Shown: piece by piece, positions 1 through 64,000 of the stretch
Position numbering within the stretch: the stretch's first letter is position 1
Layout: each line of letters begins with the position of its first letter
Virus record (IMG/VR): IMGVR_UViG_3300029641_000003
Length of the DNA: 64,000 nucleotides
Origin: a virus
Lineage: Duplodnaviria; Heunggongvirae; Uroviricota; Caudoviricetes
Direction: 5' to 3' (one strand)
Made by a program: the position numbers and the translations under genes
The notes under the pieces: generated by a model
Database searches by the model: none
The model's input: the letters and a program-made list of their open reading frames with translations, nothing else
Told to the model about the DNA's origin: nothing

Positions 1-1049
1 TGCAATGCTGCCAGTTCGAGTCCGTGTTCACGGCTCAGGTCAGATGCAGCCATAACCGTATGTTCGGATGCGATCACGTACTCCGACGGGCGCAGGGCGT
101 AATTGCGCATGGACTGGTTAATGACAGGTATCAGGTTCGGATTGCGTTCAATGTTGATTTCAACCTGAACAGCGATTTCTGTGCCTTCTGCTGGTGCTTC
201 ATTAAAGGTGATATCGATAACGCCGGTATCGTATCGAACCTTTGCCGTCACAGAGAAAGAGTTGCCGTTGACGTCTTTGTCGTTGAAATACAGGTTGCCG
301 TCACCATCATCTACTTTGGACGGTTTGCGGTTAATCAGCAGTTTGTTGTAGCCCTGGCGCAGTGGGCAGGCCTGGCCTTCGAAGTTCTGGATATCAAACT
401 GGAAGGTGGTTTTGCTGCCATCGCCTTTTTCGGTCAGGATGTACAGGCGTTTCATCTGCGAATACACTCCAGCAGACTGCATGTTCAGTTCCTCGCCCTG
501 CTCGAATGTACCGAATTTTGTACCAGCAACGTTGGTCAGCTCGTAAATATTGGTTTCATCACGATCACAAGGGATAAACGTACATGCGTCGCTGGTGGCT
601 GCGCCGAGAGAAGCAGGCAGGATCAGTGCGGCATATTGTGCAACCTTCATTACACCATCGGAGGTGCGCATGTCCTTGGCTACTGATTCAAACATGGCTT
701 TGCCAGCGCCTTCATGCGTCTCTTTAGCGGACTCCATCATCAGGCGCTCAAGTGCTACATGGGCGTTGGCTAATACATCGCTTGCCGGATAATGCCCATA
801 CTGGCGTTTGTATTCATGAATAGACATGGCCCAGCTACCAATGATCTGGCGAGCTGCTTCTGGTTCAACGCCTTCAAACATAGGCTCTTTCTGGATAGCT
901 TTTTCCAGGTTAGCCATCATCACTTCGTTGTCGGCAATCATGTTACCGGCAGCATCAGTGGTTGGATCGACGGTCATAGCCATGACGCTTGCCGCCCGAT
1001 TCATAATCTCGCGCTCGCGCTTACGAGCTGGCTCAATGTTCTTGTTCAC
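1..1049 (-). CDS. hypothetical protein, 3' end lies beyond window start (possible virion or early protein)
   Basis: Continuous minus-strand frame with no stop from GTG at 1049 (AGGG 9 nt upstream) to position 1, normal amino-acid composition; absent from ORF track because it runs off the window; the plus-strand ORFs here are antisense to it. Confidence 0.5.
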   Translation of the reverse strand, partial: MNKNIEPARKREREIMNRAASVMAMTVDPTTDAAGNMIADNEVMMANLEKAIQKEPMFEGVEPEAARQIIGSWAMSIHEYKRQYGHYPASDVLANAHVALERLMMESAKETHEGAGKAMFESVAKDMRTSDGVMKVAQYAALILPASLGAATSDACTFIPCDRDETNIYELTNVAGTKFGTFEQGEELNMQSAGVYSQMKRLYILTEKGDGSKTTFQFDIQNFEGQACPLRQGYNKLLINRKPSKVDDGDGNLYFNDKDVNGNSFSVTAKVRYDTGVIDITFNEAPAEGTEIAVQVEINIERNPNLIPVINQSMRNYALRPSEYVIASEHTVMAASDLSREHGLELAAL

Positions 1050-1129
1050 GGTTAAACCCTAAATTCGGGCGCGGCGTGAAGATTCTTTTGACGAGGTGAC
1101 AATACTCACTTTGTTATTTAGTCAATAGC

Positions 1130-1193
1130 ATTAGAAAAATAATTTTCTTTAACAAAATCGTCATGTTGTGTTTTAATCTTAATTTTCTAACAC
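1130..1193. promoter_or_regulatory. operator-like half-sites ATTAGAAAAAT and ATTTTCTAACAC in divergent intergenic region
   Basis: Members of the TGTTAGAAAAT motif family, in inverted orientation, in AT-rich spacer between two divergent genes. Confidence 0.4.
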
Positions 1194-1208
1194 ATAACAT
1201 TAGAACAA

Positions 1209-1601
1209 ATGGCGTACAAGATCTTCGTTTCATACAAAAATGGTGCTAAAAGCCATTCTCTGAACACAAGCAGCAGATGCCTTGTAGAAGCTCAACTGTC
1301 ATCAATTCTTACCGAAAGAGATATTCTTTCCCTGGCTGAACGAATCGTGATTCTGCATTCAGGAAAGGCTATTCTTGATGTTCCCGCGCTTACCTCGCCT
1401 TCTGACGTTTTGGCATCTGTTAAGTGGCCTCAAATGGGCACACCTGTAAGAGTGGAAGATCCTGTAACGACCACTCTTTATATGCCGAAGTCAGTAAGGG
1501 ATTGGCTTGCTGCGGTTGGTAATGGGAAGGTCAGCGCGGGGCTTCGGAAGCTGGTTGAAATGGCTGATATTCCGGAGCTGAAAAATGCATGGAGACAGTG
1601 A
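1209..1601 (+). CDS. hypothetical protein (130 aa)
   Basis: ATG-initiated ORF downstream of operator-like sites; no recognised domain. Confidence 0.4.
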   Translation: MAYKIFVSYKNGAKSHSLNTSSRCLVEAQLSSILTERDILSLAERIVILHSGKAILDVPALTSPSDVLASVKWPQMGTPVRVEDPVTTTLYMPKSVRDWLAAVGNGKVSAGLRKLVEMADIPELKNAWRQ

Positions 1602-1659
1602 GTATAGGAAACATGAGTAACGCGAACCCATCGAAAACACAATATCGTTTAATGCTGGC

Positions 1660-3050
1660 TATCCCTCTATCGTTGATGATTGTTTTCAGCAAACAACCGC
1701 CTTTCCTCCGCGCCCAATGCGGGCTGGAAGGAAAGGCGGAAAAGCCCACAAGGCTTTAAAAAAATCATTACGGTGTTAGCATAAAAAACCTGTATCAATG
1801 AGCCGTGACTATGTTAAGAGCAACAAAAGTACGCATCTATCCAACCACTGAACAGGCTGAGTATCTCAATGCTCAGTTCGGTGCAGTGCGTTTTGCGTAC
1901 AACAAAGCTCTTCACATCAAAAAACACGCTTACCAGCGACACGGAGTGAATTTAAGTCCGCGTAAAGATTTAAAGCCGTTGTTGTCTGTGGCGAAGAAGT
2001 CCCGCAGATATGCCTGGCTTAAAGAATTTGATTCAATGGCATTGCAACAGGCGGTAATCAATCTTGATGTGGCGTTTTCCAACTTTTTTAATCCGAAGCT
2101 GAAAGCGCGGTTCCCGACGTTTAAACGTAAACATGGGAAGCAATCGAGCTACCATTGTGTCGGGATTAAAGTACTGGAGAATGCCATCAAAATTCCTAAG
2201 CTGGCACCGATAGAAGCGCGTATACACCGTGTAATGACGGGAAAAGTGACGAGCATAACAATCACTCGCAGTGCCACCGGGAAATACTACGCATCCATCC
2301 TTTGTGAAGACGGTATTCCCACACCAGCGAAACCTGCGTATCTGGAGGAAGAAAAGATTACTGGTGTGGATATGGGACTTGAGCACTATGCCATCACTTC
2401 TGATGCTGTAAAAGTTCCGAATCCTCGCCATCTCATCAATGCCAGCCGTAATCTGCGACGCAAACAAAAAACGCTATCCCGCAAACAAAAGGGAAGCGCG
2501 AACCGTAAAAAGGCCAGAATCCGTCTTGCGGCCTTACACGAACGGGTGGCGAATGCCCGTGCTGATTTTCAACACAAGCTCTCTCGTACAATTGTTGACG
2601 AAAACCAAGCGGTAATTGTGGAGACGCTGAAAACAGCCAACATGATGAAAAGCCACAATCTGGCAAGAGCGATAGGTGATGCTGGCTGGCACAGCTTCAT
2701 CACAAAGCTGGAGTACAAGGCAGCGACAAAAGGCGTTCACCTGGTAAAACTCGACCAGTGGTTTGCCAGTTCGAAAACGTGCCATTGTTGTGGTTACAAA
2801 ATGCCGGAAATGCCACTTCATAAACGCATCTGGCGATGCCCTGAGTGTGGAGCAGAGCACGACCGCGATATCAATGCGGCACTCAACATCCGGCAAAAAG
2901 GAATACTGGAACTAAAGGCGGCGGGACTCGTCGTCTCTGCCCATGGAGGCCAGCGTAAATCCGTCGCACAGACGGTTGCGGCCTGAGAAGTGGGAATCCT
3001 CGTCCGACCGGGCGGGGAGCAGTCACGAGCCTTGATCCCCCTTCCCTTCC
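1660..3050 (+). mobile_element. IS200/IS605-family insertion element carrying tnpB only (IS1341-like); ends approximate
   Basis: Subterminal hairpin CCGCCTTTCCT...AGGAAAGGCGG at 1696-1738 upstream of tnpB; no tnpA seen; structured sequence after tnpB stop. Confidence 0.5.
1805..2986 (+). CDS. tnpB: TnpB (IS200/IS605 OrfB, RuvC-like nuclease with C-terminal zinc finger)
   Basis: 393 aa; N-terminal RIYPTTEQAEYLNAQFGAVRFAYNKAL typical of OrfB_IS605; C-terminal CHCCGYKMP...CPECGAEHDRDINAALNI zinc ribbon. Confidence 0.85.
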   Translation: MTMLRATKVRIYPTTEQAEYLNAQFGAVRFAYNKALHIKKHAYQRHGVNLSPRKDLKPLLSVAKKSRRYAWLKEFDSMALQQAVINLDVAFSNFFNPKLKARFPTFKRKHGKQSSYHCVGIKVLENAIKIPKLAPIEARIHRVMTGKVTSITITRSATGKYYASILCEDGIPTPAKPAYLEEEKITGVDMGLEHYAITSDAVKVPNPRHLINASRNLRRKQKTLSRKQKGSANRKKARIRLAALHERVANARADFQHKLSRTIVDENQAVIVETLKTANMMKSHNLARAIGDAGWHSFITKLEYKAATKGVHLVKLDQWFASSKTCHCCGYKMPEMPLHKRIWRCPECGAEHDRDINAALNIRQKGILELKAAGLVVSAHGGQRKSVAQTVAA

Positions 3051-3322
3051 CAAATCTCCCTGTTTCTTTGGTTATTCAGTGCGTTTCTTTGGTTGCATTC
3101 ATCGATAGTGCTGAATAACTGTTCAGTGTATGCCGGATACTTGTTTAACAGCACAGGCGTGTCCTCTGGCACTATGCAAGGGGTATAATCAATCAGATTT
3201 CCCTGCGGTTTGCTGGTGGCTTCTACGGTAATTTGCATTGGCACGCTGATTGATTTCTTTTGCCCGTTCCCGCTGCATCCTGATAACGTCATCAGGCACA
3301 CGCACATCATTAACCCCGGCAT
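3023..3322 (-). CDS. o-spanin (Rz1-like lipoprotein) embedded out of frame in i-spanin gene
   Basis: Internal start gives MPGLMMCVCLMTLSGC with lipobox LSGC; lies inside 3189-3647 in another frame, the classic Rz/Rz1 arrangement. Confidence 0.55.
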   Translation of the reverse strand: MPGLMMCVCLMTLSGCSGNGQKKSISVPMQITVEATSKPQGNLIDYTPCIVPEDTPVLLNKYPAYTEQLFSTIDECNQRNALNNQRNREIWEGKGDQGS

Positions 3323-3647
3323 TGCGTAACGCAGTTTCAAGACGATTGATTTCATTCTGGCTTTCCTCCCGTTGTTTGATCAGGCTGGTATTCAGTTCTG
3401 CTGTTTTGCGCTGGTACTCCTTCTCCAGTGTTTTAATTCTTTCGTTTTCAGCCATCATGGCAGATCGCGATTTTTCACTTAACTGCAATGCGGTAGAAAG
3501 CGTGTTGTTCTCGCTTTCAAGTTGTGATTTTGAGTCTTCCAGGGAACGGATATACCTGATGTGATCGATAACTGCCGCCGTAGTACGGTAAATTCCATAA
3601 ATGGCTAAAAGCGCAACTACTATCAAAATTATCTTTTTCAAAACCAT
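3189..3647 (-). CDS. i-spanin (Rz-like): N-terminal transmembrane helix plus coiled coil
   Basis: Start taken at MVLKKIILIVVALLAIYGIY (TM helix) followed by charged coiled-coil region; overlaps o-spanin ORF. Confidence 0.55.
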   Translation of the reverse strand: MVLKKIILIVVALLAIYGIYRTTAAVIDHIRYIRSLEDSKSQLESENNTLSTALQLSEKSRSAMMAENERIKTLEKEYQRKTAELNTSLIKQREESQNEINRLETALRNAGVNDVRVPDDVIRMQRERAKEINQRANANYRRSHQQTAGKSD

Positions 3648-3718
3648 CCTCTTCAGATTTTTTTGTTGGTGTGATATGTGTACCAATTTGTAACCATTTA
3701 TGGGCTTAAATGGTGTGG

Positions 3719-4513
3719 TTATGGTTCCTTTTTAGTGTTGCTTTGGAGCGCATCGATTACACCTTGTGGCATGATCAAACTGATTGCGGGACTCATTACT
3801 TCATCGCCCAGTAGAGAACCGGTTAACGTAATAGCTACAGCATTCTCCAGTCCCTGTTTGGCTTTTCCGGTAGAGTCCTTAACTTGCTGTGCAAGTGTTG
3901 AGAGACTACTGCTCGTGTTGTTTATTGCATTTATTTGTTCTGTTGCTGCTTCCACAGCGTCTTTTAGTGCTTTGATCTCTTCTTCTGTTAGTGCTGGTTG
4001 CTGTGTTGTTCCGGTGGAACTTCCGTTGCCTGAAGCCTCCCCGCTTGACGCCTGAACTTTTGCATTTATAGCGGTCATGGCTGAAGTGATTGGCTCCAGT
4101 TCAAATGCTGCCAACGCGTCAATAAGCGATTGCGGATGCAGGGTATCTCCCATAACTGTTACGAGAGCAAATTCTGGCGCAGGAGATAACTCATTACCTT
4201 TGACGTAACATTCCCAGCCAATTTTCATCTGAAGTAATTCAGTTGGCGAAGCATACGGAGACAGCGAGTCGGCTAAATTGGTTGCTTCTGCACTGACAGT
4301 TTTCAGTTGTTCTGAAAAGACAGAAAGCTGATTGACCCATGAAACCACCGACGCCGGGTATGCTTTATCCTTCAGGATAAGAGCCTGGATATTCTCTTCC
4401 AGAGAACTGGCATTGGATGACGCTGTTTTACTTAGCGTGATAGATGCAGGCGTAGTTGTACCTGATGCATTTAGAATTTTGAATGCGTTAACTTCAGCGA
4501 TTGAATCAAGCAT
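3719..4513 (-). CDS. hypothetical Ala/Ser/Thr-rich protein (264 aa)
   Basis: Start overlaps stop of upstream PAAR gene (ATGA), so co-transcribed; no recognised motif. Confidence 0.45.
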   Translation of the reverse strand: MLDSIAEVNAFKILNASGTTTPASITLSKTASSNASSLEENIQALILKDKAYPASVVSWVNQLSVFSEQLKTVSAEATNLADSLSPYASPTELLQMKIGWECYVKGNELSPAPEFALVTVMGDTLHPQSLIDALAAFELEPITSAMTAINAKVQASSGEASGNGSSTGTTQQPALTEEEIKALKDAVEAATEQINAINNTSSSLSTLAQQVKDSTGKAKQGLENAVAITLTGSLLGDEVMSPAISLIMPQGVIDALQSNTKKEP

Positions 4514-4797
4514 TATGACACCTGAAAAATTGCCTCACCATTGGCGATGACTGAGCCACAAGAAAGGGGATCTCCCACACAAACAACTCCTTTCCCGCCT
4601 ATTGCAAACCATGAGCGCGTCGATACGGCTGATCCGGGGTGCGCGCTATTTCCGTCTGTATGGCTGGGGAACGCTCCCCCATCTACAACTACTGGCTTTC
4701 CATTTACGGTAAACCAGGAAACTGTTTCTGCTACAGGTCGCGGAGGGAATCCTCCATGACCAGAACAAACTGTGTCACTGGTCGCTATTGCACTCAT
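4513..4797 (-). CDS. PAAR-domain spike-tip protein
   Basis: 94 aa with PAAR-like repeats: DTVCSGHGG, VNGKPVVVDGG, AIGGKGVVCVGDPLSCGS. Confidence 0.6.
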   Translation of the reverse strand: MSAIATSDTVCSGHGGFPPRPVAETVSWFTVNGKPVVVDGGAFPSHTDGNSAHPGSAVSTRSWFAIGGKGVVCVGDPLSCGSVIANGEAIFQVS

Positions 4798-4859
4798 CTA
4801 ACACCTCCTTTTTCTTAAATCTTCTCCACTTTGTGATTTTCACTCTTCAGATTTCTTAC

Positions 4860-4965
4860 TTCTCATATTTGTCTCTGATTTGTCTCAAAAGGGTATCATG
4901 GGTACATCATGTATCATCTAAGTCTCTTTTGTGTCTCTTTTACGTCTCTAGTTTGATGCTTTTTA
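4860..4965. repeat. parC-like centromere iterons upstream of parM
   Basis: TGTCTC-containing units at about 11-bp spacing (TTGTCTCTGATTTGTCTCA; AAGTCTCTTTTGTGTCTCTTTTACGTCTCT), resembling R1 parC organisation. Confidence 0.45.
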
Positions 4966-5046
4966 CGCTATCTAACTTCTGGTCTTATTTTGTTTTCTCA
5001 TATAAAATTCAATTCTTTCTCAAATGTGTCTCAGAAGTGGAGCAAT

Positions 5047-6006
5047 ATGATGCGCATTTTTATCGACGATGGTTCTACCAATATCAAAATGCTGTGGGAA
5101 CAAGACGGGGAAACTCGAACCCATATCTGTCCGAACAGTTTTAAACGTGGATGGTCCGCCACATTTGGCGCAGGAAAGCCGTTTAACTACATCATTGATG
5201 ACGAAAAATATTCATATGACTTGATTTCGCCGGATGTGCTGCCGACGAATAATGTGGAATGGCAATACAGCCCGCTTAATGTGCTTGCTGTTCATCATGC
5301 CCTGCTTACAAGTGGCATTGAGCCTCAAGAAGTGGAAATAGTTGTCACGTTGCCACTGGCAGAGTTTTATGACGACGACGCACAATACAACATGAAAAAT
5401 ATTGAGCGGAAAAAGGCCAGCCTGATGCGACCAGTCACCCTTAACAAAGGTCAGGTTTTTACTATCAAAAAAGTGACTGTGCGCCCGGAGTCAATACCCG
5501 CAGGGATCGGTCTGTGCGACAGCCTTGTGCCAGCGCATTCTGTGCTTATTGTTGATCTTGGTGGGACTACTCTGGATGTGTCGATGGTCGCCGGGCAAAT
5601 GACCGCCGTTTCTCGCGTATTTGGCGATTCTAATCTCGGCGTTTCGCTGGTAACTAAAGAGGTCAGACAGGCACTTGCAAAAGCGAATACCGAAACCTCT
5701 AATTATAATGTCGATCAATTAATCATTAATCGTGATGATGAGGATTATTTGACCGACAATATTAACGATCCGTCTGCTATTGATGATGTTAAGAAAGCCA
5801 TTTCGTCAAGCATAGAACGACTCCGTACACGCGTACTGGATGTGATCAGTGATTTCAAAGGATACACGCATGTTATGGTCATTGGTGGCGGCGCGCCGCT
5901 TGTTGCTGATGCTATCCGTGAGCAGGTAAACATTCGTGACGATAGGTTTTTTGTTGCTGATGATCCACAACTTGCTCTTGTCTATGGTCTAAAATCTATC
6001 GGTTGA
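5047..6006 (+). CDS. parM: ParM/StbA actin-like plasmid segregation ATPase
   Basis: Start MMRIFIDDGSTNIK with GGAG upstream; recalled R1 ParM similarity along the length (SPNSFKR, WQYSPLNVLAVHHALLTSG, NIERKKA, GYTHVMVIGGGA). Confidence 0.85.
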   Translation: MMRIFIDDGSTNIKMLWEQDGETRTHICPNSFKRGWSATFGAGKPFNYIIDDEKYSYDLISPDVLPTNNVEWQYSPLNVLAVHHALLTSGIEPQEVEIVVTLPLAEFYDDDAQYNMKNIERKKASLMRPVTLNKGQVFTIKKVTVRPESIPAGIGLCDSLVPAHSVLIVDLGGTTLDVSMVAGQMTAVSRVFGDSNLGVSLVTKEVRQALAKANTETSNYNVDQLIINRDDEDYLTDNINDPSAIDDVKKAISSSIERLRTRVLDVISDFKGYTHVMVIGGGAPLVADAIREQVNIRDDRFFVADDPQLALVYGLKSIG

Positions 6007-6016
6007 TGAGGTTGCC

Positions 6017-6382
6017 ATGTCTCAGGAACGTCGAAAAGTATTGTTTTATCTTCGTCCTGGTCTTAACGCCAGTGAGCAATATGCTGATGCAAAACTTGAG
6101 GGCCATCCATTAAGAGATCGCAATGATATGGCGCGCACAGCGATGCTTGCAGGTATCGCTCTTGGCGAGGTTGATAGCAGATTACCTCCCATGTTGGCAT
6201 CGCTTTTATCCGGTGATAATAGCCCTGAAGTGATCAGAAAAATGCTGGTTTCATTTCTTGAAATTTCGCCTGAAGTTCGGGAAAACCCTGAAGGAAACCC
6301 CTCTGCCTCAGCGGATGTTAAAAAACCTGGCGTTTCGAAAAGCCGCTCTGCACAGAATTTGGCAAACTCACTCCCTGATTAA
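6017..6382 (+). CDS. parR: ParR/StbB-like centromere-binding adaptor
   Basis: 121-aa ORF immediately after parM; N-terminal RKVLFYLRPGLNASEQ...RTAMLAGIALG resembles R1 ParR. Confidence 0.6.
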   Translation: MSQERRKVLFYLRPGLNASEQYADAKLEGHPLRDRNDMARTAMLAGIALGEVDSRLPPMLASLLSGDNSPEVIRKMLVSFLEISPEVRENPEGNPSASADVKKPGVSKSRSAQNLANSLPD

Positions 6383-6399
6383 CAAATCTACATCTTCAA

Positions 6400-6424
6400 A
6401 GGCTGCAATTTGCAGCCTTTTTTA
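6400..6424 (+). terminator. intrinsic terminator after parR
   Basis: AGGCTGCA-ATT-TGCAGCCT hairpin followed by TTTTT. Confidence 0.6.
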
Positions 6425-6439
6425 TACTGTTATGGTTCT

Positions 6440-6660
6440 AATTTGGTGCTCTTTTAGTACCAAAATGGTGTTGTTGTGGTGCTGTTTTGTGTCTGGTTCC
6501 ACTTTGAGGCTGATTTCGTGTTAAACAGGATGCAACAGAGGGCAAATTTCGAGTGTTTAGTGTTATACTTTTGCAAAGCATAGTGACTCCACTATAGAGC
6601 CAAAACCGCATCAATAAGGCTTCTGTTTGGAACCATTTTGATACCAAAATAACACCGAGG
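6440..6660. repeat. centromere-like repeat cluster upstream of parA
   Basis: TTTTAGTACCAAAATGGTGTTGTT and GGTTCCA...TTTGAGGCT motifs, repeated again downstream of parG at 7595-7665. Confidence 0.4.
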
Positions 6661-6667
6661 GACGGAT

Positions 6668-7309
6668 ATGATTATATTGGTAGCCAGCCAAAAAGGTGGC
6701 TGTGGCAAATCAACCACCAGCGTAAACATTTGTGCGGAGCTTGCCCGCGCAAATAAGGACGTAGTTCTACTTGATGCAGATAAGCAAGGAACATCTGCCC
6801 GTTGGGCATCGGACCGTAATGCGGCAGAGGTTTCTCCAGTAATTCATTGCGTCCAGAAGTTTGGGAATATTCGTGAAACACTTCTTGATCTGGACAAGCG
6901 TTATGAATTTGTGGTTGTTGATACCGCTGGTCGTGATAGCAAAGAGATGCGCACCGGTATTACTGCGGCGGATGTTTTGCTTGTTCCATTCAGGCCATCT
7001 CAGCCAGATTTAGACACGCTGGCGCATTTTGTTGAAGTCTTTGAAGAGGCTTTGGATCTGATGCCTAATCCTAGCATTAAGGCGTGCGCAGTTTTAACAA
7101 TGGCCCCATCCAATCCGGTTGTGAATGAAGCCAATGAGGCCAAAGAGTACCTGGCTGAATATCCGCAACTGAAGTTGCTGAAAACCATCATTCGCGATCG
7201 CAAGGTTTACCGCGATTGTATGGCTGAAGGGAAGGGCGTTGTTGAGATGGACAACGGGAAAGCTAAAGGTGAAATCCAGATGTTGGTTAAGGAGTTATTA
7301 AGTGATTAA
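6668..7309 (+). CDS. parA: ParA/ParF-type small Walker ATPase (type Ib partition)
   Basis: 213 aa; deviant Walker A SQKGGCGKST at N-terminus, VVVDTAGR Walker B region. Confidence 0.85.
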   Translation: MIILVASQKGGCGKSTTSVNICAELARANKDVVLLDADKQGTSARWASDRNAAEVSPVIHCVQKFGNIRETLLDLDKRYEFVVVDTAGRDSKEMRTGITAADVLLVPFRPSQPDLDTLAHFVEVFEEALDLMPNPSIKACAVLTMAPSNPVVNEANEAKEYLAEYPQLKLLKTIIRDRKVYRDCMAEGKGVVEMDNGKAKGEIQMLVKELLSD

Positions 7310-7589
7310 GCCTCGTAAATCGGTAAAAGCCCCCGAAGTAAAAGACCTCGATCTTGAACGCCGAATTGAGGCTTTTGCCAGCAAAGCTGATTTGGTGCCG
7401 GGTGAGCAACCAGAAGACAACAAAGTGCTCGATAAGGACGCCCCACGTGATTTTAAATCCATTCGTGTTGGCTTCAATGAATACGAGTACCAGGTACTTG
7501 ATGCGTTAAGCAAAAAGCATAATCGCAGCAAATTGAATATGATCCGCCATGCTATCCTCATGCTTGCAGAGTCTGAGGATACAAAATGA
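7302..7589 (+). CDS. ParG-like ribbon-helix-helix centromere-binding protein
   Basis: 95-aa ORF with GTG start overlapping parA stop; C-terminal RHH-like segment IRVGFNEYEYQVLDALSKK...MIRHAILMLAE. Confidence 0.5.
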   Translation: MIKPRKSVKAPEVKDLDLERRIEAFASKADLVPGEQPEDNKVLDKDAPRDFKSIRVGFNEYEYQVLDALSKKHNRSKLNMIRHAILMLAESEDTK

Positions 7590-7594
7590 CGCTG

Positions 7595-7665
7595 GAATGA
7601 CACCGTTTTGGTTCCATGTGTTATTTTGAGGCTACTTTGATTCCTTTTTAGTACCAGAATGGTGT
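7595..7665. repeat. second copy of centromere-like repeats flanking parA-parG
   Basis: GGTTCCATGTGTTATTTTGAGGCT and TTTTAGTACCAGAATGGTGTTGTT match motifs at 6440-6660. Confidence 0.4.
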
Positions 7666-7700
7666 TGTTAGTGTACCGTAACGGTGCTTGTTTGATGTTA

Positions 7701-7724
7701 TAAAAGCCCCATATGGGGCTTTTC
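7701..7724. terminator. bidirectional intrinsic terminator between convergent par and methyltransferase operons
   Basis: AAAA-AGCCCC-ATAT-GGGGCT-TTTT palindrome flanked by A-run and T-run. Confidence 0.55.
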
Positions 7725-8759
7725 TTAATTAAGTGTGGCTATAATGTCGTTAGCTATCATTCGCGTTGATGCTTTACAGGATACAGAGCGACGGGATGGC
7801 ATAGGATACACCTTGAAGCCATTGCCAACGTAAAGTTCGCGAATGTTAGGCGCACCACTGTTTGTTATCACAATTTTCGCTCCGCGTCTGTGGGCATCCA
7901 CCAGCAGTGACACCAGCCGTTGTTGATCTTCAAACCTAAAGCTATGCCCTGAGTAATTTGTAAATCCGGTAGTGTCGGGCAATGGTTCATAGGGGGGATC
8001 GCAGAAAATCACATCATCATTCCCGGCAGCCTCAATTACACCAGCAAAATCGCCGGACACAAATTCCGAATACTTTGAAATATCGTCAGCCAGGAACGCC
8101 TCCATTTCCGCGAGAGGGAAGTGGGGTGATTTCTGCTTTCCATATCCGACGTTGAACTCTCCTTTACGGTTATAGCGAGTGACGCCATTAAAACAATGAC
8201 GATTGAGATACAGGAACGCCGCTGCATGGTGAAGGGAATCATAAGCACCATTGTTGAATGCATTGCGAACATTCAAAAATGCATCAGCAGAGTTGTAATC
8301 CTGAAAAAAACGATATGCCAGTGTGATAAGAGAATGCCCTTCACGCTGCAATGTCTGATAGAAGTTAATCAGGTCATTATTGATATCGTTCAGCAGGTTG
8401 CTTTTAAATCCGGCATTAGTGAAAACAGCGCCACCTCCAACGAAAGGTTCTATCAACCGTTTTCCGTGGGGCAGGTGTTCGAAGATAATGGGCAGTGCAG
8501 AAAATTTGCCGCCGACCCACTTAAAGACTGGGCGATCAAATTCGTCCTCCGAGCGAATACGTCGCATATGGCTGATAGTGGCTTCCGCCGCAGGACGATG
8601 ATTGTCGCTATAAGAAATAAATTTAGCACCAATATCAGCCACGGATTCCCTCCTTATTTGCTTCAAATACAGCTCTTGCAAAACCGTAAGGTGTCGCGCT
8701 ACGAAAATTCGCTCTTTCAGGCCCTGGCGGTGCCTTGTGTATTCGGTTATCTGGATCAC
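7725..8759 (-). CDS. Dam-like N6-adenine DNA methyltransferase (start uncertain, possibly ATG at 8567)
   Basis: KWVGGKF, FVGGGAV (SAM motif), NRHCFNGVTRYN, DPPY catalytic motif; recalled E. coli Dam similarity begins at about residue 75 of the ORF. Confidence 0.8.
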   Translation of the reverse strand: MIQITEYTRHRQGLKERIFVARHLTVLQELYLKQIRRESVADIGAKFISYSDNHRPAAEATISHMRRIRSEDEFDRPVFKWVGGKFSALPIIFEHLPHGKRLIEPFVGGGAVFTNAGFKSNLLNDINNDLINFYQTLQREGHSLITLAYRFFQDYNSADAFLNVRNAFNNGAYDSLHHAAAFLYLNRHCFNGVTRYNRKGEFNVGYGKQKSPHFPLAEMEAFLADDISKYSEFVSGDFAGVIEAAGNDDVIFCDPPYEPLPDTTGFTNYSGHSFRFEDQQRLVSLLVDAHRRGAKIVITNSGAPNIRELYVGNGFKVYPMPSRRSVSCKASTRMIANDIIATLN

Positions 8760-9441
8760 CTAACGACTTGTCGATTCGCGGAGTTGGCATGATGAATCCT
8801 TGCCCGCTCCACAGGCATGTTTTTTTGGTGTAATTGTCTTCCTTGCAATATGCAGTGAAGTGATAAGGATGGAATATGTGATCAGGTTTACGCCAGAATG
8901 TCGATATTTGGCTGACCGGGTTTTCAATCATGTACGGGCAACCAATCATCTTTGCAATGTCGTAACACTGCCAGACAACCTGCATTGCTTTGAACTGGAA
9001 AACCGGATCTTTTTTTGCTTTATCTGCGAACCAGCGTGCGCCAGATACAGCCAGGTCAGTACATGGAGGGAAACCGGCTAAAAATACAACTCTGTGCAAA
9101 TTTTTCCGAAGGAAATTGTAGACCTCATCACTGTCAATAATTGCGCTGATACGTGTGAGTACAGCACCTGACTCCATCAATTGGCTGCCGGACTCCTGGT
9201 GTTGCGGATCGACAATGACTGCATCAATGCCGTGTTCCAGCCAGGGGGAAACCATATTCCCTGTATAATCACAAAGACTCACCGCCAGCGGTCGGTTATT
9301 AATGCTCTGCTTCACCGCCAATGGCCTCCACCAGCGAGCTAAACATCGCGGATAATTCGCTTGTGAACAGAATGAAGTCAGCATCAAATCGCTGGGCAAC
9401 ATCTTCACGGTCGATGTCATCGTTCTGGTCATAGAGATCAT
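8635..9441 (-). CDS. divergent C5-cytosine methyltransferase-like protein
   Basis: Motif IV-like GFPPCTDLAVSG and motif VI-like ENP; motif I degenerate (LCDYTGNM); overlaps the Dam-like ORF by 125 nt and rdgC by 143 nt in other frames. Confidence 0.4.
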   Translation of the reverse strand: MISMTRTMTSTVKMLPSDLMLTSFCSQANYPRCLARWWRPLAVKQSINNRPLAVSLCDYTGNMVSPWLEHGIDAVIVDPQHQESGSQLMESGAVLTRISAIIDSDEVYNFLRKNLHRVVFLAGFPPCTDLAVSGARWFADKAKKDPVFQFKAMQVVWQCYDIAKMIGCPYMIENPVSQISTFWRKPDHIFHPYHFTAYCKEDNYTKKTCLWSGQGFIMPTPRIDKSLGDPDNRIHKAPPGPERANFRSATPYGFARAVFEANKEGIRG

Positions 9442-10213
9442 CGCAAAACGTCAGTGCTTTGATGCTCATGTCATCGTTTAACCTGAAGGTCGCGCGGTCC
9501 TGCCAGTTGATTGCAACCGTTGTTGCAACTTTTCCGGCTTCAATATGAGTCATTATTTCCTCTGACTGTAGGTCTACTTTCTTGCAACGAACTGCGCCGC
9601 CGTCATCGAACAGAGATTTCAATATGGCTTCTTCGCCTGCTTTAAAGCCTTGAGGAAATGTTGACTTGAACCATTCGGTCATAGTCATTTCGAGCGGTTC
9701 TATCGGCGTGAATGGAATCACTGGCAGGCTGCCAAGTGATTTACGTAAGAGCGCCAGCATTTCTTCTGCTTTTCTGGCGCTGGAAGCTTCTACGAAGACC
9801 AGATAGTTGTCGCGATCAATAAGGATTCGCGACAATGATTTGCGAGTGAATGCGCGAGGCAACAAAGAGTGGAGAACTTCATCCTTCAGGGTGTTTTTTT
9901 CCGACTTCTTCAGCTTACGAGATTGCTCATTTTCGAGCTTTTCCACTTTTTTCTGCACTTCCTCCTTAATGACATGAGAGGGCAGGAGCTTAATTTCTCG
10001 CTGTTGCTGGAGAAGTAGAAAACCGTGGTATTCATGGATCAGGTTGTCAGCCAGCACCGGCACCCATCCGACTTTTGCCATTTCTTGTGATGCGCATGGA
10101 GTGAATGTGAATTGGCTTAAGGCATCACTAACGGTGGTTGAGTCCAGTTTTATTTCGCGGGCAAGGCGATAGACGTATATGTTTTTAAAGGCGACTAATC
10201 TCATGTTTCGCAA
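9299..10213 (-). CDS. rdgC: RdgC recombination-associated protein (ATG probably at 10204)
   Basis: FTPC, KDEVLHSLLPRAF, ALLRKSLGSLPV, DIDREDVAQRFDADFIL, GGEA match recalled E. coli RdgC along the full length. Confidence 0.85.
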   Translation of the reverse strand: MRNMRLVAFKNIYVYRLAREIKLDSTTVSDALSQFTFTPCASQEMAKVGWVPVLADNLIHEYHGFLLLQQQREIKLLPSHVIKEEVQKKVEKLENEQSRKLKKSEKNTLKDEVLHSLLPRAFTRKSLSRILIDRDNYLVFVEASSARKAEEMLALLRKSLGSLPVIPFTPIEPLEMTMTEWFKSTFPQGFKAGEEAILKSLFDDGGAVRCKKVDLQSEEIMTHIEAGKVATTVAINWQDRATFRLNDDMSIKALTFCDDLYDQNDDIDREDVAQRFDADFILFTSELSAMFSSLVEAIGGEAEH

Positions 10214-10216
10214 AAT

Positions 10217-10250
10217 TGTGTTAGAAAATAAAACTCAATTATCTAACACA
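10217..10250. promoter_or_regulatory. operator: inverted pair TGTGTTAGA(N16)TCTAACACA
   Basis: 9-bp perfect inverted repeat of the dispersed TGTGTTAGAAAAT motif, just upstream of the rdgC start. Confidence 0.5.
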
Positions 10251-10263
10251 GTTTTGCATTTTG

Positions 10264-10941
10264 CTATCCCTTCACAAAGGAGAAATTGCTCGCTGTTGCT
10301 TTTAGCGCGCCACCAGCTTTCAGGGCTATATCACCATCAGCGGCGACGGTTACATTGCTGCCTTTTACATTAACGTCTCCATCTGAGGATACATTGGTTT
10401 TGCTGCTTGATTTGACGTTAACCTCACCTCCAGCATTAAGCACTATATTCGCCGGGCCGATTATGTAAATCTGGCCGGATTCGTTCATCCCTATCCTTGA
10501 TCCTGCGGCGGTGTTTGCTATTTCATAGCCACCGCCAGCCGTTCTGACCTCAAGGATATTGTTTCGGTGAATAACAAAATCTTCAGTCGCCGAAAACTGG
10601 GGGCGGGCAGGAGCACCATCAACTTCTTCTGGTGACCATCCACTTCCTTGTCCGGAGGCTTCCGGAGGCACATTTGGTACGCCTCCTGGGGCATCCTGCG
10701 CCGCGCCAACGATTAAAGGTCGGCGCGTGTCTATCCTGCCTTTAGCATCCAGATAAGGAAATTCGACCCAGACTAAATCGCCGCTGACTGTAGGTGTAAA
10801 GGCGTTACCGATAGGCATTTGATACTCTGCCCATGGGAGGTCTTCATCCGGTACACCGTTCCAGTCAGGCAGTATGCGGACCTGCGCTCGCATAAGTCCG
10901 GCAGGGTGTTTGGTCCCTACGATTTGCGCTCTGCGTTTCAC
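10264..10941 (-). CDS. baseplate central spike protein (gpV/gp5-like)
   Basis: 225 aa; N-terminal OB-like region then Gly-rich beta-helix-like repeats (NVKSSSKTNVSSDGDVNVKGSNVTVAADGDIALKAGG); first gene of a 4-gene overlapping cluster. Confidence 0.5.
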   Translation of the reverse strand: MKRRAQIVGTKHPAGLMRAQVRILPDWNGVPDEDLPWAEYQMPIGNAFTPTVSGDLVWVEFPYLDAKGRIDTRRPLIVGAAQDAPGGVPNVPPEASGQGSGWSPEEVDGAPARPQFSATEDFVIHRNNILEVRTAGGGYEIANTAAGSRIGMNESGQIYIIGPANIVLNAGGEVNVKSSSKTNVSSDGDVNVKGSNVTVAADGDIALKAGGALKATASNFSFVKG

Positions 10942-11918
10942 TGGTTGGGTACTCCTAATATTATTCGTGTTGTATAGCCGATCCGGTCCTCAAAATGGGC
11001 TACGTTTTTCACCAACAGCTTACGAGGCAACGATTCGTCCAGCTTATTTTCCTGGTCGTAACGATACACGAGGATCTCAATAACCATTCCCGGCGTGATG
11101 TCGGGATTACCCGCGACCTCAATATCCATTTTGGGTACGAGCGACAATTGCATATTGCGCAGAGTTTCCATATCCGGATCGGATATATAGCGTATTGGAA
11201 GTGAGCTATCGCCATATTCGACATAGCCTTCAGTCATTGAATAGCCGGTAAATCGATACTGAGTATTTGCCGTAACGGCATACTCTTGCTGTATAAGCCT
11301 CATTTTTGAAATCGTGTATTCCGCCCTGGGGTTGTTCCCTTCATAGGTGAATGATGGTTTAGCTTTCATAAGGTCAGCTAATGTATAAAAGTTAAACTGA
11401 CCACGGCAGGCCCAGCATAAAGCGCCTTTGTCGCGGGCCATTTCAGATAGCATTTTGGAGGGTTTTTCCCCGGCGGAAAGATGGTACGTACAGCTTCGTT
11501 TCAATGCGCTGGAGGCGATTTTCAGTGTACCGGTATACGTCTTGAAAATGGTATCAGGCGTTTTATTTGTATGCAGGTTAGCCCGTATAGCGGGGATCTT
11601 AAATATCCGAACGTCTTCACTGACTGCAATGACCGTGATGACATCACCAGCCAGCACCGCAGATGTTACGAAAAAAGTTGTTTTAAACGTGCCTGAATTG
11701 CCTTGTGGATCTCCCATCTCTGCAACCAGTGATGCGCCGTATTTTGTTTTCCATTCATCAATTATGGTGCCGGTAATATCGTGAATTTCCAGTTTCAGCA
11801 ATGGTGCACGCAGGTTTGCCTTTTCCACATATATGGCAGTGAATATCCACTCCCTGGGTACTTTGTTTTCGTTGATGGTAACGGACTGTAGAAAGTATTG
11901 CTGTAGCTCCTGGGACAT
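10938..11918 (-). CDS. baseplate structural protein (by context)
   Basis: 326-aa ORF translationally coupled within the baseplate cluster. Confidence 0.4.
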   Translation of the reverse strand: MSQELQQYFLQSVTINENKVPREWIFTAIYVEKANLRAPLLKLEIHDITGTIIDEWKTKYGASLVAEMGDPQGNSGTFKTTFFVTSAVLAGDVITVIAVSEDVRIFKIPAIRANLHTNKTPDTIFKTYTGTLKIASSALKRSCTYHLSAGEKPSKMLSEMARDKGALCWACRGQFNFYTLADLMKAKPSFTYEGNNPRAEYTISKMRLIQQEYAVTANTQYRFTGYSMTEGYVEYGDSSLPIRYISDPDMETLRNMQLSLVPKMDIEVAGNPDITPGMVIEILVYRYDQENKLDESLPRKLLVKNVAHFEDRIGYTTRIILGVPNQ

Positions 11919-11921
11919 GGC

Positions 11922-12689
11922 TTACCCCATTCTCAGAGAGGTTTCAGTGATAATTCGTTTCGCGTCCAGCTCCCAGGCCGTGATCACGTCTGCTATAACA
12001 CTAATTGCCGTTTGTGCAGCATAAATACGCTCTTCCCCAATTGGGGCTGAAACATCAGTAAAACTGATATCTTTAGCATCCTGAATCGCGCAAATTAGCG
12101 GAACGGGTACTCGTACCAGCGGGGTTGTTGCTTCAAACTGCGTTCCTGCCATCAAGCGAAGACGTGCTCCTAGCGAATTACACATCAGACTCATGGTCGC
12201 CTTATCCGTCGCCATTAACGTAACGTCATACGTCAGATTTGCTTGGGTGTATTCCAGGGCTACTAAAGGCATACCGCTGCCAGGTTCGCAGAAGTGATCA
12301 CAGCTTTTGCGGTCTATCTGCTGGTCATTGTTGATATAGCTGATATCCATTGAGCGCGAGATATTAATCAGAGGGAGCGCATCGCGATTAATGTTCGGAT
12401 TCTCTGGCTTTCTCCCTTGCCCGGCATTAGCACGGCGAACCGCTTTAAGGAACTCGACCGCGTTATCAAAACGGGCAACATAAACACGCTCCGCTGGTGG
12501 GCGACTCAGGAATGATGCAAAGCGCCTTTCTTCTTTTGCTGGTTCCACCAGCGTTACGTCAGAAAAAATGTCGCTGATTAGCGTAGCAAAAGCGTTATCC
12601 ACTCTTTCCAGACCAGTTGTCTGGAATTTTCCAGTACGCGTTGTCTGCCACTCGCCAATGCGGGACAGGAGAGTTTTGTTGGATGTCAT
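11922..12689 (-). CDS. baseplate/tail structural protein (by context)
   Basis: 255-aa ORF coupled to its neighbours. Confidence 0.4.
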   Translation of the reverse strand: MTSNKTLLSRIGEWQTTRTGKFQTTGLERVDNAFATLISDIFSDVTLVEPAKEERRFASFLSRPPAERVYVARFDNAVEFLKAVRRANAGQGRKPENPNINRDALPLINISRSMDISYINNDQQIDRKSCDHFCEPGSGMPLVALEYTQANLTYDVTLMATDKATMSLMCNSLGARLRLMAGTQFEATTPLVRVPVPLICAIQDAKDISFTDVSAPIGEERIYAAQTAISVIADVITAWELDAKRIITETSLRMG

Positions 12690-13558
12690 TCGATCACTCC
12701 GTTTTGAGTGGTATCAAAGTTCCTGGCCGGGATGCAGTAATAAAGGGAGCCGACGTGTTGTGTTCCGTAGCTGAAGATTCGGTGCACGTACCACCAGCGG
12801 CGGGCGAGGCCATTCGCCATTTCTTCGTTCCATTCCAGGATTGAACCAACAGGTACGTTGTTTGCAGCAATACGCAGGATTAGCACTTCATCAGCAAGAC
12901 CATCCTGTTCTCCATCGGCATCAATGGCATGAAACGAATCCCTTCCGTCCGGGTTGTCCAGGACGTATACGATTTCCGGTTCCAGATAGGTAAGCTCACG
13001 CTGGTTGTTGTCCAGTTGCGTGAAAGACTCTTCACCTGTTTCATCGTTTACGACGCCATAGGTGCCATCAGCCGGGCGATATAAAAGCGCCTCGAATGCG
13101 TCAGGGCTTGATTCAATAATGAGCATCCAATCGGCGCGGATCTGGTCGTTGAACGCTTTGTGTCCGTTATATCGGGTTTTAAGCTTCTGGTTTGGTTCTC
13201 TGTTAGCGAGCGATGCCGGTAGGGGGGCGATGTCAGGTTCAATCACTTCCGTAACAGAGTCACCAGCATTATCAGGCCAATTATCATGGCGGCTATCAGC
13301 TTCGGTGGCCGCGTGTTCTTCCAGAATACTGAATGGCCCTGTACTGACCTTCCCATTTTCCGTTGTGCTTCCTTCATTCGCTTCAACCGTCGTTGTCTCT
13401 TCTCTCTGCGTGCTGTCATGTTCTGTTCCCTTTCTCATCAGGCTTGCATCATCAGCAAACCATTCATCAAAACGGCCCATAAGCGTCCTCAAAGGTCGAT
13501 TTATCAGGTATCGAGGGGCATTGTCAGGAGATTGTGATTTCAATTCATATCCCAGCAT
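12686..13558 (-). CDS. acidic baseplate/tail protein (by context)
   Basis: 290-aa Asp/Glu-rich ORF, first of the coupled cluster. Confidence 0.4.
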   Translation of the reverse strand: MLGYELKSQSPDNAPRYLINRPLRTLMGRFDEWFADDASLMRKGTEHDSTQREETTTVEANEGSTTENGKVSTGPFSILEEHAATEADSRHDNWPDNAGDSVTEVIEPDIAPLPASLANREPNQKLKTRYNGHKAFNDQIRADWMLIIESSPDAFEALLYRPADGTYGVVNDETGEESFTQLDNNQRELTYLEPEIVYVLDNPDGRDSFHAIDADGEQDGLADEVLILRIAANNVPVGSILEWNEEMANGLARRWWYVHRIFSYGTQHVGSLYYCIPARNFDTTQNGVIE

Positions 13559-13624
13559 GGGACTAAAGTGCTTTACATTGTCCCATATTGGGACTACTAT
13601 ACTTTCAGAGAGAAGGAATCTGTG

Positions 13625-13927
13625 ATGAAAATAATTTCGGTAAAAACACTAAGGGATTTCTGGGCGAAGAATCCCGATGCAGAACAGCCATTAAAGGCAT
13701 GGGTTGATGAAGCAACAAAGGCTGACTGGAAAAATCCGGCTGAGATCAAAGAACAGTACCGGACAGCCAGCATCCTTAAAAACAGGCGCGTGGTGTTCAA
13801 TATTAAGGGAAATGATTACAGGTTAATTGTCGCAATTGCTTATCAGCGAGGATGGATGTTCGTTAAGTTTATTGGAACACATAAGGAATACGATGCCATT
13901 GACGCGGATACAATAGAACTGGAGTAA
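13625..13927 (+). CDS. higB: HigB-like mRNA interferase toxin (RelE/ParE superfamily)
   Basis: Start MKIISVK after AAGGAA; KGNDYRLIVAIAYQRGWMFVKFIGTHKEYD resembles HigB; followed by HTH antitoxin. Confidence 0.7.
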   Translation: MKIISVKTLRDFWAKNPDAEQPLKAWVDEATKADWKNPAEIKEQYRTASILKNRRVVFNIKGNDYRLIVAIAYQRGWMFVKFIGTHKEYDAIDADTIELE

Positions 13928-13930
13928 ATC

Positions 13931-14290
13931 ATGAACATTAAACCTATCCGTACAGAACAAGATTATGAGGCCGCACTGCGTGCGGTCGAACCGATGTTCG
14001 ATAACGAACCGGAAATGAACACCCCGGAAGGTGATTTCTTTGAGGTCATGTGTCTTCTCATTGAGGAGTACGAGAAAAAACATTACCCAATTGAGCCACC
14101 ATCACCTATTGAGGCCATTAAATTCCGTATGGAACAGCAAGGGCTGACCGTGAAGGATCTGGAACCGGCGATTGGTAAGTCAAATCGTGTTTACGAAGTG
14201 CTAAATGGAACACGAAATTTAACGTTACCTATGATTCGTCGTTTACATTCCCAGTTTGGCATTCCTCTTGAAAGCCTGGTTGGTGTATGA
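13931..14290 (+). CDS. higA: HigA-like antitoxin (XRE-family HTH)
   Basis: 119 aa directly after toxin; C-terminal HTH LTVKDLEPAIGKSNRVYEVLNGTRNLTLPMIRRL. Confidence 0.7.
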   Translation: MNIKPIRTEQDYEAALRAVEPMFDNEPEMNTPEGDFFEVMCLLIEEYEKKHYPIEPPSPIEAIKFRMEQQGLTVKDLEPAIGKSNRVYEVLNGTRNLTLPMIRRLHSQFGIPLESLVGV

Positions 14291-14324
14291 GTTCGGCGGT
14301 CTGTATGACCGCCTTTGTTGTCAA

Positions 14325-15521
14325 TCAAGAACCTTTCTTCACGTACTCCATAAACATTTTTTCAGCTTGCCCAGGTGACGTTCCTGCCATGACCAGCGCA
14401 TCAATGAACGCCTGCTTCTTCAGTGCGAACTGATCGGCAAGGCGTTGCTGAAGCTCCTTGTTTTTCTGTTTCTCACGTTGCAAGGCTGCTTCTTTTGCTG
14501 CTGCCCGTTTTTTCTGTGCATCGGACAACTTTCTGGCCCTGGTCAGCTGGTCACGTAGCTTGTCAATCTTGCCGTTGTCCTTTGCCAGTTTTGTGCTTAA
14601 AGCGGCCTGGCGTTTCTGATAGAGCTTCCATTCACGTTTAGCTGCCTCAACATTCGTTTTGCTGCTACGGTTTCGATTGAACGCCTTCTCGTCTTCTTTT
14701 GTGAAGTGTTTTGTCGTGCGGCGGCGATCGTCACCAAAGGCAACTTGCGTTGCAGCTTTTTGCAGGGCGCGAGCAATACTCATCTGCCAACTGGCAGACT
14801 GTAGTCGTGTCATTGAGTGGATCACATGTTTACAGGCGACGCCTTGCAGCTTAGGGTTGCGAACTTTTGGATAGGCGTATTCTTTTGGCGGGGCCAGGGC
14901 AAAGTTACCCGCAGTGGCGATGTAGCGATACCAGTATTGATGGCGACCGCAGTCACAGTCGAAAGACACTCGCCCGGCACACAGTGATTTTGTGACTTTC
15001 AGGGCTGATTTGTCGTCTTCTGCGATGTCATCGACCATCTGATCCCATTCTTCAAAACGTACCCGGACAATGTGGTGCTGGTGAACGGATATATCGGACG
15101 CTTCCACGCGGATATTAATCACATTGTGACGAAGAGATACGGGCGTAGCTCTTTTGATACCAGAACCGTCGTCTACGGCGTTATTTGCTCGCTTAATATC
15201 GATAGCCTGGCTGGACGCTACCAGTTGTGCGTATGTAATGCCAGCCGTCTTGCTGTCATATTTTTCGCGTGCTTTGCTTCGCAGCTTTTCGAAGCCTTTC
15301 AGATCGTCACGCGTAAAGAACGTGCCACCTTTCTTTTTCCCCAGCTTAAGAATGTCTTCGGCTGATTTATTCCTAAGCCTGCCCGGCGTGAGTGTCCTGT
15401 GCGCCTGGCGGCGTTTGCGGTTTTGCTCTTTCCTGATGAGTTCAAATACGCGTGTGAAATCCTTAGAGGACAGACCGTCAGTGATATATCGCCCGTCCTG
15501 ATTTTTCAGGAAGTCAGGCAT
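14325..15521 (-). CDS. SWIM zinc-finger protein with Lys/Ala/Gln-rich coiled-coil C-terminus
   Basis: CDCGRHQ...(38 aa)...CKHV fits SWIM CxCxnCxH; C-terminal 120 aa predicted coiled coil; overlaps upstream gene by 8 nt. Confidence 0.5.
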   Translation of the reverse strand: MPDFLKNQDGRYITDGLSSKDFTRVFELIRKEQNRKRRQAHRTLTPGRLRNKSAEDILKLGKKKGGTFFTRDDLKGFEKLRSKAREKYDSKTAGITYAQLVASSQAIDIKRANNAVDDGSGIKRATPVSLRHNVINIRVEASDISVHQHHIVRVRFEEWDQMVDDIAEDDKSALKVTKSLCAGRVSFDCDCGRHQYWYRYIATAGNFALAPPKEYAYPKVRNPKLQGVACKHVIHSMTRLQSASWQMSIARALQKAATQVAFGDDRRRTTKHFTKEDEKAFNRNRSSKTNVEAAKREWKLYQKRQAALSTKLAKDNGKIDKLRDQLTRARKLSDAQKKRAAAKEAALQREKQKNKELQQRLADQFALKKQAFIDALVMAGTSPGQAEKMFMEYVKKGS

Positions 15522-15843
15522 TTTCTATCTCCGGTGCCGAGCCAGCGTAATCGCGAATCTTGTTTCTTAGCCATGCTGCGTCAGGAAGAGTTAACGTTGT
15601 CCCTACCGGCATTTCTTCCATTTCTGACTCATGGCCCACCAGCACGCGAAATACCCAGCGCAAATCAGCGTTGCCATAGGCGCGATAGGCCGCCAGGTCT
15701 GAGCGATAAACCTCATCAATTTTTATCGTGTACTGGAAATTATCGGAGTGATACTCCGATACCCGCTTGATCATCTCCTGATGGAATAGTGCGCGTAGCA
15801 CATCGTCTTCAATGCATCGATCGTCGAGTCTGCTGTAACTCAT
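15514..15843 (-). CDS. hypothetical protein (109 aa), first gene of the SWIM operon
   Basis: ATG ORF coupled to 14325-15521. Confidence 0.4.
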   Translation of the reverse strand: MSYSRLDDRCIEDDVLRALFHQEMIKRVSEYHSDNFQYTIKIDEVYRSDLAAYRAYGNADLRWVFRVLVGHESEMEEMPVGTTLTLPDAAWLRNKIRDYAGSAPEIENA

Positions 15844-15892
15844 AACAGTTCCTCACAGTCATAACCTGGGGGGAACTGTATGCAGGGTGTGA

Positions 15893-15930
15893 AATGCGAG
15901 AAAGCAGCGTCACCTTGCCTGGTGACGCTG
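15893..15930 (-). terminator. intrinsic terminator after toxin-antitoxin triple cassette
   Basis: CAGCGTCACC-TTGCCT-GGTGACGCTG hairpin followed on minus strand by CTTTCTC. Confidence 0.4.
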
Positions 15931-15935
15931 TGAAA

Positions 15936-16217
15936 TTATGCGTGTGAAAATAATGGACGGATGTTTGGGCGAGCGGTTTGCGAAGCAACCCAAAGCTCAT
16001 ACTGGGATTGCATACCGGTCCACATTTCGGCACTGGTTCCAAGAGCGGACTCCAGACGAAGTGCCATATCAGCGGAAATACCTGTTTTTTCGTTCAAAAT
16101 TCGGGAAAGTGCCGTGCGAGTAATGGCTAATGCAGCGGCGGTGTCTGTGACTGATATGTCTCCCAAATATTCACGAAGAACCGCGCCTGGATGCGGGGGA
16201 TTATGCATACGACTCAT
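15936..16217 (-). CDS. HigA/VapI-like HTH antidote protein
   Basis: [18 protein letters not shown]...[19 protein letters not shown] typical of HigA antidote proteins. Confidence 0.65.
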
Positions 16218-16513
16218 ATGTGGAAAGCAACCCGTTTACCGGTTGGCAATTCAACGTCCAGACTCAACTTTCCACCCATAGCCTCAACGTAACGTTTAAG
16301 CGTTGCTACTTTCAAGTCATTGCCTCGTTGTTCTAGTTTTGTGATGGCTGGTTGACTAATTCCCATCGCATCGGCAACTGTTTTTTGTGATAACTGAAGC
16401 TCCTCTCTCAACATCTGCAATCCGACTTCCAGAATCATTTCATCAGCCTGCTCTTTGATACGAGCTTGGCTTTCAGGGGATTGCGCAGCAATAACTTCTC
16501 TTAGAGTTCTCAT
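16214..16513 (-). CDS. XRE-family HTH antitoxin
   Basis: [22 protein letters not shown] helix-turn-helix; overlaps toxin stop by 1 nt and next gene by 4 nt. Confidence 0.6.
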
Positions 16514-16860
16514 TATTTTTTCTCAAGTTCTGCAAGATGGTTGGAAAATTCGTCGTCTGCAATCCGTATCATTCTTTCGTAGAACTTTTTATCGTTACTT
16601 TTATCTCCGGCGCACAGGATTATGGCTTGCCTTACCGGATCAAATGCGAAGAATGCTCTGATAGGGCGACCAGCGTACTGAATCCGTAACTCCTTCATGT
16701 TTTTATGGCGTGAGCCTTTAACTGTGTCGGCATATGGCCTTGATAATGAAGGGCCATATGTTTCCAGATTGATCAGGTCAACCAGGATTTTTTCTTTTAA
16801 TGCAGGTTCCTGTTCCTGGAACCATTCATCAAAAATTTTTCCAAAATAAATTTGCCACAT
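16513..16860 (-). CDS. RelE/ParE-superfamily toxin (phage Gp49-like)
   Basis: 115 aa; KELRIQYAGRPIRAFFAFDPVRQAIILCAGDKSNDKKFYE resembles Gp49/RelE toxins. Confidence 0.65.
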   Translation of the reverse strand: MWQIYFGKIFDEWFQEQEPALKEKILVDLINLETYGPSLSRPYADTVKGSRHKNMKELRIQYAGRPIRAFFAFDPVRQAIILCAGDKSNDKKFYERMIRIADDEFSNHLAELEKK

Positions 16861-16897
16861 AGTTATTCAAAATCCTTTTTAATAAACTACATGTTAT

Positions 16898-16930
16898 AAA
16901 CTACAGGTTATAGCATATAACCTGTAGTTT
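16898..16930. promoter_or_regulatory. 15-bp perfect inverted repeat (candidate toxin-antitoxin operator)
   Basis: AAACTACAGGTTATA-GCA-TATAACCTGTAGTTT located 38 bp upstream of toxin start. Confidence 0.5.
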
Positions 16931-16965
16931 ATATTTTCAAGACCGTTTTTTATTCGATTTAGCAT

Positions 16966-17619
16966 TTAAAGTATCACGGTATCCTCATCAACTTCTGTCC
17001 CTGCCAGTGACTTTGGCTGGGAGGCGGCTGCTTTAACCTTCTCATGCCCAATAATGGACAGGAACGAGGCCATTATCCCTGCTTTGTTTTCTTTCTCTAC
17101 CGCTCCTGTCATTTGTTTCAGGTAATCCGCGCTGGCAACATTGTGGTATACCGTTGCATAGCAGCACAGAATCATCAGGATGTGCTCTGGTCGGATATCT
17201 TGCCAGTTAACTCGATAAACCTCTTCACCGTTGCCGTTGTATTCGGTATCGACGATAGAGTCGGGGATCTCGAATGCCCCTTTGTTCTTGTCAGGCAGGG
17301 ATAGCAGTCTTTGTAGTTTCAGCTCTCGGTATCTCTCCATGCCGACAATGATCGCCGCTCTGCCGTCGGCGTGCCGTGTTTTTAATGTTACCTGGCTGGC
17401 ACCTGTACCGGCTGAAATGGTTGGCGTGATTTCGTCAACCAGCACCTTAAATTCGCTTTTACGCAGCTCGGCAATTGCTGGTGGAATTTTTCGTTTTTGT
17501 TCAATAGCAGATGCTGGGAGGGGCTTTACTTTGTCAATTACAAGCGCACCGTCTTTCAGGACTGCCGTAGCCATCAGCGGCTTGTTAGTCGAAAGGCTGA
17601 ATATTGCGATCTTTTGCAT
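16966..17619 (-). CDS. hypothetical protein (217 aa)
   Basis: ATG ORF with strong intrinsic terminator just upstream of its start. Confidence 0.45.
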   Translation of the reverse strand: MQKIAIFSLSTNKPLMATAVLKDGALVIDKVKPLPASAIEQKRKIPPAIAELRKSEFKVLVDEITPTISAGTGASQVTLKTRHADGRAAIIVGMERYRELKLQRLLSLPDKNKGAFEIPDSIVDTEYNGNGEEVYRVNWQDIRPEHILMILCCYATVYHNVASADYLKQMTGAVEKENKAGIMASFLSIIGHEKVKAAASQPKSLAGTEVDEDTVIL

Positions 17620-17643
17620 GGCTTTTGCTCCACGATAGCAGGC

Positions 17644-17670
17644 ACAAAAAAAGGCCGCACATGGCGGCCT
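17644..17670 (-). terminator. intrinsic terminator (minus-strand sense)
   Basis: GGCCGC-ACATG-GCGGCC hairpin followed on minus strand by a run of 7 T. Confidence 0.55.
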
Positions 17671-17884
17671 GCTTTGGCGTTATGACTCCCTACCGCGCAT
17701 CGGCTGAAAGTTAGTCGTCAAAAGAACCTTCAACGGGAGCCGTTTGCGCAATGGATTTTGTCCAGATTGTGATTTCCAGAATAGTGTCAACAATTTTTTT
17801 GAATTTTTTATTCGCGCTGAATTTGGCCTAAGTCATTTTGGCGTAGATGTTTGCTTTTGTAACATAAAACTTCAGTTTGTTTAC

Positions 17885-18505
17885 ATGAAGGATGGTTTTG
17901 TGAAGTTAAGGGTTTTGGGAGCAGTGCTCGCGGTTATATTGGGGGGAGTTTCTCTTAATGCTGCCTATGCAGGCGCGTTACCTGCAAAGTATGAGGCTGG
18001 ACTGAAGGTATTGCGGAACTATAAAACCGATAGACCTGATGAATTTATAGACTTTTGCGAAAAAGAAAATATCACGCTGCAACCGGTTGAACCGGGGTTT
18101 ACAGGGAAGGGCGATTTCTGTTTGTTTGCGTATTCAGCAGACCGATTAGACAAGGCTATACGCAAGGCTGGCTATTCCACCAAAGACACTATGACAGCGT
18201 TAAGTAAAAGCTGGATGCAGTTTCAAGTTTATAGCCGGGAAGGTATGGGGGAGCTGTTGCAGCCGTTGTATGCTCTAGCATTGGTGCCGGAAGGTCAGCA
18301 GTTTCTGATCAAGAAAGGGTTCATGAGGGAGGAAGATGTAGCTGGTTTCGATGCCATCGTTGCCTATGAAAAACAACTCAAGGAACAGCGCAATAAAAAA
18401 CCATCTGCCTCATGCGTGCAAAGCAAAACAGCAGAATACAGCGCAGTGGCTGGGCCTTTAGCCCCACAAATGGCAGAGCAATGGTGTAAACAATACGGGC
18501 AATAA
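17885..18505 (+). CDS. secreted hypothetical protein
   Basis: Start taken at MKDGFVKLRVLGAVLAVILGGVSLNAAYA (signal peptide). Confidence 0.5.
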   Translation: MKDGFVKLRVLGAVLAVILGGVSLNAAYAGALPAKYEAGLKVLRNYKTDRPDEFIDFCEKENITLQPVEPGFTGKGDFCLFAYSADRLDKAIRKAGYSTKDTMTALSKSWMQFQVYSREGMGELLQPLYALALVPEGQQFLIKKGFMREEDVAGFDAIVAYEKQLKEQRNKKPSASCVQSKTAEYSAVAGPLAPQMAEQWCKQYGQ

Positions 18506-18525
18506 GTTACACAGCGGAGGCAGAA

Positions 18526-18918
18526 TTGAAAAGATTAGCTATTGCTTTATTGGCAGCTTTCCCTTTGATCGCTCACGCCGGGAATTTACAAGTGAAGTGC
18601 GGTAGGTTTGATATAAAAATCTATCCGAACGCCATATTTCTGAATGGGAATAAGGTCGATAACGCGCACCGGAAAACTGAATCTGACGTAATGAGCTATG
18701 TGTTCCAGGAGTATGCCGAGATGGGGGGAACTTACACGTTGTACTCGCTGGATGTTCCTTCTCGCGGTGATATGACGTTATCTCATCAATGGCAGAACGC
18801 CGATGGCGAAGCTCTGCGCGAGGTTAAAACAGAAAAATGTGGCACTTTCCATTCTTTTAAAGGGAAAGCGCCCAATGTTAAATCTACGCTTGAAAAACAG
18901 CGTGCTGGTGAGCTTTAA
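18526..18918 (+). CDS. secreted hypothetical protein
   Basis: MKRLAIALLAAFPLIAHA signal peptide; 130 aa. Confidence 0.5.
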   Translation: MKRLAIALLAAFPLIAHAGNLQVKCGRFDIKIYPNAIFLNGNKVDNAHRKTESDVMSYVFQEYAEMGGTYTLYSLDVPSRGDMTLSHQWQNADGEALREVKTEKCGTFHSFKGKAPNVKSTLEKQRAGEL

Positions 18919-19253
18919 GCCCCTTTAATCACGGAGATTTCGTTTCCCGCACGATAGCGGCGGGGAACGGAACTCTCCATCAGGTCACGAATTACTCCCG
19001 CTTCACGCAGTTTCTCTGTCTCCCAGTATCTGTTTGTCACCAGGTCAAGGCTGGCAATGACTTTATGCCGGTCATTCGGCATTGCTTCTTTTTCAGCCAT
19101 TATCATCAGTGAGAACTCTTCATCCAGTAGAATTTGATACCAGACTTTTGACAGTTCCAACTCTCTAATGAGGGTGAAGCGCCGCTCAATTGTGGCGGAA
19201 GAATAAGTGAAATCAATTTTTTTCGTGGCATACATTTTGCTGTGTCCGGTCAC
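18915..19253 (-). CDS. hypothetical protein (112 aa)
   Basis: ATG ORF convergent with secreted-protein genes. Confidence 0.4.
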   Translation of the reverse strand: MTGHSKMYATKKIDFTYSSATIERRFTLIRELELSKVWYQILLDEEFSLMIMAEKEAMPNDRHKVIASLDLVTNRYWETEKLREAGVIRDLMESSVPRRYRAGNEISVIKGA

Positions 19254-19291
19254 TTAGTAGTTAAAGCCCCGGCATGACCGGGGCAAATCTA

Positions 19292-20233
19292 TTAACTAAC
19301 AATCCAGTCAGTCGCTGCTACATCTTCTGGCTGTAAATCAATCGCACAGATCTTGCCGTCGCGAATGGTGCGCCAGTTTTTCCGTGAGCCTCTTTCGGGC
19401 CATACCCAGACACTTTCAGGCCAGGATGCTCGACGGCATACGGTTGCATACCCTGTTTTAATCTTCTCTCTGGCGGTATGCAACGACAGGTTTGCCTTTG
19501 GACTTTCAGGCACAGGATGGTGAATGGCCTGAAATAGCCCCATCCTGGGATGATACCAGCGTTTGTTGCGTGGTTCAGCCTCCGACATAACCTGCTTAAA
19601 GGCTTTCCGGAAGGGGGCCAGGGCCACAATGGAACGTCGCGCAAGCAAACCATCGGGAGTTAAAAACTCATGCGTATCAGTGGGTATCCGGTAAGCGTTG
19701 ACCAGGTTACGGCATTTGGCTTCAGTCAGGCCGCATTTTGCCGCCAACTGGCGGTAGCCAATGTAGCCTTCCGGAATATTGCCTTTCTTTATTTGCTCGA
19801 CGGTTTCAGCGACTTTGGACACTTGTGCCGATACTTCGGCTACCTGGGCATTAACGGCGTTGATCCGGCGTTCATGCTCAAGATGCATTTGCGCCATTTC
19901 GGCCAGGATTTCGGCTTTTGATTTTAACGGTCCCCTGGCATTCTCCAGTTCGCGCCAGCGGTCCACCAGCCGGGCGGTGAATTCCGGAGAGAGCTGCGCG
20001 ACGACAATGATGCTGTCTCGTTTTCCTTGTTCTCCTTCAAAGATGTAAGCCTTGGAAAATCGACGAGGGCCAACTGATTGTTTATTTTCAATTTCCTCAA
20101 TTTGAGGAAATTGAATGACACCACCTTTAGTTAATACTTCAATGGTTCGCTTCACATTATCATGACGCTTACCTACCAGTTCCGCGATCTCAATGCTGGT
20201 CATTGTCGCTTTTTGAGAGATGGACAGATTCAT
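19292..20233 (-). CDS. antirepressor-like protein (Rha/Ant family), immI-like copy 1
   Basis: N-terminal TMTSIEIAELVGKRHDNVKRTIEVL Rha-type domain; start overlaps stop of upstream small gene (ATGA); paralog at 55936-56643. Confidence 0.6.
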   Translation of the reverse strand: MNLSISQKATMTSIEIAELVGKRHDNVKRTIEVLTKGGVIQFPQIEEIENKQSVGPRRFSKAYIFEGEQGKRDSIIVVAQLSPEFTARLVDRWRELENARGPLKSKAEILAEMAQMHLEHERRINAVNAQVAEVSAQVSKVAETVEQIKKGNIPEGYIGYRQLAAKCGLTEAKCRNLVNAYRIPTDTHEFLTPDGLLARRSIVALAPFRKAFKQVMSEAEPRNKRWYHPRMGLFQAIHHPVPESPKANLSLHTAREKIKTGYATVCRRASWPESVWVWPERGSRKNWRTIRDGKICAIDLQPEDVAATDWIVS

Positions 20234-20448
20234 CAGTGCACCTCCACGCAGTTCATTGGCAGATTCCAGTAATTGAGGATCTCCATCGCATCAAGAGTGA
20301 AGCGTGCGGCAAAAATGCAGGGGTCTTCGGGAAGGTATGAGCGCGCCTCTGCTTCGGTAGCAGCCATTACGCAGATATAGAGGTGTTTTTGGCAGGAATA
20401 GAAACGCCAGATAAATTCAGAATGAGTTGGGGTAGGGATAGTAGCCAT
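20233..20448 (-). CDS. Icd-like small protein, copy 1
   Basis: 71 aa with EFIWRF...AATEAEAR, motifs I recall from Icd-like proteins; AGGAGG RBS; paralog at 56643-56867. Confidence 0.5.
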   Translation of the reverse strand: MATIPTPTHSEFIWRFYSCQKHLYICVMAATEAEARSYLPEDPCIFAARFTLDAMEILNYWNLPMNCVEVH

Positions 20449-21249
20449 ATTGGCAGCCTCCTTTGACTAAGTTAAGGAGCTACCGCGTGAGGTTCCAATC
20501 TCAATGGCGGTAGCACTGACTGGGTTGGAACTACCGGCGTCAAAGGGAACCGGCCTGCCTTTCGGCAGCCCAGCCAGCACTACCATTGATCTCTGAGCTA
20601 AACGCTACGTATGGCTGTGCGATGGCATGACACAAAAAAAGACGCTTTCGGCGTCTGTGTCGCCTTTGACATTATCCGGGGTTCCAATCCCGGCACCCGT
20701 TTTTCTAAGGTGCCGTAGAAATATACCCCACGATAATGCCAGGGCGCAACAGTCAGTATTTTATGCTTTGGCAGATTTCTTTCGGGCTTGCTTGCAGGCG
20801 TAGGCCATTGCTTTAGCTTTCACTTCATCCAGCTTTCCGGTGATCACTTCTTTTCCGAGAGTGACAAACCAGTCATAGCAACCGCCAGTGATGTTCTGGA
20901 TTTGAAAGTTGAGATAGCGAACGGTCATTTTGACACCCCCAGCGCGAGTAAAGAATGCAGATTATCGCGTGAGTGGCGGACAACGAGTGATGGGAAAAGA
21001 CAGTAGCTGTTCATAGTGTAGTGACTCCTTGCTTTCGGAGCCGCCATCGACTGTTCCACGGTCTGGTGGCGGCGCAATAAAGGTTGGAACACCGTGAGTC
21101 AACGGGGGCTTTTCAGCCACCTATATTGCACCGCCATTGGTATGGCGGCGGCAATCATACGAAAAACCAAACGGTTTGTCTCAAAAAGTTGACCGGTGTA
21201 CCAATCGGTTGTGAATGTACAACGGCGAATTTCACAATTCAACTTAAAA
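20449..21249 (-). other. structured untranslated leader between operator and icd-like gene; candidate c4-like antisense RNA region
   Basis: About 800 bp with no credible ORF, several hairpins (GCTACCGC...GCGGTAGC; CTGCC-TTTC-GGCAG) and an internal intrinsic terminator (GACGCCGAAAGCGTC plus T7) at 20630-20665. Confidence 0.3.
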
Positions 21250-21260
21250 TGTTAGAAAAT
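21250..21260. promoter_or_regulatory. operator half-site TGTTAGAAAAT
   Basis: Exact core motif at the head of the immI-like leader. Confidence 0.4.
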
Positions 21261-21835
21261 TAATTTATTAATTCAGTCACCATCTGATACAACGTCATTT
21301 CATCAGCATTGTGCCGCCTGAAATCTGCTTTGCCGCCTATTTTTCCATCAGCATGAACAGGGACCAACCAAGGGTATTGCTCGCGGATCTCTGCTGGCGC
21401 TGCGTGTTGATGGTGCCATTTACACAAAGGGAGGACGTATTTATGCGCGTTCTCTGCTGTTCTCCCGAAGATGTGGTGCAGGGATACCACAGGGCTATGC
21501 TGTCCGTGCATATGGCAGGCAATGCAGGGGAGAGCACCGATGGCAGTTTGTATCCGGCGCTCATCTGCTGTGAGTGTTCTGCCTTTCAGGCCGCGTGACG
21601 CGCGAGTTTTTTTGACAGGAGCAGAAGCGGCCTTCTCTTTTCTTCGCTGTTCATATTGCTTCGCTTTTTCAATTTTCTTTTGCCGATATTCAGGCGATGC
21701 GGCTTTTTCTCGCGCACGCTGCTGCTGGCGTTGAGCTTGCTGAAGACGCTTTGCCCTTTGTTCCTCCCGCCATTTCGGATCAGCCAGTTTTTGCAGGGCT
21801 TTTTGTGTCTGTTTCTCCCAATAGCTTTGCTTCAT
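21260..21835 (-). CDS. ref: Ref-like HNH endonuclease (track ORF extends to TTG at 21877)
   Basis: LPCIACHMHGQHSPVVSLHHIFGRTAENAHKYVLPLCKWHHQ HNH motif; Lys/Arg/Gln-rich N-terminus; start taken at ATG 21835. Confidence 0.7.
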   Translation of the reverse strand: MKQSYWEKQTQKALQKLADPKWREEQRAKRLQQAQRQQQRAREKAASPEYRQKKIEKAKQYEQRRKEKAASAPVKKTRASRGLKGRTLTADERRIQTAIGALPCIACHMHGQHSPVVSLHHIFGRTAENAHKYVLPLCKWHHQHAAPAEIREQYPWLVPVHADGKIGGKADFRRHNADEMTLYQMVTELIN

Positions 21836-21879
21836 AGAAATACCCGGTTTGTCTACATCGCCGCTATGGTTGATCAAAA

Positions 21880-21913
21880 TGTGTTAGAAAATCAAAATTG
21901 ATTTTCTAACACA
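21880..21913. promoter_or_regulatory. 34-bp near-perfect palindromic operator TGTGTTAGAAAATCAA-AA-TTGATTTTCTAACACA
   Basis: 16-bp arms are exact reverse complements; sits between ref and a divergent plus-strand operon. Confidence 0.55.
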
Positions 21914-21952
21914 AAATGAAGATACTTTTTTCAGACGCTATATCAGGAGGTC

Positions 21953-22108
21953 ATGATGCTTGTCGCAATAAGTGCAATCCACCAGCAATCCGGTACAGAA
22001 ATTGGGTTGCTATATGCCCTGTTTTTCACTGTCCTGGCGTTGTTTGAGCTGGGCATTGAACTCTTTGCTCTCATCAACTTTTGCGTAACGTTCCTGGGGA
22101 AACTTTGA
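21953..22108 (+). CDS. small hydrophobic protein (51 aa)
   Basis: AGGAGG 6 nt upstream of ATG; stop overlaps next start (TGATG); below ORF-track length cutoff. Confidence 0.4.
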   Translation: MMLVAISAIHQQSGTEIGLLYALFFTVLALFELGIELFALINFCVTFLGKL

Positions 22109-22269
22109 TGTCAAAACGCATTATGAAAATTTACATCGCGGGTCCGATGACTGGTTATCCCGACTACAACCGCACAGCGTTTTTTTCGAAAGCAAAAGAG
22201 CTGATGGAGGAAGGGCATATTGTTCTGAATCCGGCGCTGTTACCTGCTGGCCTCTGCCAGAGCGAATAA
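22108..22269 (+). CDS. DUF4406-like protein, N-terminal half
   Basis: MSKRIMKIYIAGPMTGYPDYN Rossmann-like N-terminus; ends at TAA overlapping next ATG; domain appears to continue in next ORF. Confidence 0.45.
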   Translation: MSKRIMKIYIAGPMTGYPDYNRTAFFSKAKELMEEGHIVLNPALLPAGLCQSE

Positions 22270-22718
22270 TGGATATTTGCCTTGCAATGGTGCGTTCGGC
22301 TAATGCGGTCTATTTGCTCAAGGGGTGGGAGGAATCAGTTGGCGCTCGTGCAGAGCACGAGCTGGCTCAAAAGCTGGGGCTGAATGTAATTTATGAGTCA
22401 CCAACCAACATTGAATGCCAGGTTGCTCCGCATATTTACCGGGAACTGGTCAATGCACTGCGTGATATCGCTGCTGTATATCACGGCACAGAACAGCTTC
22501 GTGAGCGTTTAGCCCATACCATTTCCTATTACCTGTCTGCATCTCATGAGCACAAGCTCCGTCAGAAGGTAATGATCAAATTTATCATGAGGTTATCGAA
22601 ATCCCTGGCAAGCGCCGATCCAAAGAATCCATTACCGAAAGAGGCAATGAATTACCTGAAGTCCTGCAACGTTGTTTCTGAAGATGGCGTTCTTTTGGTT
22701 AGAAGGAGTTCTGCGTGA
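22269..22718 (+). CDS. DUF4406-like C-terminal half plus about 100-aa extension
   Basis: MDICLAMVRSANAVYLLKGWEESVGARAEHELAQKLGL matches the C-terminal part of the same domain family as I recall it, in a different frame from the previous ORF. Confidence 0.45.
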   Translation: MDICLAMVRSANAVYLLKGWEESVGARAEHELAQKLGLNVIYESPTNIECQVAPHIYRELVNALRDIAAVYHGTEQLRERLAHTISYYLSASHEHKLRQKVMIKFIMRLSKSLASADPKNPLPKEAMNYLKSCNVVSEDGVLLVRRSSA

Positions 22719-23032
22719 GCTGGCGGGGATGGGGAAGGGCAGAAATCATGATACTCCGCCAGTGCGCCGGGACTATGACAGTCGAGGGTATTGGGAGACT
22801 GATCGGGCGTACCGGTGGTGCTGTCAGGACTAAAGCGCGGCAACTGCGGATCAGCATGATTCTGAAAGGAGACTTTCACCAGTCAGCCAAATACCGGCAG
22901 AGCGATATAGAACTGGCGCGGCAGCTTCATCAGTGTGGTGTTCCCCGCCGTGAGATCGCAGAAAAACTCGAAATGCCCCTGGGAATGATTAATCAGTACG
23001 TTTATTTCGAAAGGAGAGTACATGAAGTCTGA
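22715..23032 (+). CDS. small DNA-binding protein with two HTH-like segments
   Basis: MTVEGIGRLIGRTGGAVRTKARQL and GVPRREIAEKLEMPLGMINQYV. Confidence 0.45.
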   Translation: MSWRGWGRAEIMILRQCAGTMTVEGIGRLIGRTGGAVRTKARQLRISMILKGDFHQSAKYRQSDIELARQLHQCGVPRREIAEKLEMPLGMINQYVYFERRVHEV

Positions 23033-23525
23033 AGGTTTAACGCCAGAGCAACTGGCGGAGCGTAACGCTGAGTATGTAACGGAAATTTCCCGACTTGAGA
23101 AAGAGCGCGCGGCGCTGGCGGCGGAGAATGCACTTGCTCGTAAAGCTGTTCAGGCATTCTGTGAGGTTGTTGGCGACAACACTGAGATTATCTCCGAGTT
23201 GGTTGGGCAAGATGACGTTCTGGTTATTTTGAAGGCCATGAAGGCAACAGGAAATATGTCAGCCACCGATGCTTTCCTGGCTGAAATACGTGCGGAGGCA
23301 CGCAACGAGGGGATTAACTACACCGCAAGCCGTCTTGCTGCTGCGTTCAATCACGGATTTATCAATAAGTCTTTGCGTGAAGTTTTCGACGTTACACGCA
23401 TGATTTTGTCAGCGAAAGAAGAGTTGGCTAATGAACCGCATCCGATTGATGGCCTGTCTGGTGAATATGCGGAGAAATCCCTTGAAGAATGGGCGGAACA
23501 GCTTCGTAAAGGAGTCATCCAGTGA
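23022..23525 (+). CDS. hypothetical protein (167 aa)
   Basis: Coupled ORF in long plus-strand accessory operon. Confidence 0.4.
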   Translation: MKSEGLTPEQLAERNAEYVTEISRLEKERAALAAENALARKAVQAFCEVVGDNTEIISELVGQDDVLVILKAMKATGNMSATDAFLAEIRAEARNEGINYTASRLAAAFNHGFINKSLREVFDVTRMILSAKEELANEPHPIDGLSGEYAEKSLEEWAEQLRKGVIQ

Positions 23526-24352
23526 GCAAGATTGACTATCAGGCACTGCGTGAGGCGGCAGAGCGTGCAATTCCGGCAATGGAACGCCTGTTAATGTTGC
23601 CAGTTGATGATGATCTGATAAGCGAGCAGGAACTTAAAGATAGCGGTGTTGATATTGATGCGCTCAACGCCTTCAAAATTCTGGCCGGACCAGAAACCGT
23701 GATGGCGCTACTGGATGAACGGGAAAGAAACCAGCAATACATCAAATCTCGCGACCAGGAGAACGAGGATATTGCGCTAACGGTAGGGAAGCTGTTAATC
23801 GAAAACGGTCAGCTTGTTGCCGATACGCTACGCCACTTAGCTGATAACGAAATCGACTCTGATTATTTTGCTATCACCTCAACTAATGAGAACGGTACTG
23901 AAATTGATCATGAGATGTCTATTACCGATTACGCACTGCAAGCTGCCGGAACTGTAGACGAATTGGTTGCGGCGCTGGAAGCCGCAAAATCAAAACTCAA
24001 CGAGCAGCGTGAGTATTACGAGGGCGTTATCTCGGATGGAAGTAAGCGCATTGCAGAACTGGAAGCACGGGAAATAAAACCAGCCAAAGGTGAAGTTCTG
24101 GTCGTTGTATCTGGTTTTACTGGTTGCGGAAAAAGCGCCATTGCCGGGGAAATAGAAATCGCGATGAAGGCTATTGGTGTACCGGTTCAGTGGACTAATG
24201 GCGATGCGGAAAAGCGCATGACAGGAGCTGACTGGCTGACAGCGATTGAGATGTACAAACCAACAGTGCGCATCGTGGAAGTTAATGTGCCACGCGCCCC
24301 TGGCATTCGCATCAAAGGAGACGCAGGAGAACAAAACGATGAAAAACCGTAA
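23522..24352 (+). CDS. hypothetical protein with C-terminal P-loop-like motif
   Basis: GFTGCGKS Walker-A-like motif near C-terminus; 276 aa. Confidence 0.45.
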   Translation: MSKIDYQALREAAERAIPAMERLLMLPVDDDLISEQELKDSGVDIDALNAFKILAGPETVMALLDERERNQQYIKSRDQENEDIALTVGKLLIENGQLVADTLRHLADNEIDSDYFAITSTNENGTEIDHEMSITDYALQAAGTVDELVAALEAAKSKLNEQREYYEGVISDGSKRIAELEAREIKPAKGEVLVVVSGFTGCGKSAIAGEIEIAMKAIGVPVQWTNGDAEKRMTGADWLTAIEMYKPTVRIVEVNVPRAPGIRIKGDAGEQNDEKP

Positions 24353-24578
24353 AGCAAAATTACTTCTTTTATCGCGTTCGACGGGGTACGAGAAGCTACC
24401 AATCAGCAATCACAAACGGGCGGTGATCGGCATGTTTGGTAGGGTGGTATTCGCATTTAACTATAAACCCACCGCGTCGCGGAACAGACGAGAGAAGGGG
24501 TACGCAGTGCGATGAAAAACCGTAAGGCAAAGATGCTGATAGCAAAGCCCGGGCAGCGTATCCGTATCTCAAATCGGC

Positions 24579-25160
24579 TTGTTATTTACTATAGATATCT
24601 GGGTTTTAGGGGGTGTTCCTCTATTCGTTTTTACGGTGTCTGGCGGAGCAGAAGCGCGGCGCAAAACCGCTGGAAAAACCACTTGCGCACTAAAGGAGAG
24701 TGAGGTGCCTACACTATTCAGGAAAAACTATCCGCGAAAGAGTAGAGCAATAGAATTGCTGTTTATCATTCTGTTTTTCGTGTTGCTGATACCAATAGCC
24801 TCAATATTAGTGACTGTTCTAATGGGGAGAGTATTTGAACCGTTAGTTGAACTGTATATCGATATAGTGTGGACCCCATTCAGGAAGCTACACAATAAAA
24901 TTAACCCACATAAGGAAACAGATATGGCAACTTTGACAAAAGAAGATCGTTTTACCAAAAAACAAATCGCCGAGGCAAAAATCCTCGATAACAACGGAAC
25001 CTACTTCATCAACGGCTCCATTCTTCCAGTTTATATCAATGAAGATGGAGACACTTACCTTATTGAAGAGTACGAAAAAGGCGAGCCGAGCGAACACCTC
25101 ATTAAAGATTTGTTCGCGGATGGCGTTATTGTTGCTGTTAATCCGATTGGCTACAACTAA
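24579..25160 (+). CDS. hypothetical protein (start uncertain: GTG about 24705 or ATG 24924)
   Basis: Frame contains a hydrophobic helix LLFIILFFVLLIPIASILVTVLM and C-terminal soluble domain. Confidence 0.35.
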   Translation: MLFTIDIWVLGGVPLFVFTVSGGAEARRKTAGKTTCALKESEVPTLFRKNYPRKSRAIELLFIILFFVLLIPIASILVTVLMGRVFEPLVELYIDIVWTPFRKLHNKINPHKETDMATLTKEDRFTKKQIAEAKILDNNGTYFINGSILPVYINEDGDTYLIEEYEKGEPSEHLIKDLFADGVIVAVNPIGYN

Positions 25161-25170
25161 AGCATAAATT

Positions 25171-25683
25171 ATGACCAGTATTACCAGAGAACAGGCCAAG
25201 AAAATTATTGAAGCTGCCGATGAGGTTATTAGTGCGCTTGCCGGAACTAACGAGGATGTTCACCCTGGTAGCGATAACATGCTACGTCTGTGGGATGACC
25301 TGAATGACCGTTACGCGCCGCCGGAAGTTGTGCGTGAGCTGGCGCGTATCGTGCTGGCATCGCTGGAAGCGGAGCCTGTAGCGTGGCGATATCGCTACGT
25401 GAAAAAAGGCGTTACGGACTCTCAGGGGGAGCCGTGGGTTGGTGACTGGAAATATGTACCGACAAAAGAGGATTGCAACGACAGGCCGAGCTATGAGATT
25501 CAGGCCTTATTCACTGCCCCGCCAGTCCCGGTGACATCAGAAGGACTGGTTAAAGCCGTGCGTTTCTATGAACAAGTTAAGCGTGAAAATCCGCCAGTCG
25601 AAACCGGAGCATGGAAAGACGCGGTTGACTGGGTGCTCAAAGAGGCCTGCCAGGTTGTAAACACTGGCATCAAAGGAGACTGA
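25171..25683 (+). CDS. hypothetical protein (170 aa)
   Basis: Shares ASLEAEPV motif with 25891-26856. Confidence 0.45.
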   Translation: MTSITREQAKKIIEAADEVISALAGTNEDVHPGSDNMLRLWDDLNDRYAPPEVVRELARIVLASLEAEPVAWRYRYVKKGVTDSQGEPWVGDWKYVPTKEDCNDRPSYEIQALFTAPPVPVTSEGLVKAVRFYEQVKRENPPVETGAWKDAVDWVLKEACQVVNTGIKGD

Positions 25684-25684
25684 T

Positions 25685-25894
25685 ATGGCTATTGCCGCAA
25701 GTTACACCATGCATCTCTATTGTGATTGCCTCCAGTGTACAGATGGCAAATATAAGTCGCCAGACTTCGGTGAGTATATCGGTACGTCATGGGCTGGCTG
25801 TGCAAAAGAGGCGCGCAAGGATGGCTGGCGAATAAGCAAAGACAAAACGCGTGCTTTTGCGCCCGGGCATAAAGTTTTGAGGATTAACAAATGA
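25685..25894 (+). CDS. small Cys-rich hypothetical protein
   Basis: 69 aa, CDCLQC...C motif, coupled to neighbours. Confidence 0.4.
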   Translation: MAIAASYTMHLYCDCLQCTDGKYKSPDFGEYIGTSWAGCAKEARKDGWRISKDKTRAFAPGHKVLRINK

Positions 25895-26856
25895 CCACTT
25901 TAACCGACAAAGAACTGATTAAAGAAATCAAAGAGCGCATAGGCAGTCTGGACGTGCGAGACAATATTGAGCGCCGTGCTTATGAAATTGCTCTGGCATC
26001 GCTGGAGGCAGAGCCTGTTCTGTATCAGTCCTGCACTCGCCCCACCTGGAATAGCGGTGTTCCGTGGACGGAATGGAAAGAACGAAGTCGTGAGTGCTAC
26101 GAAGACGATTTGCGCTTTACAGACACGCCTGACCATGCCGGTTGGATATACAAATGTCGAAAACTATATACCACTCCGCCAGCGCCGATAGCGTTAGAGG
26201 CCATTGAAAACGCAATTGAATACATCCGCAGTATCGCTTTTCACATCAATGAAGACGATTACCACGGCAAGCATATTGCGTATTTCATGCGACAAGCATT
26301 GGCCTGGCTGGAAGGGCATTCATGCAGCGACGACAGACTGGGTAAAGCCGAGAATCAAACAGTACACGGCAACCAGGCTGCCGAATCCAATCGCGGTAAT
26401 GAGTGGACCGGCAATCCTGATATTGATAACGCCATCATCATGCTCGATCGCATAGATACGCTGGAAAGTTGCGATGATGACCGTATTGAGGCGGTTAAGA
26501 CTGTTTTGCGTAGACTGGCAGGCAACTCTCCGGTAATTCCGGATGGTTTATCCACGGTATGCGCTGAGGCTTATCAGGTTGTAGGAGTTATGGCAGATGC
26601 GCTTGGTGTATTCGGTGATGCAGCAGTACAGAAAGTTCTGGATAACCTGTCACAGCAAAAACTTGTTCACAGAGATGTGCTGCCGTTCTCGCTTCCGGTA
26701 ACTCCGGATGGTTGGGTTATGGTTCCTAAACAGGTAACGCCGGAAATCAGCAACGCGATAAACGTTGTGGGTCAACGCTGTACATGCGGAAATTGCTCTC
26801 AGCGGTTGTGGGATTTATTACTCGACGCCACACAGCAAGGAGTTAACCGTGGCTAA
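25891..26856 (+). CDS. hypothetical protein (321 aa)
   Basis: Coupled ORF; shared N-terminal motif with 25171-25683. Confidence 0.45.
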   Translation: MTTLTDKELIKEIKERIGSLDVRDNIERRAYEIALASLEAEPVLYQSCTRPTWNSGVPWTEWKERSRECYEDDLRFTDTPDHAGWIYKCRKLYTTPPAPIALEAIENAIEYIRSIAFHINEDDYHGKHIAYFMRQALAWLEGHSCSDDRLGKAENQTVHGNQAAESNRGNEWTGNPDIDNAIIMLDRIDTLESCDDDRIEAVKTVLRRLAGNSPVIPDGLSTVCAEAYQVVGVMADALGVFGDAAVQKVLDNLSQQKLVHRDVLPFSLPVTPDGWVMVPKQVTPEISNAINVVGQRCTCGNCSQRLWDLLLDATQQGVNRG

Positions 26857-27032
26857 CCTGCAACTTATCCTCAAAGGTGAAAAGATTTGAGGATTCGCAT
26901 CATTAATAACACCGACAAACATCCGGATGATTATTTGGATTGCTCGTTAGCAGAGCGCGTGGAATTGATATAAGAGAATCTCCGCGCATCGGCAACACAC
27001 AGCTAAATATGTTCGCAATAAAGGGTAAATCA

Positions 27033-27434
27033 ATGGCTAAATTTCGGAGAACTATTATTTTTCTGGCAATGTTATCTGCCTGCCATTTATCACATGCATC
27101 GGTTATTGTTGCAACCGCCGCAACAACGGCAGCAATTAGCGCCTCAGCCGCAAGCGAGCAGGAGCAACGCACTGCAATCAATGCATCCGCAAATACTACC
27201 ACTGTAGCAGTCACGCAAGATAAGCCAAATATAGGCTTTGTTACTTGCGGAAAACGGTATGGAGAGACGGTCGGTTCTCTTGGTTGCGCAGTGTGGCATG
27301 ACGAACGAGCAGAAATTCCGTGGAAATCATGGCCTGGTTACATTCTTGGCGAAAAGATACCCACCAGCTATGAAGTAAATGCTATTTCGTTCGATCAATA
27401 TAACAGAGTCGCAACGGTCTACTTTTCTTATTAA
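27033..27434 (+). CDS. secreted hypothetical protein
   Basis: MAKFRRTIIFLAMLSACHLSHA signal peptide. Confidence 0.45.
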   Translation: MAKFRRTIIFLAMLSACHLSHASVIVATAATTAAISASAASEQEQRTAINASANTTTVAVTQDKPNIGFVTCGKRYGETVGSLGCAVWHDERAEIPWKSWPGYILGEKIPTSYEVNAISFDQYNRVATVYFSY

Positions 27435-27440
27435 CACGGA

Positions 27441-27740
27441 GTGATTATGTGGCGCGGTAATAATCATGGCAGAAGCCATATGATACTTACCGAATATAAG
27501 CTAGACCACAAAACCAATAAATCGCGCTCAGTATATTTGCTCCGGCACAATAGCCGCGTAAGGAATACCGTGCTGGAGCAAAATCTGACCGTTGAAATGG
27601 ATAATTTCGGGAATTTCAAGCCAACAATATCGCTTGATGATTTCCCTCGTGGTTTAAGCGAAAGAGAAGCAATGCTGAAGTTAGCAGAATGGCTACAAAG
27701 ATTGAGCATTGTTATTGAAGATAACTGGAGTCAACCATAA
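27441..27740 (+). CDS. hypothetical protein (99 aa)
   Basis: ATG ORF, stop overlaps next start (TAATG). Confidence 0.4.
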   Translation: MIMWRGNNHGRSHMILTEYKLDHKTNKSRSVYLLRHNSRVRNTVLEQNLTVEMDNFGNFKPTISLDDFPRGLSEREAMLKLAEWLQRLSIVIEDNWSQP

Positions 27741-27916
27741 TGAAAAACAGAAAGAAATTTTGGATTACTTTTTTGTTTGTATGCCTTTGCGGTTTATTTG
27801 TTTTATTAGCTGGTGGTGTTAAATGGGGTACGGTGGGGTGTGGTTTTTGGAGTGGGCTTACTCTTTTCGCAGCTTGGCTTATCGCCAACTTTGAGTCAGG
27901 CGGAGGGTATTGGTAA
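27740..27916 (+). CDS. small membrane protein (58 aa)
   Basis: MKNRKKFWITFLFVCLCGLFVLLAGG with two predicted transmembrane helices; below ORF-track cutoff. Confidence 0.3.
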   Translation: MKNRKKFWITFLFVCLCGLFVLLAGGVKWGTVGCGFWSGLTLFAAWLIANFESGGGYW

Positions 27917-27995
27917 GTGGTCTTATTCCCCACTTCATAACGGATATCACGCTCGTGATAACGGATATTCCAATTTTGATAACGGATAAGGCCAA

Positions 27996-28205
27996 ATGAA
28001 GCATTTTTTAAGGTTGGCATTTGTTCTGGCGCTATTTGCTCCTCAGGCTGCAATGGCTGGAGAACAGCAACATTGCACAAAAGAGAATGAACACCCTTTC
28101 ATCGTTATTCAATGTGATGACGGAACGGTGACAGTGGTTAATGTAAGAAATGACCGTGTAGCTGTATGCCGTAAAGGCGAACCATGCAAGGAAATAAAAC
28201 TATGA
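27996..28205 (+). CDS. small secreted Cys-containing protein
   Basis: MKHFLRLAFVLALFAPQAAMA signal peptide, four Cys in mature part. Confidence 0.45.
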   Translation: MKHFLRLAFVLALFAPQAAMAGEQQHCTKENEHPFIVIQCDDGTVTVVNVRNDRVAVCRKGEPCKEIKL

Positions 28206-28999
28206 CTAAAATCACTAAATTCCGCATATCAGAGATTATTGCACGCATCGAAATGTATGGACACGGCGCTGGATACACGGCAGATGAGGTATTGGAGCTT
28301 GCCCAAATAGCGTTAGCAACCTGCAAAGACGGTGAGAGTATAAAGCTGATTGACTTGTTGGTGCAGGAGCTGCCAAAGCGTGGAGGGTGGCCTGATGATA
28401 TGCTCGATTGTCGCATGGTTAGAGAGGACTGCTGTGAACCATCATATGGTTTCTTTGCTTTTGGCTCTGATCCAGCGAAAAGCCCGTGTGGGCGCAATTT
28501 TTGCCTTGAGGTCAGGCTTCCGATAAGTAACCTTTATCGCGAGGAATACACGGAAATAATTTCGCGCAAACAATACGAAGAGGCTCTTGAAGCATCCAAT
28601 AAGTTAAATTTTGAGCAATGGCTGGGGCAACAACACGAAAAAATCGACCTGGACTGCGGTTGTGTGTCTACTGAAACATTCATGCACTGGCTGCGGGTAG
28701 CCTATGAATCTGGCAACCGTCTGGATACTCATCCACAAGAGGTGCCGAAGCCAAGAGTAAGCACAACTCTGGAAAGGAGCTATCTTGAAACTGCATTAAA
28801 GATTAAGGCAGGCCATACGCTAGGCGTCATTGATGCCATGTTGGTTCATGAAATGGCGAAGGCTTTACTACCAGAAATTCCCGCGAATACGCCTACGCAA
28901 GTATTGGCGCTAATGAACAAACACAATCTGCCCAGGGAAGCATTCTGGTGCTTTGATCATGAACAGTGGAGATACTCATGCTATGAATGCCGGTATTAA
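28202..28999 (+). CDS. hypothetical protein
   Basis: Start MTKITKF overlaps previous stop (ATGA); last gene of the plus-strand accessory operon. Confidence 0.45.
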   Translation: MTKITKFRISEIIARIEMYGHGAGYTADEVLELAQIALATCKDGESIKLIDLLVQELPKRGGWPDDMLDCRMVREDCCEPSYGFFAFGSDPAKSPCGRNFCLEVRLPISNLYREEYTEIISRKQYEEALEASNKLNFEQWLGQQHEKIDLDCGCVSTETFMHWLRVAYESGNRLDTHPQEVPKPRVSTTLERSYLETALKIKAGHTLGVIDAMLVHEMAKALLPEIPANTPTQVLALMNKHNLPREAFWCFDHEQWRYSCYECRY

Positions 29000-29055
29000 T
29001 GATGACTGGTGATCTTGTAGTTCTGGCTACCCGCAGTACCCCTGGTTACTACAAA

Positions 29056-29406
29056 TCATTGTAGTGGGTGGCATTTAACGAAATCGATCACCCTATTCTG
29101 AACTTCGGAAAGAAGGTCTTTTTCACGCGCCAGGACGTCAGGATATTGACGTTCTGGCCTTACCAGATGCCGGAGCTTCCCATTAAGCAGAATGGCCTCA
29201 GAAAACACTTTTACGCTGTGCTTTATCCCCTCTGTTTCACTTTTCAGCGTCAAAATAAAGCGCAATTGCTTATTAGCCTGATTCAGATTCAATACACGAA
29301 TTTGCAGTTCGTCTATGCTGTTTCGCAATGGGATTGATGCCACCACACTGGTGCAGTCTCTGATTGTCTGAATTGAACGGCTAACATTGAGAACGTTATT
29401 GTGCAT
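29056..29406 (-). CDS. hypothetical protein, paralog of lxr-like gene
   Basis: Shares N..RS.QTIR...VV.S.P and F.VTxKS pattern with 29715-30065. Confidence 0.4.
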   Translation of the reverse strand: MHNNVLNVSRSIQTIRDCTSVVASIPLRNSIDELQIRVLNLNQANKQLRFILTLKSETEGIKHSVKVFSEAILLNGKLRHLVRPERQYPDVLAREKDLLSEVQNRVIDFVKCHPLQ

Positions 29407-29438
29407 GTGCCTGATCCACTAACTCCGGGAGGTTTCTT

Positions 29439-29690
29439 GTGTCAGATCGAAATATAGCAGCTAAAAGCCAGGAAGAGCGAGACAATGTGAACGTAGACCT
29501 TGCCGCCAGCGGCGTTGCTTACAAAGAACGGCTGAATATACCTGTGATTGCAGAGCAGGTGGCCCGTGAGCAACCGGAAAACCTGCGCGCCTATTTCATG
29601 GAACGGCTACGGCACTACCGGCAGTTAAGTCTCCAGTTGCCAAAAGGGAGCGATCCGGTGTATCAGAACGAGGATGCGCAAAAAAAATAA
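29439..29690 (+). CDS. hot: Hot, homolog of DNA polymerase III theta subunit
   Basis: [41 protein letters not shown] closely matches recalled HolE; GTG start after GGAGG. Confidence 0.75.
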
Positions 29691-29714
29691 CGGCAAGATG
29701 GGGGAGACTTAAAC

Positions 29715-30065
29715 ATGCTTAACTATCACGACAACACGCGTTCTATGCAGACAATCCGCACCAATACAGCGGTGGTCGATAGCTTTCCTGTACATACTCA
29801 AGGCCGTGAAGATACCGTGGAAGTGCGACGCATGTTGTGTCGCCGGTCACCAGGCCACCAGCACTTCATCGTAACGTTTAAAAGCGATGTAGAGCGCGCC
29901 GAGAAAATCTCTAACTCCACATCTCTGGTTAAGCCATTGGCGGAGGTTATTGTGCGCAACAATAAGGCGCGCTTTGTCCTTGAGGAGCATCATTCTGATT
30001 TTAATGAAAAAATCGAGTCAAGCATTTTGCAATATATGAATGGCAAGTTCACGCCACCAATGTGA
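29715..30065 (+). CDS. Lxr-like protein (by position between hot and humD)
   Basis: 116 aa, positional equivalent of P1 lxr; paralog on opposite strand at 29056-29406. Confidence 0.4.
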   Translation: MLNYHDNTRSMQTIRTNTAVVDSFPVHTQGREDTVEVRRMLCRRSPGHQHFIVTFKSDVERAEKISNSTSLVKPLAEVIVRNNKARFVLEEHHSDFNEKIESSILQYMNGKFTPPM

Positions 30066-30126
30066 TTAGCCCCCAGCGTGGCGCGCGTACAAACCCCGCT
30101 TTCACAAACTATGCCTTTTCAATGTA

Positions 30127-30146
30127 TACTGTATAAATAAACAGCA
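30127..30146. promoter_or_regulatory. LexA box upstream of humD
   Basis: TACTGTATAAATAAACAGCA fits CTGT-N8-ACAG SOS box consensus, 19 bp before humD start. Confidence 0.7.
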
Positions 30147-30164
30147 TCATTGAGGTAAAACGCT

Positions 30165-30554
30165 ATGGGCTTCCCTTCTCCTGCGGCGGATTATGCAGAG
30201 AGCCGTATTTCTCTTGATCAGCAACTAATCAGACATCCTTCTGCGACCTACTTCATGCGAGCGGCAGACAGTCATCACCGTGAGGGAATATTGCAAGGTG
30301 CTTTGCTGGTGGTTGATTCCTCACTTACTCCGGTTGATGGTTCACTGCTTATATGCGCTATGGAGGGTGAATATCGCATAAAGAGATACAGGAAGTATCC
30401 GCGCCAGCACCTGGAGGATTTAAGCACCGGGAAGAAAGAGGCGCTACCAGTGGATGACGATGGATACACGGGCAGTAATGCTGTTTTTGGTGTGATCACT
30501 CATGTCATCAATGATGCCCGAAGTGGGGAGTTTGATGATTGTCCGGTCATTTAA
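30165..30554 (+). CDS. humD: HumD, UmuD'-like protein
   Basis: FPSPAADYAESRISLDQQLIRHPSATYFMRA and downstream segments match recalled UmuD. Confidence 0.8.
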   Translation: MGFPSPAADYAESRISLDQQLIRHPSATYFMRAADSHHREGILQGALLVVDSSLTPVDGSLLICAMEGEYRIKRYRKYPRQHLEDLSTGKKEALPVDDDGYTGSNAVFGVITHVINDARSGEFDDCPVI

Positions 30555-30588
30555 GCTGCAAAGTGCTGGTGCTTTATGCCTGTGAAGT

Positions 30589-30617
30589 TTATAATTGTGT
30601 ACACATAACGAGTACAC
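30589..30617. promoter_or_regulatory. phd-doc promoter with palindromic Phd operator sites
   Basis: TATAAT at 30589-30594 followed by TGTGTACACA and GAGTACAC palindromes immediately upstream of phd. Confidence 0.55.
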
Positions 30618-30626
30618 GAGGTGTTT

Positions 30627-30848
30627 ATGCAATCCATTAACTTCCGTACCGCGCGTGGCAACCTTTCTGAAGTGCTCAACAATGTTGAAGCCGGGGAAGA
30701 GGTTGAAATCACCCGCAGAGGCCGTGAGCCAGCAGTAATTGTCAGCAAGGCTACTTTCGAAGCCTACAAAAAAGCGGCGCTGGATGCTGAATTTGCATCC
30801 CTGTTTGACACCCTGGACTCCACCAACAAGGAACTGGTTAACCGATAA
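30627..30848 (+). CDS. phd: Phd antitoxin
   Basis: [73 protein letters not shown] matches P1 Phd as recalled. Confidence 0.9.
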
Positions 30849-31228
30849 TGAGGCATATATCACCGGAAGAACTTATTGCGCTTCATGATGCGAATATAAA
30901 CCGCTACGGCGGCCTGCCGGGAATGTCTGATCCGGGCAGGGCAGAGGCCATTATCGGGAGAGTCCAGGCCAGAGTTGTGTACGAAGAGATCACCGACCTT
31001 TTCGAAGTCTCCGCCACCTACCTGGTGGCAACGGCGAGAGGGCATATATTCAATGATGCCAATAAGCGTACCGCGCTAAACAGTGCGCTGCTATTTCTAC
31101 GCCGTAACGGTATACAGGTATATGATTCTCCCGTGCTGGTGGAACTTGCGGTGGGGGCTGCAACTGGTGAAATCCCCGTATCTTCAGTAGCGGAAAAACT
31201 ACGTGAACTATATGGTTCCAATATTTGA
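30848..31228 (+). CDS. doc: Doc toxin (Fic-fold kinase)
   Basis: 126 aa, start overlaps phd stop; [19 protein letters not shown]ic-like motif. Confidence 0.9.
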
Positions 31229-31257
31229 AAAGAAGCCCGCTCAACCAGGCGGGCTTC
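31227..31257. terminator. hairpin terminator between convergent doc and terminase-paralog operon
   Basis: GAAGCCCGC-TCAACCAG-GCGGGCTTC, A-run on plus side gives U-run for minus-strand transcripts. Confidence 0.45.
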
Positions 31258-31263
31258 CTACTA

Positions 31264-32370
31264 TCACTCAATGATTTTTTCTGCTGTCAGCCAGCTAATT
31301 TCTTGCCTGTCTTTCGGCGGTTTTAGCATGTGGGCGTATTCAGCGACATTCTCCCACGGAATTGTTTTTGCCCACTCAACGATAGCATTGTGATCTGCAG
31401 TGAAGAGTGGAATGGTGTGCGATTTCAACCACTCTAATGTTGTAACGCCATGTTTTTTGGCGTGGTGCTGTGCATGATGCCGGGCTATCACTAGTAATGG
31501 CATTGTCCATTCACTACCATCATGCATCGTAAAGCGCATTGTTTTCGGCATATCTGATTCAAGAACAGCCTCCCGAATACCCGGGAACTCACCAAGAACC
31601 ATGCGACGGTAATCATCGCCGCTTTTACCACCATACATTTCTGCGATCCCATCAAGATAATCTTGAGTAAGCAGAGGTGATTCTTCTGCGTTCAGCTTGA
31701 TGGCAGTATAAATACCACATGGATTTTCTTCAGTTTTTGCACGACCATGATGGGAATCGTAAAAGTGTCCATGTTCCTCCTCTGGAGGAGCAGACGTCAA
31801 AAGTATACGTGAGTCGCCACTAACTAAAGATGCTCTTAACATCCCGAATAGCCGATAGCTTACCAGAGCCGCGTCCATAACAATGATCAAAAGATGTTCA
31901 GCATAATATCCGGCTACATCTTCCTCATAATTTAGGCGATATGGTTTAATTTCGCAGCCCCAAGATTTTTGGTAACGATGATTGAGGCCATTTTGGTCGA
32001 TTTGAAAATACTCTCCCAGTAATGGCGCTTTTGTATTAGCTTTCTCCCAATACATATTCATGAGTGAGAGAGTTACCATTCCATTACGCTCAAAGTCTGG
32101 AGCGACCATGACCGTTTTAGACTCAGGCATCAGGATCGTATAAAGGATACAAATGATAGCCATAGCAGACTTATGCCCTATCCCAGTCGGTGTGGTAACG
32201 CTGACTGCTGAACCTTTTTGTTGAATCGCCTCAACAATTAATTTTTGCTGGTGGGTTAACTTAACCCCCATCAACTCTTCTGCTGCTAATGCCCAGTCAT
32301 GGCTATATTTGCTTACCAGCTCTCTCCACTCTGGTAATTCGGTGATGTTTTTAGGCGTCAGCATCAGCAT
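31264..32370 (-). CDS. terminase large-subunit ATPase-domain paralog lacking nuclease domain
   Basis: Aligns by eye with N-terminal half of PacB (37719-39227): SVTTPTGIGHKS vs TVTSGHGTGKSS, LLTSAPPEEEHGHFYDSHHGRAKTEENP vs [27 protein letters not shown]; only 368 aa. Confidence 0.5.
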   Translation of the reverse strand: MLMLTPKNITELPEWRELVSKYSHDWALAAEELMGVKLTHQQKLIVEAIQQKGSAVSVTTPTGIGHKSAMAIICILYTILMPESKTVMVAPDFERNGMVTLSLMNMYWEKANTKAPLLGEYFQIDQNGLNHRYQKSWGCEIKPYRLNYEEDVAGYYAEHLLIIVMDAALVSYRLFGMLRASLVSGDSRILLTSAPPEEEHGHFYDSHHGRAKTEENPCGIYTAIKLNAEESPLLTQDYLDGIAEMYGGKSGDDYRRMVLGEFPGIREAVLESDMPKTMRFTMHDGSEWTMPLLVIARHHAQHHAKKHGVTTLEWLKSHTIPLFTADHNAIVEWAKTIPWENVAEYAHMLKPPKDRQEISWLTAEKIIE

Positions 32371-33157
32371 CCTCCGCTACCTCTGCTTCCACATCTGCCG
32401 CGACTTCATCGGACTGTTCTTCTTTGGCCTGTTCTGCAATCGCCGCACGGCATTTCGCCCTGGCTGTAGCGATAGCCTCAACTTTCACGTCATTAGGAAT
32501 ACTTGAGGTGACATACATATCCAGTTCTTCAGCACGGAATACTGTTTTGCCCAGGAATTCATCAAGCATCCAGGTTAAGGAAAAGTCGCAGGAAATCAGG
32601 TCTACTTCGCCTTCCGCGCCGTTTGGGAAATGGATAAATATCTGTTTGCCCAGGCCAAGCACGCGACAAGCAGCCATCATTACTGCAAGTTCCAGGTCTT
32701 TGTTTTCACCTGCTACTGGTTGATCCACACCAGTAATAGTGCCGTTCAAATGGATATTATATGGCTGATATTTAGAGATACGTTCTACACGCCATGTGCC
32801 GGTTAAGGTTCCCTGGCGGAAGATTATTGGCGTGACCGAAAGCGACAGCTCTCGAATGAGTTGTTGCGCTATGGCTGGGTCATACAGCGGATCTAACGCG
32901 ATGCATCCATAAGACTGCGCCAGTTCAAACAATTCTTCCTGTGTGCACTGAATGCCTCTTGCCGTAATAAAACGTCTGACTCCCGTTTTCCCATCACGCC
33001 AGATAGCAATGCCATTCTCACTATCTAACTCTTCGTCTAAGCCCAGGTATGTAAGGATGGTTCGCTCAATGGTGGCAAAGGGCAGGGACATATCATCGTT
33101 TACATCCACCAGCAGGCCATTACGCAGGCGATATTGAATGTTTTTGGTATTTTCCAC
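32351..33157 (-). CDS. hypothetical protein with acidic C-terminal tail
   Basis: 268 aa; overlaps next gene by 20 nt. Confidence 0.4.
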   Translation of the reverse strand: MENTKNIQYRLRNGLLVDVNDDMSLPFATIERTILTYLGLDEELDSENGIAIWRDGKTGVRRFITARGIQCTQEELFELAQSYGCIALDPLYDPAIAQQLIRELSLSVTPIIFRQGTLTGTWRVERISKYQPYNIHLNGTITGVDQPVAGENKDLELAVMMAACRVLGLGKQIFIHFPNGAEGEVDLISCDFSLTWMLDEFLGKTVFRAEELDMYVTSSIPNDVKVEAIATARAKCRAAIAEQAKEEQSDEVAADVEAEVAEDADADA

Positions 33158-33163
33158 GTTAAA

Positions 33164-33826
33164 TCACTCCACAACAAACCAGTCACAGGCCAGCAGGTCG
33201 CCAACTGAAGGCACCCACGGAACAACTACACCTTGTGCATTTTTTAAGGCGAAATAAGCACCATACGGAACGAGGTCGCCGGGGAAATATCCCTTAATGG
33301 CTTCCATTCGTGCCGGGTACTGTCCTTCAGGAACCAGCCAGCAGAATTGGTTTTCGCCGTTCCACCCACGTCGGGCAACTTTCTTGCCATCCTTCAGCCA
33401 CATCAGCGCGTCAGAAAAGTCGGCTGCTTCAAGGTCGATTTCTTCTTGTAGAGTAACGATACCGCCAGCAGAAATAGTTACGTCCCTGGCTGTAATGAAT
33501 GTCACCCCATTGTGACCTTCAATGCTGAGCGATACCCCATTTTCGGAGGCGTCGTTAACCCGGCTATAGCATTTTTCAAATGCTTTCTCTGGCACATAGA
33601 CCAGATAGCCATTTTCAGCAGTGACGAGATATCCTCCTATTTGCGGTCGGAATTTTTCCAAGAACACACCATCAACACGAAGCGTCATTCCTTTTGGCTC
33701 AACGACTTCGATACTGCCAAAAATGGGCGCATAAGCTTCGCCGACAATAACAATATCTTTGATTTTCGATGCCCGAATGATGCTGTGGCATTTGTATTTG
33801 GGGAACACCTGAAAAGTGCTGACCAT
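33164..33826 (-). CDS. two-domain protein with C-terminal DUF2829 (Tad2-like) domain
   Basis: C-terminal ALMWLKDGKKVARRGWNGENQF...VPWVPSVGDLLACDWFVV fits DUF2829 signature as recalled; N-terminal 130 aa unassigned. Confidence 0.5.
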   Translation of the reverse strand: MVSTFQVFPKYKCHSIIRASKIKDIVIVGEAYAPIFGSIEVVEPKGMTLRVDGVFLEKFRPQIGGYLVTAENGYLVYVPEKAFEKCYSRVNDASENGVSLSIEGHNGVTFITARDVTISAGGIVTLQEEIDLEAADFSDALMWLKDGKKVARRGWNGENQFCWLVPEGQYPARMEAIKGYFPGDLVPYGAYFALKNAQGVVVPWVPSVGDLLACDWFVVE

Positions 33827-33840
33827 AATCCTTCCTCTAC

Positions 33841-34335
33841 TTAAAACTTTGCGTACTGAAGCGGTGTACGCTTGATTTCAACGCGGCCTTCCGATGTGCT
33901 ACCAAAGCCACCAGCACCTCGCTCTGTTTCATCGAGTTCATCAACTTCTACCAGCGATACCGGTTCAACACGCTCAAAAATGCCTTGCATGACCGCCATT
34001 CCTGGCTTAAGGCAAACGCCTTCACCACCGGGATCTGTAATCAGTTTTGCCATGATTTCACCGCGATAATCGGAGTCGATAATTCCTACGCAGTTAGCCA
34101 GGCGCGTATGCTTTTTGCAGCCCAATCCGGAACGAGGATAAAGTTTCAGACACCAGCCAGGAGGGATCGCCATAGCGAGGCCGGTATGCACCCACCAGCT
34201 TGAGGAAATAGCGCCGTTGCTATCGATACCCGGCGTTATTTCAACAGCAACAAAATCCATCGCCGCCGATCCGGCGGTGGCGTAAACGGGGAGTTTTGCC
34301 GCCGGATGAAGGCGTTTCACTTTCACGTTAATCAT
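33841..34335 (-). CDS. dut: dUTPase
   Basis: AGSAAMDF, PRSGLG, GIIDSDYRGEI, GGFGSTS motifs of trimeric dUTPase. Confidence 0.85.
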   Translation of the reverse strand: MINVKVKRLHPAAKLPVYATAGSAAMDFVAVEITPGIDSNGAISSSWWVHTGLAMAIPPGWCLKLYPRSGLGCKKHTRLANCVGIIDSDYRGEIMAKLITDPGGEGVCLKPGMAVMQGIFERVEPVSLVEVDELDETERGAGGFGSTSEGRVEIKRTPLQYAKF

Positions 34336-34820
34336 TGCTTTTTAGCTCTCCGGGTAAATGTATAAATCCGGCGTTTGATATGCGGAGCGGTCGGAACGGA
34401 GACGCAGGTATTCTCGATAACACCTTGTTCCTCCAGCGATCGCACAGCACGCAAGAACTGTGATGCATCACCACCGCCAGACAGCCAGAATTTGCGGGCA
34501 TAGACGCTGCCATTACGGATAATTTCTGCGATCACCCGCGCTTGCGTCTGGCTTTCTCGATAGCCAAAGAGTTCTCTTGCCTCTCCTTGTGGGATAGCCA
34601 ACTGATAGCCTTTCCCGCTACGGTGACGAACAAAACCGTGAGCAATGAGGTTCTTCAGCTCATTTCTGGTGCGGATACACCCGTACTCAGGGAACTGTAT
34701 GTTGATATCACCAGGCTTATGCCATTCATCAGGACTATCAGCCAGGAGGGACAGAAGTTTCCCTGACAGCTCAGGATTAGTGGTTGGATAACAGTTCAGG
34801 GATGGGTAGTAAGTTTTCAT
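34332..34820 (-). CDS. hypothetical protein (162 aa)
   Basis: Coupled ORF in operon downstream of cre. Confidence 0.4.
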   Translation of the reverse strand: MKTYYPSLNCYPTTNPELSGKLLSLLADSPDEWHKPGDINIQFPEYGCIRTRNELKNLIAHGFVRHRSGKGYQLAIPQGEARELFGYRESQTQARVIAEIIRNGSVYARKFWLSGGGDASQFLRAVRSLEEQGVIENTCVSVPTAPHIKRRIYTFTRRAKKQ

Positions 34821-35161
34821 TTGCGCCCCCTTGCCGGATAGCGCCCGGCATTCGCATCAGGGGCAATGAAGCCGCTGGTGGGGCGAGTGAAAACATGGTT
34901 AATTTTCTCGGTCATAGCGCGATAATTTTCCTGATAGTGGGCCAGGAGTTTTTCAGCAGCAATGACGGTTACTTTCCGGACGTAGCGTTCAGCTTCCTCC
35001 AGATTTCGCCAGTTTTTTTCGAGGGTAAATACGGGAACGGCATCAAGTCCGGTCATAACACCGAACACCACGACCGCCTGGTCGCGCTTAACGCCCGCAG
35101 TGAAGGTTATGGTGTAACCGTCAACAGTGAAGCGTTTTGATTCCGTAATACGATTGTGCAA
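34817..35161 (-). CDS. hypothetical protein (114 aa)
   Basis: First gene of operon, behind operator half-site at 35219. Confidence 0.4.
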   Translation of the reverse strand: MHNRITESKRFTVDGYTITFTAGVKRDQAVVVFGVMTGLDAVPVFTLEKNWRNLEEAERYVRKVTVIAAEKLLAHYQENYRAMTEKINHVFTRPTSGFIAPDANAGRYPARGRK

Positions 35162-35218
35162 AGTACCCTCCGCAATAGGCGAGGGTACTTTACATTAAAA
35201 TGCACTGTCTAAAAAGAT

Positions 35219-35229
35219 TGTTAGAAAAT
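35219..35229. promoter_or_regulatory. operator half-site TGTTAGAAAAT
   Basis: Exact core motif between cre stop and start of downstream operon. Confidence 0.4.
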
Positions 35230-35233
35230 TAAT

Positions 35234-36262
35234 TTATGAATCCATCAGGCGACTATTTGCACCAACGGATGCCCCGCTACGGCGCAAATATCGCATAAGT
35301 GTTTCGGGCTTTTTCCATGTGCCTTCCTGCATGATCTCGACCATTGACACCTGTTTCTCAGCCATATCAATTGCCGCACCAACACGCGCACTATGGCCTG
35401 TCCACGTCCGGTATCTTCCTTTGTTCGGCGTGGCATCTCGTTTGTTCAGCAACCCCCAGGCATCGCTGAATATTTTCTCCATTGCAGGTGCAGTAAGGGG
35501 CGTTGTCGTGATTCTGGCCTTATTACTGCGGTGTATTGGCGGGAATAGCACCGCGTCCGGATGTTCTCGAAGTCCGGACACCTCCAGCCAGTCGTTCAGT
35601 ACGGCGGTAGTGTAACGAGAAAGCACCTTATCAAGTCCGGCGGCGGTCGTGATGGTCTTCGTGTGTGAAATATGCAGCGTTACAGTGTCACCTGTTTGGT
35701 CCAGATCTCCGACGCGGATGCGCGAGATTTCTGACATACGCATCAGGGTATTGTATGCCACGAAGAGAAACGCCCGATTGCGCAGGTCCACCAGCCGCTC
35801 GGAACGGGACAGCAACACGTCGAGCAATTTCAGATCATCCCACCGCAACGGTATAGCCTGGCCTGTTCGCTCGCCTTTTTCCGTTGCCGCTTCGCGCCGG
35901 ATGCGCCGCATGGCCAGAGACACACTTTTATCGTCCGACAGCGGCGGGAGGCCACATTGCGAAAGCAGCATGTTAAGCATGGCATAGTGCTTATCAATGG
36001 TGGTCGAAGCCAGATCGGCCTCATGCAACTGGAGAAGATACTCGCGGGCCATTTCCGGCGTAATCGGGAACCAGGGGCGCTGGCGCGAGTTACACCACCG
36101 CGCCCAGGAATGAAACACCAGACGGAGATCACGAAGTGTATTTGGGGCATAAGCTCCCTGGTCGTTCATGAACTGCATAAAGTTTTTTGCAGCTTCCTGG
36201 TATTCGGTGCCAATATCGCGCAGAAAACCACCAGAACCGCCGGAGATAACTAGTTCACCCAT
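35234..36262 (-). CDS. cre: Cre-like tyrosine site-specific recombinase
   Basis: 342 aa; aligns by eye with recalled P1 Cre along the length (WFPITPE, NTLMRMSEISRIRVGDL, HSARVGAAIDMA, MQEGTWKKPETLMRYLR) at roughly 40 percent identity. Confidence 0.85.
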   Translation of the reverse strand: MGELVISGGSGGFLRDIGTEYQEAAKNFMQFMNDQGAYAPNTLRDLRLVFHSWARWCNSRQRPWFPITPEMAREYLLQLHEADLASTTIDKHYAMLNMLLSQCGLPPLSDDKSVSLAMRRIRREAATEKGERTGQAIPLRWDDLKLLDVLLSRSERLVDLRNRAFLFVAYNTLMRMSEISRIRVGDLDQTGDTVTLHISHTKTITTAAGLDKVLSRYTTAVLNDWLEVSGLREHPDAVLFPPIHRSNKARITTTPLTAPAMEKIFSDAWGLLNKRDATPNKGRYRTWTGHSARVGAAIDMAEKQVSMVEIMQEGTWKKPETLMRYLRRSGASVGANSRLMDS

Positions 36263-36413
36263 GAAACTATTAAACCTCTATATACAGATAACGCTACGTG
36301 AAAAATAGAAAACTGACAGGGTAGTTATAAGTTAATTTTCAAAATTCAAGCCTTTGATTCGAGGCATGATTTTTCATCCTTGTCAATACTGCCTGTTTAC
36401 TGGTGATTATAGC

Positions 36414-36447
36414 CTAACTTTAAATAATGCCAATTATTTAAAGTTAG
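36414..36447. other. lox-like recombination site (34 bp)
   Basis: CTAACTTTAAATA-ATGCCAAT-TATTTAAAGTTAG: perfect 13-bp inverted arms, 8-bp asymmetric spacer, 150 bp upstream of cre; 9 of 13 arm positions equal to loxP. Confidence 0.65.
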
Positions 36448-36530
36448 AAATCGGGGCTTTTTTCCCAAAAAAAACACCGACCAGATCACTTCGCAAATCC
36501 GTCAGCCATGCGGTAGCCGCTCCTGGTTAC

Positions 36531-36626
36531 ATTTTCTAATAGGAACAATCAAAAAAAAGCGGTTTTATCCTTTACTCACCTTGTTATTCAGCATAAATTT
36601 GTCACAGGACTTTTATGTTAGAAAAC
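36531..36626. promoter_or_regulatory. operator pair flanking promoter of the c1-position gene
   Basis: ATTTTCTAATA (36531-36541) and TGTTAGAAAAC (36616-36626) in inverted orientation. Confidence 0.45.
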
Positions 36627-36643
36627 TAAATCGAGTAGGAATA

Positions 36644-37681
36644 ATGAGTAAGAAGTCGATCGAGAATGAGTACAAACGGTTCCTGCAAACCGCTGAACGG
36701 TGGAAAGAGCTGGTGGTCGCAAACTCTGTTTTCCATGATACCAGTTATGTTGGCGAGGAATTTCGCCATGTTGCATTAACACATGATCCGGCTGTATTAG
36801 AAGAAGCTGAAAAATGCATAGCCGAATGGAAAGCCTTTGTTGATCTGTGTCGCAAGGATGATGACAAAGCCTCAAACATTGTTGAGTCGGTTTATTTACC
36901 GATCCCATTCATTGTTGAGGATACTAATCAGAGTACGCATATCGTTATGCAAAGCGCAACCACAACGAGAACATTTACGCGCGAAGACCTGTTGAAAAAA
37001 TACGATAAAACTATAAAGAAAAGCATGAAAAACAGGATATTTTCACAGGTTGTCGGTGCGCTTGAAGAAGAACGCAGATTCTTCGCCGCTGAACGTGAGG
37101 GCGAGGTATACCGCGCAAGAAAAGAAGGTTATACCGATGTGGTGATTACCACCAATATCGAGGGCAACAATGGACTTTCACGCTTCAGAGTGGGTACGCA
37201 CGGTGCGCTGATCTTTGCCAGAAAAGCAAACACAGAGATTCCCGTTGTTAACAACGTTGGTGAGCGCCGCACCCTTACCATTTACACTGGCATTAAACCG
37301 CTTCCGTGCGGACTTCTCGGCGAATTTGACCTTTATCGGGTTCGTGATCTGGAAAAGCAGCAGCCAAGCTATGTCGTGAAGTCATATATCCTGAGAAACA
37401 TTGATATCCGCAATCAGAGTTTAAAAAACAAATCAGATAAAATGCTGGCCGAAGCCGATCCAGCCATACACCAGATCGTTAGCCGGAAAATTCAAGAGGC
37501 TAAAGATGCAATGGCAAGGCTGGATAAAATGGACCTGGAACTACTGGAAGTTATGATTGCCTCCGGCGATGACCTGACAGGCATCCGCCTTACTGAAGCC
37601 AGGAAAAAATACGGTAAAAGCGTTGAAGAACGCTATGGGTACACATTCACACAAACGATGTACGCGGCAAAACTCTGGTAA
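36644..37681 (+). CDS. candidate primary repressor (occupies the c1 position between lox and pacB)
   Basis: 345 aa, AGGA RBS; convergent with pacB and divergent from cre as c1 is in P1; homology to C1 not verified. Confidence 0.35.
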   Translation: MSKKSIENEYKRFLQTAERWKELVVANSVFHDTSYVGEEFRHVALTHDPAVLEEAEKCIAEWKAFVDLCRKDDDKASNIVESVYLPIPFIVEDTNQSTHIVMQSATTTRTFTREDLLKKYDKTIKKSMKNRIFSQVVGALEEERRFFAAEREGEVYRARKEGYTDVVITTNIEGNNGLSRFRVGTHGALIFARKANTEIPVVNNVGERRTLTIYTGIKPLPCGLLGEFDLYRVRDLEKQQPSYVVKSYILRNIDIRNQSLKNKSDKMLAEADPAIHQIVSRKIQEAKDAMARLDKMDLELLEVMIASGDDLTGIRLTEARKKYGKSVEERYGYTFTQTMYAAKLW

Positions 37682-37697
37682 TCGCAAACCACCCACA

Positions 37698-37721
37698 AGC
37701 CCCGAATCGCCGGGGCTTTTA
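37698..37721 (+). terminator. intrinsic terminator after c1-position gene
   Basis: AGCCCCG-AATCGC-CGGGGCT followed by TTTT. Confidence 0.55.
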
Positions 37722-39227
37722 AATGTCAATATCAGGAATATCCACTTCTGCCAACACCTGATCGCGGAATGTTGCGAGTTCTGCGCCAATGTCTTCATTA
37801 GCAGGCACGTAATCCACCAGCATAGTGAAGCAGTAGGTATCCCATCTGTCCGGCGACTTGATGTTTAACTTCTGCCGCATGTGCTCCTTGCGCATCATCG
37901 CTACCTTCCCTTCTTCGTTAAGCATATACGGGATTTTTGATGCCTGATCTGCGGTTTTGGGGTCACTATCGATACGCATACGCCCGGATTTAATGGCATC
38001 CCCTGCCATAATATTGGCGTAAGCACGCTGATTGACAAAGCGTTCTCTGTCTCTTAGCGCAAACATAGGCTTACCCCAACGGATGCGAACGGGATTAGCA
38101 CCACGGCGGACAAGCTGCGCACACGTATCTGAACCAAAGCCATCAGCATCCACAGCAATGGTGATGTTCGGGTATTTATCAGGAGTGCATTCGTTATAGA
38201 TAAAGTCGGCAAAAGCCAACGGGTCCATAGTGCCTGGCATCTCCAGTATCTTAAAGTTCACAACGCGTCGTTTCTCACGATAACCGGATACTTTGCATAT
38301 ATTGAGCACCGATTTGTCGCGACCATTACCGACGTCAGCGGTCGCTACCCAGCCCCAATCTTTCTCCAGCAACACTTTACGCCGTGCGGCGCGGTCGCAC
38401 TCATCACGACCAAGCAAATACCCGTTAATTGCACGCGGGAACTGGCCCAGCACCTTAACCATGTACTCCAGCGAATCCCTGCCGCCGTACTCAAGCAATT
38501 TCTCACGAATAAAGCTCGGTTCAACGAATGGTGATTCTTCAGAGTTAAGGACTATTGCCGTCCAGACACCTTCCGGATTGCCTTCTGCCTTTGCCCTTGA
38601 ATGGTGAGATTCATAAAAGTAACCGCTTGGACGCGTAGGCTGGGAAAGCATGAGCATACGGTTATCTTTCTGCGTTAACGCCCCCGTCATGACGTTAATC
38701 GCCTTATCGGATATGCCCGATGCTTCATCAAGGATTAGCAGTAAATGCTCCGCGTGCTCCCCCGCCAGTGCCTCTTCGTTACCGAGTCGATAACCTTTAC
38801 AGAGCACTTCCCATATCCCTTTACGGGAACGCTCATAAAACATGGTGTCAGACAGGACAAAATAGGTCTGTAACCAGCCGTGGCGCTTAACAGCATTCGC
38901 CCAAAACTGTTTCACGTATTTGAATACGCCTGTTTTTACCTGGCCTATTTTGTTCGCAACAATAATGACGCGGGCGTCGGGGAACAGGATCATAAAAATT
39001 AGTAGCAACATCGCGGTAAGGGACGACTTACCCGTTCCGTGTCCGGACGTAACGGTCGTCCTGCTCCCCGTCTCCTGCACTGACTGAATGATCTGCTGCT
39101 GCTGGTGGGAGGGGAACATCCCAAAAATATCGACAACCGCCTGGGTAAAGTTGTATCGATACCTGATAACCATATCGCGCCAACGTGGATCACTGGTGAC
39201 GCACTTAATCTTACGACCACCAGCCAT
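37719..39227 (-). CDS. pacB: PacB terminase large subunit
   Basis: 502 aa; Walker A GHGTGKSS, LLLILDEASGI Walker B, C-terminal nuclease-like region with acidic residues. Confidence 0.85.
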   Translation of the reverse strand: MAGGRKIKCVTSDPRWRDMVIRYRYNFTQAVVDIFGMFPSHQQQQIIQSVQETGSRTTVTSGHGTGKSSLTAMLLLIFMILFPDARVIIVANKIGQVKTGVFKYVKQFWANAVKRHGWLQTYFVLSDTMFYERSRKGIWEVLCKGYRLGNEEALAGEHAEHLLLILDEASGISDKAINVMTGALTQKDNRMLMLSQPTRPSGYFYESHHSRAKAEGNPEGVWTAIVLNSEESPFVEPSFIREKLLEYGGRDSLEYMVKVLGQFPRAINGYLLGRDECDRAARRKVLLEKDWGWVATADVGNGRDKSVLNICKVSGYREKRRVVNFKILEMPGTMDPLAFADFIYNECTPDKYPNITIAVDADGFGSDTCAQLVRRGANPVRIRWGKPMFALRDRERFVNQRAYANIMAGDAIKSGRMRIDSDPKTADQASKIPYMLNEEGKVAMMRKEHMRQKLNIKSPDRWDTYCFTMLVDYVPANEDIGAELATFRDQVLAEVDIPDIDI

Positions 39228-40591
39228 TAGTCATCCTCCGGCTGGTCTATCGCAATCTCGTCATCTACAGCATCAAAACCGGTATCCCCCGCGTCATAAT
39301 CACCGTAGATATCAGCCGTGGCGGAAGGGTCTATATTCAGGTCTTCATCATTGGCCTCAAATTCACCGGCTTTACGTTCTCCGTTCCGGTCGTAATCCCC
39401 CATCCCAAGCCTATCAACGATTTTCGCTACTTCAGCCCGGCGTTGTGCAAGCCATTGTGGGAGTCCAGCTTGTTGCTCGGCAAACTGCTTCGCCTCTTTA
39501 TCCAGTTGCTCATCATCAACATCGTTAACGTCAGAAACCGGAGGCTCCAGAAGTGAGATCGCTTTTGCCGCTCGTGCCGCCAGGATAGCCGGGACACTGA
39601 CGCCCTGCCGCTCGATATATTCAGCAACACCTATATCATCCAGCTCCTCGCGCTCACGCATACGTATAGCGGCGGCGATAACTCTGGCGGCGCGTGCGTC
39701 AGCGCCAATGCGATACTCAATCTCCTTGCCACGCTGCTCGGCTTGTAGGCGGGCAATCGCCAGTTTTTCTCTGGCCTCAGCCTCCCTGAATGCCTGCTGA
39801 CGCGCGCCCTGCGCAAGTTTTTCATCCCCCTGGCGTAGCTTCTGCTCGTTCTGATAGATGGCTGCCAGCCTGGTGATAAAGTCATTCATGTAGTAGGCAG
39901 CATCGCTGATCAGTCCGAGAAGACGTTGCCCTGGATGCATCCCCTCTGGCTGTGTATCACCGAGGGCATCAATCTCTTCCTGTAGTCGCTCCGCTTCCTG
40001 GTCAACGATAGCCTGATACTGAATTGCTCGTTCCTGCGCCATCTGTATCGCAAGTCGTAAATGTTCAGTCGCGCCGTTCTTCATCATCTCGCGGGCGACG
40101 TTGGTGGCAGGCAAAGTGGCGCTTTGAGCTGATGAATCAGGGATCATTTGCAATGATCCCTTGTTTCGTTGGGCTTTTTCGCTGCTTTTAGGGATCATTT
40201 CTCCCATTTCATCACAAAATGATCCCTTTACATCCTTGTGTATCTTGTTGTTATTATTTGGCTTTTCTTTGTGATCCGCATTTTGTTTTTGCGGCATGGC
40301 GCGGAACCGTCCACCAGCTAACGGTTTGTCAGTTTTTGTAAATTCTGTGCTTTTATCAGCCTTTTTTTGCTCTTTTTTTGAGCCGGTGGCGCTGCTTTTT
40401 GCGCGCTGTTTTGTACTTTTCCCGGCAGCCTTAGCTTTCGCCTTAACCTCATTTTTTTTCATATTGAGATGCTTTCTGGCGGTGTTAAAGCTGAGGTCAT
40501 GCTGCTCGCAATATTCTTTTATGGTGATCCCGGTTTCTTCTCTTAACTCCAGGAACTTAGCTCGATGCGCTTCCCAGTTAATTAACGTCAT
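39227..40591 (-). CDS. pacA: PacA terminase small subunit
   Basis: N-terminal HTH (ITIKEYCEQHDLSFNTARKHL), start overlaps lpa-like stop, stop overlaps pacB start; pac-like GATC cluster inside 5' third. Confidence 0.7.
   Translation of the reverse strand: MTLINWEAHRAKFLELREETGITIKEYCEQHDLSFNTARKHLNMKKNEVKAKAKAAGKSTKQRAKSSATGSKKEQKKADKSTEFTKTDKPLAGGRFRAMPQKQNADHKEKPNNNNKIHKDVKGSFCDEMGEMIPKSSEKAQRNKGSLQMIPDSSAQSATLPATNVAREMMKNGATEHLRLAIQMAQERAIQYQAIVDQEAERLQEEIDALGDTQPEGMHPGQRLLGLISDAAYYMNDFITRLAAIYQNEQKLRQGDEKLAQGARQQAFREAEAREKLAIARLQAEQRGKEIEYRIGADARAARVIAAAIRMREREELDDIGVAEYIERQGVSVPAILAARAAKAISLLEPPVSDVNDVDDEQLDKEAKQFAEQQAGLPQWLAQRRAEVAKIVDRLGMGDYDRNGERKAGEFEANDEDLNIDPSATADIYGDYDAGDTGFDAVDDEIAIDQPEDD
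40139..40226. other. candidate pac packaging site with four GATC heptamers
   Basis: GGGATCATT-TGC-AATGATCCC palindrome (40140-40160) and GGGATCATTT...AAATGATCCC (40190-40227), two pairs flanking a 30-bp core inside pacA. Confidence 0.5.
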
Positions 40592-40980
40592 AGGGAAGCC
40601 TCACGTTTTTTCACAGCGGCGTTCCATAGCTGGTTAGTCATCGCCACCAACTGACGCTGCTCCTTTCGTAATTGAGCTTCTATCTTTCGGTTGGTGTTTT
40701 TCACCAACAGCCGACCGAATTCAGGAGTGCGCCCGCGCACCTTGAACTGGTATCCATTCAGGCCATGTAACCAATATTTCCGGGGGTATACGCGGTCGTC
40801 TATTTCGCAAATGGCACGACTGGAACGAACAAAAAAACGTATGATGTTATTTACGTTTACGCGCGACACATGAAGGTGAGGATATTGTGCTTTTGCACGG
40901 CTGGTGATTTCGGTGACCGTCAGATAGCAGTCAGCCCTGATCATGATATCCGCTATTTCGGCGCTACTGATTTGCTCCAT
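40588..40980 (-). CDS. Lpa-like late promoter activator (by position upstream of pacA)
   Basis: 130-aa ORF overlapping pacA start; operator pair 70 bp upstream. Confidence 0.4.
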   Translation of the reverse strand: MEQISSAEIADIMIRADCYLTVTEITSRAKAQYPHLHVSRVNVNNIIRFFVRSSRAICEIDDRVYPRKYWLHGLNGYQFKVRGRTPEFGRLLVKNTNRKIEAQLRKEQRQLVAMTNQLWNAAVKKREASL

Positions 40981-41047
40981 TTATCCCCCGGATAGAAAAA
41001 GACCGAGGGGATGATAATCAGCTTGTTAATACTGAGAAGACTGTCAA

Positions 41048-41078
41048 AAACATGATGTATTAGAAAATTAATATTAAT
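41048..41078. promoter_or_regulatory. operator pair TATTAGAAAAT ... AATTTACTAACAC
   Basis: Inverted motif-family half-sites upstream of lpa-like gene. Confidence 0.45.
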
Positions 41079-41087
41079 TTACTAACA

Positions 41088-41471
41088 CTACCAGCGGGAT
41101 AAACGAACAACATGCTTAACTTTTGCCTCCCACTTCCCTTTATGTTTGTTGATCACCGCCTGGGCCATCTTCAGACTGGCTTCAAAATCGGCTTTTCGAC
41201 CACTATTACCCACCAGCAACGCTCCGTCTATTTCAGGTAAGCATAAGTAATCCTGCTCGACGGTAAGCGGCATTGATGATGTAACCTGGCAGGCTTTCCA
41301 TCTGAAGCGTATGCGCACACTCCTGACTGACATCACGACATAACCTGATATTGTGCTCTTGTGTCCGGCGTCTGTGCGTGTAGCCTTGCATGATGTTATC
41401 TTGCAGGTGATAATGTCCCAACCAATGTGCATCGCATCCTCAATGCGTAATTTAGTAGCCTCGTACATCAA
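41088..41471 (-). CDS. hypothetical protein (127 aa)
   Basis: ATG ORF overlapping next gene by 4 nt. Confidence 0.4.
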   Translation of the reverse strand: MMYEATKLRIEDAMHIGWDIITCKITSCKATRTDAGHKSTISGYVVMSVRSVRIRFRWKACQVTSSMPLTVEQDYLCLPEIDGALLVGNSGRKADFEASLKMAQAVINKHKGKWEAKVKHVVRLSRW

Positions 41472-42043
41472 AAAACCTCCCAGTCAGTAGCGATAATATC
41501 AACACCAGTTGCAAACCAGTCTGTCTGTGCCTGTAAATCCCCATTCATCATTACCAGGCGAGGCATAACCATCACATCACAACCTTCAACAATATCGAAT
41601 GCCTCTTCCGGCAGGAATTCGACGAGCTTTTCTTTGCTGCCAACACTGCCACGGAGCATCGATATATAGCTCCCTTTAGGCCATGATGTTCGCCGGGCAT
41701 CAAGCCCCTTCATCATCCAGTAAAAGGCCGATGAGAACGGGATGTTCTTTTTGGCGATGAGCACGTTATTCGCTTCTGTGTACTTCAGGAACTTAATTAA
41801 CCTTACCATTGACTCGGATAACGCAATGTACGGCTCATGATTGATTGCTGACACGCTTACGCCGTGCAGTCCAACACTTACCACAGTCATATCACCGTTC
41901 TGTGCGGTTTCGATGTTGACGCCTTTACGAACTAACGCTGCATAAAGCTCCTCGCGCTTTTGCGTCCAGCATTCTCGTCGCCCTATAAAGTCACTCAAAA
42001 CGAGATCATCTTCTGAATACGCGTTATCGTTCGCCGTTAACAT
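41468..42043 (-). CDS. hypothetical protein (191 aa)
   Basis: ATG ORF; no recognised motif. Confidence 0.4.
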   Translation of the reverse strand: MLTANDNAYSEDDLVLSDFIGRRECWTQKREELYAALVRKGVNIETAQNGDMTVVSVGLHGVSVSAINHEPYIALSESMVRLIKFLKYTEANNVLIAKKNIPFSSAFYWMMKGLDARRTSWPKGSYISMLRGSVGSKEKLVEFLPEEAFDIVEGCDVMVMPRLVMMNGDLQAQTDWFATGVDIIATDWEVF

Positions 42044-42497
42044 AACGTCTCCTTTTTTACACGCGCGACTATCCCCCGGCTGAACCGGTAGTGACGTCGT
42101 AACTTCGTATTAATTAAGGGTTACAGCCTGAGCGGCTATATGATGAATTGAAAGGAGTTGTGGCGGTGGTGCCTCCACCTGCCAGGTTAGCCACGCCCGG
42201 CGACGACACTTATCAGAACGTAGTGAATGAAAATGGCTTCGTCACGAGCGCATAGCCGCAATTACCACAACGGAGAAGGCGCTCGTATTAATTAAACACC
42301 TTTTCCTGTTGTACGCCGTGCTATTCCGGCTGTCACACCGAATCGCCAGGATGGTGAGTCCCTGAGTCCGCTATCCCTCCAACGGTGACTTGCACATTCC
42401 GGCTACCTGGTGTGCCCATGCAGTGTTAGTAAGGCACCTAACAGCTACACCAGACCGCTAACGACGCATGTGCCATACGCCGTGTTACAACCAAATG

Positions 42498-42573
42498 TGG
42501 TGGCCCCTACCGGACTTGAACCGGTGACCGTGCGATTATGAGTCGCCCGCTCTAACCACTGAGCTAAAGGGCC
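42498..42573 (-). tRNA. tRNA-Ile (anticodon CAU, ileX-like)
   Basis: 76 nt GGCCCTTTAGCTCAGTGGTTAGAGCGGGCGACTCATAATCGC...GGTTCAAGTCCGGTAGGGGCCACCA; cloverleaf with CAU anticodon and encoded CCA; near-identical to E. coli ileX as recalled. Confidence 0.8.
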
Positions 42574-42710
42574 AGATTACTGTTAATTACGCTTACGCTT
42601 TTTGCCAGAACCGCGTAAGGCTTTTGCCGCTTGCTCTACCCCGTATGCAACCACCAGCAGAAACAATAATGTCCACTCCGGGTTTTTATCGGCAAACGCC
42701 CAAAAATTCA

Positions 42711-42944
42711 TCACTTACAGCCACCTTGCATTTCCTCGGATAATTCATTGACTTTAGTGCTCAATAAGTAATCAAAGTAAAGATAAAACACAAAAGTAAC
42801 GATAGTGCTTAAAGTGTCTGAAATTGCGTATTTCAGCTCAGGAAGCATGACAAAGCAGACAAATAGCGGAAGAAATAACTGCACTATGCACAGACTCTCC
42901 TTCCACAACCATCTATATCTGAAGTCTGACAACAAAAACTCCAT
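42711..42944 (-). CDS. small membrane protein (77 aa)
   Basis: Hydrophobic segments; stop overlaps start (TGATG) of a further 41-aa hydrophobic ORF at 42583-42711. Confidence 0.35.
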   Translation of the reverse strand: MEFLLSDFRYRWLWKESLCIVQLFLPLFVCFVMLPELKYAISDTLSTIVTFVFYLYFDYLLSTKVNELSEEMQGGCK

Positions 42945-43194
42945 TGCTTGAAACTTTATTAGATTGCGGTGCCTGGTGCCTCCAGGTGACGTTAACCAGT
43001 TAACAATTAACGCCGGGATGTTTGACTTAACTATTAAGGAAAATTGTTTTAACTGTTCCGCGTGCGCTTAGCCGCATTCACCGCAATGGTAAGAGCATTT
43101 GGCTGGCTGGGCGGCGATGACGCCTGTACGCATTTGGTGATCCGGTTCTGCTTCCGGCATTCGCTTAATTAGCCAAATACTCTTAACGTTGCGC

Positions 43195-43281
43195 TGGCGG
43201 AGAGTAATGGAATCGAACCATCATCGCTTGCGCAATGGGACGGTTTTCAAGACCGCTTGAGCACCATGCTCCCTACTCTCC
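43195..43281 (-). tRNA. tRNA-like gene, type II (long variable arm), possible tRNA-Ser(UGA)
   Basis: GGAGAGT/ACTCTCC 7-bp acceptor stem, discriminator G plus CCA, T-arm GATGG-TTCGATT-CCATT, anticodon loop CTTGAAA; D-arm atypical. Confidence 0.4.
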
Positions 43282-43529
43282 AGTGATTGTGGTGGTCGGT
43301 ACTGATCTCCGACTGCGCCTCTTTTTTTCATAGCCCATAAGGCCGGTCAGTGCGCTTGATGACTGAGGCATCGATATTTACTACGCCGCCTCGTTGCCAT
43401 AGGGCGGACTTGCGCGCCAGCAACGCGCATTCACCACAACGGAAAGAGCATTTATGGCTCGCATCGCGGGAAGCGGGAAAAAACCCACGGTAGAGAGTCG
43501 AACTCTACAAATGCTCTTACCTGTTGTGT

Positions 43530-43605
43530 TGGTGCCGGTTAACGGACTCGAACCGCTGACATCCTGCTTACAAGGCAGGCGCTCTACCAACTGAGCTAAA
43601 CCGGC
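43530..43605 (-). tRNA. tRNA-Thr (anticodon UGU)
   Basis: GCCGGTTTAGCTCAGTTGGTAGAGC...CTTGTAA...GGTTCGAGTCCGTTAACCGGCACCA canonical cloverleaf. Confidence 0.85.
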
Positions 43606-43607
43606 AT

Positions 43608-43682
43608 TGGCGATGGTGGATGGATTCGAACCACCGACCAGTTGGTTAACAGCCAACTGCTCTACCACTGAGCTACACCATC
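43608..43682 (-). tRNA. tRNA-Asn (anticodon GUU)
   Basis: GATGGTGTAGCTCAGTGGTAGAGC...CTGTTAA...GGTTCGAATCCATCCACCATCGCCA; 2 nt from tRNA-Thr. Confidence 0.85.
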
Positions 43683-44995
43683 ACTTGCCGGGTACGTCTC
43701 CGGCGAGGGCTTCCACCTCCGTATGCTTTTCGGCGCACCGCGCCCTGGCTGCAATTCGGTAACAGGGGATGCACAACCCTGGCTTCCAGCGTGATTAGCG
43801 CCTTCAGCATGACGGGATATACCCGTTACAAGACATTATTCCAGAAAGCCATTAACCAATGGCTGTTACGCGGAAAGGACGTAACAGGTAAGGGCGCTGA
43901 CCAGAAAGACCTGACCCTTCTCATTCATCTGGTTAATCACACCAGCGCCCTTGCCTGTTATGCCTCCCCGTTCCCTAATACACAGACGGGGACACTCTGC
44001 GGTCGATTTTTTGACGGGGGACGACTCATACCCCGTGGTGTCAGGCTTCTTAGGCCGCTACCATCATCAGATCATCGTTTGCATTTACTTTAATGGTCGG
44101 GTTCTAAACCGCCGCAAAGTCGCTAACCATGACGAAAACACTGAAAAAACACCCACCCGAAGGTGGGCAAATATCCCACTCGCGGTATTGCCACTTAGGC
44201 GTATGGTCAACCTGGCAACTCGGTGTCCTCAACGGGGAAGGAATAACCCCGCCATACTTACCGCCGCGCCTGTCGCGGTTATCGCTACGTATCAACATAA
44301 AAGCCGACTGCCTGAGCAAGATTCACTTTCAAAGGCCCGCAGAAAGGAATCCATAGTCGGCTTTTATCTTGAAGCGGCTCTCTCTCCGCCCGTCACCGCT
44401 CTGTCTCGGTTGTCACGTTTGCCACGCCAGCCGTAACGAGGTTTAAAGTCTTTGCACGTTTCCATCACTCGACTGCCGTCTGTGGCTGTTCGTTGCAGCG
44501 GGGGTGCCTCCCCCTGGGGATATCCCCGGCCTTACCCCATTCTTTCAAGACACAATGCAAGGCCACATCCGCATAGGTGCATTACCGCAACGTTAAGGAG
44601 ACTCAGAGTCAGCAAAATAAGAGGAAAACCCAACTCTGCGCCTCCTTAACGTTGAGGATGTGCACTGATGATGACCCGATGCAGCCTGGCCCACTTAACA
44701 TACTCACTGCCAGATCATCATCAATGAACACCATAAAAAGACCTTCCGTGGCTCAAGTCACTGTCGTTTACTCCGTAAAATGCTCTCGCTGAAACCACTT
44801 TACGCACTAAACCTGCCGGGCATGTATTTGCACGGTGCCGGAGCTTTCCCTTACCTTAAAATTTACTTTCTAACACTTAAATTTGTTTGATGCTGGTGGG
44901 GAAAGACAATGAAGTGACTATCAAACCCGCAAGCGACATGGGAAGCTCCCCACCAGCACGAAAAATTCTATGTTAAGTTAACCCCATAATCAATA

Positions 44996-45027
44996 TGTTA
45001 GAAAAACAATTTTAATTTTCTAACATA
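44996..45027. promoter_or_regulatory. operator: inverted pair ATGTTAGAAAA(N10)TTTTCTAACAT
   Basis: 11-bp perfect inverted repeat; another half-site TTTCTAACAC at 44867-44876. Confidence 0.5.
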
Positions 45028-46236
45028 TTATTTCCCGTAAAGATTTTCAACTCCACCGTTCTTCTTATCCCACTCGTTCGCCCATACCCGGCAAGCATCA
45101 ATTATTTCCTGACGGCGATCGCCCTGCATGAACGGAATGCTTTCATGAAAGCTGCTTGGAATGCAGGCCACACTGAACACTGTATCAAACTCAGTCTGCT
45201 TGATTGCCTCCAACGTCTCTGGACGCATTTTCAATTCGTCGATCGGTGCATCCTTAGAGTCCATAATCCGGCGATGCAAGCGTGGAAAATCCGTTTCAAG
45301 GTACGCCATAATTTTATCTGCCAGGCATTCGTCTATGTCGGTATTCCAGTCAGTTTCGAAGCCAGGAATTCGGTAGTAAAGCGGCGTTCCCCATACTGAC
45401 GGGATCACATCCATCGTCAGCAGGCGGCTGGTTCTGATTTGCTGATGGTAATTTGCCGTCAGCAACGCTTCGCCACGTTGCCCAGTCTCCGCGACCAGAC
45501 CATGCGGAAACTCATGGATATAGGCAATAGCTTCTCTTCCGTCATACATTAGCGGGAATGTCTCTGGCCTTTGCCCCATGCCACAGGCGCGATTCAGATC
45601 ATGACCAAGCTCTGAGCACTCTCGTTTCAATGTTTCAATAATGCTCTGCGCCGCTGCTAACTTTTTACGCAGTGTGACGAGTTCGCCTTGATACTCAACG
45701 CATTGCTGATTTAGCTTGGTTAAACGCTCTTTTAGTTCCCGACGCTCTCTTTTCAGCGTGCGGTTATCTTTCTCCGCAACATCCAGTCGTTTTGTCAGGC
45801 TTGGCGGATAGTCTTTTTTGTAACGACTCAAATCGACTTCAGCAGATTTGCGCAGTGTATTTGCCTGCTCAAGACGCGCCTCCAGATTGCCGATCTCATT
45901 ACGCATATTCGCGGCAAATTGATTAACTGCATCCCCCAGGCTTTCAACTGTCGCTGATACACCAGTGACTTGAGAAAAACGGATCAAGCCATCATTAACG
46001 GCTTGCTGATATTCCTCAAACTGATCCACCAGCTTATTGTAATCAACTGCCCCATCATCAAGGAGCTGGTTGATTTCCGCCACCAGGTTATCTGTAGTGG
46101 CAATGACGCTCTCATGCAGTCGCTTTGACAGGTCATCGCCCGGATTTCGTTTCTGTATAAGCGCGATTTGTGTCCGCAGCGTTTCAATTGCGGTTGAGAT
46201 GATCTCCAGGCTTGATGATTCTACTTGCTGACTCAT
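45028..46236 (-). CDS. hypothetical protein, N-terminal coiled coil plus C-terminal globular domain (402 aa)
   Basis: Single gene bracketed by operator sites and an intrinsic terminator upstream. Confidence 0.5.
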   Translation of the reverse strand: MSQQVESSSLEIISTAIETLRTQIALIQKRNPGDDLSKRLHESVIATTDNLVAEINQLLDDGAVDYNKLVDQFEEYQQAVNDGLIRFSQVTGVSATVESLGDAVNQFAANMRNEIGNLEARLEQANTLRKSAEVDLSRYKKDYPPSLTKRLDVAEKDNRTLKRERRELKERLTKLNQQCVEYQGELVTLRKKLAAAQSIIETLKRECSELGHDLNRACGMGQRPETFPLMYDGREAIAYIHEFPHGLVAETGQRGEALLTANYHQQIRTSRLLTMDVIPSVWGTPLYYRIPGFETDWNTDIDECLADKIMAYLETDFPRLHRRIMDSKDAPIDELKMRPETLEAIKQTEFDTVFSVACIPSSFHESIPFMQGDRRQEIIDACRVWANEWDKKNGGVENLYGK

Positions 46237-46260
46237 GTTTGTTCCCTTTCTTGAAATTAG

Positions 46261-46270
46261 TTTTCTAACA
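46261..46270. promoter_or_regulatory. operator half-site TTTTCTAACA
   Basis: 25 bp upstream of start of 45028-46236. Confidence 0.4.
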
Positions 46271-46311
46271 TATTTTATTAGTATGCAATTTCAATAAAAA
46301 GACTCAGGCAA

Positions 46312-46335
46312 CAAAAAACCCGCCAACTGGCGGGT
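46312..46335 (-). terminator. intrinsic terminator ending the darB operon
   Basis: CCCGCC-AACT-GGCGGG hairpin followed on minus strand by a run of 6 T. Confidence 0.55.
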
Positions 46336-46345
46336 TTATGACCGT

Positions 46346-46672
46346 TTAGACGTGTTGGAGTAGCATGTATGCCATATAAATCAAAGCTATCAGTACGACA
46401 ACTACCTCTGAAATTCTAAACGCGCGCTTTACTATCTGCCGCTCACCGTGGGGTATACCATCCGAGTATTCCTGATCCGTCATTTTCCCCAGCCAGCTTA
46501 CCGATAACAGAGCTGCATTCTCACTCATATCAAGTTCACTTACGGCCTCTCGTATAAGTGGAGCGGTTACTTTCCTGGAAGCAACTTTCATGGTTATGCT
46601 TCTGGTTCTTCCGGCGTCATCAGCAAACGTCAGATTTACGTGGTGTTTTCTGCTCAATGAACAAACTCCCAA
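46346..46672 (-). CDS. hypothetical protein with C-terminal membrane anchor
   Basis: 108 aa ending VVVVLIALIYMAYMLL. Confidence 0.4.
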   Translation of the reverse strand: MGVCSLSRKHHVNLTFADDAGRTRSITMKVASRKVTAPLIREAVSELDMSENAALLSVSWLGKMTDQEYSDGIPHGERQIVKRAFRISEVVVVLIALIYMAYMLLQHV

Positions 46673-46854
46673 TCATTGGCTTTCGCGCTTTCCGGGGTAA
46701 TGCATACCTTGTCGCCGGTAACTATGTTTCGGGCTTCTAATGCCCCATCATCCATCTTTTTAAGCTCTATACAGAAAGAATGAGGCCATGAGCAGCGACG
46801 AGCAACAACGTTAGCACCGGCAGGGATAAGTTCAGCCACGTTAAGTAAACGCAA
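46654..46854 (-). CDS. small hypothetical protein (66 aa)
   Basis: ATG ORF overlapping neighbour by 19 nt. Confidence 0.3.
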   Translation of the reverse strand: MRLLNVAELIPAGANVVARRCSWPHSFCIELKKMDDGALEARNIVTGDKVCITPESAKANDWEFVH

Positions 46855-46868
46855 AACGATTTCTCCGT

Positions 46869-47315
46869 TTAATCAAGATTTACATATTCCGTGATAGCTT
46901 TTATGGCTTCATCGGCACTGCGCGCCTCAAAGCAGTAATAGCCTGCTTCCGTGAGGCGAGTCATCCAGACGAGCTGTTCGGGAGTCAGACGGTTTCTCCC
47001 GTGCTTCATCTCAATGCGCATTCCGTGATACCCACCACGAGCAAGGTCAATAGAAAGGTCCGGATAGCCCTTCTTCTGACCTTCTGCCACCATCTTAATG
47101 GCTGTCCTTTTGCCTCTCAGGCCGCCGTTCGGTGTTGAGTGTGTGTGCTCATACACGTATCGCATGTTGCGATACAGCCAATCCAGAACGCGAACCTGTT
47201 CGTAATGTTCGTAATTCCGTTTTAATAAGTCAGGTTTTCTTTCTAACTCTCTCAGTGCAGCAGCGTGCGGGGATATTTCAGAATACGCACTATGATGCCT
47301 GCGTCTTCGCATCAA
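46869..47315 (-). CDS. VRR-NUC domain nuclease (start uncertain)
   Basis: GYPDLSIDL...RIEMKHG fits PD-(D/E)xK core of VRR-NUC. Confidence 0.55.
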   Translation of the reverse strand: MMRRRRHHSAYSEISPHAAALRELERKPDLLKRNYEHYEQVRVLDWLYRNMRYVYEHTHSTPNGGLRGKRTAIKMVAEGQKKGYPDLSIDLARGGYHGMRIEMKHGRNRLTPEQLVWMTRLTEAGYYCFEARSADEAIKAITEYVNLD

Positions 47316-47316
47316 A

Positions 47317-47327
47317 TTTCTAACACA
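47317..47327. promoter_or_regulatory. operator half-site TTTCTAACACA
   Basis: Motif-family member abutting the VRR-NUC ORF start. Confidence 0.4.
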
Positions 47328-47501
47328 AACCTCCTTAATTCATAATCACGATAATAACAAGAGCGTTAGTTTTATCAAAACCGGGGGGAATACTACTAAA
47401 GAGATAGGTGGATGCAACAGGTCGGATTTGTTTTTAGAGCAAATGGTGATAAGGGTCAACAAGCCGGGTAAATTGTATGTCATTTACCCAACTTGTTATT
47501 T

Positions 47502-47762
47502 TTAATGGTTTATTTTATCCGGTTCGTTAATTTCCGTAACCGCCTTGTCGATAGCGATCATCCATCCTTCATAGGATAAATCATCAACAAGCCCCACCAG
47601 CTTATCGTCAGTGTGCGGAAAATAAATCCATCCCCATTTCGAAGGGTTTTCTATATGCCGCAGGGTAAATACCCGCTTATAACGGTGGTATTCAAGGGCG
47701 TATCCCTTCCCTTGTGAGTACGCTTTTAAGTCGTCGATCGTAAACCTACGATTCTTTCGCAT
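47502..47762 (-). CDS. hypothetical protein (86 aa)
   Basis: ATG ORF in darB operon. Confidence 0.4.
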   Translation of the reverse strand: MRKNRRFTIDDLKAYSQGKGYALEYHRYKRVFTLRHIENPSKWGWIYFPHTDDKLVGLVDDLSYEGWMIAIDKAVTEINEPDKINH

Positions 47763-47764
47763 GG

Positions 47765-48199
47765 CTACCCCACGATTCGATATTTCTCTATAGACTCGTC
47801 GTAACTTGTGTATACGTATGGCTCTGTATCATCAGCATAAGGCGCGACTTCCAGAGCATGAACGGGATTGTATACCGCGTCATTTTCCAGGCGATCGCTC
47901 GAATACAGATGCCCGGCTAAAACCGTAAGCGCCGGGCGACTCATTTTGTAGATCTCTGCCACATCACTATCTACAACTTGTCCAAATGATATGTCGCCGC
48001 GCTCCAGCAATAACGTTTTAAGCGCAGGCCACCACGGCCCATAAAGGTGATAAAGCTGTGGATCTCTTTTCAGCCTTTCCACCATGCCATCCAGATATGC
48101 ATCCAGAAACGCCTCTTCACTCCTGCCATTGAGCGCCTGCGGCAAAATGTCCTCAAGGTAGGATTCCGTCGGTTTTACAGTGTCAATTAATGTCGTCAT
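47765..48199 (-). CDS. hypothetical protein (144 aa)
   Basis: ATG ORF immediately downstream of darB. Confidence 0.4.
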   Translation of the reverse strand: MTTLIDTVKPTESYLEDILPQALNGRSEEAFLDAYLDGMVERLKRDPQLYHLYGPWWPALKTLLLERGDISFGQVVDSDVAEIYKMSRPALTVLAGHLYSSDRLENDAVYNPVHALEVAPYADDTEPYVYTSYDESIEKYRIVG

Positions 48200-48235
48200 T
48201 CAAATTCGGCCCCGGATGGGGCCGCTCCTTATCTG

Positions 48236-51200
48236 TTAGGCCGCATCGGCGATTATTTTACGCAGTTCATCTACCGAGTAACGCGTAGATACCATCCATG
48301 CCGGACGGTCAAAGTTCACATCAGCAACCGGGTTTGCTTCAAAATTCCAGAAACGCCCGCCAATCTTCTTAATCGCGTCTTTGGCGTTTCGTATTGTCGA
48401 GGAACCAGGTTGGTCGGCAATGAGATAAACCGCGCCAACGTCCTCGCTGACGCTCCACCAGCGCCCGCGAACACGCGCCTTAGCGCGAATCGGCTTATCA
48501 TTAACCACAATGATATAGTCATCATTCGCCGCTTCATCAGCTCTGGCTTCAGCCACTGCCGCCTGCTCTTCTCTTTTGCTTTCAGCCTGTTCAAGCCTTT
48601 CCGCGATCTCTGATTCGGTGGCCCCGCCGTTTTTCAGCGATACATAGTCTTGCCACGTAGCTGATTTGAGCGCATCCGGCAACTCATTCACATAGTCACC
48701 GTCTTTCAACTCACGGGCGCGGCGGGTAGCCATTTCTACCAGGCGATTAACAGAAACAGCATCAGCAAAATCGTCCTTACTAATTTTTTCATCAAATGCA
48801 TTGATGACAGCCCCCACCTTAATCCACTGTGCTGCCGGTGATTCCAGGGGGTTATCAGCCTGGACTATGGCGAGTTTCGCTCCATCTACCCCATTATTCG
48901 CCAGCTGTTCCAGTGCCGCCCATCCATCTGCATCACTGAGTGATTTATATTGCTCAAACAATGCATCGCGCCAGGCCACCAGCGCAGAACGTGTTTTTTC
49001 GATCTTCGTCTTAATTTTCGCGATCTTGACCTGATTAAACATCCGTTCAATATCATCGATATTGCTAAAGGCTTTCATCCTGCCCTGGAATAAACGGTAT
49101 GCCAGCACGGTCCTCCAGAATGATTCCAGACCTTCTCCGGACGGTTTGCGGAACAAGCTAAGAATATCTTCAGAAGTGACTTTATTAAGCGAACGACCTG
49201 ACAGACCACGCCCAGCCATCCAGTTTTCGAACTCCTGGGCAACATCATCCATCGTTGCCTGTGCGCCCCATGCCTGCATTCCCTGGATGTAATCATACCC
49301 ATACAATGCCTGGAGGAATCCCTCACCGTCCACGATATTCAGCGGGTTATCACTGGCTTGTATTTTTGCCACTTCACGCTTCAGCGCCTCATCGTTGCCA
49401 TCTGGATATATCCATCGTTCAGGTGCTATATCCGATGCTCGCCCGATTTTTTGGCCTATCACGCCATCATAGGCCGATGACAGCGCGATCTGACCATCAT
49501 CTGTGCGATATGCCCAGTATTTAATAGCTGACCCACCGCCCCATGCATTACCAGGTTTACCAGCAATAACATTCATTACCCCATTGCGAATAGCATCATA
49601 GAACTGATCGCGAGTAAGTATTGTTGATAGCTGGTGGCACTGAACACCACGCGCAGCCGTTGCGCGCGATTCAGCTACCCCCTCTTCAAAAGTTACCGCT
49701 TCAATCACAGAGTCAAACGGCAATGTAACGATTGACCCCGGTGATCGAGCGTAACGACTTGCTCTATCCAGCCAGGCGATACGGCAGAGGTATTGTGCTT
49801 TTTCACCGTCAATTTTTTCCACCCGGACAATCGCTGTTGTTTCGCGATCATCAATGACTGCACGGTAATAACTACCTTTATGCAACAGGATATTCTTGTC
49901 AGTGCGCATATATTCCTGTGGGTTCTGAATAACATCGATACTGATATCCAGCACACCAGACTTAATAGCGCGCTCCACATCACCACGAGAGCGTTTCATT
50001 ATGGTATCCGCGTCTTTTGCCCTGGTGATCGCAAACCGCAGCACCCGCGCACGTTTTCTGTAGCTACTCAACTGCTCAAGCGCGAATTTTTGCCCATTCC
50101 TGTTCGTACCCGCTTTTATCAGGTCGTCAAGATTTCGCTGGTAATACTCTATCTGTTCCATCGCGCTTTTCAGTTCTGTCTCCATCATGCCGATATCTTT
50201 TCCAGCGGCGTTTGCCGCTTTCAGGTAGATATCGAGAGCATTGTTGGCCTCGCGCTGTGCTTTCAGTTTCAGACGTTCTTCACGCTCTTGCGCCTGGCGA
50301 GCCATGATTGCGCGGCGTTCTTCCGGGTTTGCCGCCAGCATAATGGCGCGTTCATCAGCATCATCCGCATCACCATTGGCGATCTCTGACATGTCGGAGG
50401 TCATCACCATCTTGATCCAGTCTTTCTTACGTTTCAGCGTATCCAGACGGAAGTCGTCGAATGTGCCTTTGCCACAATAGTAGTGAACATTGACCTTCTC
50501 TTGCGGTGAACCTACGCGCGCACCGCGCCCATTTCGTTGGTCGATACTGGCTGGTGTCCAGGGTAGTGTCAGGTGGTGGATATCGGTTGTCCCGATATGC
50601 AGGTTAATACCTACTTCAGCCTTCTTGTTACAGATAATGATGCGCGTGCGCCCTTCGTTATAGTCGGCGGCAATGCCTTCCATACCCTCAAGGCCAGCAT
50701 CATTTTTAGCTGAGAGATAATCCTCATATTGGGCAAGTTTGCTGTAGTAGGTTTCCCATGCCCCTTCTTTGTATTCACCGTTTTTATTCGGAGTAGGTTC
50801 AGTCGGCTTATTCACCTTCTTCAGCTTGATGCCGCCAGCCTGGCTAACGGTCGTCGCATTGATAATGCCTATCTCCTGCTCCGGCATTTGCAGTGCACTG
50901 GCGATAATACGGCGCAGCTTCTGGTGCTGGGCTTTTTCATCAATGAAGACAATTTGTTTACCGTTCTTCAGACCTTCACGAAGGTTTTCGATCAGCGCGG
51001 CATACTTCGGCGGGATGGGGTGTGATACCTGCTGCAGATCAATCCCGGCGGCAGCAATGGCCTTCAGTATTTCAGCTTCCAGTTCAATGCTGGCGCGTAT
51101 TTCAACATGCACCGGATGTTCACTAAAGGTGGTCTTCACTACCTTGCTGGTACGTGTATTGACCAGTCCACCAGCGCCGTCTTCTTCGACCTCGTCTGCA

Positions 51201-54200
51201 TCATCTGCCACTTTACCGCCAGCTACTTTTGGCAGGGCATCAGCAATAGCTTTTACCTTGTCTGCAAGCTCAACGGGGAACTGGAATGTAATCGCACTGG
51301 CATACAGATCCGGATCTATAGCAACCTTATCCATGTCGCGGATGATGGAGAAGATGAAATCATCCGGTTTTTCGTTTGTGATATGCCCGTTTTCATCAAC
51401 CGTCAGCGCATCTTTACTACTTAACTCCTGTGCACGCTTACGAAGTTCTTCATAAGCAGCCTCCTGCTCCCCTGTCATCGGGATCTGCAAGGTATTCTCG
51501 ACAATATCAGGGATTTTAACCGTCGCCCCGACGTCCGCAGCAGTCTTCAGAGTAGTCCAGCGATGGAAAATACCACGCAGGCCATCAAGGTTCTGGAAGC
51601 CAACCAGCCCCTGCTTCTCTTCCACTTCCCCGGAAATTTTCTGGACCTGAACTGTGGCTGTTTTACCAAACACACGAACGAAATCATCAGGCGTAATGAT
51701 GCCCATGCGCATCCACTCTTCCTGCGGAATGACAGTAGACAGCATGTTGAAGGCATCAATCGGACTGTTCACCAGCGGTGTTGCCGTCAGCATGACTACA
51801 CCACGCCCGTTGTTGCGTTTCATCATGTACGCAGCTTTTACAGCCATGTCGCGGGCCATCTTGGATACTGCCGGGTTAGGCAAATATGCCAGTTGTCCCG
51901 CTTCACGCCCGGCATTAAAGGAGTTGCGGTAGTTATGCCCCTCGTCGGCAATCACGCTATCGAAGTTCATATCCTCAAAGTACGGGATATTCTGCTTCTT
52001 CGTTGTACCGGTATTCGCGGCCTGATCCTTAATCTTGTTCTTCTTCTGCGCATCACGGTGTTTACCAGACGCCAGGTCAAGACGCCCCATTTCCACAGCA
52101 TTAAAGACAGCTTGCTGTGAGTTCTCCTCGATGGTTTTTTCTCGTAGCGGGATAGACGCGAATTGTTCTTTTGTCATGATGACCGTTCGCCAATTTGACG
52201 ACGGGATCATGTTCATGCGCTGAACGATAACGGCGCTGGCGGACTCTTTCACAACATTTCTGGTAAGAGGCTGCCCGTTACTGTCGAGGCGGGGTTCGCC
52301 ATTTTCATCAAGCACCGGCGCGGTCAGAATATTGCCGTCTTCATCACGAACCTCATCCAGACCGATAAACATCATATTGGCGAAGGCATCAGCACTGTAG
52401 AAGCTCTGTGCCTCGTGATACCAGTTCTGATAAACCGCCTTCGGAACAACAATACACGTGCGTTTAGTGCGACCTGTTTCGAAGTTATACGCCTCAAGCG
52501 CAAGCGCAGTCGTGGTTTTACCCAGCCCGGTACCAAATCCCATGATGCCGCGCCCATCTTCTGACAAGCGACGAACTTCTTCATTCTGATAAGTCAGAGG
52601 AATGCGCTTTCCACTAATCCCTTCCAGGCCAAGCGGTGCGTTAGAGTGCGTAAACGGAATGAAGCCATTGAATGCGTCGTTATAGTCACGGGCTATCTGA
52701 TCCGCCTGCGGGTGGGTGCGTAACCAGTCGTTAAAACTAACTTCCAGTTGAGCAATTTTATCCAGGTACTCGTTAGCGTTCTGCCCACGCGGTTTAACAC
52801 CGTTCAGGTAGTTTTCTAACTGGTTCAGGAAGCCGTCTTTATTGTTGGCCTTCTTGAACTCATTCCCGTTTTTGCCGTTTACGGTTCGTAGTTGATAGCC
52901 GGTAAATACCCCGTCCTTACCTTCGTAATCGTCCGGAGATACCAGAATGCCATCGACGACCTTCAGATCAGGTTCAGTGTACTTAAACTCGTCATAGCCC
53001 TGCTCTGCCAGGAACTCTTTTATCAAGCGGCGATCCAGCCAGCGGGCGTTCAGATTAACGGTGACTTTATTTAGTGGCGTGAAAATGCGTTTCTCTTCGA
53101 TTTTCGCCAACTGACGCTCAAAGTTCGCTTTCTGCTCACCTGTTGACGCATCACGCCAACCCACCAGCAATGTTGTTTTGGTTGCAATATCGCCGCTGGT
53201 GGCGCGGTCCATCGGCAGCAGGCAGCCATACCCATCAATAGCGATATCATCAAATTTCGCCAGGTATTCAAGGGCCGCGTCGTCGTCCTCTGGCAGTTCA
53301 CCAGCAAACGCCTCACGAAAGTCGCCCAGCGTTATAGGATTAAGGGCTACATCACTGAAAAGATGTGCTATCACTTGTTCAGGACGTGTAAAGTCAATAC
53401 CGGCAGCACCATCCGTTACATCAAGTCGCCCTGCCAGAAGGTCAGAAGTGGAACCATCCTGTTTCACATTGCCAGTGAACGTCATCCAGTTTTTAGCGCC
53501 AGCTTCTGCAAGCCCATTCAGCTTAATCGCGTGCGGTGGTCCATACTTCGCAACTTCTGCTGCCGCCAGGCGGGATGCATCTGCCAGTTTGTCATCAACG
53601 TTCACCCCCAGGTTACGCAAATCAAGTGCCTTGTTGATCAACTGCCCTATCAACGCACCGCGCATAACGCGCTCCCTGTCTTTTTCTCGCTGTTTGCCAG
53701 CAAAGCGAATCATTGCTGCCACTTCATCACTGACAACCGATGGATAGTCGGACGCGATCGCCGATATCTGGTCCCATGACAAAGCCAGAATCCCGTTTGT
53801 TGACTGGAACGCGATCTGCAGATCGCCAAACGTCGAAACACCATATCGACTTACATCAAGCGCGGAGGATTTGGTTGTCGTGTCCTTAACCCATTTCAGA
53901 CCATCAAACTCATGCCAGATACCGCCTACAAGGCGTTTATCGCCCACTTTCGCGCCCTGCCATGCCTGAGTAGTTACGCCGAGCAAATCCCAATTGATGC
54001 GACTATCAAAGCGACGAGATAGCGCGGTTTTCATCGACTCATTGGATACACGACCGTCTTTTTTCACCACCAGGGTATTGCGGAAGCTGGTGCGTTCCAT
54101 GTCGCCGTAAACAAATCGCTTCCCTTCGGTTGTAAACCATTTCCCTTTGAGGAAGGTATCCCAAAGGACGTTTGCCGATTTGAGCGTTGCATCATCCGTG

Positions 54201-55084
54201 TCGGGGATCATCTCCAGGAAGGTTTCCGGGTGTTTACGCAATACCCATACGTCCACCACCGTATCTGTACCGGATTCGCTGAACGTACCAGAAGGCATAC
54301 GATGCGCGCCCAAAAATTCCGCTTTACGGCTGACTTTATCGCGCAATTTTTTGTATTTCGTACCATCGGTCATGCCATTCGGCACCACCAATACAATTAG
54401 TCCACCAGGCTTAACCTTGTCGATTGTGCGCAGCACAAAGTAATTGCCAACGTTCTTCTCGTTTGCATATGCCGGATCAAGCCCGGCGACACCGGAACGC
54501 CCTTCACCAAACGGTACGTTACCAACAGCGTGATCATACATTGCGTCTTTCGCCGCCAGCGCCTCAAACGCCCCGATATTCACATCGTCTTCCGGGTGCA
54601 AAAGCTGGTTTATTCGACCGGAAATCGGAGACAGTTCGGCGCTGGTCATTATCATGCCCTGCCGTTTTGTCTCCTGGAAAATACCTGTGCCCGCTGATGG
54701 TTCCAGTACGTGCCCGCCATCAATACCGTAGTCAGCAAACAGATCCCATATACCTTCAGCCATAAACTGTGGCGTGTAGTATTCGTATTGGCTGCCCTCA
54801 CCATCTGTCAGGCCGCCTTCACCGGTATACCCGGCAAGAATCTGACGTTGTTCGTCAGTTAATTTCGCCCCATCGAAGCCGGGCGGAAGGGAATTAAGAA
54901 GATTTACTGCGGCGTTGTTTGCTGCCCGGCGTGTTTTCTGAATACTGACGCCATCGACTTTCTTAACGCCAAAGGTCACTACAGCTCGCGGTTTATGCAA
55001 CCGACTAACAATTTCAATCAGCGCCCCAATGCTGGTGGCCTGGCTAATTGAATCAATTATTTTGTCCAAAGGAAGCCCCCTCAA
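48236..55084 (-). CDS. darB: DarB-like antirestriction protein (N6-adenine methyltransferase plus SF2 helicase, 2282 aa)
   Basis: Single 6.8-kb frame; SAM motif VLEPSAGTG in N-terminal region; helicase Walker A GFGTGLGKTT and DEGH box (SVIADEGHNYRNS); size matches P1 DarB. Confidence 0.85.
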   Translation of the reverse strand: MRGLPLDKIIDSISQATSIGALIEIVSRLHKPRAVVTFGVKKVDGVSIQKTRRAANNAAVNLLNSLPPGFDGAKLTDEQRQILAGYTGEGGLTDGEGSQYEYYTPQFMAEGIWDLFADYGIDGGHVLEPSAGTGIFQETKRQGMIMTSAELSPISGRINQLLHPEDDVNIGAFEALAAKDAMYDHAVGNVPFGEGRSGVAGLDPAYANEKNVGNYFVLRTIDKVKPGGLIVLVVPNGMTDGTKYKKLRDKVSRKAEFLGAHRMPSGTFSESGTDTVVDVWVLRKHPETFLEMIPDTDDATLKSANVLWDTFLKGKWFTTEGKRFVYGDMERTSFRNTLVVKKDGRVSNESMKTALSRRFDSRINWDLLGVTTQAWQGAKVGDKRLVGGIWHEFDGLKWVKDTTTKSSALDVSRYGVSTFGDLQIAFQSTNGILALSWDQISAIASDYPSVVSDEVAAMIRFAGKQREKDRERVMRGALIGQLINKALDLRNLGVNVDDKLADASRLAAAEVAKYGPPHAIKLNGLAEAGAKNWMTFTGNVKQDGSTSDLLAGRLDVTDGAAGIDFTRPEQVIAHLFSDVALNPITLGDFREAFAGELPEDDDAALEYLAKFDDIAIDGYGCLLPMDRATSGDIATKTTLLVGWRDASTGEQKANFERQLAKIEEKRIFTPLNKVTVNLNARWLDRRLIKEFLAEQGYDEFKYTEPDLKVVDGILVSPDDYEGKDGVFTGYQLRTVNGKNGNEFKKANNKDGFLNQLENYLNGVKPRGQNANEYLDKIAQLEVSFNDWLRTHPQADQIARDYNDAFNGFIPFTHSNAPLGLEGISGKRIPLTYQNEEVRRLSEDGRGIMGFGTGLGKTTTALALEAYNFETGRTKRTCIVVPKAVYQNWYHEAQSFYSADAFANMMFIGLDEVRDEDGNILTAPVLDENGEPRLDSNGQPLTRNVVKESASAVIVQRMNMIPSSNWRTVIMTKEQFASIPLREKTIEENSQQAVFNAVEMGRLDLASGKHRDAQKKNKIKDQAANTGTTKKQNIPYFEDMNFDSVIADEGHNYRNSFNAGREAGQLAYLPNPAVSKMARDMAVKAAYMMKRNNGRGVVMLTATPLVNSPIDAFNMLSTVIPQEEWMRMGIITPDDFVRVFGKTATVQVQKISGEVEEKQGLVGFQNLDGLRGIFHRWTTLKTAADVGATVKIPDIVENTLQIPMTGEQEAAYEELRKRAQELSSKDALTVDENGHITNEKPDDFIFSIIRDMDKVAIDPDLYASAITFQFPVELADKVKAIADALPKVAGGKVADDADEVEEDGAGGLVNTRTSKVVKTTFSEHPVHVEIRASIELEAEILKAIAAAGIDLQQVSHPIPPKYAALIENLREGLKNGKQIVFIDEKAQHQKLRRIIASALQMPEQEIGIINATTVSQAGGIKLKKVNKPTEPTPNKNGEYKEGAWETYYSKLAQYEDYLSAKNDAGLEGMEGIAADYNEGRTRIIICNKKAEVGINLHIGTTDIHHLTLPWTPASIDQRNGRGARVGSPQEKVNVHYYCGKGTFDDFRLDTLKRKKDWIKMVMTSDMSEIANGDADDADERAIMLAANPEERRAIMARQAQEREERLKLKAQREANNALDIYLKAANAAGKDIGMMETELKSAMEQIEYYQRNLDDLIKAGTNRNGQKFALEQLSSYRKRARVLRFAITRAKDADTIMKRSRGDVERAIKSGVLDISIDVIQNPQEYMRTDKNILLHKGSYYRAVIDDRETTAIVRVEKIDGEKAQYLCRIAWLDRASRYARSPGSIVTLPFDSVIEAVTFEEGVAESRATAARGVQCHQLSTILTRDQFYDAIRNGVMNVIAGKPGNAWGGGSAIKYWAYRTDDGQIALSSAYDGVIGQKIGRASDIAPERWIYPDGNDEALKREVAKIQASDNPLNIVDGEGFLQALYGYDYIQGMQAWGAQATMDDVAQEFENWMAGRGLSGRSLNKVTSEDILSLFRKPSGEGLESFWRTVLAYRLFQGRMKAFSNIDDIERMFNQVKIAKIKTKIEKTRSALVAWRDALFEQYKSLSDADGWAALEQLANNGVDGAKLAIVQADNPLESPAAQWIKVGAVINAFDEKISKDDFADAVSVNRLVEMATRRARELKDGDYVNELPDALKSATWQDYVSLKNGGATESEIAERLEQAESKREEQAAVAEARADEAANDDYIIVVNDKPIRAKARVRGRWWSVSEDVGAVYLIADQPGSSTIRNAKDAIKKIGGRFWNFEANPVADVNFDRPAWMVSTRYSVDELRKIIADAA

Positions 55085-55221
55085 AACCGTTAAATCCGCC
55101 TTAAGCGGTTCGGTTTGAGAGGGTATGGAGAATGTTATTTTCAGGGATGAACGACACTACCGTCAAAATCACATACTCACCATAGTTTGCCTACTTATTA
55201 ACCCATGAGCGGGAGAAATAT

Positions 55222-55707
55222 ATGGCAAACATTGAACCTCGCTGGCTTATTGAGGCCCGTAAAAATATTGGAGTCACCGAAATAAAAGGAGCGAAACACA
55301 ATCCAGAGATCGTTCAGTTCTGGCGGGATATTAAGCGCAGCGGAATTAAAGACGACGAAACGCCGTGGTGCGCTGCATTTGTTGGTGCAATGCTGGAACG
55401 TGTAGGTATCCGCTCAACAAGATTTGAGTCGGCAAAATCCTATCTGGATTGGGGCGAGAAATTAGATACACCGGCATACGGATGTATCGTTGTATTTACC
55501 CGCGTAGGCGGTGGGCACGTAGGCTTCGTTGTCGGACACCGCGCCAATGGCGATCTGCTTGTCTTGGGTGGGAACCAGGGGGATGCTGTTAATATTCGCG
55601 CATTCCCAACATCAAGAGTGTCTGGCTATCGCTGGCCTGCTGGCGAACCACGCAATACAGCTCTGTTACCAGTCGGAGACGCAGCAACCTCAACTAATGA
55701 GGCATAA
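55222..55707 (+). CDS. CHAP/NlpC-P60-like cysteine peptidase domain protein
   Basis: Candidate catalytic Cys in ETPWCAAFVG and His in GGGHVGFVVGH. Confidence 0.5.
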   Translation: MANIEPRWLIEARKNIGVTEIKGAKHNPEIVQFWRDIKRSGIKDDETPWCAAFVGAMLERVGIRSTRFESAKSYLDWGEKLDTPAYGCIVVFTRVGGGHVGFVVGHRANGDLLVLGGNQGDAVNIRAFPTSRVSGYRWPAGEPRNTALLPVGDAATSTNEA

Positions 55708-55731
55708 AAAAGCCCCGGCCAAGCCGGGGCA
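55704..55731 (-). terminator. intrinsic terminator after immI-like copy 2
   Basis: GCCCCGGC-CAA-GCCGGGGC hairpin followed on minus strand by a run of 6 T. Confidence 0.5.
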
Positions 55732-55738
55732 TCACACT

Positions 55739-55951
55739 TCAAGTTACGATCCAATCATTACCGACTGCATCCGCCGTCGATAAATCGACTTCCCGGATCT
55801 GGTATCCATTAATACAAAACCATCCAGTAGTAGAGCTATTATCAGGCCAGACCCATACACCAACACTCCATGCTTTACGGCGGCACACTTCAGCCTGTCC
55901 TTCCCTGATTTTTTTTACCGCCTGCATGATGTCCATCACTCGCCTCCCCAA
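55739..55951 (-). pseudogene. C-terminal segment of Ant-like protein in shifted frame
   Basis: Product aligns with the C-terminal tail of the copy-1 Ant (CRRKAWSVGVWVWPD vs CRRASWPESVWVWPE; DWIVT vs DWIVS) but is in another frame from 55936-56643. Confidence 0.4.
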
Positions 55952-56643
55952 CCGATTACCTGGAATTGCCCCATCCTTGGGTGATACCAGCGTTTTCCTC
56001 GGTGTTCAGCCTCCGACATCATCAGGGTAAAGGCATTCATGAAGGGAGATAAGGCCACAATAGTACGACGCGACAATACCCCCTCTGGCGTCAAAAACTC
56101 ATGCGTATCTGTGGGGATCCGGTAAGCGTTGACCAGGTTACGGCATTTGGCTTCAGTCAGGCCGCATTTCGCCGCCAGTTGGCGGTAGCCAATGTAGCCT
56201 TCTGGTATGTTGCCTTTCTTGATCTGCTCGACGGTTTCAGCGACCTGGCTAACCTTTGACTCAACAGCATGAAGCCGCTTTTGCTGCTGAACTGCATTCG
56301 CAGCCATTGCAGCGATCATCTCTATTTCGGTCAACGGCTGGCGTACTTGTTCTTCCAGTTCGCGCCAGCGGTCCACCAGCCGGGCGGTGAATTCGGGAGA
56401 GAGCTGCGCAACGACAATAATGCTGTCTCGTTTGCCTTGCTCGCCTTCGAAGACGTAAGCCTCAACGCCACGACGCAATCCTAAGTTATTGATTTTTTCG
56501 AAAACAGCCATTGGCGGTTTTCGGATAATGCTTCGAGCAACCATACGCTCAATACTACGTTTAACGTCAGAGTGTTGACTTCCCACCAGCTCCGCAATCT
56601 CAATGCTGGTCATTGATAGTTTTTCGAGAATGCAGATATCCAT
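55936..56643 (-). CDS. antirepressor-like protein (Rha/Ant family), immI-like copy 2, C-terminally truncated by frameshift
   Basis: Paralog of 19292-20233 with identical central block (VFEGEQGKRDSIIVVAQLSPEFTARLVDRWRELE); ends early at GWGGE. Confidence 0.6.
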   Translation of the reverse strand: MDICILEKLSMTSIEIAELVGSQHSDVKRSIERMVARSIIRKPPMAVFEKINNLGLRRGVEAYVFEGEQGKRDSIIVVAQLSPEFTARLVDRWRELEEQVRQPLTEIEMIAAMAANAVQQQKRLHAVESKVSQVAETVEQIKKGNIPEGYIGYRQLAAKCGLTEAKCRNLVNAYRIPTDTHEFLTPEGVLSRRTIVALSPFMNAFTLMMSEAEHRGKRWYHPRMGQFQVIGWGGE

Positions 56644-56867
56644 CAGTGAGCCTCCGCAATGCCGGGATTGGTAATATTGCGATACCAGGGATTAGTGTTT
56701 GGTTGTGGGGAAGTAGAGAAACGACCAGTGAGAACGCCATACTGATCAGGGATCAGAGAACGGGCTTCTTTTTCAGTTGCGGCAATTGCGAAGTGATCAC
56801 AATGTTTTTGCAGGGAGTGGAAACGCCAGATGAATTCTGGGCGTGAGCAATGATTGGCATTAACCAT
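56643..56867 (-). CDS. Icd-like small protein, copy 2
   Basis: EFIWRFHSLQKH...AATEKEARS, paralog of 20233-20448; start of ant overlaps its stop. Confidence 0.5.
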   Translation of the reverse strand: MVNANHCSRPEFIWRFHSLQKHCDHFAIAATEKEARSLIPDQYGVLTGRFSTSPQPNTNPWYRNITNPGIAEAH

Positions 56868-57196
56868 AGTTACGGCCTCGTAAGTTGATAAACAACCTGC
56901 GACCCGCTGTCAAACAGGTGGCAGGACGTGACAGGGTTGACAGACTGGCACTTACGAAACCAGCAGGCCGAAGCCTCCCCATCACGCCCCACCATAATTC
57001 GGGCGTAACGTGGTTTTACGGACACAAAAATACCGCAATATCGGAAATGTGCGGTTGTCCGCGTAAGTATTCAGGCTGTCAAACCTGGTCGCAGAATTTG
57101 CTACGACGGCATGAATATAAGCCTGAACATTAGAAAGATCAACAGAATTTTTATCAAATGCTGTTTTTTAGTGACAATGTAAATCATACATTCTTG
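56868..57196 (-). other. structured untranslated leader, copy 2 (candidate c4-like RNA region)
   Basis: No ORF; hairpin CCGCA...TGCGG followed by U-run ending TTTTTGTGTC, the same tail as in copy 1. Confidence 0.3.
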
Positions 57197-57226
57197 ATTA
57201 GAAACATCAATTTAATTTTCTAACAT
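57197..57226. promoter_or_regulatory. operator pair ATTAGAAACAT ... TTTTCTAACAT
   Basis: Inverted motif-family half-sites at head of immI-like copy 2. Confidence 0.45.
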
Positions 57227-57282
57227 AGATTTTCGAGCGATGAAATTCCCGCCGCACGGTTATTGTACAGTCAATCGCAACA

Positions 57283-58242
57283 TCATCCCCGAAAGCCCTC
57301 CGGAATTGACCAGTCTTCCCGGTCAAATTCAGACCGATAGCCACGCTGTATCATCAGGTCAAATGCTTCATTGATGGTTGCACATCCCTGGGAACCAGAA
57401 TAATCCATAGAGAAATCCAGGGCGCTGGATCGTTTGGGCTTATTCACTGTGGTAGCACTACGTAACCATGCAAATTTTTTTGCCAGTTTTTCAGCGGTAC
57501 GATACAGAGCCTGCCGTTTTGCGTACCCCTCGTCTGAACGACGCTTTGCAGCTCTCGCTTTTGCTGCCGCCAGGCAGTGGTTGGTATGTTCTTCCCTGAT
57601 TACTGTTTTTTTATCCAGCAAGCCATTATCCGCTTGAGAACTATCTGCTGGTGAAGCCTTTGGCTGAACCGCGCATGATCTTTCTCTTCTTTTGGCTATA
57701 GAGTGACTCTTATTTTCTATTGGCTGTTCATTTTGAACATGGGGGGGCTTGTTCAATTTGAACAGGGGGTTCCCAGTTTCAAAAAAATAACGAACCTTTG
57801 AAATCAACTGCTTAACCAGTTTTGTGGCGTTGGCAAATTTGATGCCCTGCTTACTCCCTATCTCCATTGCTACATGAATGAAGTGGAGAAATTGTGTTGT
57901 AAACCGGTACACGTTACACACCTGAGCATTGTTATTCGCTACCTGATGCTGCTTAACAAGCATTCCGCACTTCGTCGCTTCGGCAAATGCCCGGCGCACA
58001 GTAGAAATACTGCGTCCTGTAATCTCGGACATATCCGCATATGAGCGACGGATCATGTATTCATCGGTAGCTCCTGCCAGGTTGGCGAACTCGGCAATAA
58101 TGGCGCTATGTGAAGGGGAAAGAAAACCGCTATGACGAGCAAAAAAACTCAACTGATGACCTTTGATTTTTTTGTGGTATTCAGTGTTGTTTTTATACTC
58201 AGAAGTGTTGAAAGTAACTGAAACTGAATTTAAAATACTCAC
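57283..58242 (-). CDS. putative replication/regulatory protein with HTH (RepL-like by position)
   Basis: 319 aa; HTH MSEITGRSISTVRRAFAEATKCGML; operator 170 bp upstream; adjacent to immI-like module as kilA-repL is in P1. Confidence 0.3.
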   Translation of the reverse strand: MSILNSVSVTFNTSEYKNNTEYHKKIKGHQLSFFARHSGFLSPSHSAIIAEFANLAGATDEYMIRRSYADMSEITGRSISTVRRAFAEATKCGMLVKQHQVANNNAQVCNVYRFTTQFLHFIHVAMEIGSKQGIKFANATKLVKQLISKVRYFFETGNPLFKLNKPPHVQNEQPIENKSHSIAKRRERSCAVQPKASPADSSQADNGLLDKKTVIREEHTNHCLAAAKARAAKRRSDEGYAKRQALYRTAEKLAKKFAWLRSATTVNKPKRSSALDFSMDYSGSQGCATINEAFDLMIQRGYRSEFDREDWSIPEGFRG

Positions 58243-58412
58243 CAGATAGTTCCGTGAAAAATCTATCTACCGTATAAATCTATGCCAGTGGATTTATACA
58301 CCCAAAAGCCGCTACTCAGCGGCTTTTGCTTTTTTTGGCAGTCGCTACCGGAGCAGTGACCGCGATCCTACTCGATCACGTGCCGTCGGATCAACAGTGT
58401 ATAAAAACACAC

Positions 58413-58425
58413 TGTGTTAGAAAAT
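58413..58425. promoter_or_regulatory. operator half-site TGTGTTAGAAAAT
   Basis: Exact 13-bp motif between pro-like stop and RepL-like start. Confidence 0.45.
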
Positions 58426-58441
58426 TAAGCTATCTTTTAGC

Positions 58442-59440
58442 TCACATCCTCTTAGACACAAAGATCAGCGGAGTCACCGTCTTGTTCTCTTTCACCGGTA
58501 TTTCTTGTTGTTTATTGGCTGATATTGGCAGACCATAAGTGGCATTAGCCCCCAGGGATTCAAGCATCGCTGCAACAATGCGTGCATCATCCTCTGACTG
58601 CATACGGCAGAGCGCCCGGCGCTGTTCTGTGCTGATAAAAACAGGCATTTCCTGGATAGCATCACGCAAAATACGGCGGCATTTCTTCGCGTTCTCCCCC
58701 TGGCTTTCCATCATCGCGGCCTGGTCGCGTAGTTTGTCGCGAAGCTGCATATTTTCCACTTCAAGATGTATCAGTTCCGACTCCAGAACTTCACGTTGTG
58801 CTGATTCGAGTATGGCTTGCTGACTCTTCATTGCTGAAAAGTGGTGAACCAGATCCGTAGCAGCATTATCGGTAAAACCTTGTTCGATAAGTGCCGCATG
58901 AATCGCCGCGTCGCGTTCTTCTGCTGATTCAAGCATCAGGCTTTTCTTGTCGAGGCTGATATAGTTAGGCACAGTTACGTAATCAAAACCGTGAAAAGAC
59001 TTTACCAGGGATACAGAGTAATCTGGACCAGATGTAGCCCATGACCAACCACCTGCGCCAGAATTAATCATACCCTGAACAATACGTCCGGTGTCCGTAT
59101 CCAGTATTTCCTGTGTATGGGTAACAATGCCGTTGTCGTCAATTGAAATGTCGATAGTCCTGTTTGACGGCACGTTCTCCAATACAACAGGCTTCCCATC
59201 TACCATCACAACAGAGACTTCCGGCAAGTCCAGGCTTTTCGTTTTGTTATAGTGCATCGCCCGGCGACCATGACCGTAATAACCATACATCTCACCCAGT
59301 GCGATACGCTCTTTTGTTTCTGGCGAGTTGAATGTGTCTCGTACCGACTGGATAACGTAATTGCGATTGTTCTGAGGTGTGTGTTTGCGGATTTTCTCTA
59401 CCAGGGAGAAGCGATCCGTAACGGTATTCAGTGATTGCAT
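58442..59440 (-). CDS. hypothetical morphogenesis protein (possible prohead protease/scaffold by position)
   Basis: 332-aa ORF directly downstream of portal-like gene. Confidence 0.35.
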   Translation of the reverse strand: MQSLNTVTDRFSLVEKIRKHTPQNNRNYVIQSVRDTFNSPETKERIALGEMYGYYGHGRRAMHYNKTKSLDLPEVSVVMVDGKPVVLENVPSNRTIDISIDDNGIVTHTQEILDTDTGRIVQGMINSGAGGWSWATSGPDYSVSLVKSFHGFDYVTVPNYISLDKKSLMLESAEERDAAIHAALIEQGFTDNAATDLVHHFSAMKSQQAILESAQREVLESELIHLEVENMQLRDKLRDQAAMMESQGENAKKCRRILRDAIQEMPVFISTEQRRALCRMQSEDDARIVAAMLESLGANATYGLPISANKQQEIPVKENKTVTPLIFVSKRM

Positions 59441-59453
59441 TATTTCCCTCCGG

Positions 59454-61139
59454 TTAATTATTGCTCATCACAAATTTTGCAAAGTTGATTAATTGTTCTT
59501 GCGTCCAGTTTTCCGGATCGTCACCGGACGACAACGGCGCGGATTCGTACATACCATGCTCGTTGTTTTGCTCTGATTCATTCGCCTTAAACTCTTTGAT
59601 CATTACGTTGAGAGTGTCATCGTCGATACGAAGCTGTTCGGTGAACAGATAACGCATAAACGCGTCGCTACCCGCCAGTTTCGGGTTGTTCTGGATCTGG
59701 TCCATTATTTGCGAGATGACAGCTACGAAGTTGGCGCGCGCATCCAGCTCTCGGTTTTCCTCTTCCTGGATAGCTGTATTCATTGAGTTGAATTGCACGT
59801 CATAAGGACGGTTTTTTTCGGTGTAAACCTTCCCGTATTTATAAGCGAGGTGAATGTCATGAAGCCGATAAATAGTCCGCTGGGCGGCCTGTCTGATCCA
59901 GTTCGCGCGTAATGCGGCCTGGATAGCTGTTTGCTGCCAACCGCCTTCTCCAAGTCCACCACTCATCTGATCAGCCCAGCCAAGCATTGTTGCGTCAATA
60001 CCGAGGCTTGCCGCGAGCTGTCGGAGATGAAACATAACGTCTTCGATACCACTGATATCTGCGGGTATAGATTGCGTATCAATGGTGATCCCGTTCTTCC
60101 CATCCCCCATGACGGGTATCAGATGGTTAAGTACAGATGGGAGAGCATTAGAATTAATCGACCGTTGCGCTACGAGGTCGCTATGACGCTTCAGTGCCTG
60201 GCTGACCCCGCGCGTATAATTCGCCGCGTTTACCGGATCTATCGTGTTCGTTGTGAGTGCAATCAGGCGATCAATTTTTGCAGCGTTGTTTCGCGTTGCT
60301 TTCAGCGCAGCAAGCGCGGCACATAAATTCAGGTAGGGTTCATAACTGTATTCAAGAAACGACGTACCGTAGTTCTGCGTCTCCATTAACGGCTTGTCCT
60401 GCTGTTCACTAAGCAAGGAATAGCCTTTAGTGCCGTAAGTTACTGGCATTACTTTATGCTGAGGCGTCCAGTACGGGTTTTTCATGGAAACCAGATTCCA
60501 CGGTTCGGTTATAACTCTGCGCAAAGTATGCGTATCCAGAATGTAATCACCGCTGAATCCGACAAGTTGGCTACCGCGATAAAACTCCTGAACGAAATGA
60601 GGGAGCGTGTAATAGCTCGACTCAATTCCAGTTATCCCCTTCCCTTGCTCTGCATATGGACGGATATACGACACACCGAAAATAGCCATGATCATGGCCC
60701 ACGATGGAAGGCCATCATTAATCATTGAGCTTAAATCAGCGGTCAATTCCTCACATCGACTTACAGCCTCCTTATCCGCCCCATTTTTCGGCGCGAGAAT
60801 AAATGCGAGGCCTGTTTTTTTTGATGGAGCCAGAGAATGCGCAATGTGAATGTTTAATGCTGTGGAGATAGTCGGACTTTTCGCCATCGTCTCCAGTATG
60901 TTGTATTTTTGCAGGCGGTCACTCGGTAATTCTGCCGATATAGATACTGTATCCGCCGCGCTTGTCATGCCATCGCTATTGCTCCCCAGGATGCCAGGAC
61001 GCAAGGCGGACAGGCCAGAACGAGCAACGACGCTATGCCCGCTCGCAAATACGACCGGATCGGCAGGCGTAACATCACCACCGCTGAAGGCTTTCTTCAA
61101 TGCCGACAGAAAGCCCTTGTTTTTGTCTTTCGTTGCCAT
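59454..61139 (-). CDS. portal-like protein
   Basis: 561 aa, size and position typical of a portal (prt) gene; no motif verification possible. Confidence 0.4.
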   Translation of the reverse strand: MATKDKNKGFLSALKKAFSGGDVTPADPVVFASGHSVVARSGLSALRPGILGSNSDGMTSAADTVSISAELPSDRLQKYNILETMAKSPTISTALNIHIAHSLAPSKKTGLAFILAPKNGADKEAVSRCEELTADLSSMINDGLPSWAMIMAIFGVSYIRPYAEQGKGITGIESSYYTLPHFVQEFYRGSQLVGFSGDYILDTHTLRRVITEPWNLVSMKNPYWTPQHKVMPVTYGTKGYSLLSEQQDKPLMETQNYGTSFLEYSYEPYLNLCAALAALKATRNNAAKIDRLIALTTNTIDPVNAANYTRGVSQALKRHSDLVAQRSINSNALPSVLNHLIPVMGDGKNGITIDTQSIPADISGIEDVMFHLRQLAASLGIDATMLGWADQMSGGLGEGGWQQTAIQAALRANWIRQAAQRTIYRLHDIHLAYKYGKVYTEKNRPYDVQFNSMNTAIQEEENRELDARANFVAVISQIMDQIQNNPKLAGSDAFMRYLFTEQLRIDDDTLNVMIKEFKANESEQNNEHGMYESAPLSSGDDPENWTQEQLINFAKFVMSNN

Positions 61140-61371
61140 GATTCACCGCAAAAGGTTTCCGATTTCGTGGCAGCTTATCCAGTGTGTGATTTCATCAGTA
61201 ATTTTTCGTTGTTTTCACTATTTGCTGATGTTTTTTCATATGCGGAAATGCTTTTCCAAAAACGCAACCACTAAACAAAGAAGTTATGTTTATAAACATT
61301 TTTGTTGTGTTTTATATCTTTTGTGTTATTATCCTTGTCGCCCATGATGGATAAATTGCATAAGGAAACTT

Positions 61372-61554
61372 GTGAAGTATTCAGAGTTCAAACGCTGGTT
61401 AATCCAGCAAGGGGCAGAGTTCAGGAAAGCGCCAGGTGGCGGCAGTCATCAGAAAGTGAACCTGAACGGAAAGCGGTCGGTTTTCCCGGACCACGGTTCA
61501 AAGGAAATGCCTGAACCGCTACGCAAGAAAATAATGAAGGACCTGGGGCTTTAA
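61372..61554 (+). CDS. hicA: HicA mRNA interferase toxin
   Basis: 60 aa, GTG start after AAGGAA; FRKAPGGGSHQK...FPDHGSKEMPEPLRKKIMKDLGL fits HicA. Confidence 0.7.
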   Translation: MKYSEFKRWLIQQGAEFRKAPGGGSHQKVNLNGKRSVFPDHGSKEMPEPLRKKIMKDLGL

Positions 61555-61584
61555 GCCCCAGCCTTTTTCACTAGGAGCTTCTCT

Positions 61585-62016
61585 ATGTTTAACTATCCGG
61601 TAAAACTGGAGCGCGACGACAAAACCGGCGCGTATGTCGTATCATGCCGCGACCTACCATTGTTTAATTCCGTGGGTGACTCAGTTGAAGAAGCGTTGCT
61701 TGAGGCTGGTTATGGATTGGTCGCAGCGGTTGCGATTGAGATTGAAGAACGCCGACCTGTTCCCACTGGTAGCGAGCCAAAAGAAGGTGAGTACGTTGTC
61801 TCTTTGCCAGTGCTACCAGCAATGAAGGCTGCACTCCACAACGCGATGATAGAAACCGGCACACGCAAAGCAGAGTTGGCGCGCAAACTCGGCAAAAATG
61901 GAACACAGATTGATCGGCTTCTCGACGTCGAACATTCATCGAAAGTTGAAACTGTCGAGCTGGCACTGCATCAACTGAATAAAAATATCGCCGTATCTGT
62001 CACACCAATGCGGTGA
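61585..62016 (+). CDS. hicB: HicB antitoxin
   Basis: 143 aa; N-terminal MFNYPVKLERDDKTGAYVVSCRDLP HicB fold, C-terminal HTH-like TRKAELARKLGKNGTQIDRLL. Confidence 0.7.
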   Translation: MFNYPVKLERDDKTGAYVVSCRDLPLFNSVGDSVEEALLEAGYGLVAAVAIEIEERRPVPTGSEPKEGEYVVSLPVLPAMKAALHNAMIETGTRKAELARKLGKNGTQIDRLLDVEHSSKVETVELALHQLNKNIAVSVTPMR

Positions 62017-62128
62017 CTGCTCCCCGCCCTGGCTGGGCGAGGATTTACGGGGTATTTGTTAAAAACGCTCTATTCAAAGAAGAAATACCGAATCCCCCGG
62101 AGGTTATCCGGGGTGTCCGGTCGCCAGG

Positions 62129-63514
62129 TCAGGTTTCCAGCCCAAAATCGCTTTGTTCTGTTTTGGCTTCGAACATCGTGAAGTTAAGCCCTTTCCCCTC
62201 TCCATGTTCCAGTTCAATCTCATTAGAAACAGCGGTCAAAATACTACGTAGATCAACATCTCCACCGCCGAACATATCGCCCAACGCCTGCTGTTTATGA
62301 ATCAGTTCGTCGTTGATTTTTTGTGCCATTTTTTTGAATGCAGCCCCCATGCGCTTCGCGCTTCGATTATTTGCCACGATGAATAGCGCCAACGCCTCAG
62401 CTTCCGGCGTGCTATCACCGAAGAGTCCGCGCTGGGCTATCACCTCTTCCACTGCCTGACCGTTGTCTTTGGCTTCACGAACAAGGTTAATCGCGTCCTG
62501 GAGTGCTGCTATAGCCTGTTTATCCAGACCGTTCACCTGCTCTATACCATCAACCAGACCAGTTACAGCATCATGATGTGCATCGCCAGAAATCGACTGC
62601 ATTTGCGCAAAGTCACTGGCTGCTGTATTAAGCGCGGTCAGGATATTGCGCATTTCCGGATCCGGTTCTTCCGCCACAAGCCGAACAAGTCGCTCATCCT
62701 TATAGGCTTTGGCAAAAATCGCATTCTGAATGCGATCGATAAGCTGTTTCGTTGGACGTCCATCGGCTGTAAGCAAACCTGCCGTCGCGGTATCGCCTAT
62801 TTCGTGCAAAAACGCACGAATAAACGCATCATTGGACCGCGCCAGTAGATTTCCATCATCTGAAGGATTAAATAGCGCCATGACGCTCTCAGTGAGAAAT
62901 TGCGCATCCGCATACGCTTTCTCACTTGCAGCCATCTCTTGCAGATCGCTGATGTTTGAGTCGCGTGCAAATTGAGCACGATCAACGTCAGTGAGGCGCT
63001 CGCGAACCAGTACAGGCATCACCATTGCCCTGACGTCTTCGGGATTAAGGCCAAACTCTTTAGCGTGATCGATAAGATATTGTCGGTAATCTTCAGCCTG
63101 CCCTTGTTCATAAGCACGCCAGATTCCCATGCTTCGACCATTACCAGACTCAACGACATTATCCGGACCAACAATCGGGGAACCATGACTACTCATACCC
63201 GAATCAGTGAGTTGTGCCGGGCGTAAATTGGCGGCGATACGGTTAACCTGGAGCTTGCTTGACAGTCGGGTGCGATCGCGAGGCTGGAGTTCCTCCGGAA
63301 ATGACGGATTTATACTTCCGTCCAGGTTGTTAGAAATGATGAGCTTTTTGGCATCAATAACCTTGAACGCTGTTTTAACTTCGTCGCCTTTGCTGGTGAC
63401 GACATAGCTGCTACGCCCCAACTTCGTCTCTTGCTTTTCAAGAGATGACACCACAGCGATAACCCCCTCAATGTTCGCTGCGGCCAAAAGTGCTGATGTT
63501 ACGTTTTGAGTCAC
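62129..63514 (-). CDS. hypothetical protein (461 aa), possibly virion-associated
   Basis: Long ATG ORF convergent with hicAB; acidic, helix-rich. Confidence 0.45.
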   Translation of the reverse strand: MTQNVTSALLAAANIEGVIAVVSSLEKQETKLGRSSYVVTSKGDEVKTAFKVIDAKKLIISNNLDGSINPSFPEELQPRDRTRLSSKLQVNRIAANLRPAQLTDSGMSSHGSPIVGPDNVVESGNGRSMGIWRAYEQGQAEDYRQYLIDHAKEFGLNPEDVRAMVMPVLVRERLTDVDRAQFARDSNISDLQEMAASEKAYADAQFLTESVMALFNPSDDGNLLARSNDAFIRAFLHEIGDTATAGLLTADGRPTKQLIDRIQNAIFAKAYKDERLVRLVAEEPDPEMRNILTALNTAASDFAQMQSISGDAHHDAVTGLVDGIEQVNGLDKQAIAALQDAINLVREAKDNGQAVEEVIAQRGLFGDSTPEAEALALFIVANNRSAKRMGAAFKKMAQKINDELIHKQQALGDMFGGGDVDLRSILTAVSNEIELEHGEGKGLNFTMFEAKTEQSDFGLET

Positions 63515-63605
63515 AATTAACCACCTTTCTGTAAAAAAGGCAGTGTAAAAAGTGTGTTATTTCGGTGACTATTTTAAGAAGAAAGGGGCATTCTGCCCCT
63601 TTCTT

Positions 63606-63977
63606 TCACGCTGCATACCCGTTAGCTGAAACCCAGTTTACGGTCTGTTCTTTGGCCTGGTCGAGTGTCAAAAATTCACCAATATATTGAGATATGCCTC
63701 TCAAAGCATCGATGAACTCCATTTGTGATGATTTAGTAAATGCACCACTAAGGAAGTCAGCAACAATTTTAGGCGTTTCTTGTGCCGCCGGTTGCACTTC
63801 CTCTTCTTGCTGTTGTGCTGGATTATTCGATGAACCAAGCCCCAGCTTCATCATCACTTCAACTATCCGCACGCCAATAGTGACACGTTGTACCGCAGTC
63901 GCGCTTTTTTGCGCTGACATCAGCTCAGACAGTTCTTTGCCTAAGCTAAGGCGCTCCGTTACTGATATTTTCACCAC
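63606..63977 (-). CDS. hypothetical protein (123 aa)
   Basis: ATG ORF followed by hairpin AAAGGGGCA-TTC-TGCCCCTTT at 63582-63602. Confidence 0.4.
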   Translation of the reverse strand: MVKISVTERLSLGKELSELMSAQKSATAVQRVTIGVRIVEVMMKLGLGSSNNPAQQQEEEVQPAAQETPKIVADFLSGAFTKSSQMEFIDALRGISQYIGEFLTLDQAKEQTVNWVSANGYAA

Positions 63978-64000
63978 ACGCCCCCTTGTTGTATCTCTGC

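What the first reader, a model, noticed from the sequence alone, without database searches (positions are those of the whole stretch)
21880..21913. Dispersed operator family TGTGTTAGAAAAT, a candidate hetero-immune repressor regulon
A 11-13 bp motif, often as inverted pairs, recurs at 13 or more intergenic sites: 1130-1193, 10217-10250, 21250-21260, 21880-21913 (34-bp near-perfect palindrome), 35219-35229, 36531-36626, 41048-41078, 44867-44876, 44996-45027, 46261-46270, 47317-47327, 57197-57226, 58413-58425. The sites sit in front of regulatory or early genes (ref-like, lpa-like, both Icd/Ant modules, RepL-like gene, the c1-position gene, rdgC/methyltransferase operon, darB operon), not in front of the tail, baseplate or portal operons. 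That distribution mirrors the dispersed C1 operators of phage P1, but the sequence differs from the P1 C1 operator consensus as I recall it (ATTGCTCTAATAAATTT). This implies a P1-like regulon rewired to a repressor of different specificity.
Basis: partly seen in the sequence, partly recalled or inferred. Interest (0 to 1): 0.75.

Follow-up and report, generated by a model that had tools for sequence, protein, structure and literature searches.

The report
D6-type C1 repressor operator regulon
The repeated TGTGTTAGAAAAT motif is real and is most likely the set of binding sites through which a D6-like (P1-related) plasmid prophage's own C1 repressor keeps its lytic genes off; it is the expected counterpart of phage P1's well-known system but with a different DNA "password".

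Summary
TGTGTTAGAAAAT (full site about 19 bp, T[G/A]TGTTAGAAAAT-TAAwtT) has 17 strong copies in the window against about 2 expected. They lie at 12 loci, all intergenic. Five loci are inverted pairs with a fixed 13+8+13 geometry, including the one at 21880-21913.

The window is a D6-like, P1-related plasmid prophage. The sites occupy the same slots as P1's C1 operators: c1, lpa, repL, C4-icd-ant, ref, hrdC-methylase, the tRNA/tci operon, pmgS and pmgM. P1-type operators are absent here, and D6-type sites are absent from P1.

The sites are conserved islands in otherwise divergent intergenic DNA, and several overlap predicted -10 hexamers. The motif class tracks the C1 clade across relatives, around a shared TTAGA core.

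The rival reading (Lpa-dependent late promoters) fails. A separate enriched motif, AAATMACA-N7-TAnnnT, sits in front of the structural operons.

So this is a heteroimmune C1 regulon: a variant of a known kind, not biochemically tested. I could not check whether the D6 papers already describe it.

An unexpected by-product is that the predicted C1 structure matches only Tus, the monomeric reader of asymmetric Ter sites.

The parts
36644..37681 (+). c1: candidate D6-type C1 immunity repressor (345 aa)
   Evidence: It is 81% identical to D6 C1 and 21% identical over 241 aa to P1 C1, E=2e-7. It falls in phrog_1678 together with P1 C1, and homologs carry Pfam PF27008 Phage_P7_repressor_C1. It scores 24 bits against a 500-bit cut-off on the NCBIfam P1-C1 equivalog model. 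It lies between rox/dre and pacB, as in D6.
21880..21913 (.). Bivalent operator (13+8+13 perfect arms) in the divergent region between ref (minus strand, 21260-21877) and the long rightward early operon; the flagged site
   Evidence: PWM scores 30.0 and 30.6. Its positional counterpart in P1 is Oref. D6 has one site here, at 76630-76648.
21248..21260 (+). Monovalent operator just after the ref stop codon, upstream (minus direction) of the isrK-like RNA, C4 RNA, icd and antirepressor module (19292-20713)
   Evidence: PWM 29.9. C4 RNA at 20503-20590 and isrK at 20635-20713. The position matches P1 Omat at the end of ref. Conserved in D6 at 75978.
10217..10250 (.). Bivalent operator upstream of the hrdC(rdgC)-cytosine methylase-adenine methylase operon (minus strand)
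   Evidence: The identical pair is present in D6 at 64114-64147. The P1 counterpart is Odmt, in front of uhr-hrdC-dmt.
1182..1194 (-). Monovalent operator 15 bp upstream of the orf52-like gene (1209-1601, plus strand), in the divergent region shared with capsid gene 23; a weak second site lies at 1127-1139 (plus strand)
   Evidence: PWM 32.3 for the strong site, 16.4 for the weak one. D6 has a counterpart at 54201-54219. P1 has no counterpart.
35217..35229 (+). Monovalent operator just downstream of dre, upstream (minus direction) of the orf117-orf116-dut operon
   Evidence: It is a conserved block in D6, Salmonella pK91 and the Enterobacter plasmid. The same slot is occupied in the Citrobacter, Pantoea, L011 and L012 relatives.
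36531..36543 (-). Weak, conserved upstream operator of the c1 control region (ACATTTTCTAATA on the plus strand)
   Evidence: A k-mer hit. The TTTTCTAA block is conserved in 4 genomes. A divergent second site lies 83-89 bp from the proximal one in L011 and L012 as well.
36614..36626 (+). c1-proximal operator (TATGTTAGAAAAC), downstream of the conserved promoter-like TTTACT-17-TAAATT; the extended 19-bp site ends 12 bp before the c1 ATG
   Evidence: (PWM 26.0). The P1 counterparts are Oc1a-e.
41056..41089 (.). Bivalent operator upstream of lpa-pacA-pacB (minus strand)
   Evidence: The lpa-proximal half is conserved in D6 and in the Enterobacter plasmid. The P1 counterpart is Olpa. Lpa is 34% identical to P1 Lpa.
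44865..44877 (-). Monovalent operator upstream of the tRNA(Asn,Thr,Ser)-tci-tRNA(Met-CAT) cluster (minus strand)
   Evidence: conserved in 3 genomes.
44994..45027 (.). Bivalent operator directly after the pmgS stop codon, heading the tRNA/tci operon; the first 6 nt of the right half (TATGTT) form a predicted -10 hexamer with TTGAAA 17 bp upstream
   Evidence: The P1 counterpart is the bivalent Obanab, in front of the tRNA-tci-ban operon.
46260..46272 (-). Monovalent operator between the pmgR terminator hairpin and pmgS; it overlaps the predicted promoter TTGAAA-16-TATGTT
   Evidence: The P1 counterparts are OpmgRa and OpmgRb.
47315..47327 (-). Monovalent operator at the start of pmgM, about 24 bp downstream of a 10/12 sigma-70-like promoter and downstream of a late-promoter motif (47481-47501)
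   Evidence: P1 has the same combination of LPpmgL plus operator O26.
57194..57227 (.). Operator pair (strong right half 57215-57227, degenerate left half) heading the a1b1-C4 RNA-icd-antirepressor operon (minus strand)
   Evidence: c4-a1b1 at 57068-57120 and C4 at 56914-56999. The P1 counterpart is Oc4, in front of c4-icd-ant.
58413..58425 (+). Monovalent operator in the pro-repL intergenic region, upstream of repL (57283-58242, minus strand)
   Evidence: RepL is 28% identical to P1 RepL, E=2e-25. The P1 counterpart is OrepL.

Best explanation
The motif family is the operator set of the element's own C1-type immunity repressor, the product of 36644-37681. In the plasmid-prophage state, C1 binds each asymmetric site of about 19 bp, T(G/A)TGTTAGAAAAT-TAAwtT, probably as a monomer. 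Two molecules bind on the same DNA face at the five inverted pairs, whose cores are 21 bp (two helical turns) apart.

Binding blocks the sigma-70 promoters of the lytic-cycle starter genes:
- lpa, the late-gene activator, with pacAB
- repL, for lytic replication
- both C4-icd-antirepressor modules
- ref and the divergent early operon
- the hrdC-methylase operon
- the tRNA/tci operon
- pmgS and pmgM
- the dut operon
- c1 itself (autoregulation)

The late structural operons are not repressed directly. They are silent because Lpa is not made.

The specificity differs from P1's (ATTGCTCTAATAAATTT), so the element should be heteroimmune to P1 and P7. It should share specificity with phage D6.

Shown: enrichment, location, conservation, positional correspondence with P1 operators, mutual exclusivity with P1 operators, and tracking of the motif class with the C1 clade. 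Inferred: that C1 is the binder, that it binds as a monomer, and that repression is by promoter occlusion or roadblock.
For: 1. Enrichment and bimodal PWM scores. All 12 loci are intergenic.

2. Positional correspondence with experimentally based P1 C1 operators annotated in AF234172. This covers Oc1, Olpa, Obanab (bivalent in both genomes), OpmgR, O26, Oc4, OrepL, Odmt, Oref and the Omat slot.

3. Reciprocal exclusivity of the two PWMs: window 18 D6-type and 0 P1-type sites; D6 14 and 0; P1 0 and 21.

4. D6 carries 17 sites at the same slots and none in its 22.5-54 kb structural block.

5. Footprinting: the operator blocks are the conserved islands in the c1, lpa, pmgS, tRNA and dre-downstream intergenic regions across four genomes.

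6. Promoter overlap. TATGTT at the 5' end of the operator is the predicted -10 hexamer at pmgS and at the tRNA operon. The pmgM and c1 sites lie just downstream of predicted promoters.

7. The motif class follows the C1 clade:
- C1 at 100, 81 and 67% identity: TRTGTTAGAAAAT
- 50 and 48%: wTGTTAGAAAAA
- 40%: nnCGTTAGAAAAT
- about 30% (Citrobacter, Pantoea): AAAnCCTTAGAAT at the same slots
- P1 clade down to 53% identity to P1 C1: ATTGCTCTAAT
All share TTAGA/TCTAA.

8. The protein is a C1-family member. Its predicted fold matches only Tus, a monomeric reader of asymmetric sites.

9. P1 facts from the literature: 22 dispersed asymmetric 17-bp operators (PMC8546580), and ref, ssb, dmt, kilA and ban are C1-controlled (PMC4713147).
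Against: - There is no binding or expression data of any kind.
- C1 is only 21% identical to P1 C1 and fails the NCBIfam equivalog cut-off.
- The tracking of motif class with C1 clade is confounded by overall genome divergence, so another linked regulator cannot be excluded.
- The third class (CCTTAGAAT) is only modestly enriched: 9 against 4.4 in Citrobacter and 4 against 3.1 in Pantoea.
- The promoter assignments are consensus matches only, and promoter-like sites in the scanned region were not significantly enriched (6 against 4.0).
- P1's C1 modulators Lxc and Coi are absent, so the circuit cannot work exactly like P1's.
- The bivalent geometry differs from P1's: 34 bp with TTAGA...TCTAA against 28 bp with TCTAA...TTAGA.
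Confidence: 0.8

Rival explanations
1. The sites are bound by a different regulator of the element or of the host (for example an Xre/HigA-like protein, an antirepressor-linked factor or a nucleoid protein), not by the C1 homolog. C1 recognises something else.
For: No binding data exist. The tracking of motif class with C1 clade is confounded by whole-genome divergence. C1 has no recognisable classical DNA-binding motif in the local Pfam copy.
Against: - A site sits directly in front of c1 in every relative examined.
- The loci are those that P1's C1 controls.
- The motif class differs between P1 and D6-type elements that share E. coli as host, which argues against a host factor.
- All classes keep the TCTAA core that is invariant in experimentally defined P1 C1 operators.
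Confidence: 0.1
2. The motif is a shared early-promoter element (an extended -10 and start-site module read by host RNA polymerase), copied among early promoters, rather than a repressor-binding site.
For: At several loci the first six bases, TATGTT, coincide with a predicted -10 hexamer preceded by TTGAAA at 16-17 bp.
Against: - Four of the nine single sites point away from the gene they precede (1182, 21248, 35217, 58413).
- Five loci are exact-geometry inverted pairs.
- Many sites read TGTGTT, which is a poor -10.
- The c1 and pmgM sites lie downstream of the predicted promoter.
- The P1 analogy calls for operators at exactly these places.
Confidence: 0.05
3. The sites are Lpa-dependent late-promoter elements driving late genes. 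This is the refuting scenario named by the first reader.
For: Two sites precede genes annotated as morphogenetic (pmgS, pmgM).
Against: - A distinct motif, AAATMACA-N7-TAnnnT, is enriched: 15 against 2.5 in the window and 16 against 4.6 in D6.
- It lies 30-60 bp upstream of gene 23, upfC, gene 7, mat, pmgM, darB, the lysin gene, prt and ddrB. In D6 it also precedes lydA, the R/S tail-fibre genes and pmgB/sit. These are the slots of P1's LP23, LPmat, LPpro, LPdar, LPs, LPsit and LPpmgL.
- The TGTTAGAAAAT sites precede c1, lpa, repL and C4-icd-ant, which in P1 are early and C1-controlled.
- They are absent from the structural block of D6.
Confidence: 0.02

Closest known systems
Phage P1/P7 ImmC system: C1 repressor and its roughly 20 dispersed operators (Op/O sites, consensus ATTGCTCTAATAAATTT)
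   Same: - The repressor is homologous (same PHROG and Pfam family) and sits in the same genome slot.
- The operators are many, dispersed and asymmetric, and occur singly or as inverted pairs.
- The same target set is covered: c1, lpa, repL, c4-icd-ant, ref, hrdC/dmt, the tRNA-tci operon and pmgR/S, plus pmgL/M, which has a late promoter alongside the operator.
- The TCTAA core is shared.
- Late genes are controlled indirectly through Lpa and a separate late-promoter motif.
   Different: - The operator sequence differs and there are no cross-matches.
- The site is about 19 bp rather than 17 bp.
- Pairs are 34 bp with cores 21 bp apart reading TTAGA...TCTAA. P1's pairs are 28 bp with cores 13 bp apart reading TCTAA...TTAGA.
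- C1 is 345 aa, with a helical C-terminal extension of about 90-100 aa that P1 C1 lacks.
- No Lxc, Coi, ImcA/B, Ant1/2 or KilA homologs were found.
- There are two C4-icd-antirepressor modules instead of one.
- Extra operator loci exist (dre-downstream, orf52).
Phage D6 (MF356679 / AY753669) and D6-like plasmid prophages
   Same: The backbone is the same: 88% nucleotide identity over the shared parts. C1 is 81% identical. The same motif sits at the same loci, with 17 sites in D6.
   Different: - The c1 allele is rarer (7 of 153 plasmid records at 99% or more, against about 100 with the D6 allele).
- Several loci are bivalent here but monovalent or decayed in D6 (ref, lpa, tRNA).
- D6 has a pair between ppp and pdcB that is absent here.
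- D6's GenBank records annotate no operators. Whether the D6 papers describe them could not be checked.
Tus-Ter (E. coli replication terminus-binding protein)
   Different: - No convincing sequence homology was found (hhalign probability 0.2% and 8%).
- The resemblance between TerB and the operators is not above chance.
- The functions differ: transcription repression against replication-fork arrest.
- TM-scores are low (0.33-0.40).
- This comparison rests on predicted structures only.

Membership tests
P1-type C1 repressor/operator immunity regulon | The repressor is a homolog of P1 C1, encoded between the recombinase/lox region and pacB | tested here: met
   BLASTP 21% identity over 241 aa, E=2e-7. 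phrog_1678 matches both proteins, at E=4e-159 and 3e-140. Precomputed Pfam PF27008 Phage_P7_repressor_C1. Synteny.
P1-type C1 repressor/operator immunity regulon | The repressor is functionally equivalent to P1 C1 (NCBIfam equivalog NF041318, cut-off 500 bits) | tested here: not met
   24 bits against a 500-bit cut-off. P1 C1 itself scores 607.
P1-type C1 repressor/operator immunity regulon | Many dispersed, asymmetric operators, occurring singly and as overlapping inverted pairs | tested here: met
   17 strong and 3 weak sites at 12 loci, 5 of them pairs. P1 has 20 annotated operators.
P1-type C1 repressor/operator immunity regulon | Operator sequence ATTGCTCTAATAAATTT (P1/P7 immunity specificity) | tested here: not met
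   No matches with up to 3 mismatches. No P1-PWM sites scoring 14 or more, against 21 in P1. Only the TCTAA core is shared.
P1-type C1 repressor/operator immunity regulon | Operators placed at the promoters of c1, lpa, repL, c4-icd-ant, ref, the dmt/hrdC operon, the ban/tRNA operon and pmgR/S | tested here: met
   Locus-by-locus correspondence (against 34, 29, 57, 115).
P1-type C1 repressor/operator immunity regulon | Accessory modulators Lxc (corepressor) and Coi (antirepressor) | tested here: not met
   tblastn finds nothing better than E=0.3. The 86-aa ORF in the lxc slot shows no similarity to Lxc.
P1-type C1 repressor/operator immunity regulon | Specific binding of the repressor to the sites and repression in the lysogen | not testable with these tools
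   Needs EMSA or footprinting, reporter fusions or RNA-seq.
P1 Lpa-dependent late promoters | A -22 box (P1: AACAAGTGACTT) followed 5-6 bp later by a TAnnnT -10, in front of structural and lysis operons | tested here: not met
   The motif under study has neither this form nor this location. The P1 box is not enriched (7 against 5.4). A separate D6-type late motif fills those slots.
Tus (Ter-binding protein, PF05472) fold | Structural similarity over the whole Tus fold | tested here: met
   [not shown]
Tus (Ter-binding protein, PF05472) fold | Detectable sequence homology to Tus | tested here: inconclusive
   hhalign of the D6-type profile against Tus gives probability 0.2%. The combined C1 profile against a Tus profile gives probability 7.9%, E=0.004, over 95 columns. 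hmmsearch against PDB sequences finds nothing.

The most novel reading that the evidence does not exclude
The whole C1 family of P1-, P7- and D6-type immunity repressors, whose fold has never been solved, is a Tus-fold family. These would be monomeric proteins that read long asymmetric sites through a Tus-like cleft. A conserved TTAGA core would be kept across at least four specificity classes, and immunity types would arise by changing the flanking bases. D6-type proteins would add a helical C-terminal domain that replaces the P1 Lxc/Coi layer and imposes a different, two-turn pairing geometry. This would tie the narrowly distributed enterobacterial replication terminator Tus to phage-plasmid repressors.
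Probability: 0.4. Interest if true: 0.75.

Novelty: new variant of a known kind. Interest (0 to 1): 0.45.

Why it matters
D6-like plasmid prophages are common in E. coli, Shigella and Salmonella: 153 plasmid records carry this repressor type. Knowing the operator sequence and the regulon has several uses.

- It lets one predict immunity groups (which phage-plasmids exclude each other).
- It gives a way to annotate early versus late transcription units in this family.
- It supports design of orthogonal repressor/operator pairs alongside the already popular Dre/rox tool from the same phage.

The comparison across C1 clades gives a natural series of specificity changes around a fixed TTAGA core. 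If confirmed, the predicted Tus-like fold would explain how P1 C1 recognises asymmetric sites as a monomer. It would also suggest a relationship between phage immunity repressors and the replication terminator protein.

Tried and rejected
- **TerB resemblance.** TerB (AATAAGTATGTTGTAACTAAAGT, read from K-12) looks like the c1 and pmgS operators (TATGTT..AACTAAA). Local-alignment scores are not above shuffled controls (P=0.36 and 0.57), so this is rejected as evidence.
- **P1 late-promoter box.** AACAAGTGACTT is not enriched (7 against 5.4). This led to the separate D6-type late motif.
- **Unrestricted k-mer enrichment.** It was dominated by Chi. A search restricted to upstream regions was needed.
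- **P1 modulators.** Lxc, Coi, ImcA/B, Ant1, KilA and C8 homologs were not found.
- **Family and structure databases for C1.** The local Pfam copy gives no hit for either C1. PDB sequence searches find nothing.
- **Literature.** No searchable paper links D6 with C1 operators or Tus with C1. The key papers are not held: Sauer & McDermott 2004 (PMC534624), Gilcrease & Casjens 2018 (PMC5800970) and Lobocka 2004 (PMC523184). Prior description of D6 operators therefore cannot be excluded.
- **AFDB fold search.** It was unavailable.
- **P1-type C1 model.** It was of low confidence (pLDDT 57), so its Tus ranking is only suggestive.
- **Tus homologs.** All those returned were at least 81% identical, which gave a shallow profile and an inconclusive hhalign result.
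- **Pantoea candidate.** An initial candidate, GTTAACTTT, was dropped in favour of CCTTAGAAT-type sites after inspection.

Full report
**Observation**

The flagged sequence 21880-21913 reads TGTGTTAGAAAAT-caaaattg-ATTTTCTAACACA. Its two 13-bp arms are perfectly complementary around an 8-bp spacer. A search for the 13-mer with up to 2 mismatches finds 17 copies. Dinucleotide-preserving shuffles give 1.96 on average and never more than 7.

Aligning the copies shows that conservation continues 3' into an AT-rich tail. The site is about 19 bp: T(G/A)TGTTAGAAAAT-TAAwtT. A PWM rescan is bimodal: 17 sites score at least 20, one scores 16, and the rest score 11 or less.

Five loci are inverted pairs, all with a 21-bp offset between half-sites: 10217-10250, 21880-21913, 41056-41089, 44994-45027 and 57194-57227. 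The last has a degenerate half. All 12 loci are intergenic in a window that is 86% coding (P about 5e-11).

**What the window is**

The window is a D6-like, P1-related plasmid prophage.
- It is 88% identical to phage D6 over the shared parts, and 97% identical over 87-88% of a 20-kb query to E. coli plasmids.
- Gene order follows D6: gene 23, partition genes, hrdC-methylases, tail genes, mat, antirepressor/icd, ref, a long early operon, dut, dre, rox, c1, pacBA, lpa, tRNAs, pmgS/R/M, ulx, darB, lysin, ant/icd, repL, pro, prt and ddrB.
- The product of 36644-37681 is 81% identical to D6 C1 and 21% identical (E=2e-7) to P1 C1.
- PHROGs places it in one family with P1 C1, and its homologs carry Pfam PF27008, 'Phage_P7_repressor_C1'.
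- It scores far below the NCBIfam cut-off for a P1-C1 equivalog, 24 against 500 bits.

**Comparison with P1**

The P1 record AF234172 annotates 20 C1 operators, and their alignment gives ATTGCTCTAATAAATTT with an invariant TAA core. The literature agrees: about 22 dispersed, asymmetric 17-bp sites (PMC8546580), with ref, ssb, dmt, kilA and ban C1-controlled (PMC4713147).

That consensus has no match in the window even with 3 mismatches. The PWM counts are mutually exclusive:

| Genome | D6-type sites | P1-type sites |
|---|---|---|
| Window | 18 | 0 |
| D6 | 14 | 0 |
| P1 | 0 | 21 |

The positions, however, correspond locus by locus:

| Window site | Controls | P1 counterpart |
|---|---|---|
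| 36614 (+ weak 36531) | c1 | Oc1a-e |
| 41056-41089 | lpa-pacAB | Olpa |
| 44994-45027 + 44865 | tRNA-tci cluster on the minus strand | Obanab, bivalent in both, heading P1's tRNA-tci-ban operon |
| 46260 | pmgS | OpmgR |
| 47315 | pmgM; a late promoter motif lies upstream, as in P1 | LPpmgL + O26 |
| 57194-57227 | a1b1 targets, C4 RNA, icd, antirepressor | Oc4 |
| 58413 | repL | OrepL |
| 10217-10250 | hrdC-methylases | Odmt |
| 21880-21913 | ref and the divergent early operon | Oref |
| 21248 (at the end of ref) | second C4-icd-antirepressor module | Omat slot |
| 35217 | dut operon after dre | none clear |
| 1182 | orf52 | none clear |

**Evidence of function**

- D6 has 17 sites at the same slots and none in its 22.5-54 kb structural block.
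- In alignments of orthologous intergenic regions from the window, D6, a Salmonella plasmid (C1 67% identical) and an Enterobacter plasmid (C1 40%), the flanks have diverged heavily. The operator blocks remain, next to conserved promoter-like hexamers and terminator hairpins.
- At pmgS and at the tRNA operon, the first six operator bases, TATGTT, are the predicted -10 hexamer, with TTGAAA 16-17 bp upstream. This appears in my own scan and in the built-in one.
- At pmgM and c1 the operator lies just downstream of the predicted promoter.
- Upstream of c1, two divergent sites 83-89 bp apart bracket the promoter in the window, L011 and L012. From my own knowledge, this recalls the multi-operator, looping control of P1 c1.

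**Covariation with the repressor**

tblastn shows discrete C1 classes among plasmids, and protein search adds further variants. The motif found at the syntenic slots follows the C1 clade:

| C1 identity to the window's C1 | Motif |
|---|---|
| 100, 81, 67% | TRTGTTAGAAAAT |
| 50, 48% | wTGTTAGAAAAAtA |
| 40% | nnCGTTAGAAAAT |
| about 30% (Citrobacter, Pantoea) | AAAnCCTTAGAAT, at the ref/early, recombinase-downstream, c1 and lpa slots |
| P1 clade (21%), including variants only 53-58% identical to P1 C1 | ATTGCTCTAATmAATT, no D6-type sites |

The Citrobacter class gives 9 matches against 4.4 expected, with 4 exact matches. In Pantoea only 2 exact matches were found, so the statistics there are weak.

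All classes share TTAGA/TCTAA, which is the invariant core of the experimentally defined P1 operators. The data therefore fit one repressor family reading a common core with clade-specific flanks.

If the cores are homologous, the paired sites are built differently. P1 pairs read TCTAA...TTAGA with cores 13 bp apart (28 bp in all). D6-type pairs read TTAGA...TCTAA with cores 21 bp apart (34 bp). That is an inference.

- P1's late promoters align to AACAAGTGACTT-N5-TAnAAT. That box is not enriched here.
- A different motif, AAATMACA-N7-TAnnnT, is enriched: 15 against 2.5 in the window and 16 against 4.6 in D6.
- It lies just upstream of gene 23, upfC, gene 7, mat, pmgM, darB, the lysin gene, prt and ddrB. 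In D6 it also precedes lydA, the R/S tail-fibre genes and pmgB/sit. These are the P1 late-promoter slots.
- Lpa is 34% identical to P1 Lpa, so a changed box is plausible.
- Two families thus partition the genome as in P1: operators at early and regulatory promoters, late boxes at structural operons.

**How the repressor may read DNA**

- A poorer model of the P1-type protein (pLDDT 57) still puts the four Tus entries at ranks 1-4 of 350,542 chains, though not significantly.
- Sequence-level tests are negative or inconclusive.
- The apparent similarity of TerB to the operators is not above chance.
- From my own knowledge, Tus is a monomer that reads an asymmetric site of about 21 bp through β-strands and autoregulates at TerB. 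This fits the classical description of P1 C1 as a monomer on asymmetric operators.
- I found no paper linking the two.
- D6-type proteins, and the Enterobacter, Citrobacter and Pantoea types, carry a helical C-terminal extension of about 90-100 aa that P1-type C1 lacks.
- The window has no Lxc, Coi, ImcA/B, Ant1 or KilA homologs. The extension may take over pairing or modulation functions. That is speculation.

**Verdict**

This is the operator regulon of a D6-type C1 repressor, heteroimmune to P1.

It is a variant of a known kind rather than a new kind of system. The same motif is present in phage D6, whose GenBank records do not annotate it. Whether the D6 papers state it could not be checked.

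The most novel element is the predicted Tus-like fold of the C1 family. It rests on predicted structures and needs experimental confirmation.

Noticed in passing
[not shown]
   Followed up: partly
window 1099-1119(-), 4819-4839(-), 13520-13540(-), 17755-17775(-), 47481-47501(-), 55120-55140(-), 55166-55186(+), 61172-61192(-), 63542-63562(-): A second dispersed motif, AAATMACA-N7-TAnnnT, is enriched (15 against 2.5 expected). It lies just upstream of gene 23, upfC, gene 7, mat, pmgM, darB, the lysin gene, prt and ddrB. It is the likely D6-type Lpa-dependent late promoter and differs from P1's AACAAGTGACTT box. It is conserved in D6 (16 against 4.6), where it also precedes lydA, R/S and pmgB/sit.
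   Followed up: yes
whole window: Chi (GCTGGTGG) occurs 44 times exactly in 64 kb, where about 2 are expected. There are 15 on the plus strand and 29 on the minus strand. The related Pantoea, Citrobacter and Enterobacter loci are also Chi-rich. From memory, Chi over-representation is known for P1.
   Followed up: partly
window 19292-20713 and 55936-57120: There are two immI-like modules, each with a C4 antisense RNA (20503-20590 and 56914-56999, minus strand), an icd homolog and a non-P1 antirepressor. The first also has an isrK-like RNA (20635-20713). The second has the a1b1 target element (57068-57120). Each module is headed by a D6-type operator.
   Followed up: partly
window 37400-37681 (C1 residues ~250-345): D6-type, Enterobacter-type, Citrobacter-type and Pantoea-type C1 proteins carry a conserved helical C-terminal extension (invariant ASGD...AR..YG) that all P1-type C1 proteins lack. 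It coincides with the absence of Lxc and Coi and with the different paired-operator geometry.
   Followed up: partly
window 47502-47762 (-): An 86-aa ORF sits exactly where P1 has lxc (after darB-ulx). It shows no detectable similarity to Lxc (82 aa). It is possibly a positional analog.
   Followed up: partly
L002 (D6, MF356679) 6084-7850; window 42498-43682: ARAGORN places the tRNA genes of D6 on the minus strand, whereas the GenBank record lists them on the plus strand. It also finds a fourth tRNA, Met-CAT (an ileX-like position), at D6 6084-6159 that the record does not annotate. The window has the same four tRNAs on the minus strand.
   Followed up: yes
window 46316-46337 (-) and 35165-35195: A strong intrinsic terminator hairpin (AAACCCGCCAGTTGGCGGGTTTTTT) separates pmgR from the operator-controlled pmgS promoter. 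A conserved GC-rich hairpin (GTACCCTC...GAGGGTAC) lies between the dre-downstream operator and orf117. Its role is unknown.
   Followed up: no
L013 (E. coli K-12) 6227-6249 vs window 36611-36634: TerB lies 11 bp upstream of the tus ATG and the c1-proximal operator 12 bp upstream of the c1 ATG. They look alike (TATGTT..AACTAAA), but the similarity is not above shuffled controls.
   Followed up: yes

What the first reader, a model, noticed from the sequence alone, without database searches (positions are those of the whole stretch)
31264..32370. Terminase large-subunit ATPase paralog without nuclease domain, next to doc
The 368-aa product aligns with the N-terminal ATPase half of PacB (Walker A region and the HGHFYDSHHGRAKTEENP block) but lacks the C-terminal nuclease half. 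It is the last gene of the operator-controlled cre-proximal operon and converges on phd-doc. A nuclease-less terminase ATPase could act as a packaging regulator or a decoy; I do not know its function.
Basis: seen in the sequence. Interest (0 to 1): 0.55.

Follow-up and report, generated by a model that had tools for sequence, protein, structure and literature searches.

The report
Dead terminase paralog in P1-like plasmid-phages
This gene is an old, conserved copy of the phage's DNA-packaging motor protein that has lost its catalytic residues and its nuclease half, gained an unrelated small domain, and sits among swappable accessory genes, so it probably works by binding rather than by packaging DNA; its function has not been tested.

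Summary
ORF 31264-32370 (-) encodes a 366/368-aa protein. Residues ~7-263 are homologous to the ATPase half of the window's own PacB (34% identity, E 1e-48) and model as a large-terminase (TerL) ATPase fold.

The interpretation needs three corrections:
- It is not an ATPase by sequence. The Walker A lysine and Walker B Asp-Glu are replaced, differently in each allele.
- It is not merely truncated. Residues ~266-368 are a separate ~100-aa domain found widely as stand-alone small phage proteins next to replication and recombination genes. It shows no similarity to the nuclease half.
- It is not a recent decaying duplicate. Synonymous divergence between alleles is 0.3-2.1, dN/dS is 0.23-0.44, and 163 PLSDB plasmids carry it.

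It always follows an isaA-like gene, with overlapping stop and start. In P1-like elements the pair lies after ssb, where classical P1 carries IS1; P1 and D6 both lack the paralog.

Against a near-identical plasmid, a 5.7-kb stretch has only two divergent islands: the paralog's core (aa ~57-257) and the neighbouring Tad2-like gene.

Best reading (inferred): a non-catalytic TerL mimic made early from a repressor-controlled operon, acting in phage-host or phage-phage conflict. No mechanism is shown.

The parts
31264..32370 (-). Gene for the PacB-derived pseudo-terminase ('X'). It is 368 aa from the first ATG; the probable start is 32364 (366 aa).
   Evidence: ORF. BLASTP to PacB E 1e-48. phrog_5902 full-length match, 2e-127. 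163 PLSDB plasmids carry it.
31576..32370 (-). N-terminal domain (aa 1-265): large-terminase ATPase fold without catalytic residues.
   Evidence: Foldseek matches to TerL ATPase domains of P74-26 (E 4e-6), T4 gp17 and Sf6 gp2, and to viral TerLs. phrog_2 terminase large subunit 5e-7.
32167..32196 (-). Degenerate Walker A (aa 59-68, TTPTGIGHKS, against PacB TSGHGTGKSS).
   Evidence: Alignment A1. Other alleles read GIGQKT, GIGRPQ, GIGRAP, GIGETS. The permuted relative P0031 reads GSGTGTTT.
31873..31893 (-). Degenerate Walker B (aa 160-166, LLIIVMD, against PacB LLLILDE). Asp is replaced by Met165 and the catalytic Glu by Asp166.
   Evidence: Other alleles have TE, AE, VD, VN or IN at these two positions.
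31600..32200 (-). Hypervariable core of the N-domain (aa ~57-257), exchanged as alleles between otherwise near-identical plasmids.
   Evidence: Sliding nucleotide identity to NZ_CP104667 is 61-92% here and 97-100% in the flanks.
31267..31575 (-). C-terminal ~100-aa domain (aa 266-368) of an unnamed, widespread small-protein family. It is not a nuclease.
   Evidence: 171 representative proteins at E<=1e-3, mostly ~100 aa and stand-alone. Alignment A4. All members hit the phrog_17928 C-terminus. hhalign against the PacB nuclease half gives probability 0.2%.
32351..33157 (-). isaA-like gene. Its stop overlaps the start of X by 14-20 nt.
31235..31250 (-). Terminator-like hairpin followed by a T-run, after the stop of X and between X and doc.
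   Evidence: sequence.
35219..35233 (+). Perfect copy of the repeated operator-like 15-mer, between the dre stop and the first gene of the operon that ends with X.
   Evidence: 20 copies against 2.6 expected; 0 of 100 shuffles reach 20.
33164..35161 (-). Upstream genes of the same operon: a 114-aa and a 162-aa hypothetical, a dUTPase (33841-34335), and a Tad2-like/DUF2829 protein (33164-33826).
   Evidence: Pfam PF00692 3.5e-13 and PF11195 1.6e-22. The gene order is the same in D6-like plasmids.
37719..39227 (-). PacB, the bona fide large terminase of this element. It is the parent paralog, listed for reference.
   Evidence: Intact GTGKSS and LDE motifs. Annotated as terminase in related records, preceded by pacA and lpa.

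Best explanation
Shown. The gene encodes a two-domain, non-catalytic protein. The first domain is a PacB-derived terminase ATPase fold. It keeps the structural core motifs (the HQQ helix, the S-x-P coupling motif and the G-x-FY-x-SHH block) but has lost the P-loop lysine and the Walker B acidic pair. The second domain is an unrelated ~100-aa module that elsewhere exists as a stand-alone early phage protein beside DNA replication and recombination genes. The gene is translationally coupled to isaA. It lies at the end of an operon preceded by a repressor-operator-like site. It is dispensable, since both P1 and D6 lack it. Its core is exchanged as old, selected alleles, independently of the PacA, PacB and IsaA alleles.

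Inferred. It acts by binding, as a structural mimic of the large terminase ATPase domain. It would be made early after infection or induction, as part of the element's accessory conflict gene set. The most likely target is something outside the phage's own packaging machinery that recognises terminase-ATPase folds. Host terminase-sensing immune receptors such as Avs1-3 or Upx are one candidate; a competing element's packaging proteins are another. The hypervariable core would be the specificity surface. The constant C-terminal domain would supply a common partner or localisation function.
For: Homology and fold.

Loss of catalytic residues in all six allele classes and in the permuted relative.

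Not decaying: dN/dS 0.23-0.44 at dS 0.3-2.1; 163 plasmids; 110 of 5426 complete E. coli genomes, all on plasmids.

Conflict-like evolution:
- Against NZ_CP104667, PacB is 100% identical, PacA 98.7%, Dre 99.4%, IsaA 98.5% and the X C-domain 98.1%. The X N-domain is only 76.0% and the Tad2-like protein 61.6%.
- These two are the only divergence islands in 5.7 kb.
- The X allele is uncoupled from the PacA/PacB alleles: 97.7% X N-domain with 74% PacA in CP088573.

Context: same operon as a Tad2-like (anti-Thoeris family) protein. In P1-like genomes it lies between ssb and the hxr-ddrB-ddrA-darA-hdf antirestriction genes, inside the known variable region isaA-IS1-isaB (PMC9603915, PMC6906374).

Early control: operator-like site at 35219-35233; in P1 the ssb-isaA unit is C1-controlled (annotation).

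Functional link between the two domains: an independent fusion in the reverse order exists in a Klebsiella P1-like contig.

Precedent: terminase ATPase domains are sufficient ligands for Avs2 and Upx. Small phage proteins with terminase-ATPase-like structure (Ksap1, Ksap2, vs.8) bind the same sensor pocket and have no known function (PMC13601566; PMC11564622 for Ksap2).
Against: - No experiment and no complex model supports any partner.
- No hit to PADLOC, NCBIfam or Pfam, and no homolog among described anti-defence proteins was found.
- The known terminase-like accessory proteins (Ksap1/2, vs.8) trigger Avs2 rather than block it, so a mimic could be a liability.
- Avs2 and Avs3 contact the terminase-bound ATP (PMC13601566). 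A P-loop-dead mimic may simply not be bound.
- The C-terminal domain's neighbourhoods point to DNA metabolism rather than immunity.
- dN/dS is below 1, so the diversity could be old neutral allelic variation moved by recombination.
- The mosaic evidence rests mainly on one clean pairwise comparison.
- The AF2 model is poor (mean pLDDT 59.8; the C-domain mostly below 50).
Confidence: 0.35

Rival explanations
1. DNA replication or recombination accessory factor. The C-terminal domain is the functional part and docks onto a replication or recombination component (SSB, helicase, annealing protein, or a host nuclease such as RecBCD). The dead terminase fold serves as a DNA- or protein-binding scaffold. 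The isaA-X pair would then extend the ssb unit.
For: Stand-alone or fused copies of the C-domain lie:
- directly after the DnaB-type helicase ban in P1-like phages (JK004, L011-L013);
- fused to DUF1351 upstream of erf-exonuclease-endonuclease-ssb in Xanthomonas CP2;
- after a RecE-like exonuclease and an SbcC-like ATPase in Bordetella PHB04;
- next to what look, from their N-terminal sequences alone (my reading, not tested), like RdgC-like and HU-like genes in a contig whose gene content looks Mu-like.

DUF1351 occupies the slot of Mu Gam-like proteins upstream of erf/sak4-ssb modules (PMC8093625). In P1-like genomes the pair follows ssb. In the window the operon also carries a dUTPase. The permuted fusion lies beside a Ref-like RecA-dependent nuclease gene.
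Against: It does not explain why the terminase-fold core is the hypervariable, allele-swapped part while the C-domain is constant. An isolated terminase ATPase domain is not a known DNA-end binder (established knowledge of TerL). isaA is non-essential in P1 (PMC10695390). No function is known for the C-domain family itself.
Confidence: 0.25
2. Regulator of the element's own packaging. A dominant-negative PacB look-alike competes for PacA, the pac complex, the portal or the PacB ring. This would delay or limit pac cleavage early in the lytic cycle, since pacA-pacB lie directly downstream of the early lpa gene.
For: The closest relatives of the N-domain are the PacB proteins of P1-like phages. 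The N-terminal ~58 aa and the core motifs shared with PacB are retained in all alleles. Early, operator-controlled expression is likely. lpa-pacA-pacB are contiguous.
Against: The allele of X is independent of the alleles of PacA and PacB. Identical PacB goes with a 76% X core, and a 97.7% X core goes with 74% PacA. P1 and D6 package normally without it. Only about a third of isaA-bearing plasmids have it: 163 against 459. It lies far from the packaging genes, among accessory genes.
Confidence: 0.18
3. Inter-element exclusion. The resident plasmid-prophage uses the dead terminase to poison or misdirect the packaging motor of superinfecting related phages or satellites.
For: It sits in hypervariable hotspots of P1-like elements, which carry variable cargo (PMC9603915, PMC6906374). 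It shows allelic diversity. A dead subunit could in principle poison a ring ATPase (inference).
Against: An operator-like site upstream and the C1-controlled ssb promoter in P1 suggest the operon is repressed in lysogens, when exclusion would be needed. It is most similar to the element's own PacB, so self-poisoning would be expected. PADLOC gives no hit.
Confidence: 0.1
4. Non-functional remnant of a pacB duplication.
For: The catalytic motifs are lost. Truncated forms exist (P0006, P0007). P1 and D6 lack it.
Against: The frame is intact in 162 of 163 plasmid hits at >=80% coverage. dN/dS is 0.23-0.44 across saturated synonymous divergence. The C-domain is nearly invariant. The gene was gained independently in two genomic contexts, and a reverse-order fusion exists.
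Confidence: 0.03

Closest known systems
PacB, large terminase subunit of P1-like phages (and TerL ATPase domains generally, e.g. T4 gp17, P74-26 TerL)
   Same: The N-terminal ~260 aa are homologous: 34-37% identity, same fold. The HQQ helix, the S-x-P coupling motif and the G-x-FY-x-SHH block are shared.
   Different: It has no Walker A lysine, no Walker B Asp-Glu and no RNase H-like nuclease domain. It is not next to pacA, it is not essential, and it carries a foreign C-terminal domain.
Ksap1, Ksap2 and T4 vs.8: small phage proteins with terminase-ATPase-like structure that activate Avs2 (PMC13601566; PMC11564622 for Ksap2)
   Same: They are accessory, lineage-restricted phage proteins that resemble the terminase ATPase domain without being terminases, and their function is unknown.
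   Different: Those are much smaller (Ksap1 is 74 aa) and resemble terminase only structurally. X is a clear sequence homolog of its own phage's terminase and has a second domain. Whether X binds any Avs was not testable here.
phrog_5902 / phrog_17928 (uncharacterised phage protein families)
   Same: X matches phrog_5902 over its full length (2e-127). Its C-domain and all 39 stand-alone relatives tested match the C-terminus of phrog_17928.
   Different: Neither family has any assigned function. phrog_17928 members carry DUF1351, not a terminase fold, at the N-terminus.
P1 isaA-IS1-isaB region (variable region RD-2 of P1-like phage-plasmids)
   Same: The partner gene is an IsaA homolog. In IS1-free P1-like genomes the isaA-X pair occupies exactly this locus, between ssb and hxr.
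   Different: Classical P1 has IS1 and an unrelated isaB where X lies. In the window the pair has moved to the dre-doc interval.

Membership tests
Large terminase subunit (TerL/PacB) | N-terminal ASCE P-loop ATPase fold of terminase type | tested here: met
   BLASTP to PacB E 1e-48. Foldseek to solved TerL ATPase domains E 4e-6. BFVD TerLs E 3e-9.
Large terminase subunit (TerL/PacB) | Walker A GxxxxGK[ST] with the catalytic lysine | tested here: not met
   X reads GIGHKS, against GTGKSS in PacB. Other alleles read GIGQKT, GIGRPQ, GIGRAP, GIGETS.
Large terminase subunit (TerL/PacB) | Walker B hhhhDE with the catalytic glutamate | tested here: not met
   X reads IIVMD, against LILDE in PacB. Other alleles have TE, AE, VD, VN or IN.
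Large terminase subunit (TerL/PacB) | C-terminal RNase H-like nuclease domain | tested here: not met
   No alignment beyond aa 263. hhalign of the C-domain profile against the PacB nuclease half gives probability 0.2%.
Large terminase subunit (TerL/PacB) | Encoded with a small terminase gene in the packaging module | tested here: not met
   It is preceded by isaA and lies between the dre operon and doc. The real pacA-pacB pair is at 37719-40591.
Large terminase subunit (TerL/PacB) | ATP hydrolysis and DNA translocation or cleavage activity | not testable with these tools
   Needs biochemistry. The sequence predicts none.
phrog_5902 | Full-length profile match | tested here: met
   E 2.2e-127, aa 7-367 against profile positions 3-358 of 359.
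C-terminal small-domain family (phrog_17928 C-terminus; possibly DUF5076-like) | Profile match with the conserved MPDGS-W-VP...IA..RA / DT-PLF / DWA-NNM-W-DV / GW signature | tested here: met
   HMM built from A4 hits aa 273-369 at 8e-36. phmmer finds 171 representatives. phrog_17928 1e-14.
Pfam DUF5076 (PDB 3ic3) | Score above the Pfam gathering threshold (25 bits) | tested here: not met
   14.2 bits, E 0.044. The A4 profile against 3ic3 gives E 0.4. This is only a hint of distant relationship.
Known anti-phage defence system proteins (PADLOC-DB) | Match to any defence-protein model | tested here: not met
   No hit for X, IsaA or the neighbours at E<=0.1.
Terminase-like Avs2 ligands (Ksap1/Ksap2/vs.8 class) | Direct binding to, and activation or inhibition of, Avs-type sensors | not testable with these tools
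   No complex prediction or assay was available. Only the shared terminase-ATPase-like fold is established (PMC13601566).

The most novel reading that the evidence does not exclude
X is an early-expressed, nucleotide-free molecular mimic of the terminase ATPase domain. It would occupy or blunt host receptors that detect large terminases (Avs1-3, Upx and similar) before the real PacB accumulates. Its swappable core alleles would be matched to different sensor variants. That would make it the first phage counter-measure aimed specifically at terminase sensing, and a functional explanation for the enigmatic terminase-like accessory proteins (Ksap1/2, vs.8).
Probability: 0.2. Interest if true: 0.85.

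Novelty: new variant of a known kind. Interest (0 to 1): 0.55.

Why it matters
Large terminases are the most widely sensed phage proteins in bacterial immunity, and several phages carry unexplained terminase-like accessory proteins. This case is a clear-cut, sequence-verifiable example:
- It is a paralog of the phage's own terminase that has been converted into a pseudoenzyme.
- It is kept under selection in at least 163 sequenced plasmid-prophages of E. coli, Salmonella and Klebsiella.
- It diversifies by allele exchange, together with a Tad2-like gene.

It also explains why the gene is absent from the P1 literature: the reference P1 genome has IS1 at this locus. The system is genetically tractable (P1/D6 genetics, defined Avs/Upx strains). 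The question of what terminase look-alikes are for therefore becomes directly testable. If the answer is instead packaging control or DNA-end metabolism, it would still define functions for two uncharacterised families, IsaA and the ~100-aa C-domain.

Tried and rejected
- Pfam, NCBIfam and PADLOC scans of X and IsaA gave nothing significant.
- Profile searches of PDB sequences with the X family found no hit. With the C-domain family, the only hit was 3ic3 at E 0.4.
- P1 IsaB as an IS1-severed remnant of X is rejected: there is no similarity.
- The C-domain as a relic of the nuclease domain is rejected.
- The P1 C1 operator consensus ATTGCTCTAATAAATTT has no match in the window at up to 3 mismatches. 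A different repeated 15-mer was found instead.
- AF2 on a 7-sequence alignment gave a usable N-domain only. The C-domain is mostly below pLDDT 50 (block means 26-59), so no fold inference was drawn from it.
- The back-translation search of viral contigs with the C-domain alignment failed for lack of a conserved stretch.
- The AFDB50 fold library was unavailable.
- Literature searches for a PacB paralog or a terminase decoy found nothing on this gene.

Full report
**What the window is.** The region around the finding is about 86% identical at the nucleotide level to the dre-doc end of phage D6. Its humD-phd-doc part is 92-96% identical to P1, P7 and RCS47. The window therefore comes from a D6-like member of the P1 family of plasmid-prophages. 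On the minus strand the gene order is:
- dre (35234-36262, a Cre-like recombinase);
- a 114-aa ORF and a 162-aa ORF;
- a dUTPase;
- a Tad2-like/DUF2829 protein;
- an isaA-like gene;
- the target ORF.

The target converges on phd-doc, which lie on the plus strand. The real packaging genes lpa-pacA-pacB lie beyond c1, at 37719-40591.

**Checking the observation.** The ORF exists as described.
- BLASTP against the window's own PacB gives 34% identity over residues 7-263, E 1e-48.
- tblastn against 50,697 phage records ranks PacB of P1-like phages (36-37% identity, E 1e-43 to 5e-48) far above other large terminases (about 25%, E 1e-10 to 1e-14). The gene therefore derives from the PacB lineage.
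- An AlphaFold model built on a shallow alignment is confident only for residues ~10-190. That part matches solved terminase ATPase domains: P74-26 at E 4e-6, then T4 gp17 and Sf6 gp2. It also matches viral predicted terminases.
- Nothing aligns to PacB beyond residue 263.
- The gene is the last of its operon. A hairpin with a T-run follows its stop.
- The likely true start is the second ATG (32364). GGAGG lies six bases upstream, and public annotations also give 366 aa.

**It is a pseudoenzyme, not an ATPase.** I aligned six divergent alleles with PacB. They are the window, P0002, P0003, P0004, P0007 and the P1-type allele from MH422554.
- The P-loop GTGKSS of PacB is replaced by GIGHKS, GIGQKT, GIGRPQ, GIGRAP or GIGETS.
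- The Walker B pair DE is replaced by MD, TE, AE, VD, VN or IN.
- Core structural motifs are invariant and identical to PacB: the HQQ helix, S193-x-P195, and G201-x-F-Y-x-S-H-H.

Loss of catalytic residues with retention of the scaffold is the signature of a pseudoenzyme. This conclusion rests on sequence only.

**It is not a recent decaying copy.**
- Between alleles, synonymous divergence of the N-domain is 0.3-2.1, with dN/dS of 0.23-0.44.
- The gene is intact in 162 of 163 PLSDB plasmids that carry it. These are Escherichia, Salmonella, Klebsiella and Shigella; identity classes are about 97, 82, 63 and 48%.
- The isaA-X pair occurs in 110 of 5426 complete E. coli genomes, always on plasmids.

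**The C-terminus is a separate, mobile domain.**
- A search of 1.84 billion representative proteins with residues 264-368 alone found 171 relatives at E<=1e-3. Most are ~100-aa stand-alone proteins.
- They share a clear signature: MPDGS-W-VP..IA..RA..YA, DT-PLF, DWA-NNM-W-DV, GW.
- All of them match the C-terminus of phrog_17928, a family of unknown function.
- Pfam DUF5076 and PDB 3ic3 are only sub-threshold hints.
- A profile comparison with the PacB nuclease half is negative, at probability 0.2%.

The domain's neighbourhoods are consistent:
- directly after the DnaB-type helicase ban in a subgroup of P1-like phages;
- fused to DUF1351 upstream of erf-exonuclease-endonuclease-ssb in Xanthomonas CP2-like phages;
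- after a RecE-like exonuclease and an SbcC-like ATPase in Bordetella PHB04;
- next to genes that look RdgC-like and HU-like in a contig whose gene content looks Mu-like. I identified these only from their N-terminal sequences.

DUF1351 itself sits in the slot of Mu Gam-like proteins upstream of annealing-protein/SSB modules (PMC8093625).

A Klebsiella michiganensis P1-like contig carries the same two domains in reverse order. There the C-domain is followed by a PacB-like region with the P-loop GSGTGTTT. The gene lies beside a Ref-like nuclease gene and is cut off by a Tn3-type transposase. Two independent fusions argue that the two domains work together.

**The isaA partnership and why P1 lacks the gene.**
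- The upstream gene is 47% identical to P1 IsaA, and its stop overlaps the start of X.
- In IS1-free P1-like genomes the order is ssb, isaA, X, hxr. Both proteins are about 47-48% identical to the window's.
- In reference P1, IS1 follows isaA and the next gene, isaB, is unrelated to X. D6 has only isaA.
- IsaA occurs in 459 plasmids and X in 163, so X is an optional downstream partner.
- This locus is a recognised variable region of P1-like elements (PMC9603915, PMC6906374). isaA is non-essential in P1 (PMC10695390).

**Regulation.** The P1 operator consensus is absent. A different 15-mer, TGTTAGAAAATTAAT, occurs 20 times against 2.6 expected, and several copies form inverted pairs, as P1 operators do. 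One perfect copy lies between dre and the first downstream gene. In P1 the ssb promoter that would drive isaA-X is C1-controlled (annotation). Early, repressor-controlled expression is therefore likely in both contexts, but it is inferred.

**Evolutionary mode.** I compared the window with plasmid NZ_CP104667.

| Protein | Identity to window |
|---|---|
| PacB | 100% |
| Doc | 100% |
| Dre | 99.4% |
| PacA | 98.7% |
| IsaA | 98.5% |
| X C-domain | 98.1% |
| X N-domain | 76.0% |
| Tad2-like protein | 61.6% |

A 100-nt sliding comparison shows exactly two divergence islands in 5.7 kb: the Tad2-like gene, and codons ~57-257 of X, beginning at the degenerate P-loop.

Other plasmids combine a 97.7% X core with 73% IsaA and 74% PacA. 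Others again combine a 52% X core with a 96% C-domain. The X core is thus an exchangeable allele cassette, unlinked to the PacA, PacB and IsaA alleles. It behaves like the neighbouring member of an anti-defence family.

**Interpretation.** The following are established:
- a terminase-derived pseudoenzyme fused to a small early-gene domain;
- coupling to isaA;
- accessory status;
- maintenance by selection;
- allelic variability.

The function is inferred. I favour a binding or mimicry role in conflict with the host or with competing elements (confidence about 0.35). The reasons are the evolutionary mode, the company it keeps (Tad2-like here, the Dar antirestriction genes in P1-like genomes), its early control, and current knowledge of terminase sensing. 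Terminase ATPase domains are sufficient ligands for Avs2 and Upx, and unexplained terminase-like accessory proteins already exist (PMC13601566, PMC11564622).

Rival readings:
- The DNA-metabolism reading (0.25) rests on the C-domain's neighbourhoods.
- The packaging-regulator reading (0.18) is weakened by the lack of allele linkage with PacA and PacB, and by dispensability.
- Prophage-mediated exclusion (0.1) conflicts with the probable repression in lysogens.
- A dead remnant (0.03) is contradicted by the selection data.

**Limits.**
- No partner, activity or expression was measured.
- The structure model is weak outside the N-domain core.
- The mosaic argument is strongest for one plasmid pair.
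- Anti-defence protein catalogues could not be searched directly.

Noticed in passing
window 33164-33826 (-): A Tad2-like (PF11195, anti-Thoeris family) protein with an extra ~110-aa N-terminal half that D6 lacks. It exists in at least two diverged alleles affecting both halves. It is the only other divergence island (58-85% nucleotide identity) relative to a near-identical plasmid.
   Followed up: partly
window, 20 sites, e.g. 35219-35233, 21250-21264; inverted pairs at 10219/10234, 21882/21897, 41058/41073, 44996/45011: The repeated 15-mer TGTTAGAAAATTAAT occurs 20 times against 2.6 expected. It is arranged like the monovalent and bivalent C1 operators of P1 but has a different sequence. It is probably the D6-type repressor operator set.
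   Followed up: partly
window 36414-36447: A perfect 15-nt inverted repeat with a 4-nt spacer (CTAACTTTAAATAAT GCCA ATTATTTAAAGTTAG) upstream of dre. It matches, from memory, the rox target of the Dre recombinase.
   Followed up: no
window 29056-29406 (-) and 29715-30065 (+): Two 116-aa paralogs (35% identity, E 4e-9) in opposite orientation flank the hot (DNA polymerase III theta) gene. Their function is unknown.
   Followed up: partly
L004 (P1 NC_005856) 4570-7133 versus L002/L003: Reference P1 has IS1 plus an unrelated isaB exactly where IS1-free P1-like genomes carry the PacB paralog. P1 IsaA is also annotated about 56 aa longer at its N-terminus than its homologs.
   Followed up: partly
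L018 8001-10384 (Klebsiella michiganensis contig): A reverse-order fusion (small domain first, then a PacB-like region with P-loop GSGTGTTT). It is truncated by a Tn3-family transposase gene and lies next to a Ref-like RecA-dependent nuclease gene, with an AbiH gene about 5.5 kb away on the same contig.
   Followed up: partly
window 35157-35194: A 14-bp GC-rich hairpin lies between the operator-like site and the TTG start of the first gene downstream of dre. It may terminate dre transcription or attenuate the downstream operon.
   Followed up: no
[not shown]
   Followed up: partly

What the first reader, a model, noticed from the sequence alone, without database searches (positions are those of the whole stretch)
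33164..33826. DUF2829 (Tad2-like) domain fused to an unknown N-terminal domain
The C-terminal 90 aa (ALMWLKDGKKVARRGWNGENQF...VPWVPSVGDLLACDWFVV) fit the DUF2829 signature as I recall it. That family includes Tad2, a phage protein that sequesters Thoeris signalling nucleotides. Here it is fused to a 130-aa N-terminal domain and sits in an operator-controlled early operon with dut and a terminase-ATPase paralog. This is a candidate anti-defence protein with a novel architecture.
Basis: partly seen in the sequence, partly recalled or inferred. Interest (0 to 1): 0.6.

Follow-up and report, generated by a model that had tools for sequence, protein, structure and literature searches.

The report
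Tad2 immune-signal sponge with Dec-like domain
This gene of a D6/P1-type phage-plasmid encodes a genuine Tad2-type "sponge" that most likely soaks up bacterial Thoeris alarm molecules, which is already known for these elements; the new lead is that its N-terminal half is a small domain related to a phage capsid-decoration protein, and that domain repeatedly occurs fused to other anti-immunity modules.

Summary

The architecture is not novel. More than 60 database clusters share it, PHROG 872 covers it, and a 2025 survey already reports Tad2 in 93% of D6-like and 56% of P1-like phage-plasmids.

The N-terminal part is not unknown. Residues 1-92 form an OB-fold homologous to the phage L decoration protein Dec (profile E 7e-7). 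They belong to a family of about 4,000 small phage proteins with no Pfam annotation. Family members are fused to Tad2, Sequestin, Acb4, Acb2/Tad1 and gp5.9 domains, and one sits between stand-alone Tad2 and Acb4 genes.

Best reading: an early-expressed Thoeris-signal sponge plus an accessory module that may itself act against host defence. The Tad2 part is ordinary; the N-domain lead is moderately interesting.

The parts
33164..33826 (-). Whole gene: 220-aa OB-linker-Tad2 protein (stop codon 33164-33166)
   Evidence: ORF list; Pfam PF11195 at E 1.6e-22; PHROG 872 at E 2.9e-52 over residues 3-220
33551..33826 (-). Residues 1-92: Dec-like OB-fold domain (b0-b1-b2-b3-aOB-b4-b5-a2)
33440..33550 (-). 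Residues 93-129: beta-rich variable linker (ENGVSLSIEGHNGVTFITARDVTISAGGIVTLQEE)
   Evidence: pLDDT below 50 in the monomer model. Two main alleles reassort independently of the flanking domains. It is absent or replaced in distant homologues.
33167..33439 (-). Residues 130-220: Tad2-like (DUF2829) sponge domain, including the conserved junction IDLEAADFSDALMWLK
33830..33837 (-). Ribosome-binding site GAGGAAGG, 4 nt upstream of the ATG
   Evidence: Read directly from the sequence
33841..34335 (-). dUTPase gene immediately upstream (14-nt gap)
   Evidence: PF00692; NCBIfam dut at E 5e-34
34332..35161 (-). Two overlapping upstream genes of unknown function, equivalent to D6 orf116 and orf117 (phrog_6669, phrog_1968)
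   Evidence: 4-nt overlaps suggest translational coupling
35219..35235 (+). Exact copy of the 17-bp operator-like motif TGTTAGAAAATTAATTT in the dre/orf117 intergenic region, 58 bp upstream of the orf117 start
   Evidence: 17 matches in the window (3 mismatches or fewer) against 0.36 expected. A 1-mismatch copy lies at the same place in D6. The 3' nine bases are identical to the P1 C1 operator Ossb/Op21, ATTGCTCTAATTAATTT.
35157..35194 (.). 14-bp inverted repeat (10-nt loop) overlapping the orf117 start; possibly the dre terminator or an attenuator
   Evidence: I10; conserved in D6; function not tested
32351..33157 (-). isaA-like gene directly downstream (6-nt gap)
   Evidence: phrog_2326 at E 2e-124. 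Homologous to P1 IsaA and D6 orf113. Always adjacent to the Tad2 gene in SJ46, D6 and this window.
31264..32370 (-). Last gene of the operon: 368-aa paralog of the PacB (large terminase) ATPase domain
   Evidence: tblastn: 37% identity to P1/SJ46/RCS47 PacB over residues 4-270, and 48% to a second copy in some P1 variants; phrog_5902
35234..36262 (-). Dre (Cre-like) tyrosine recombinase gene heading the gene block
   Evidence: PF00589 and PF02899; 83% nt identity to D6 dre
36414..36447 (.). rox recombination site (15-bp perfect inverted arms, 4-bp spacer), overlapped by a near-consensus promoter (TTGGCA-16-TATAAT, 36433-36406, minus strand)
   Evidence: I2; D6 annotation of a rox half-site. 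This palindrome is a recombinase site, not a repressor operator.

Best explanation
The gene encodes a cytoplasmic anti-defence sponge of a D6-like, P1-type phage-plasmid of E. coli. It is transcribed with orf117, orf116, dut, isaA and a PacB paralog from a promoter region that carries a C1-type operator. It should therefore be silent in the plasmid-prophage state and switched on early after infection or induction.

The C-terminal Tad2 domain is inferred to assemble, like the solved Tad2 proteins, into a homotetramer whose inter-subunit pockets bind and sequester TIR-made ADP-ribose-derived alarm molecules. The Thoeris effector ThsA would then never be activated. The closest characterised relative is ModTad2, which binds His-ADPR (type II Thoeris) and, in a second pocket, cUMP/cCMP (Pycsar). 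His-ADPR is therefore the first guess for the ligand, with 3'cADPR the second.

The N-terminal Dec-like OB-fold and the linker are accessory. They are not needed for the Tad2 fold, since D6 itself and a dUTPase-Tad2 deletion derivative lack them. They belong to a large family that travels with sponge and inhibitor domains, so the most likely role is a second, independent binding module directed at another host defence component.

Shown: domain identities, fold, residue conservation, purifying selection, operon and operator anatomy, and the fusion/neighbourhood statistics. Inferred: oligomeric state, ligand, timing of expression, and any activity of the N-domain.
For: Tad2 membership:
- Pfam E 1.6e-22.
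- Foldseek top 24 hits are all Tad2 structures.

Ligand residues. SPO1 Tad2 contacts its ligand through W25, N26, W73, S76 and D79 (paper 10.1101/2023.05.01.538930). These align to W155, N156, W204, S207 and D210. W155, W204, S207 and D210 are invariant across 31 full-length homologues.

Selection. The Tad2 module has dN = 0 at dS = 0.14-0.16 against both SJ46 and D6.

Regulation. An exact operator motif lies upstream (17 copies against 0.36 expected), is conserved in D6, and shares 9 of 17 contiguous bases with P1 Op21. In P1-type genomes Op21 controls the ssb operon, which is where SJ46 carries the orthologous gene. In Klebsiella phage SopranoGao the orthologue follows a regulator gene in the early region.

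Precedent. Tad2 fused to other sponge domains (Acb4, Sequestin) is functional (10.1101/2025.07.12.664507).

N-domain association with anti-defence. Among the top 142 family representatives, the fused Pfam domains are Sequestin PF21825 (13), Tad2 (11), Acb4 PF13876 (3), Acb2/Tad1 hairpin (2) and T7 gp5.9 (1). Phage LASTA carries OB-X-Sequestin at the locus where its sister phage carries OB-Tad2. A stand-alone member sits between stand-alone Tad2 and Acb4 genes.
Against: - No binding, oligomerisation or phage-protection data exist for this protein or for any OB-Tad2 fusion.
- Tad2 specificity cannot be read from sequence. Tested homologues bind 3'cADPR, His-ADPR, N7-cADPR, cUMP/cCMP or cyclic dinucleotides, and about a quarter of tested sponge homologues inhibited none of seven systems (PMC12393519).
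- The secondary contact residues differ from SPO1 Tad2: T65>N196, D67>Q198, H71>V202, T78>G209.
- An N-terminal fusion abuts helix alpha1, which forms the tetramer interface in SPO1 Tad2, and its effect on assembly is unknown.
- No sigma-70 consensus promoter was detected next to the operator.
- The window's N-domain departs from its family consensus at about 8 of 26 highly conserved positions (K15S, Y70A, D72N, S76V, S78V, G86C and others). It is deleted in D6, so it may be decaying rather than functional here.
- The only characterised homologue of the N-domain, Dec, is a capsid protein, not an immune antagonist.
Confidence: 0.65

Rival explanations
1. The protein is a Dec-like virion protein. 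The N-terminal OB-fold would bind the capsid (outside as a decoration, or as a targeting signal for packaging). The beta-rich linker would form a trimeric stalk as in Dec. The Tad2 domain would be displayed on, or carried in, the particle.
For: The N-domain is homologous to the capsid-binding OB-fold of phage L Dec over its whole length (E 7e-7, co-linear positions 12-92), with the same secondary-structure order. As with Dec residues 90-134, the segment after the OB-fold is unstructured in the monomer model. In Ralstonia phage GP4 a stand-alone family member lies between the portal and major head genes. P1-type phages are known to package anti-restriction proteins (Dar system, established knowledge; universally present).
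Against: - The gene lies in an operator-preceded operon with dut, or next to ssb in SJ46, and not in a head module.
- Four of five metagenomic contexts sampled and the Lastavirus context place family members among small genes away from head genes; a fifth (L011) lies ~3 kb from a portal gene.
- Most family members (82-100 aa) lack any stalk.
- The linker has no Phage_fiber_2 match, unlike my recollection of the Dec spike, and is absent in distant homologues.
- A trimeric stalk joined to a tetrameric Tad2 would be symmetry-mismatched.
- A sponge on the outside of a capsid has no obvious use.
Confidence: 0.1
2. The N-terminal domain has no function of its own in this lineage. It would be a decaying or neutral appendage (or a mere solubility or oligomerisation tag), and the protein would work exactly like a stand-alone Tad2.
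For: - D6 orf114 is an in-frame deletion that removes the OB core.
- P0054 (15 sequences, 4 contigs) removes the OB core and fuses dUTPase directly to the linker-Tad2 part.
- The window's N-domain has lost about 8 of 26 family-conserved residues.
- The N module evolves with dN/dS of about 0.45, against 0 for Tad2.
Against: The OB-linker-Tad2 form is by far the commonest allele (clusters with 453, 389, 197 and 140 members). The N-domain is still predicted to fold confidently (pLDDT 87). dN/dS of 0.45 indicates continuing constraint. The same N-domain heads different cargo domains in unrelated phages, which argues for a selected role.
Confidence: 0.15
3. The protein acts as an anti-CRISPR of the AcrIIA7 type rather than as an immune-signal sponge.
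For: AcrIIA7 proteins are DUF2829 members and appear among the PDB hits (8KBI at E 3.8e-10, 9KZR). DefenseFinder labels the family 'Tad2 AcrIIA7'.
Against: HgmTad2/AcrIIA7 itself binds gcADPR and cyclic dinucleotides (PDB titles 8KBJ and 8KBK). The Tad2 authors argue that the family is anti-Thoeris rather than anti-CRISPR, and Cas9 binding was never shown. E. coli and Salmonella hosts lack type II CRISPR-Cas (established knowledge).
Confidence: 0.03

Closest known systems
ModTad2 / MoTad2 (Myroides odoratus prophage Tad2; PDB 9EIB, 8V3E)
   Different: ModTad2 is an 89-aa stand-alone protein, whereas this protein has 129 extra N-terminal residues. ModTad2's ligands (His-ADPR, cUMP/cCMP) are untested here.
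SPO1 Tad2 (gp34.65; PDB 8SME/8SMF/8SMG)
   Same: Same Pfam family and fold. The principal gcADPR contacts W25, N26, W73, S76 and D79 are conserved as W155, N156, W204, S207 and D210.
   Different: Only 34-38% identity. The secondary contacts differ (T65N, D67Q, H71V, T78G). SPO1 Tad2 has a shorter alpha2 region with the F44 stack that closes the second pocket.
Fused sponges: Acb4-Tad2 (Pasteurella phage Pm86), Tad2-Sequestin and Acb4-Sequestin (Tal et al. 2025, 10.1101/2025.07.12.664507; Fedorova et al. 2026)
   Same: Tad2 is joined in one polypeptide to another small phage domain. Close relatives of this protein carry Sequestin (PF21825) after the Tad2 domain (P0061, P0072, P0081).
   Different: The partner here is not a known sponge. 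It is an OB-fold with no Pfam family, so it could not have been found by the Pfam-based fusion screen that discovered Sequestin.
Phage L decoration protein Dec (PDB 6E3C)
   Same: The N-terminal OB-fold is homologous (profile E 7e-7; 25-28% identity). The order b0-b1-b2-b3-aOB-b4-b5-a2 is identical, and the shared motif is PxxGGYL...G.L.Y....AFE..Y. It is followed by a segment that is disordered in the monomer.
   Different: Dec is a 134-aa capsid-binding trimer with no Tad2 domain. The gene here is in an early-type operon, its linker is unrelated in sequence to the Dec spike, and capsid binding is untested.
SJ46 J46_0048, Ro157c2YLVW DUF2829 protein, D6 orf114, SopranoGao gp55 (annotated phage orthologues)
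   Same: SJ46 and Ro157c2YLVW are 80-81% identical over residues 5-220, with a 100% identical Tad2 module, and have the same neighbour, isaA. SopranoGao gp55 has the same architecture at 42% identity.
   Different: In P1-like genomes the gene follows ssb rather than dut. D6 orf114 has lost the OB core. P1 itself lacks the gene entirely, with ssb followed directly by isaA. The window's N-module is a distinct allele, 53% identical to that of SJ46.

Membership tests
Tad2 / DUF2829 (PF11195) sponge family | Significant match to the family profile above the curated threshold | tested here: met
   80.2 bits against a cut-off of 25, E 1.6e-22, profile positions 2-73 of 73
Tad2 / DUF2829 (PF11195) sponge family | [quoted passage not shown] | tested here: met
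Tad2 / DUF2829 (PF11195) sponge family | Conservation of the ligand-pocket residues of SPO1 Tad2 (W25, N26, W73, S76, D79) | tested here: met
   They align to W155, N156, W204, S207 and D210. Four are invariant in 31 homologues; N156 is K in one allele group. The secondary contacts T65, D67, H71 and T78 are substituted.
Tad2 / DUF2829 (PF11195) sponge family | Homotetramer with pockets at protomer interfaces | not testable with these tools
   Only monomer prediction is available. The N-terminal fusion abuts helix alpha1, which forms the tetramer interface.
Tad2 / DUF2829 (PF11195) sponge family | Binds and sequesters, without cleaving, a TIR- or cyclase-made signal and thereby abolishes defence | not testable with these tools
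   Requires biochemistry and phage assays. The nearest tested homologue is 45-50% identical.
Dec-type capsid decoration proteins | Dec-type OB-fold with detectable sequence homology | tested here: met
Dec-type capsid decoration proteins | C-terminal three-stranded beta-helix spike that trimerises | tested here: inconclusive
   Residues 93-129 are beta-prone and low-confidence in the monomer model, as is the Dec tail. However, they have no Pfam match, are hypervariable and are absent in distant homologues. No multimer modelling was possible.
Dec-type capsid decoration proteins | Encoded and expressed with the head genes; binds mature capsids | tested here: not met
   The genomic context is an operator-preceded operon with dut (or ssb in SJ46), not a head module. 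Capsid binding itself is not testable here.
Multi-sponge fusion proteins (Acb4-Tad2, Tad2-Sequestin) | Two domains, each belonging to an experimentally validated sponge family | tested here: not met
   Only the Tad2 domain belongs to a validated family. The N-domain matches no Pfam or NCBIfam model, and Dec is its only PDB relative. It does not fit the description of Lockin, which is a hexameric cog absent from INPHARED phages, whereas this domain is found in INPHARED phages.

The most novel reading that the evidence does not exclude
The N-terminal Dec-like OB-fold would represent a large anti-defence family that has not been recognised. It has about 4,000-4,700 clusters, mostly stand-alone proteins of 82-100 aa with the signature PxYxCHKxVxAxKI...KHxPxxGGYxVxYxDGYxSxSPxxFExGY. 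It would be either a new signal sponge or a protein inhibitor of a host sensor. Phages would combine it in modular fashion with Tad2, Sequestin, Acb4, Acb2/Tad1 and gp5.9 domains. Under this reading the window's protein would be a dual-action antagonist, and Dec would be a capsid-binding offshoot of the same fold.
Probability: 0.3. Interest if true: 0.75.

Novelty: new variant of a known kind. Interest (0 to 1): 0.45.

Why it matters
The Tad2 part matters little on its own. It adds one more member to a well-studied sponge family whose presence in D6/P1 phage-plasmids has already been catalogued.

The value lies in the partner domain. The logic that uncovered the Sequestin sponges was to look for what is fused to known sponges. 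Applied without the restriction to Pfam families, that logic singles out this OB-fold. It is fused to five different anti-defence domains, it heads interchangeable sponge cargo in sister phages, and in one case it lies between stand-alone Tad2 and Acb4 genes.

That gives a cheap, direct experiment: clone stand-alone members and OB-only truncations against panels of signalling defence systems. The result could add a new family of several thousand proteins to the phage counter-defence repertoire. It also links that family to the only solved relative, the capsid decoration protein Dec.

For P1/D6 biology, the results show that the locus is a cassette-shuffled, operator-controlled anti-defence gene that the laboratory strains P1 (gene absent) and D6 (OB deleted) do not represent.

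Tried and rejected
- P1 C1 operator consensus ATTGCTCTAATAAATTT: 0 matches in the window at 3 mismatches or fewer. The D6-type motif had to be derived from local repeats.
- The perfect palindrome upstream of dre was considered as the 'operator' and rejected. It is the rox recombination site.
- The single-sequence database search with the N-domain returned only 4 proteins. Profile searches were needed.
- The top hits of the N-domain profile to proteins of 2,000-4,500 aa are Big_9/cadherin adhesin repeats that share a GGY...DG.Y motif. I judged them spurious.
- The N-domain was checked against the recently described sponge families Lockin, Sequestin, Acb5, TadIV-1 and the RyR-like Tad. None of the descriptions fits, and no such structure appears among the PDB fold hits.
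- The BFVD fold search of the N-domain found only uncharacterised viral proteins.
- NCBIfam names none of the operon proteins except dut.
- The net charge and pI of stand-alone members (median pI 5.6) gave no functional hint.
- An attempt to check whether the 18 Tad2 proteins tested in PMC12393519 include this clade failed, because no supplementary files are held.
- The mafft --add alignment of N-domains to the family alignment misaligned the C-terminal third. Conserved-position counts were therefore taken from the direct alignment and by eye.
Full report
1. THE OBSERVATION

Window 33164-33826 holds a 220-aa ORF on the minus strand. The plus-strand translation is broken by stops. The ATG is preceded by GAGGAAGG, and only 14 nt separate it from the stop codon of the upstream dUTPase gene.

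Pfam-A gives one hit: PF11195 'Tad2-like' (formerly DUF2829). It covers residues 136-219 and profile positions 2-73 of 73, with E 1.6e-22 and 80.2 bits against a gathering score of 25.

2. WHAT THE WINDOW IS

The 5.5 kb around the gene is 82% identical at nucleotide level to Escherichia phage D6 over 71% of its length. It contains the same gene order: dre (Cre-like recombinase), orf117, orf116, dut, DUF2829 gene, isaA-like gene. The rox site lies upstream of dre, and humD/phd/doc lie downstream. The nearest protein homologues (97-98% identity) come from E. coli contigs of 83-92 kb. The element is therefore a D6-like, P1-type phage-plasmid of E. coli.

3. THE C-TERMINAL DOMAIN

Sequence and fold. 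Against PDB sequences the best matches are:
- Myroides odoratus prophage Tad2 (ModTad2, 9EIB/8V3E): E 6e-20, about 45% identity.
- HgmTad2/AcrIIA7 (8KBI): E 3.8e-10.
- SPO1 Tad2 (8SME): E 6.5e-9.
- SptTad2.

Ligand residues. The SPO1 Tad2 paper names W25, N26, W73 and D79 as the main gcADPR contacts. S76, T78, I63, T65, D67 and H71 are secondary or water-mediated contacts. In the HMMER alignment the PDB chain is offset by one residue from the paper's numbering. With that offset every residue named in the paper falls on the right letter. The mapping is:
- Main contacts and S76: W155, N156, W204, D210 and S207 (conserved).
- Other secondary contacts: G209, L194, N196, Q198 and V202 (substituted).

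W155, W204, P206, S207 and D210 are invariant in 31 full-length homologues.

Selection. Codon comparison of the Tad2 module with SJ46 and with D6 gives dN = 0 at dS = 0.14 and 0.16. That is strong purifying selection across two phage-plasmid lineages.

Membership in the Tad2 family is therefore met on every criterion that can be computed. Tetramerisation, ligand binding and defence inhibition cannot be tested here.

4. WHICH LIGAND

ModTad2 does not inhibit type I Thoeris. It sequesters His-ADPR, the type II Thoeris signal (bioRxiv 10.1101/2024.01.03.573942). It also binds cUMP/cCMP in a second pocket, at the interface that binds cyclic dinucleotides in HgmTad2 (PMC12393519).

The same study shows that Tad2 homologues vary widely in specificity (3'cADPR, His-ADPR, N7-cADPR, Pycsar signals). 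About a quarter of all tested sponge homologues hit none of seven systems.

The window's domain aligns to ModTad2 with a single one-residue gap through the beta2-beta3/alpha2 insertion that creates that second pocket. A ModTad2-like specificity is therefore the best guess, but no more than a guess.

5. THE N-TERMINAL 129 RESIDUES

Structure. The model resolves a confident domain (residues 1-92) and a low-confidence segment (residues 93-129). A second model of residues 1-96, built on 107 sequences, gives mean pLDDT 86.6 with elements H4-7, E10-12, E16-28, E36-41, E48-52, H53-59, E66-69, E75-78 and H80-86.

The linker. In Dec the residues after the OB-fold are disordered in the monomer and form a trimeric beta-helix spike on capsids. 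The window's linker is likewise beta-prone and low-confidence. However, it has no family match, exists in two unrelated alleles, and is missing in distant homologues. I leave that analogy open.

6. HOW COMMON THE ARCHITECTURE IS

The first database search found 127 proteins. More than 60 of the 120 listed clusters cover at least 96% of the query at 31-98% identity and lengths of 178-280 aa. Clusters hold up to 453 member sequences, from E. coli, Shigella, Salmonella, E. albertii and Enterobacter contigs of about 80-100 kb. They are named 'DUF2829 domain-containing protein' or 'Thoeris anti-defense Tad2 family'. PHROG 872 spans both domains.

Among isolated phages:
- SJ46 (J46_0048) and vB_EcoM-Ro157c2YLVW carry it at 80-81% identity.
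- Klebsiella phage SopranoGao carries it at 42% identity.
- In RCS47 it is interrupted.
- The annotated SJ46 protein (281 aa) starts 56 codons too early. The real product matches the 225-aa clusters.
- P1 itself lacks the gene: ssb is followed directly by isaA.
- D6 orf114 is an in-frame deletion that joins residue ~20 to the linker and removes the OB core.
- P0054 is a dUTPase-Tad2 fusion created by a deletion between two 'AGG' stretches.

A 2025 preprint that screened 1,592 P1/D6 sequences with DefenseFinder reports 'Tad2 AcrIIA7 (anti-Thoeris)' in 93% of D6 and 56% of P1 elements (10.1101/2025.09.12.675607). The 'novel architecture' claim is therefore not supported. No paper in the searchable library discusses the N-terminal domain.

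7. MODULAR EVOLUTION

Per-module identities to the window protein are uncoupled:

| Homologue | N-domain | Linker | Tad2 |
|---|---|---|---|
| P0010 | 99% | 54% | 100% |
| P0012 | 100% | 92% | 71% |
| P0014 | 53% | 92% | 100% |

 The gene is thus a three-cassette mosaic whose breakpoints coincide with the domain borders. The junction peptide (E)IDL(E/D)AADFSDALMWLK(E/D)GK is nearly invariant, even where everything upstream differs.

The Tad2 alleles differ mainly in the beta2-beta3 insertion. One allele also changes GWNG to EWKG, which alters the residue equivalent to N26.

The N module shows dN 0.33 and dS 0.73 against SJ46. It is constrained, but far less so than Tad2.

8. THE WIDER FAMILY OF THE N-DOMAIN

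Size and form. A profile search of 1.84 billion cluster representatives found 4,699 proteins at E of 1e-3 or better, and 2,111 at 1e-10 or better. A second profile search of the 5.8-billion-sequence collection found 3,915. Nearly all of the best 120 are stand-alone 'hypothetical proteins' of 82-110 aa with no Pfam domain. The family signature is PxYxCHKxVxAxKI ... KHxPxxGGYxVxYxDGYxSxSPxxFExGY. The few giant hits are Big_9/cadherin adhesins and were judged spurious.

Fusions. Pfam scanning of the 142 best non-giant representatives found these partner domains:
- crAss001_48/PF21825 in 13.
- Tad2 in 11.
- Phage_gp49_66/PF13876 in 3.
- Acb2_Tad1_hairpin in 2 (for example P0231, E 5.6e-16).
- T7 gp5.9 RecBCD inhibitor in 1 (P0229, E 4.9e-14).

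PF21825 is the Sequestin sponge family and PF13876 is Acb4. Tal et al. discovered Sequestin precisely by asking which Pfam families are fused to Tad2 and Acb4 (10.1101/2025.07.12.664507). Every recognisable partner of the N-domain is therefore a validated anti-defence module. The N-domain could not have surfaced in that screen because it has no Pfam model.

Genome contexts:
- At the locus where SopranoGao has OB-Tad2, its sister phage LASTA has OB, an unknown domain and Sequestin.
- In a 66-kb metagenomic podovirus-like contig, a stand-alone member lies in a run of small genes between a stand-alone Tad2 and a stand-alone Acb4.
- Three other metagenomic contexts are clusters of small genes; one of these includes a Lar-like restriction-alleviation gene and NinG. 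A fourth (L011) lies about 3 kb from a P22-type portal gene.
- One Salmonella phage context lies among DNA-metabolism genes.
- The counter-example is Ralstonia phage GP4, where the gene lies between portal and major head genes, next to a CsrA-like moron.

The BFVD fold search returned only uncharacterised viral proteins.

9. REGULATION AND OPERON

Operon structure. From orf117 to the PacB paralog the genes overlap or are separated by 14 nt or less, so they form a single transcription unit.

Operator. The P1 C1 operator consensus is absent from the window. A 17-mer found as a local repeat, TGTTAGAAAATTAATTT, occurs 17 times at 3 mismatches or fewer, against 0.36 expected, often as overlapping inverted pairs like bivalent P1 operators. 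An exact copy sits at 35219-35235, between the dre stop and the orf117 start. D6 has a 1-mismatch copy at the same place. Its last nine bases, AATTAATTT, are identical to those of P1 Ossb/Op21, ATTGCTCTAATTAATTT. In P1-type genomes Op21 controls the ssb operon, which is exactly where SJ46 carries the orthologous gene. This supports 'operator-controlled, early'. It is still an inference, because no consensus promoter was found beside the operator and the repressor was not examined.

Other elements. The palindrome at 36414-36447 is rox, not an operator. It is 37% identical to PacB over residues 4-270, and 48% identical to a second copy present in some P1 variants.

10. MECHANISM, RIVALS AND VERDICT

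Best explanation (confidence 0.65). The protein is an early, repressor-controlled sponge. Its Tad2 domain tetramerises and sequesters TIR-derived ADP-ribose signals, with His-ADPR the first guess and 3'cADPR or Pycsar nucleotides possible. The Dec-like OB-fold is an accessory module.

Rivals:
- A Dec-like virion protein (0.10). This is favoured only by the homology and the GP4 context.
- A functionless or decaying N-domain (0.15). This is favoured by the D6 and P0054 deletions and by about 8 substitutions at 26 family-conserved positions in this allele.
- An AcrIIA7-type anti-CRISPR (0.03).

The most novel reading not excluded is that the N-domain family is itself a new anti-defence family (probability about 0.3).

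Overall, the Tad2 call is correct but already known for these elements. The architecture is common rather than novel. The worthwhile product of the analysis is the identification of the partner domain and its consistent association with counter-defence modules.

Noticed in passing
window 1129-1192, 10219-10248, 21250-21266, 21882-21911, 35219-35235, 36616-36632, 41058-41087, 44859-45025, 46254-46270, 57209-57225, 58415-58431: The 17-bp motif TGTTAGAAAATTAATTT occurs 17 times (0.36 expected), often as overlapping inverted pairs. It is probably the operator set of the D6-type C1 repressor. It shares its 3' nine bases with P1 Op21 but has a different 5' half, consistent with heteroimmunity.
   Followed up: partly
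window 31264-32370 (-): A 368-aa paralog of the N-terminal ATPase part of the PacB large terminase closes the Tad2 operon. D6 lacks it, and some P1 variants carry a 48%-identical copy elsewhere. Large terminases are known triggers of several defence systems, so a truncated paralog in an anti-defence operon could be a decoy. This is pure speculation.
   Followed up: partly
window 32351-33157 (-); L005 4570-5532 (P1 isaA): The isaA-like gene is the constant downstream partner of the OB-Tad2 gene in SJ46, D6 and this window, and follows ssb directly in P1. Its function is unknown (phrog_2326). The annotated P1 IsaA and SJ46 J46_0048 share the same 56-aa N-terminal extension (VVQTPTKARTRK...). This suggests over-extended start codons or a small conserved leader ORF after ssb.
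   Followed up: partly
P0054; L001 4247-4687 (D6 orf114): There are two independent natural deletions of the OB-domain. D6 orf114 joins residue ~20 to the linker. P0054 (15 sequences, 4 contigs) fuses dUTPase, minus its C-terminal motif V, to the linker-Tad2 part through an 'AGG' microhomology.
   Followed up: yes
homologues P0012, P0030, P0048-P0053: One Tad2 allele group in P1/D6-like elements has GWNG changed to EWKG, so the N26-equivalent contact becomes Lys. It also has a much shorter beta2-beta3 loop. This is a likely specificity switch within one gene family in one host range.
   Followed up: no
L006 2486-3361 (Klebsiella phage LASTA); P0058, P0132, P0133: A second unannotated small domain (W[RK]KKPVVIEA...GDWII.G.KGE.YPCKPDIF.ATYEP) recurs between the OB-domain and Tad2 or Sequestin. 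A third (AFLEAWRKAE.LA.[DE]YSHSLPEG.ER...) recurs in P0133, P0135, P0138 and P0139. Both are further candidate anti-defence modules by the same fusion logic.
   Followed up: no
L009 6319-8445 (JGI metagenome contig Ga0502774_0000280): A run of small genes upstream of the terminase holds stand-alone Tad2, a 137-aa unknown, the stand-alone OB-family protein, three unknowns and a stand-alone Acb4. It looks like an anti-defence island.
   Followed up: partly
window 36414-36447 and 36406-36433: A perfect rox site (TAACTTTAAATAAT-GCCA-ATTATTTAAAGTTA) is overlapped by a near-consensus sigma-70 promoter (TTGGCA-16-TATAAT) reading into dre. This is analogous to loxP and the cre promoters in P1.
   Followed up: partly
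window 35157-35194: A 14-bp inverted repeat with a 10-nt loop, conserved in D6, overlaps the TTG start of orf117. It could terminate dre transcription or occlude the orf117 start.
   Followed up: no
BFVD hit A0A384WK77 (Vibrio phage vB_VpaS_KF6, 394 aa) and tblastn hit H61: A 'putative MazG pyrophosphatase' of a Vibrio phage contains an OB-family-like fold, and the same phage has a Tad2-like match near the genome start. Whether these are one multi-domain protein was not checked.
   Followed up: no
window 48236-55084 (-): A 2,282-aa ORF, by far the largest in the window. It was not examined. In P1-type genomes an ORF of this size would be expected to be darB-like.
   Followed up: no
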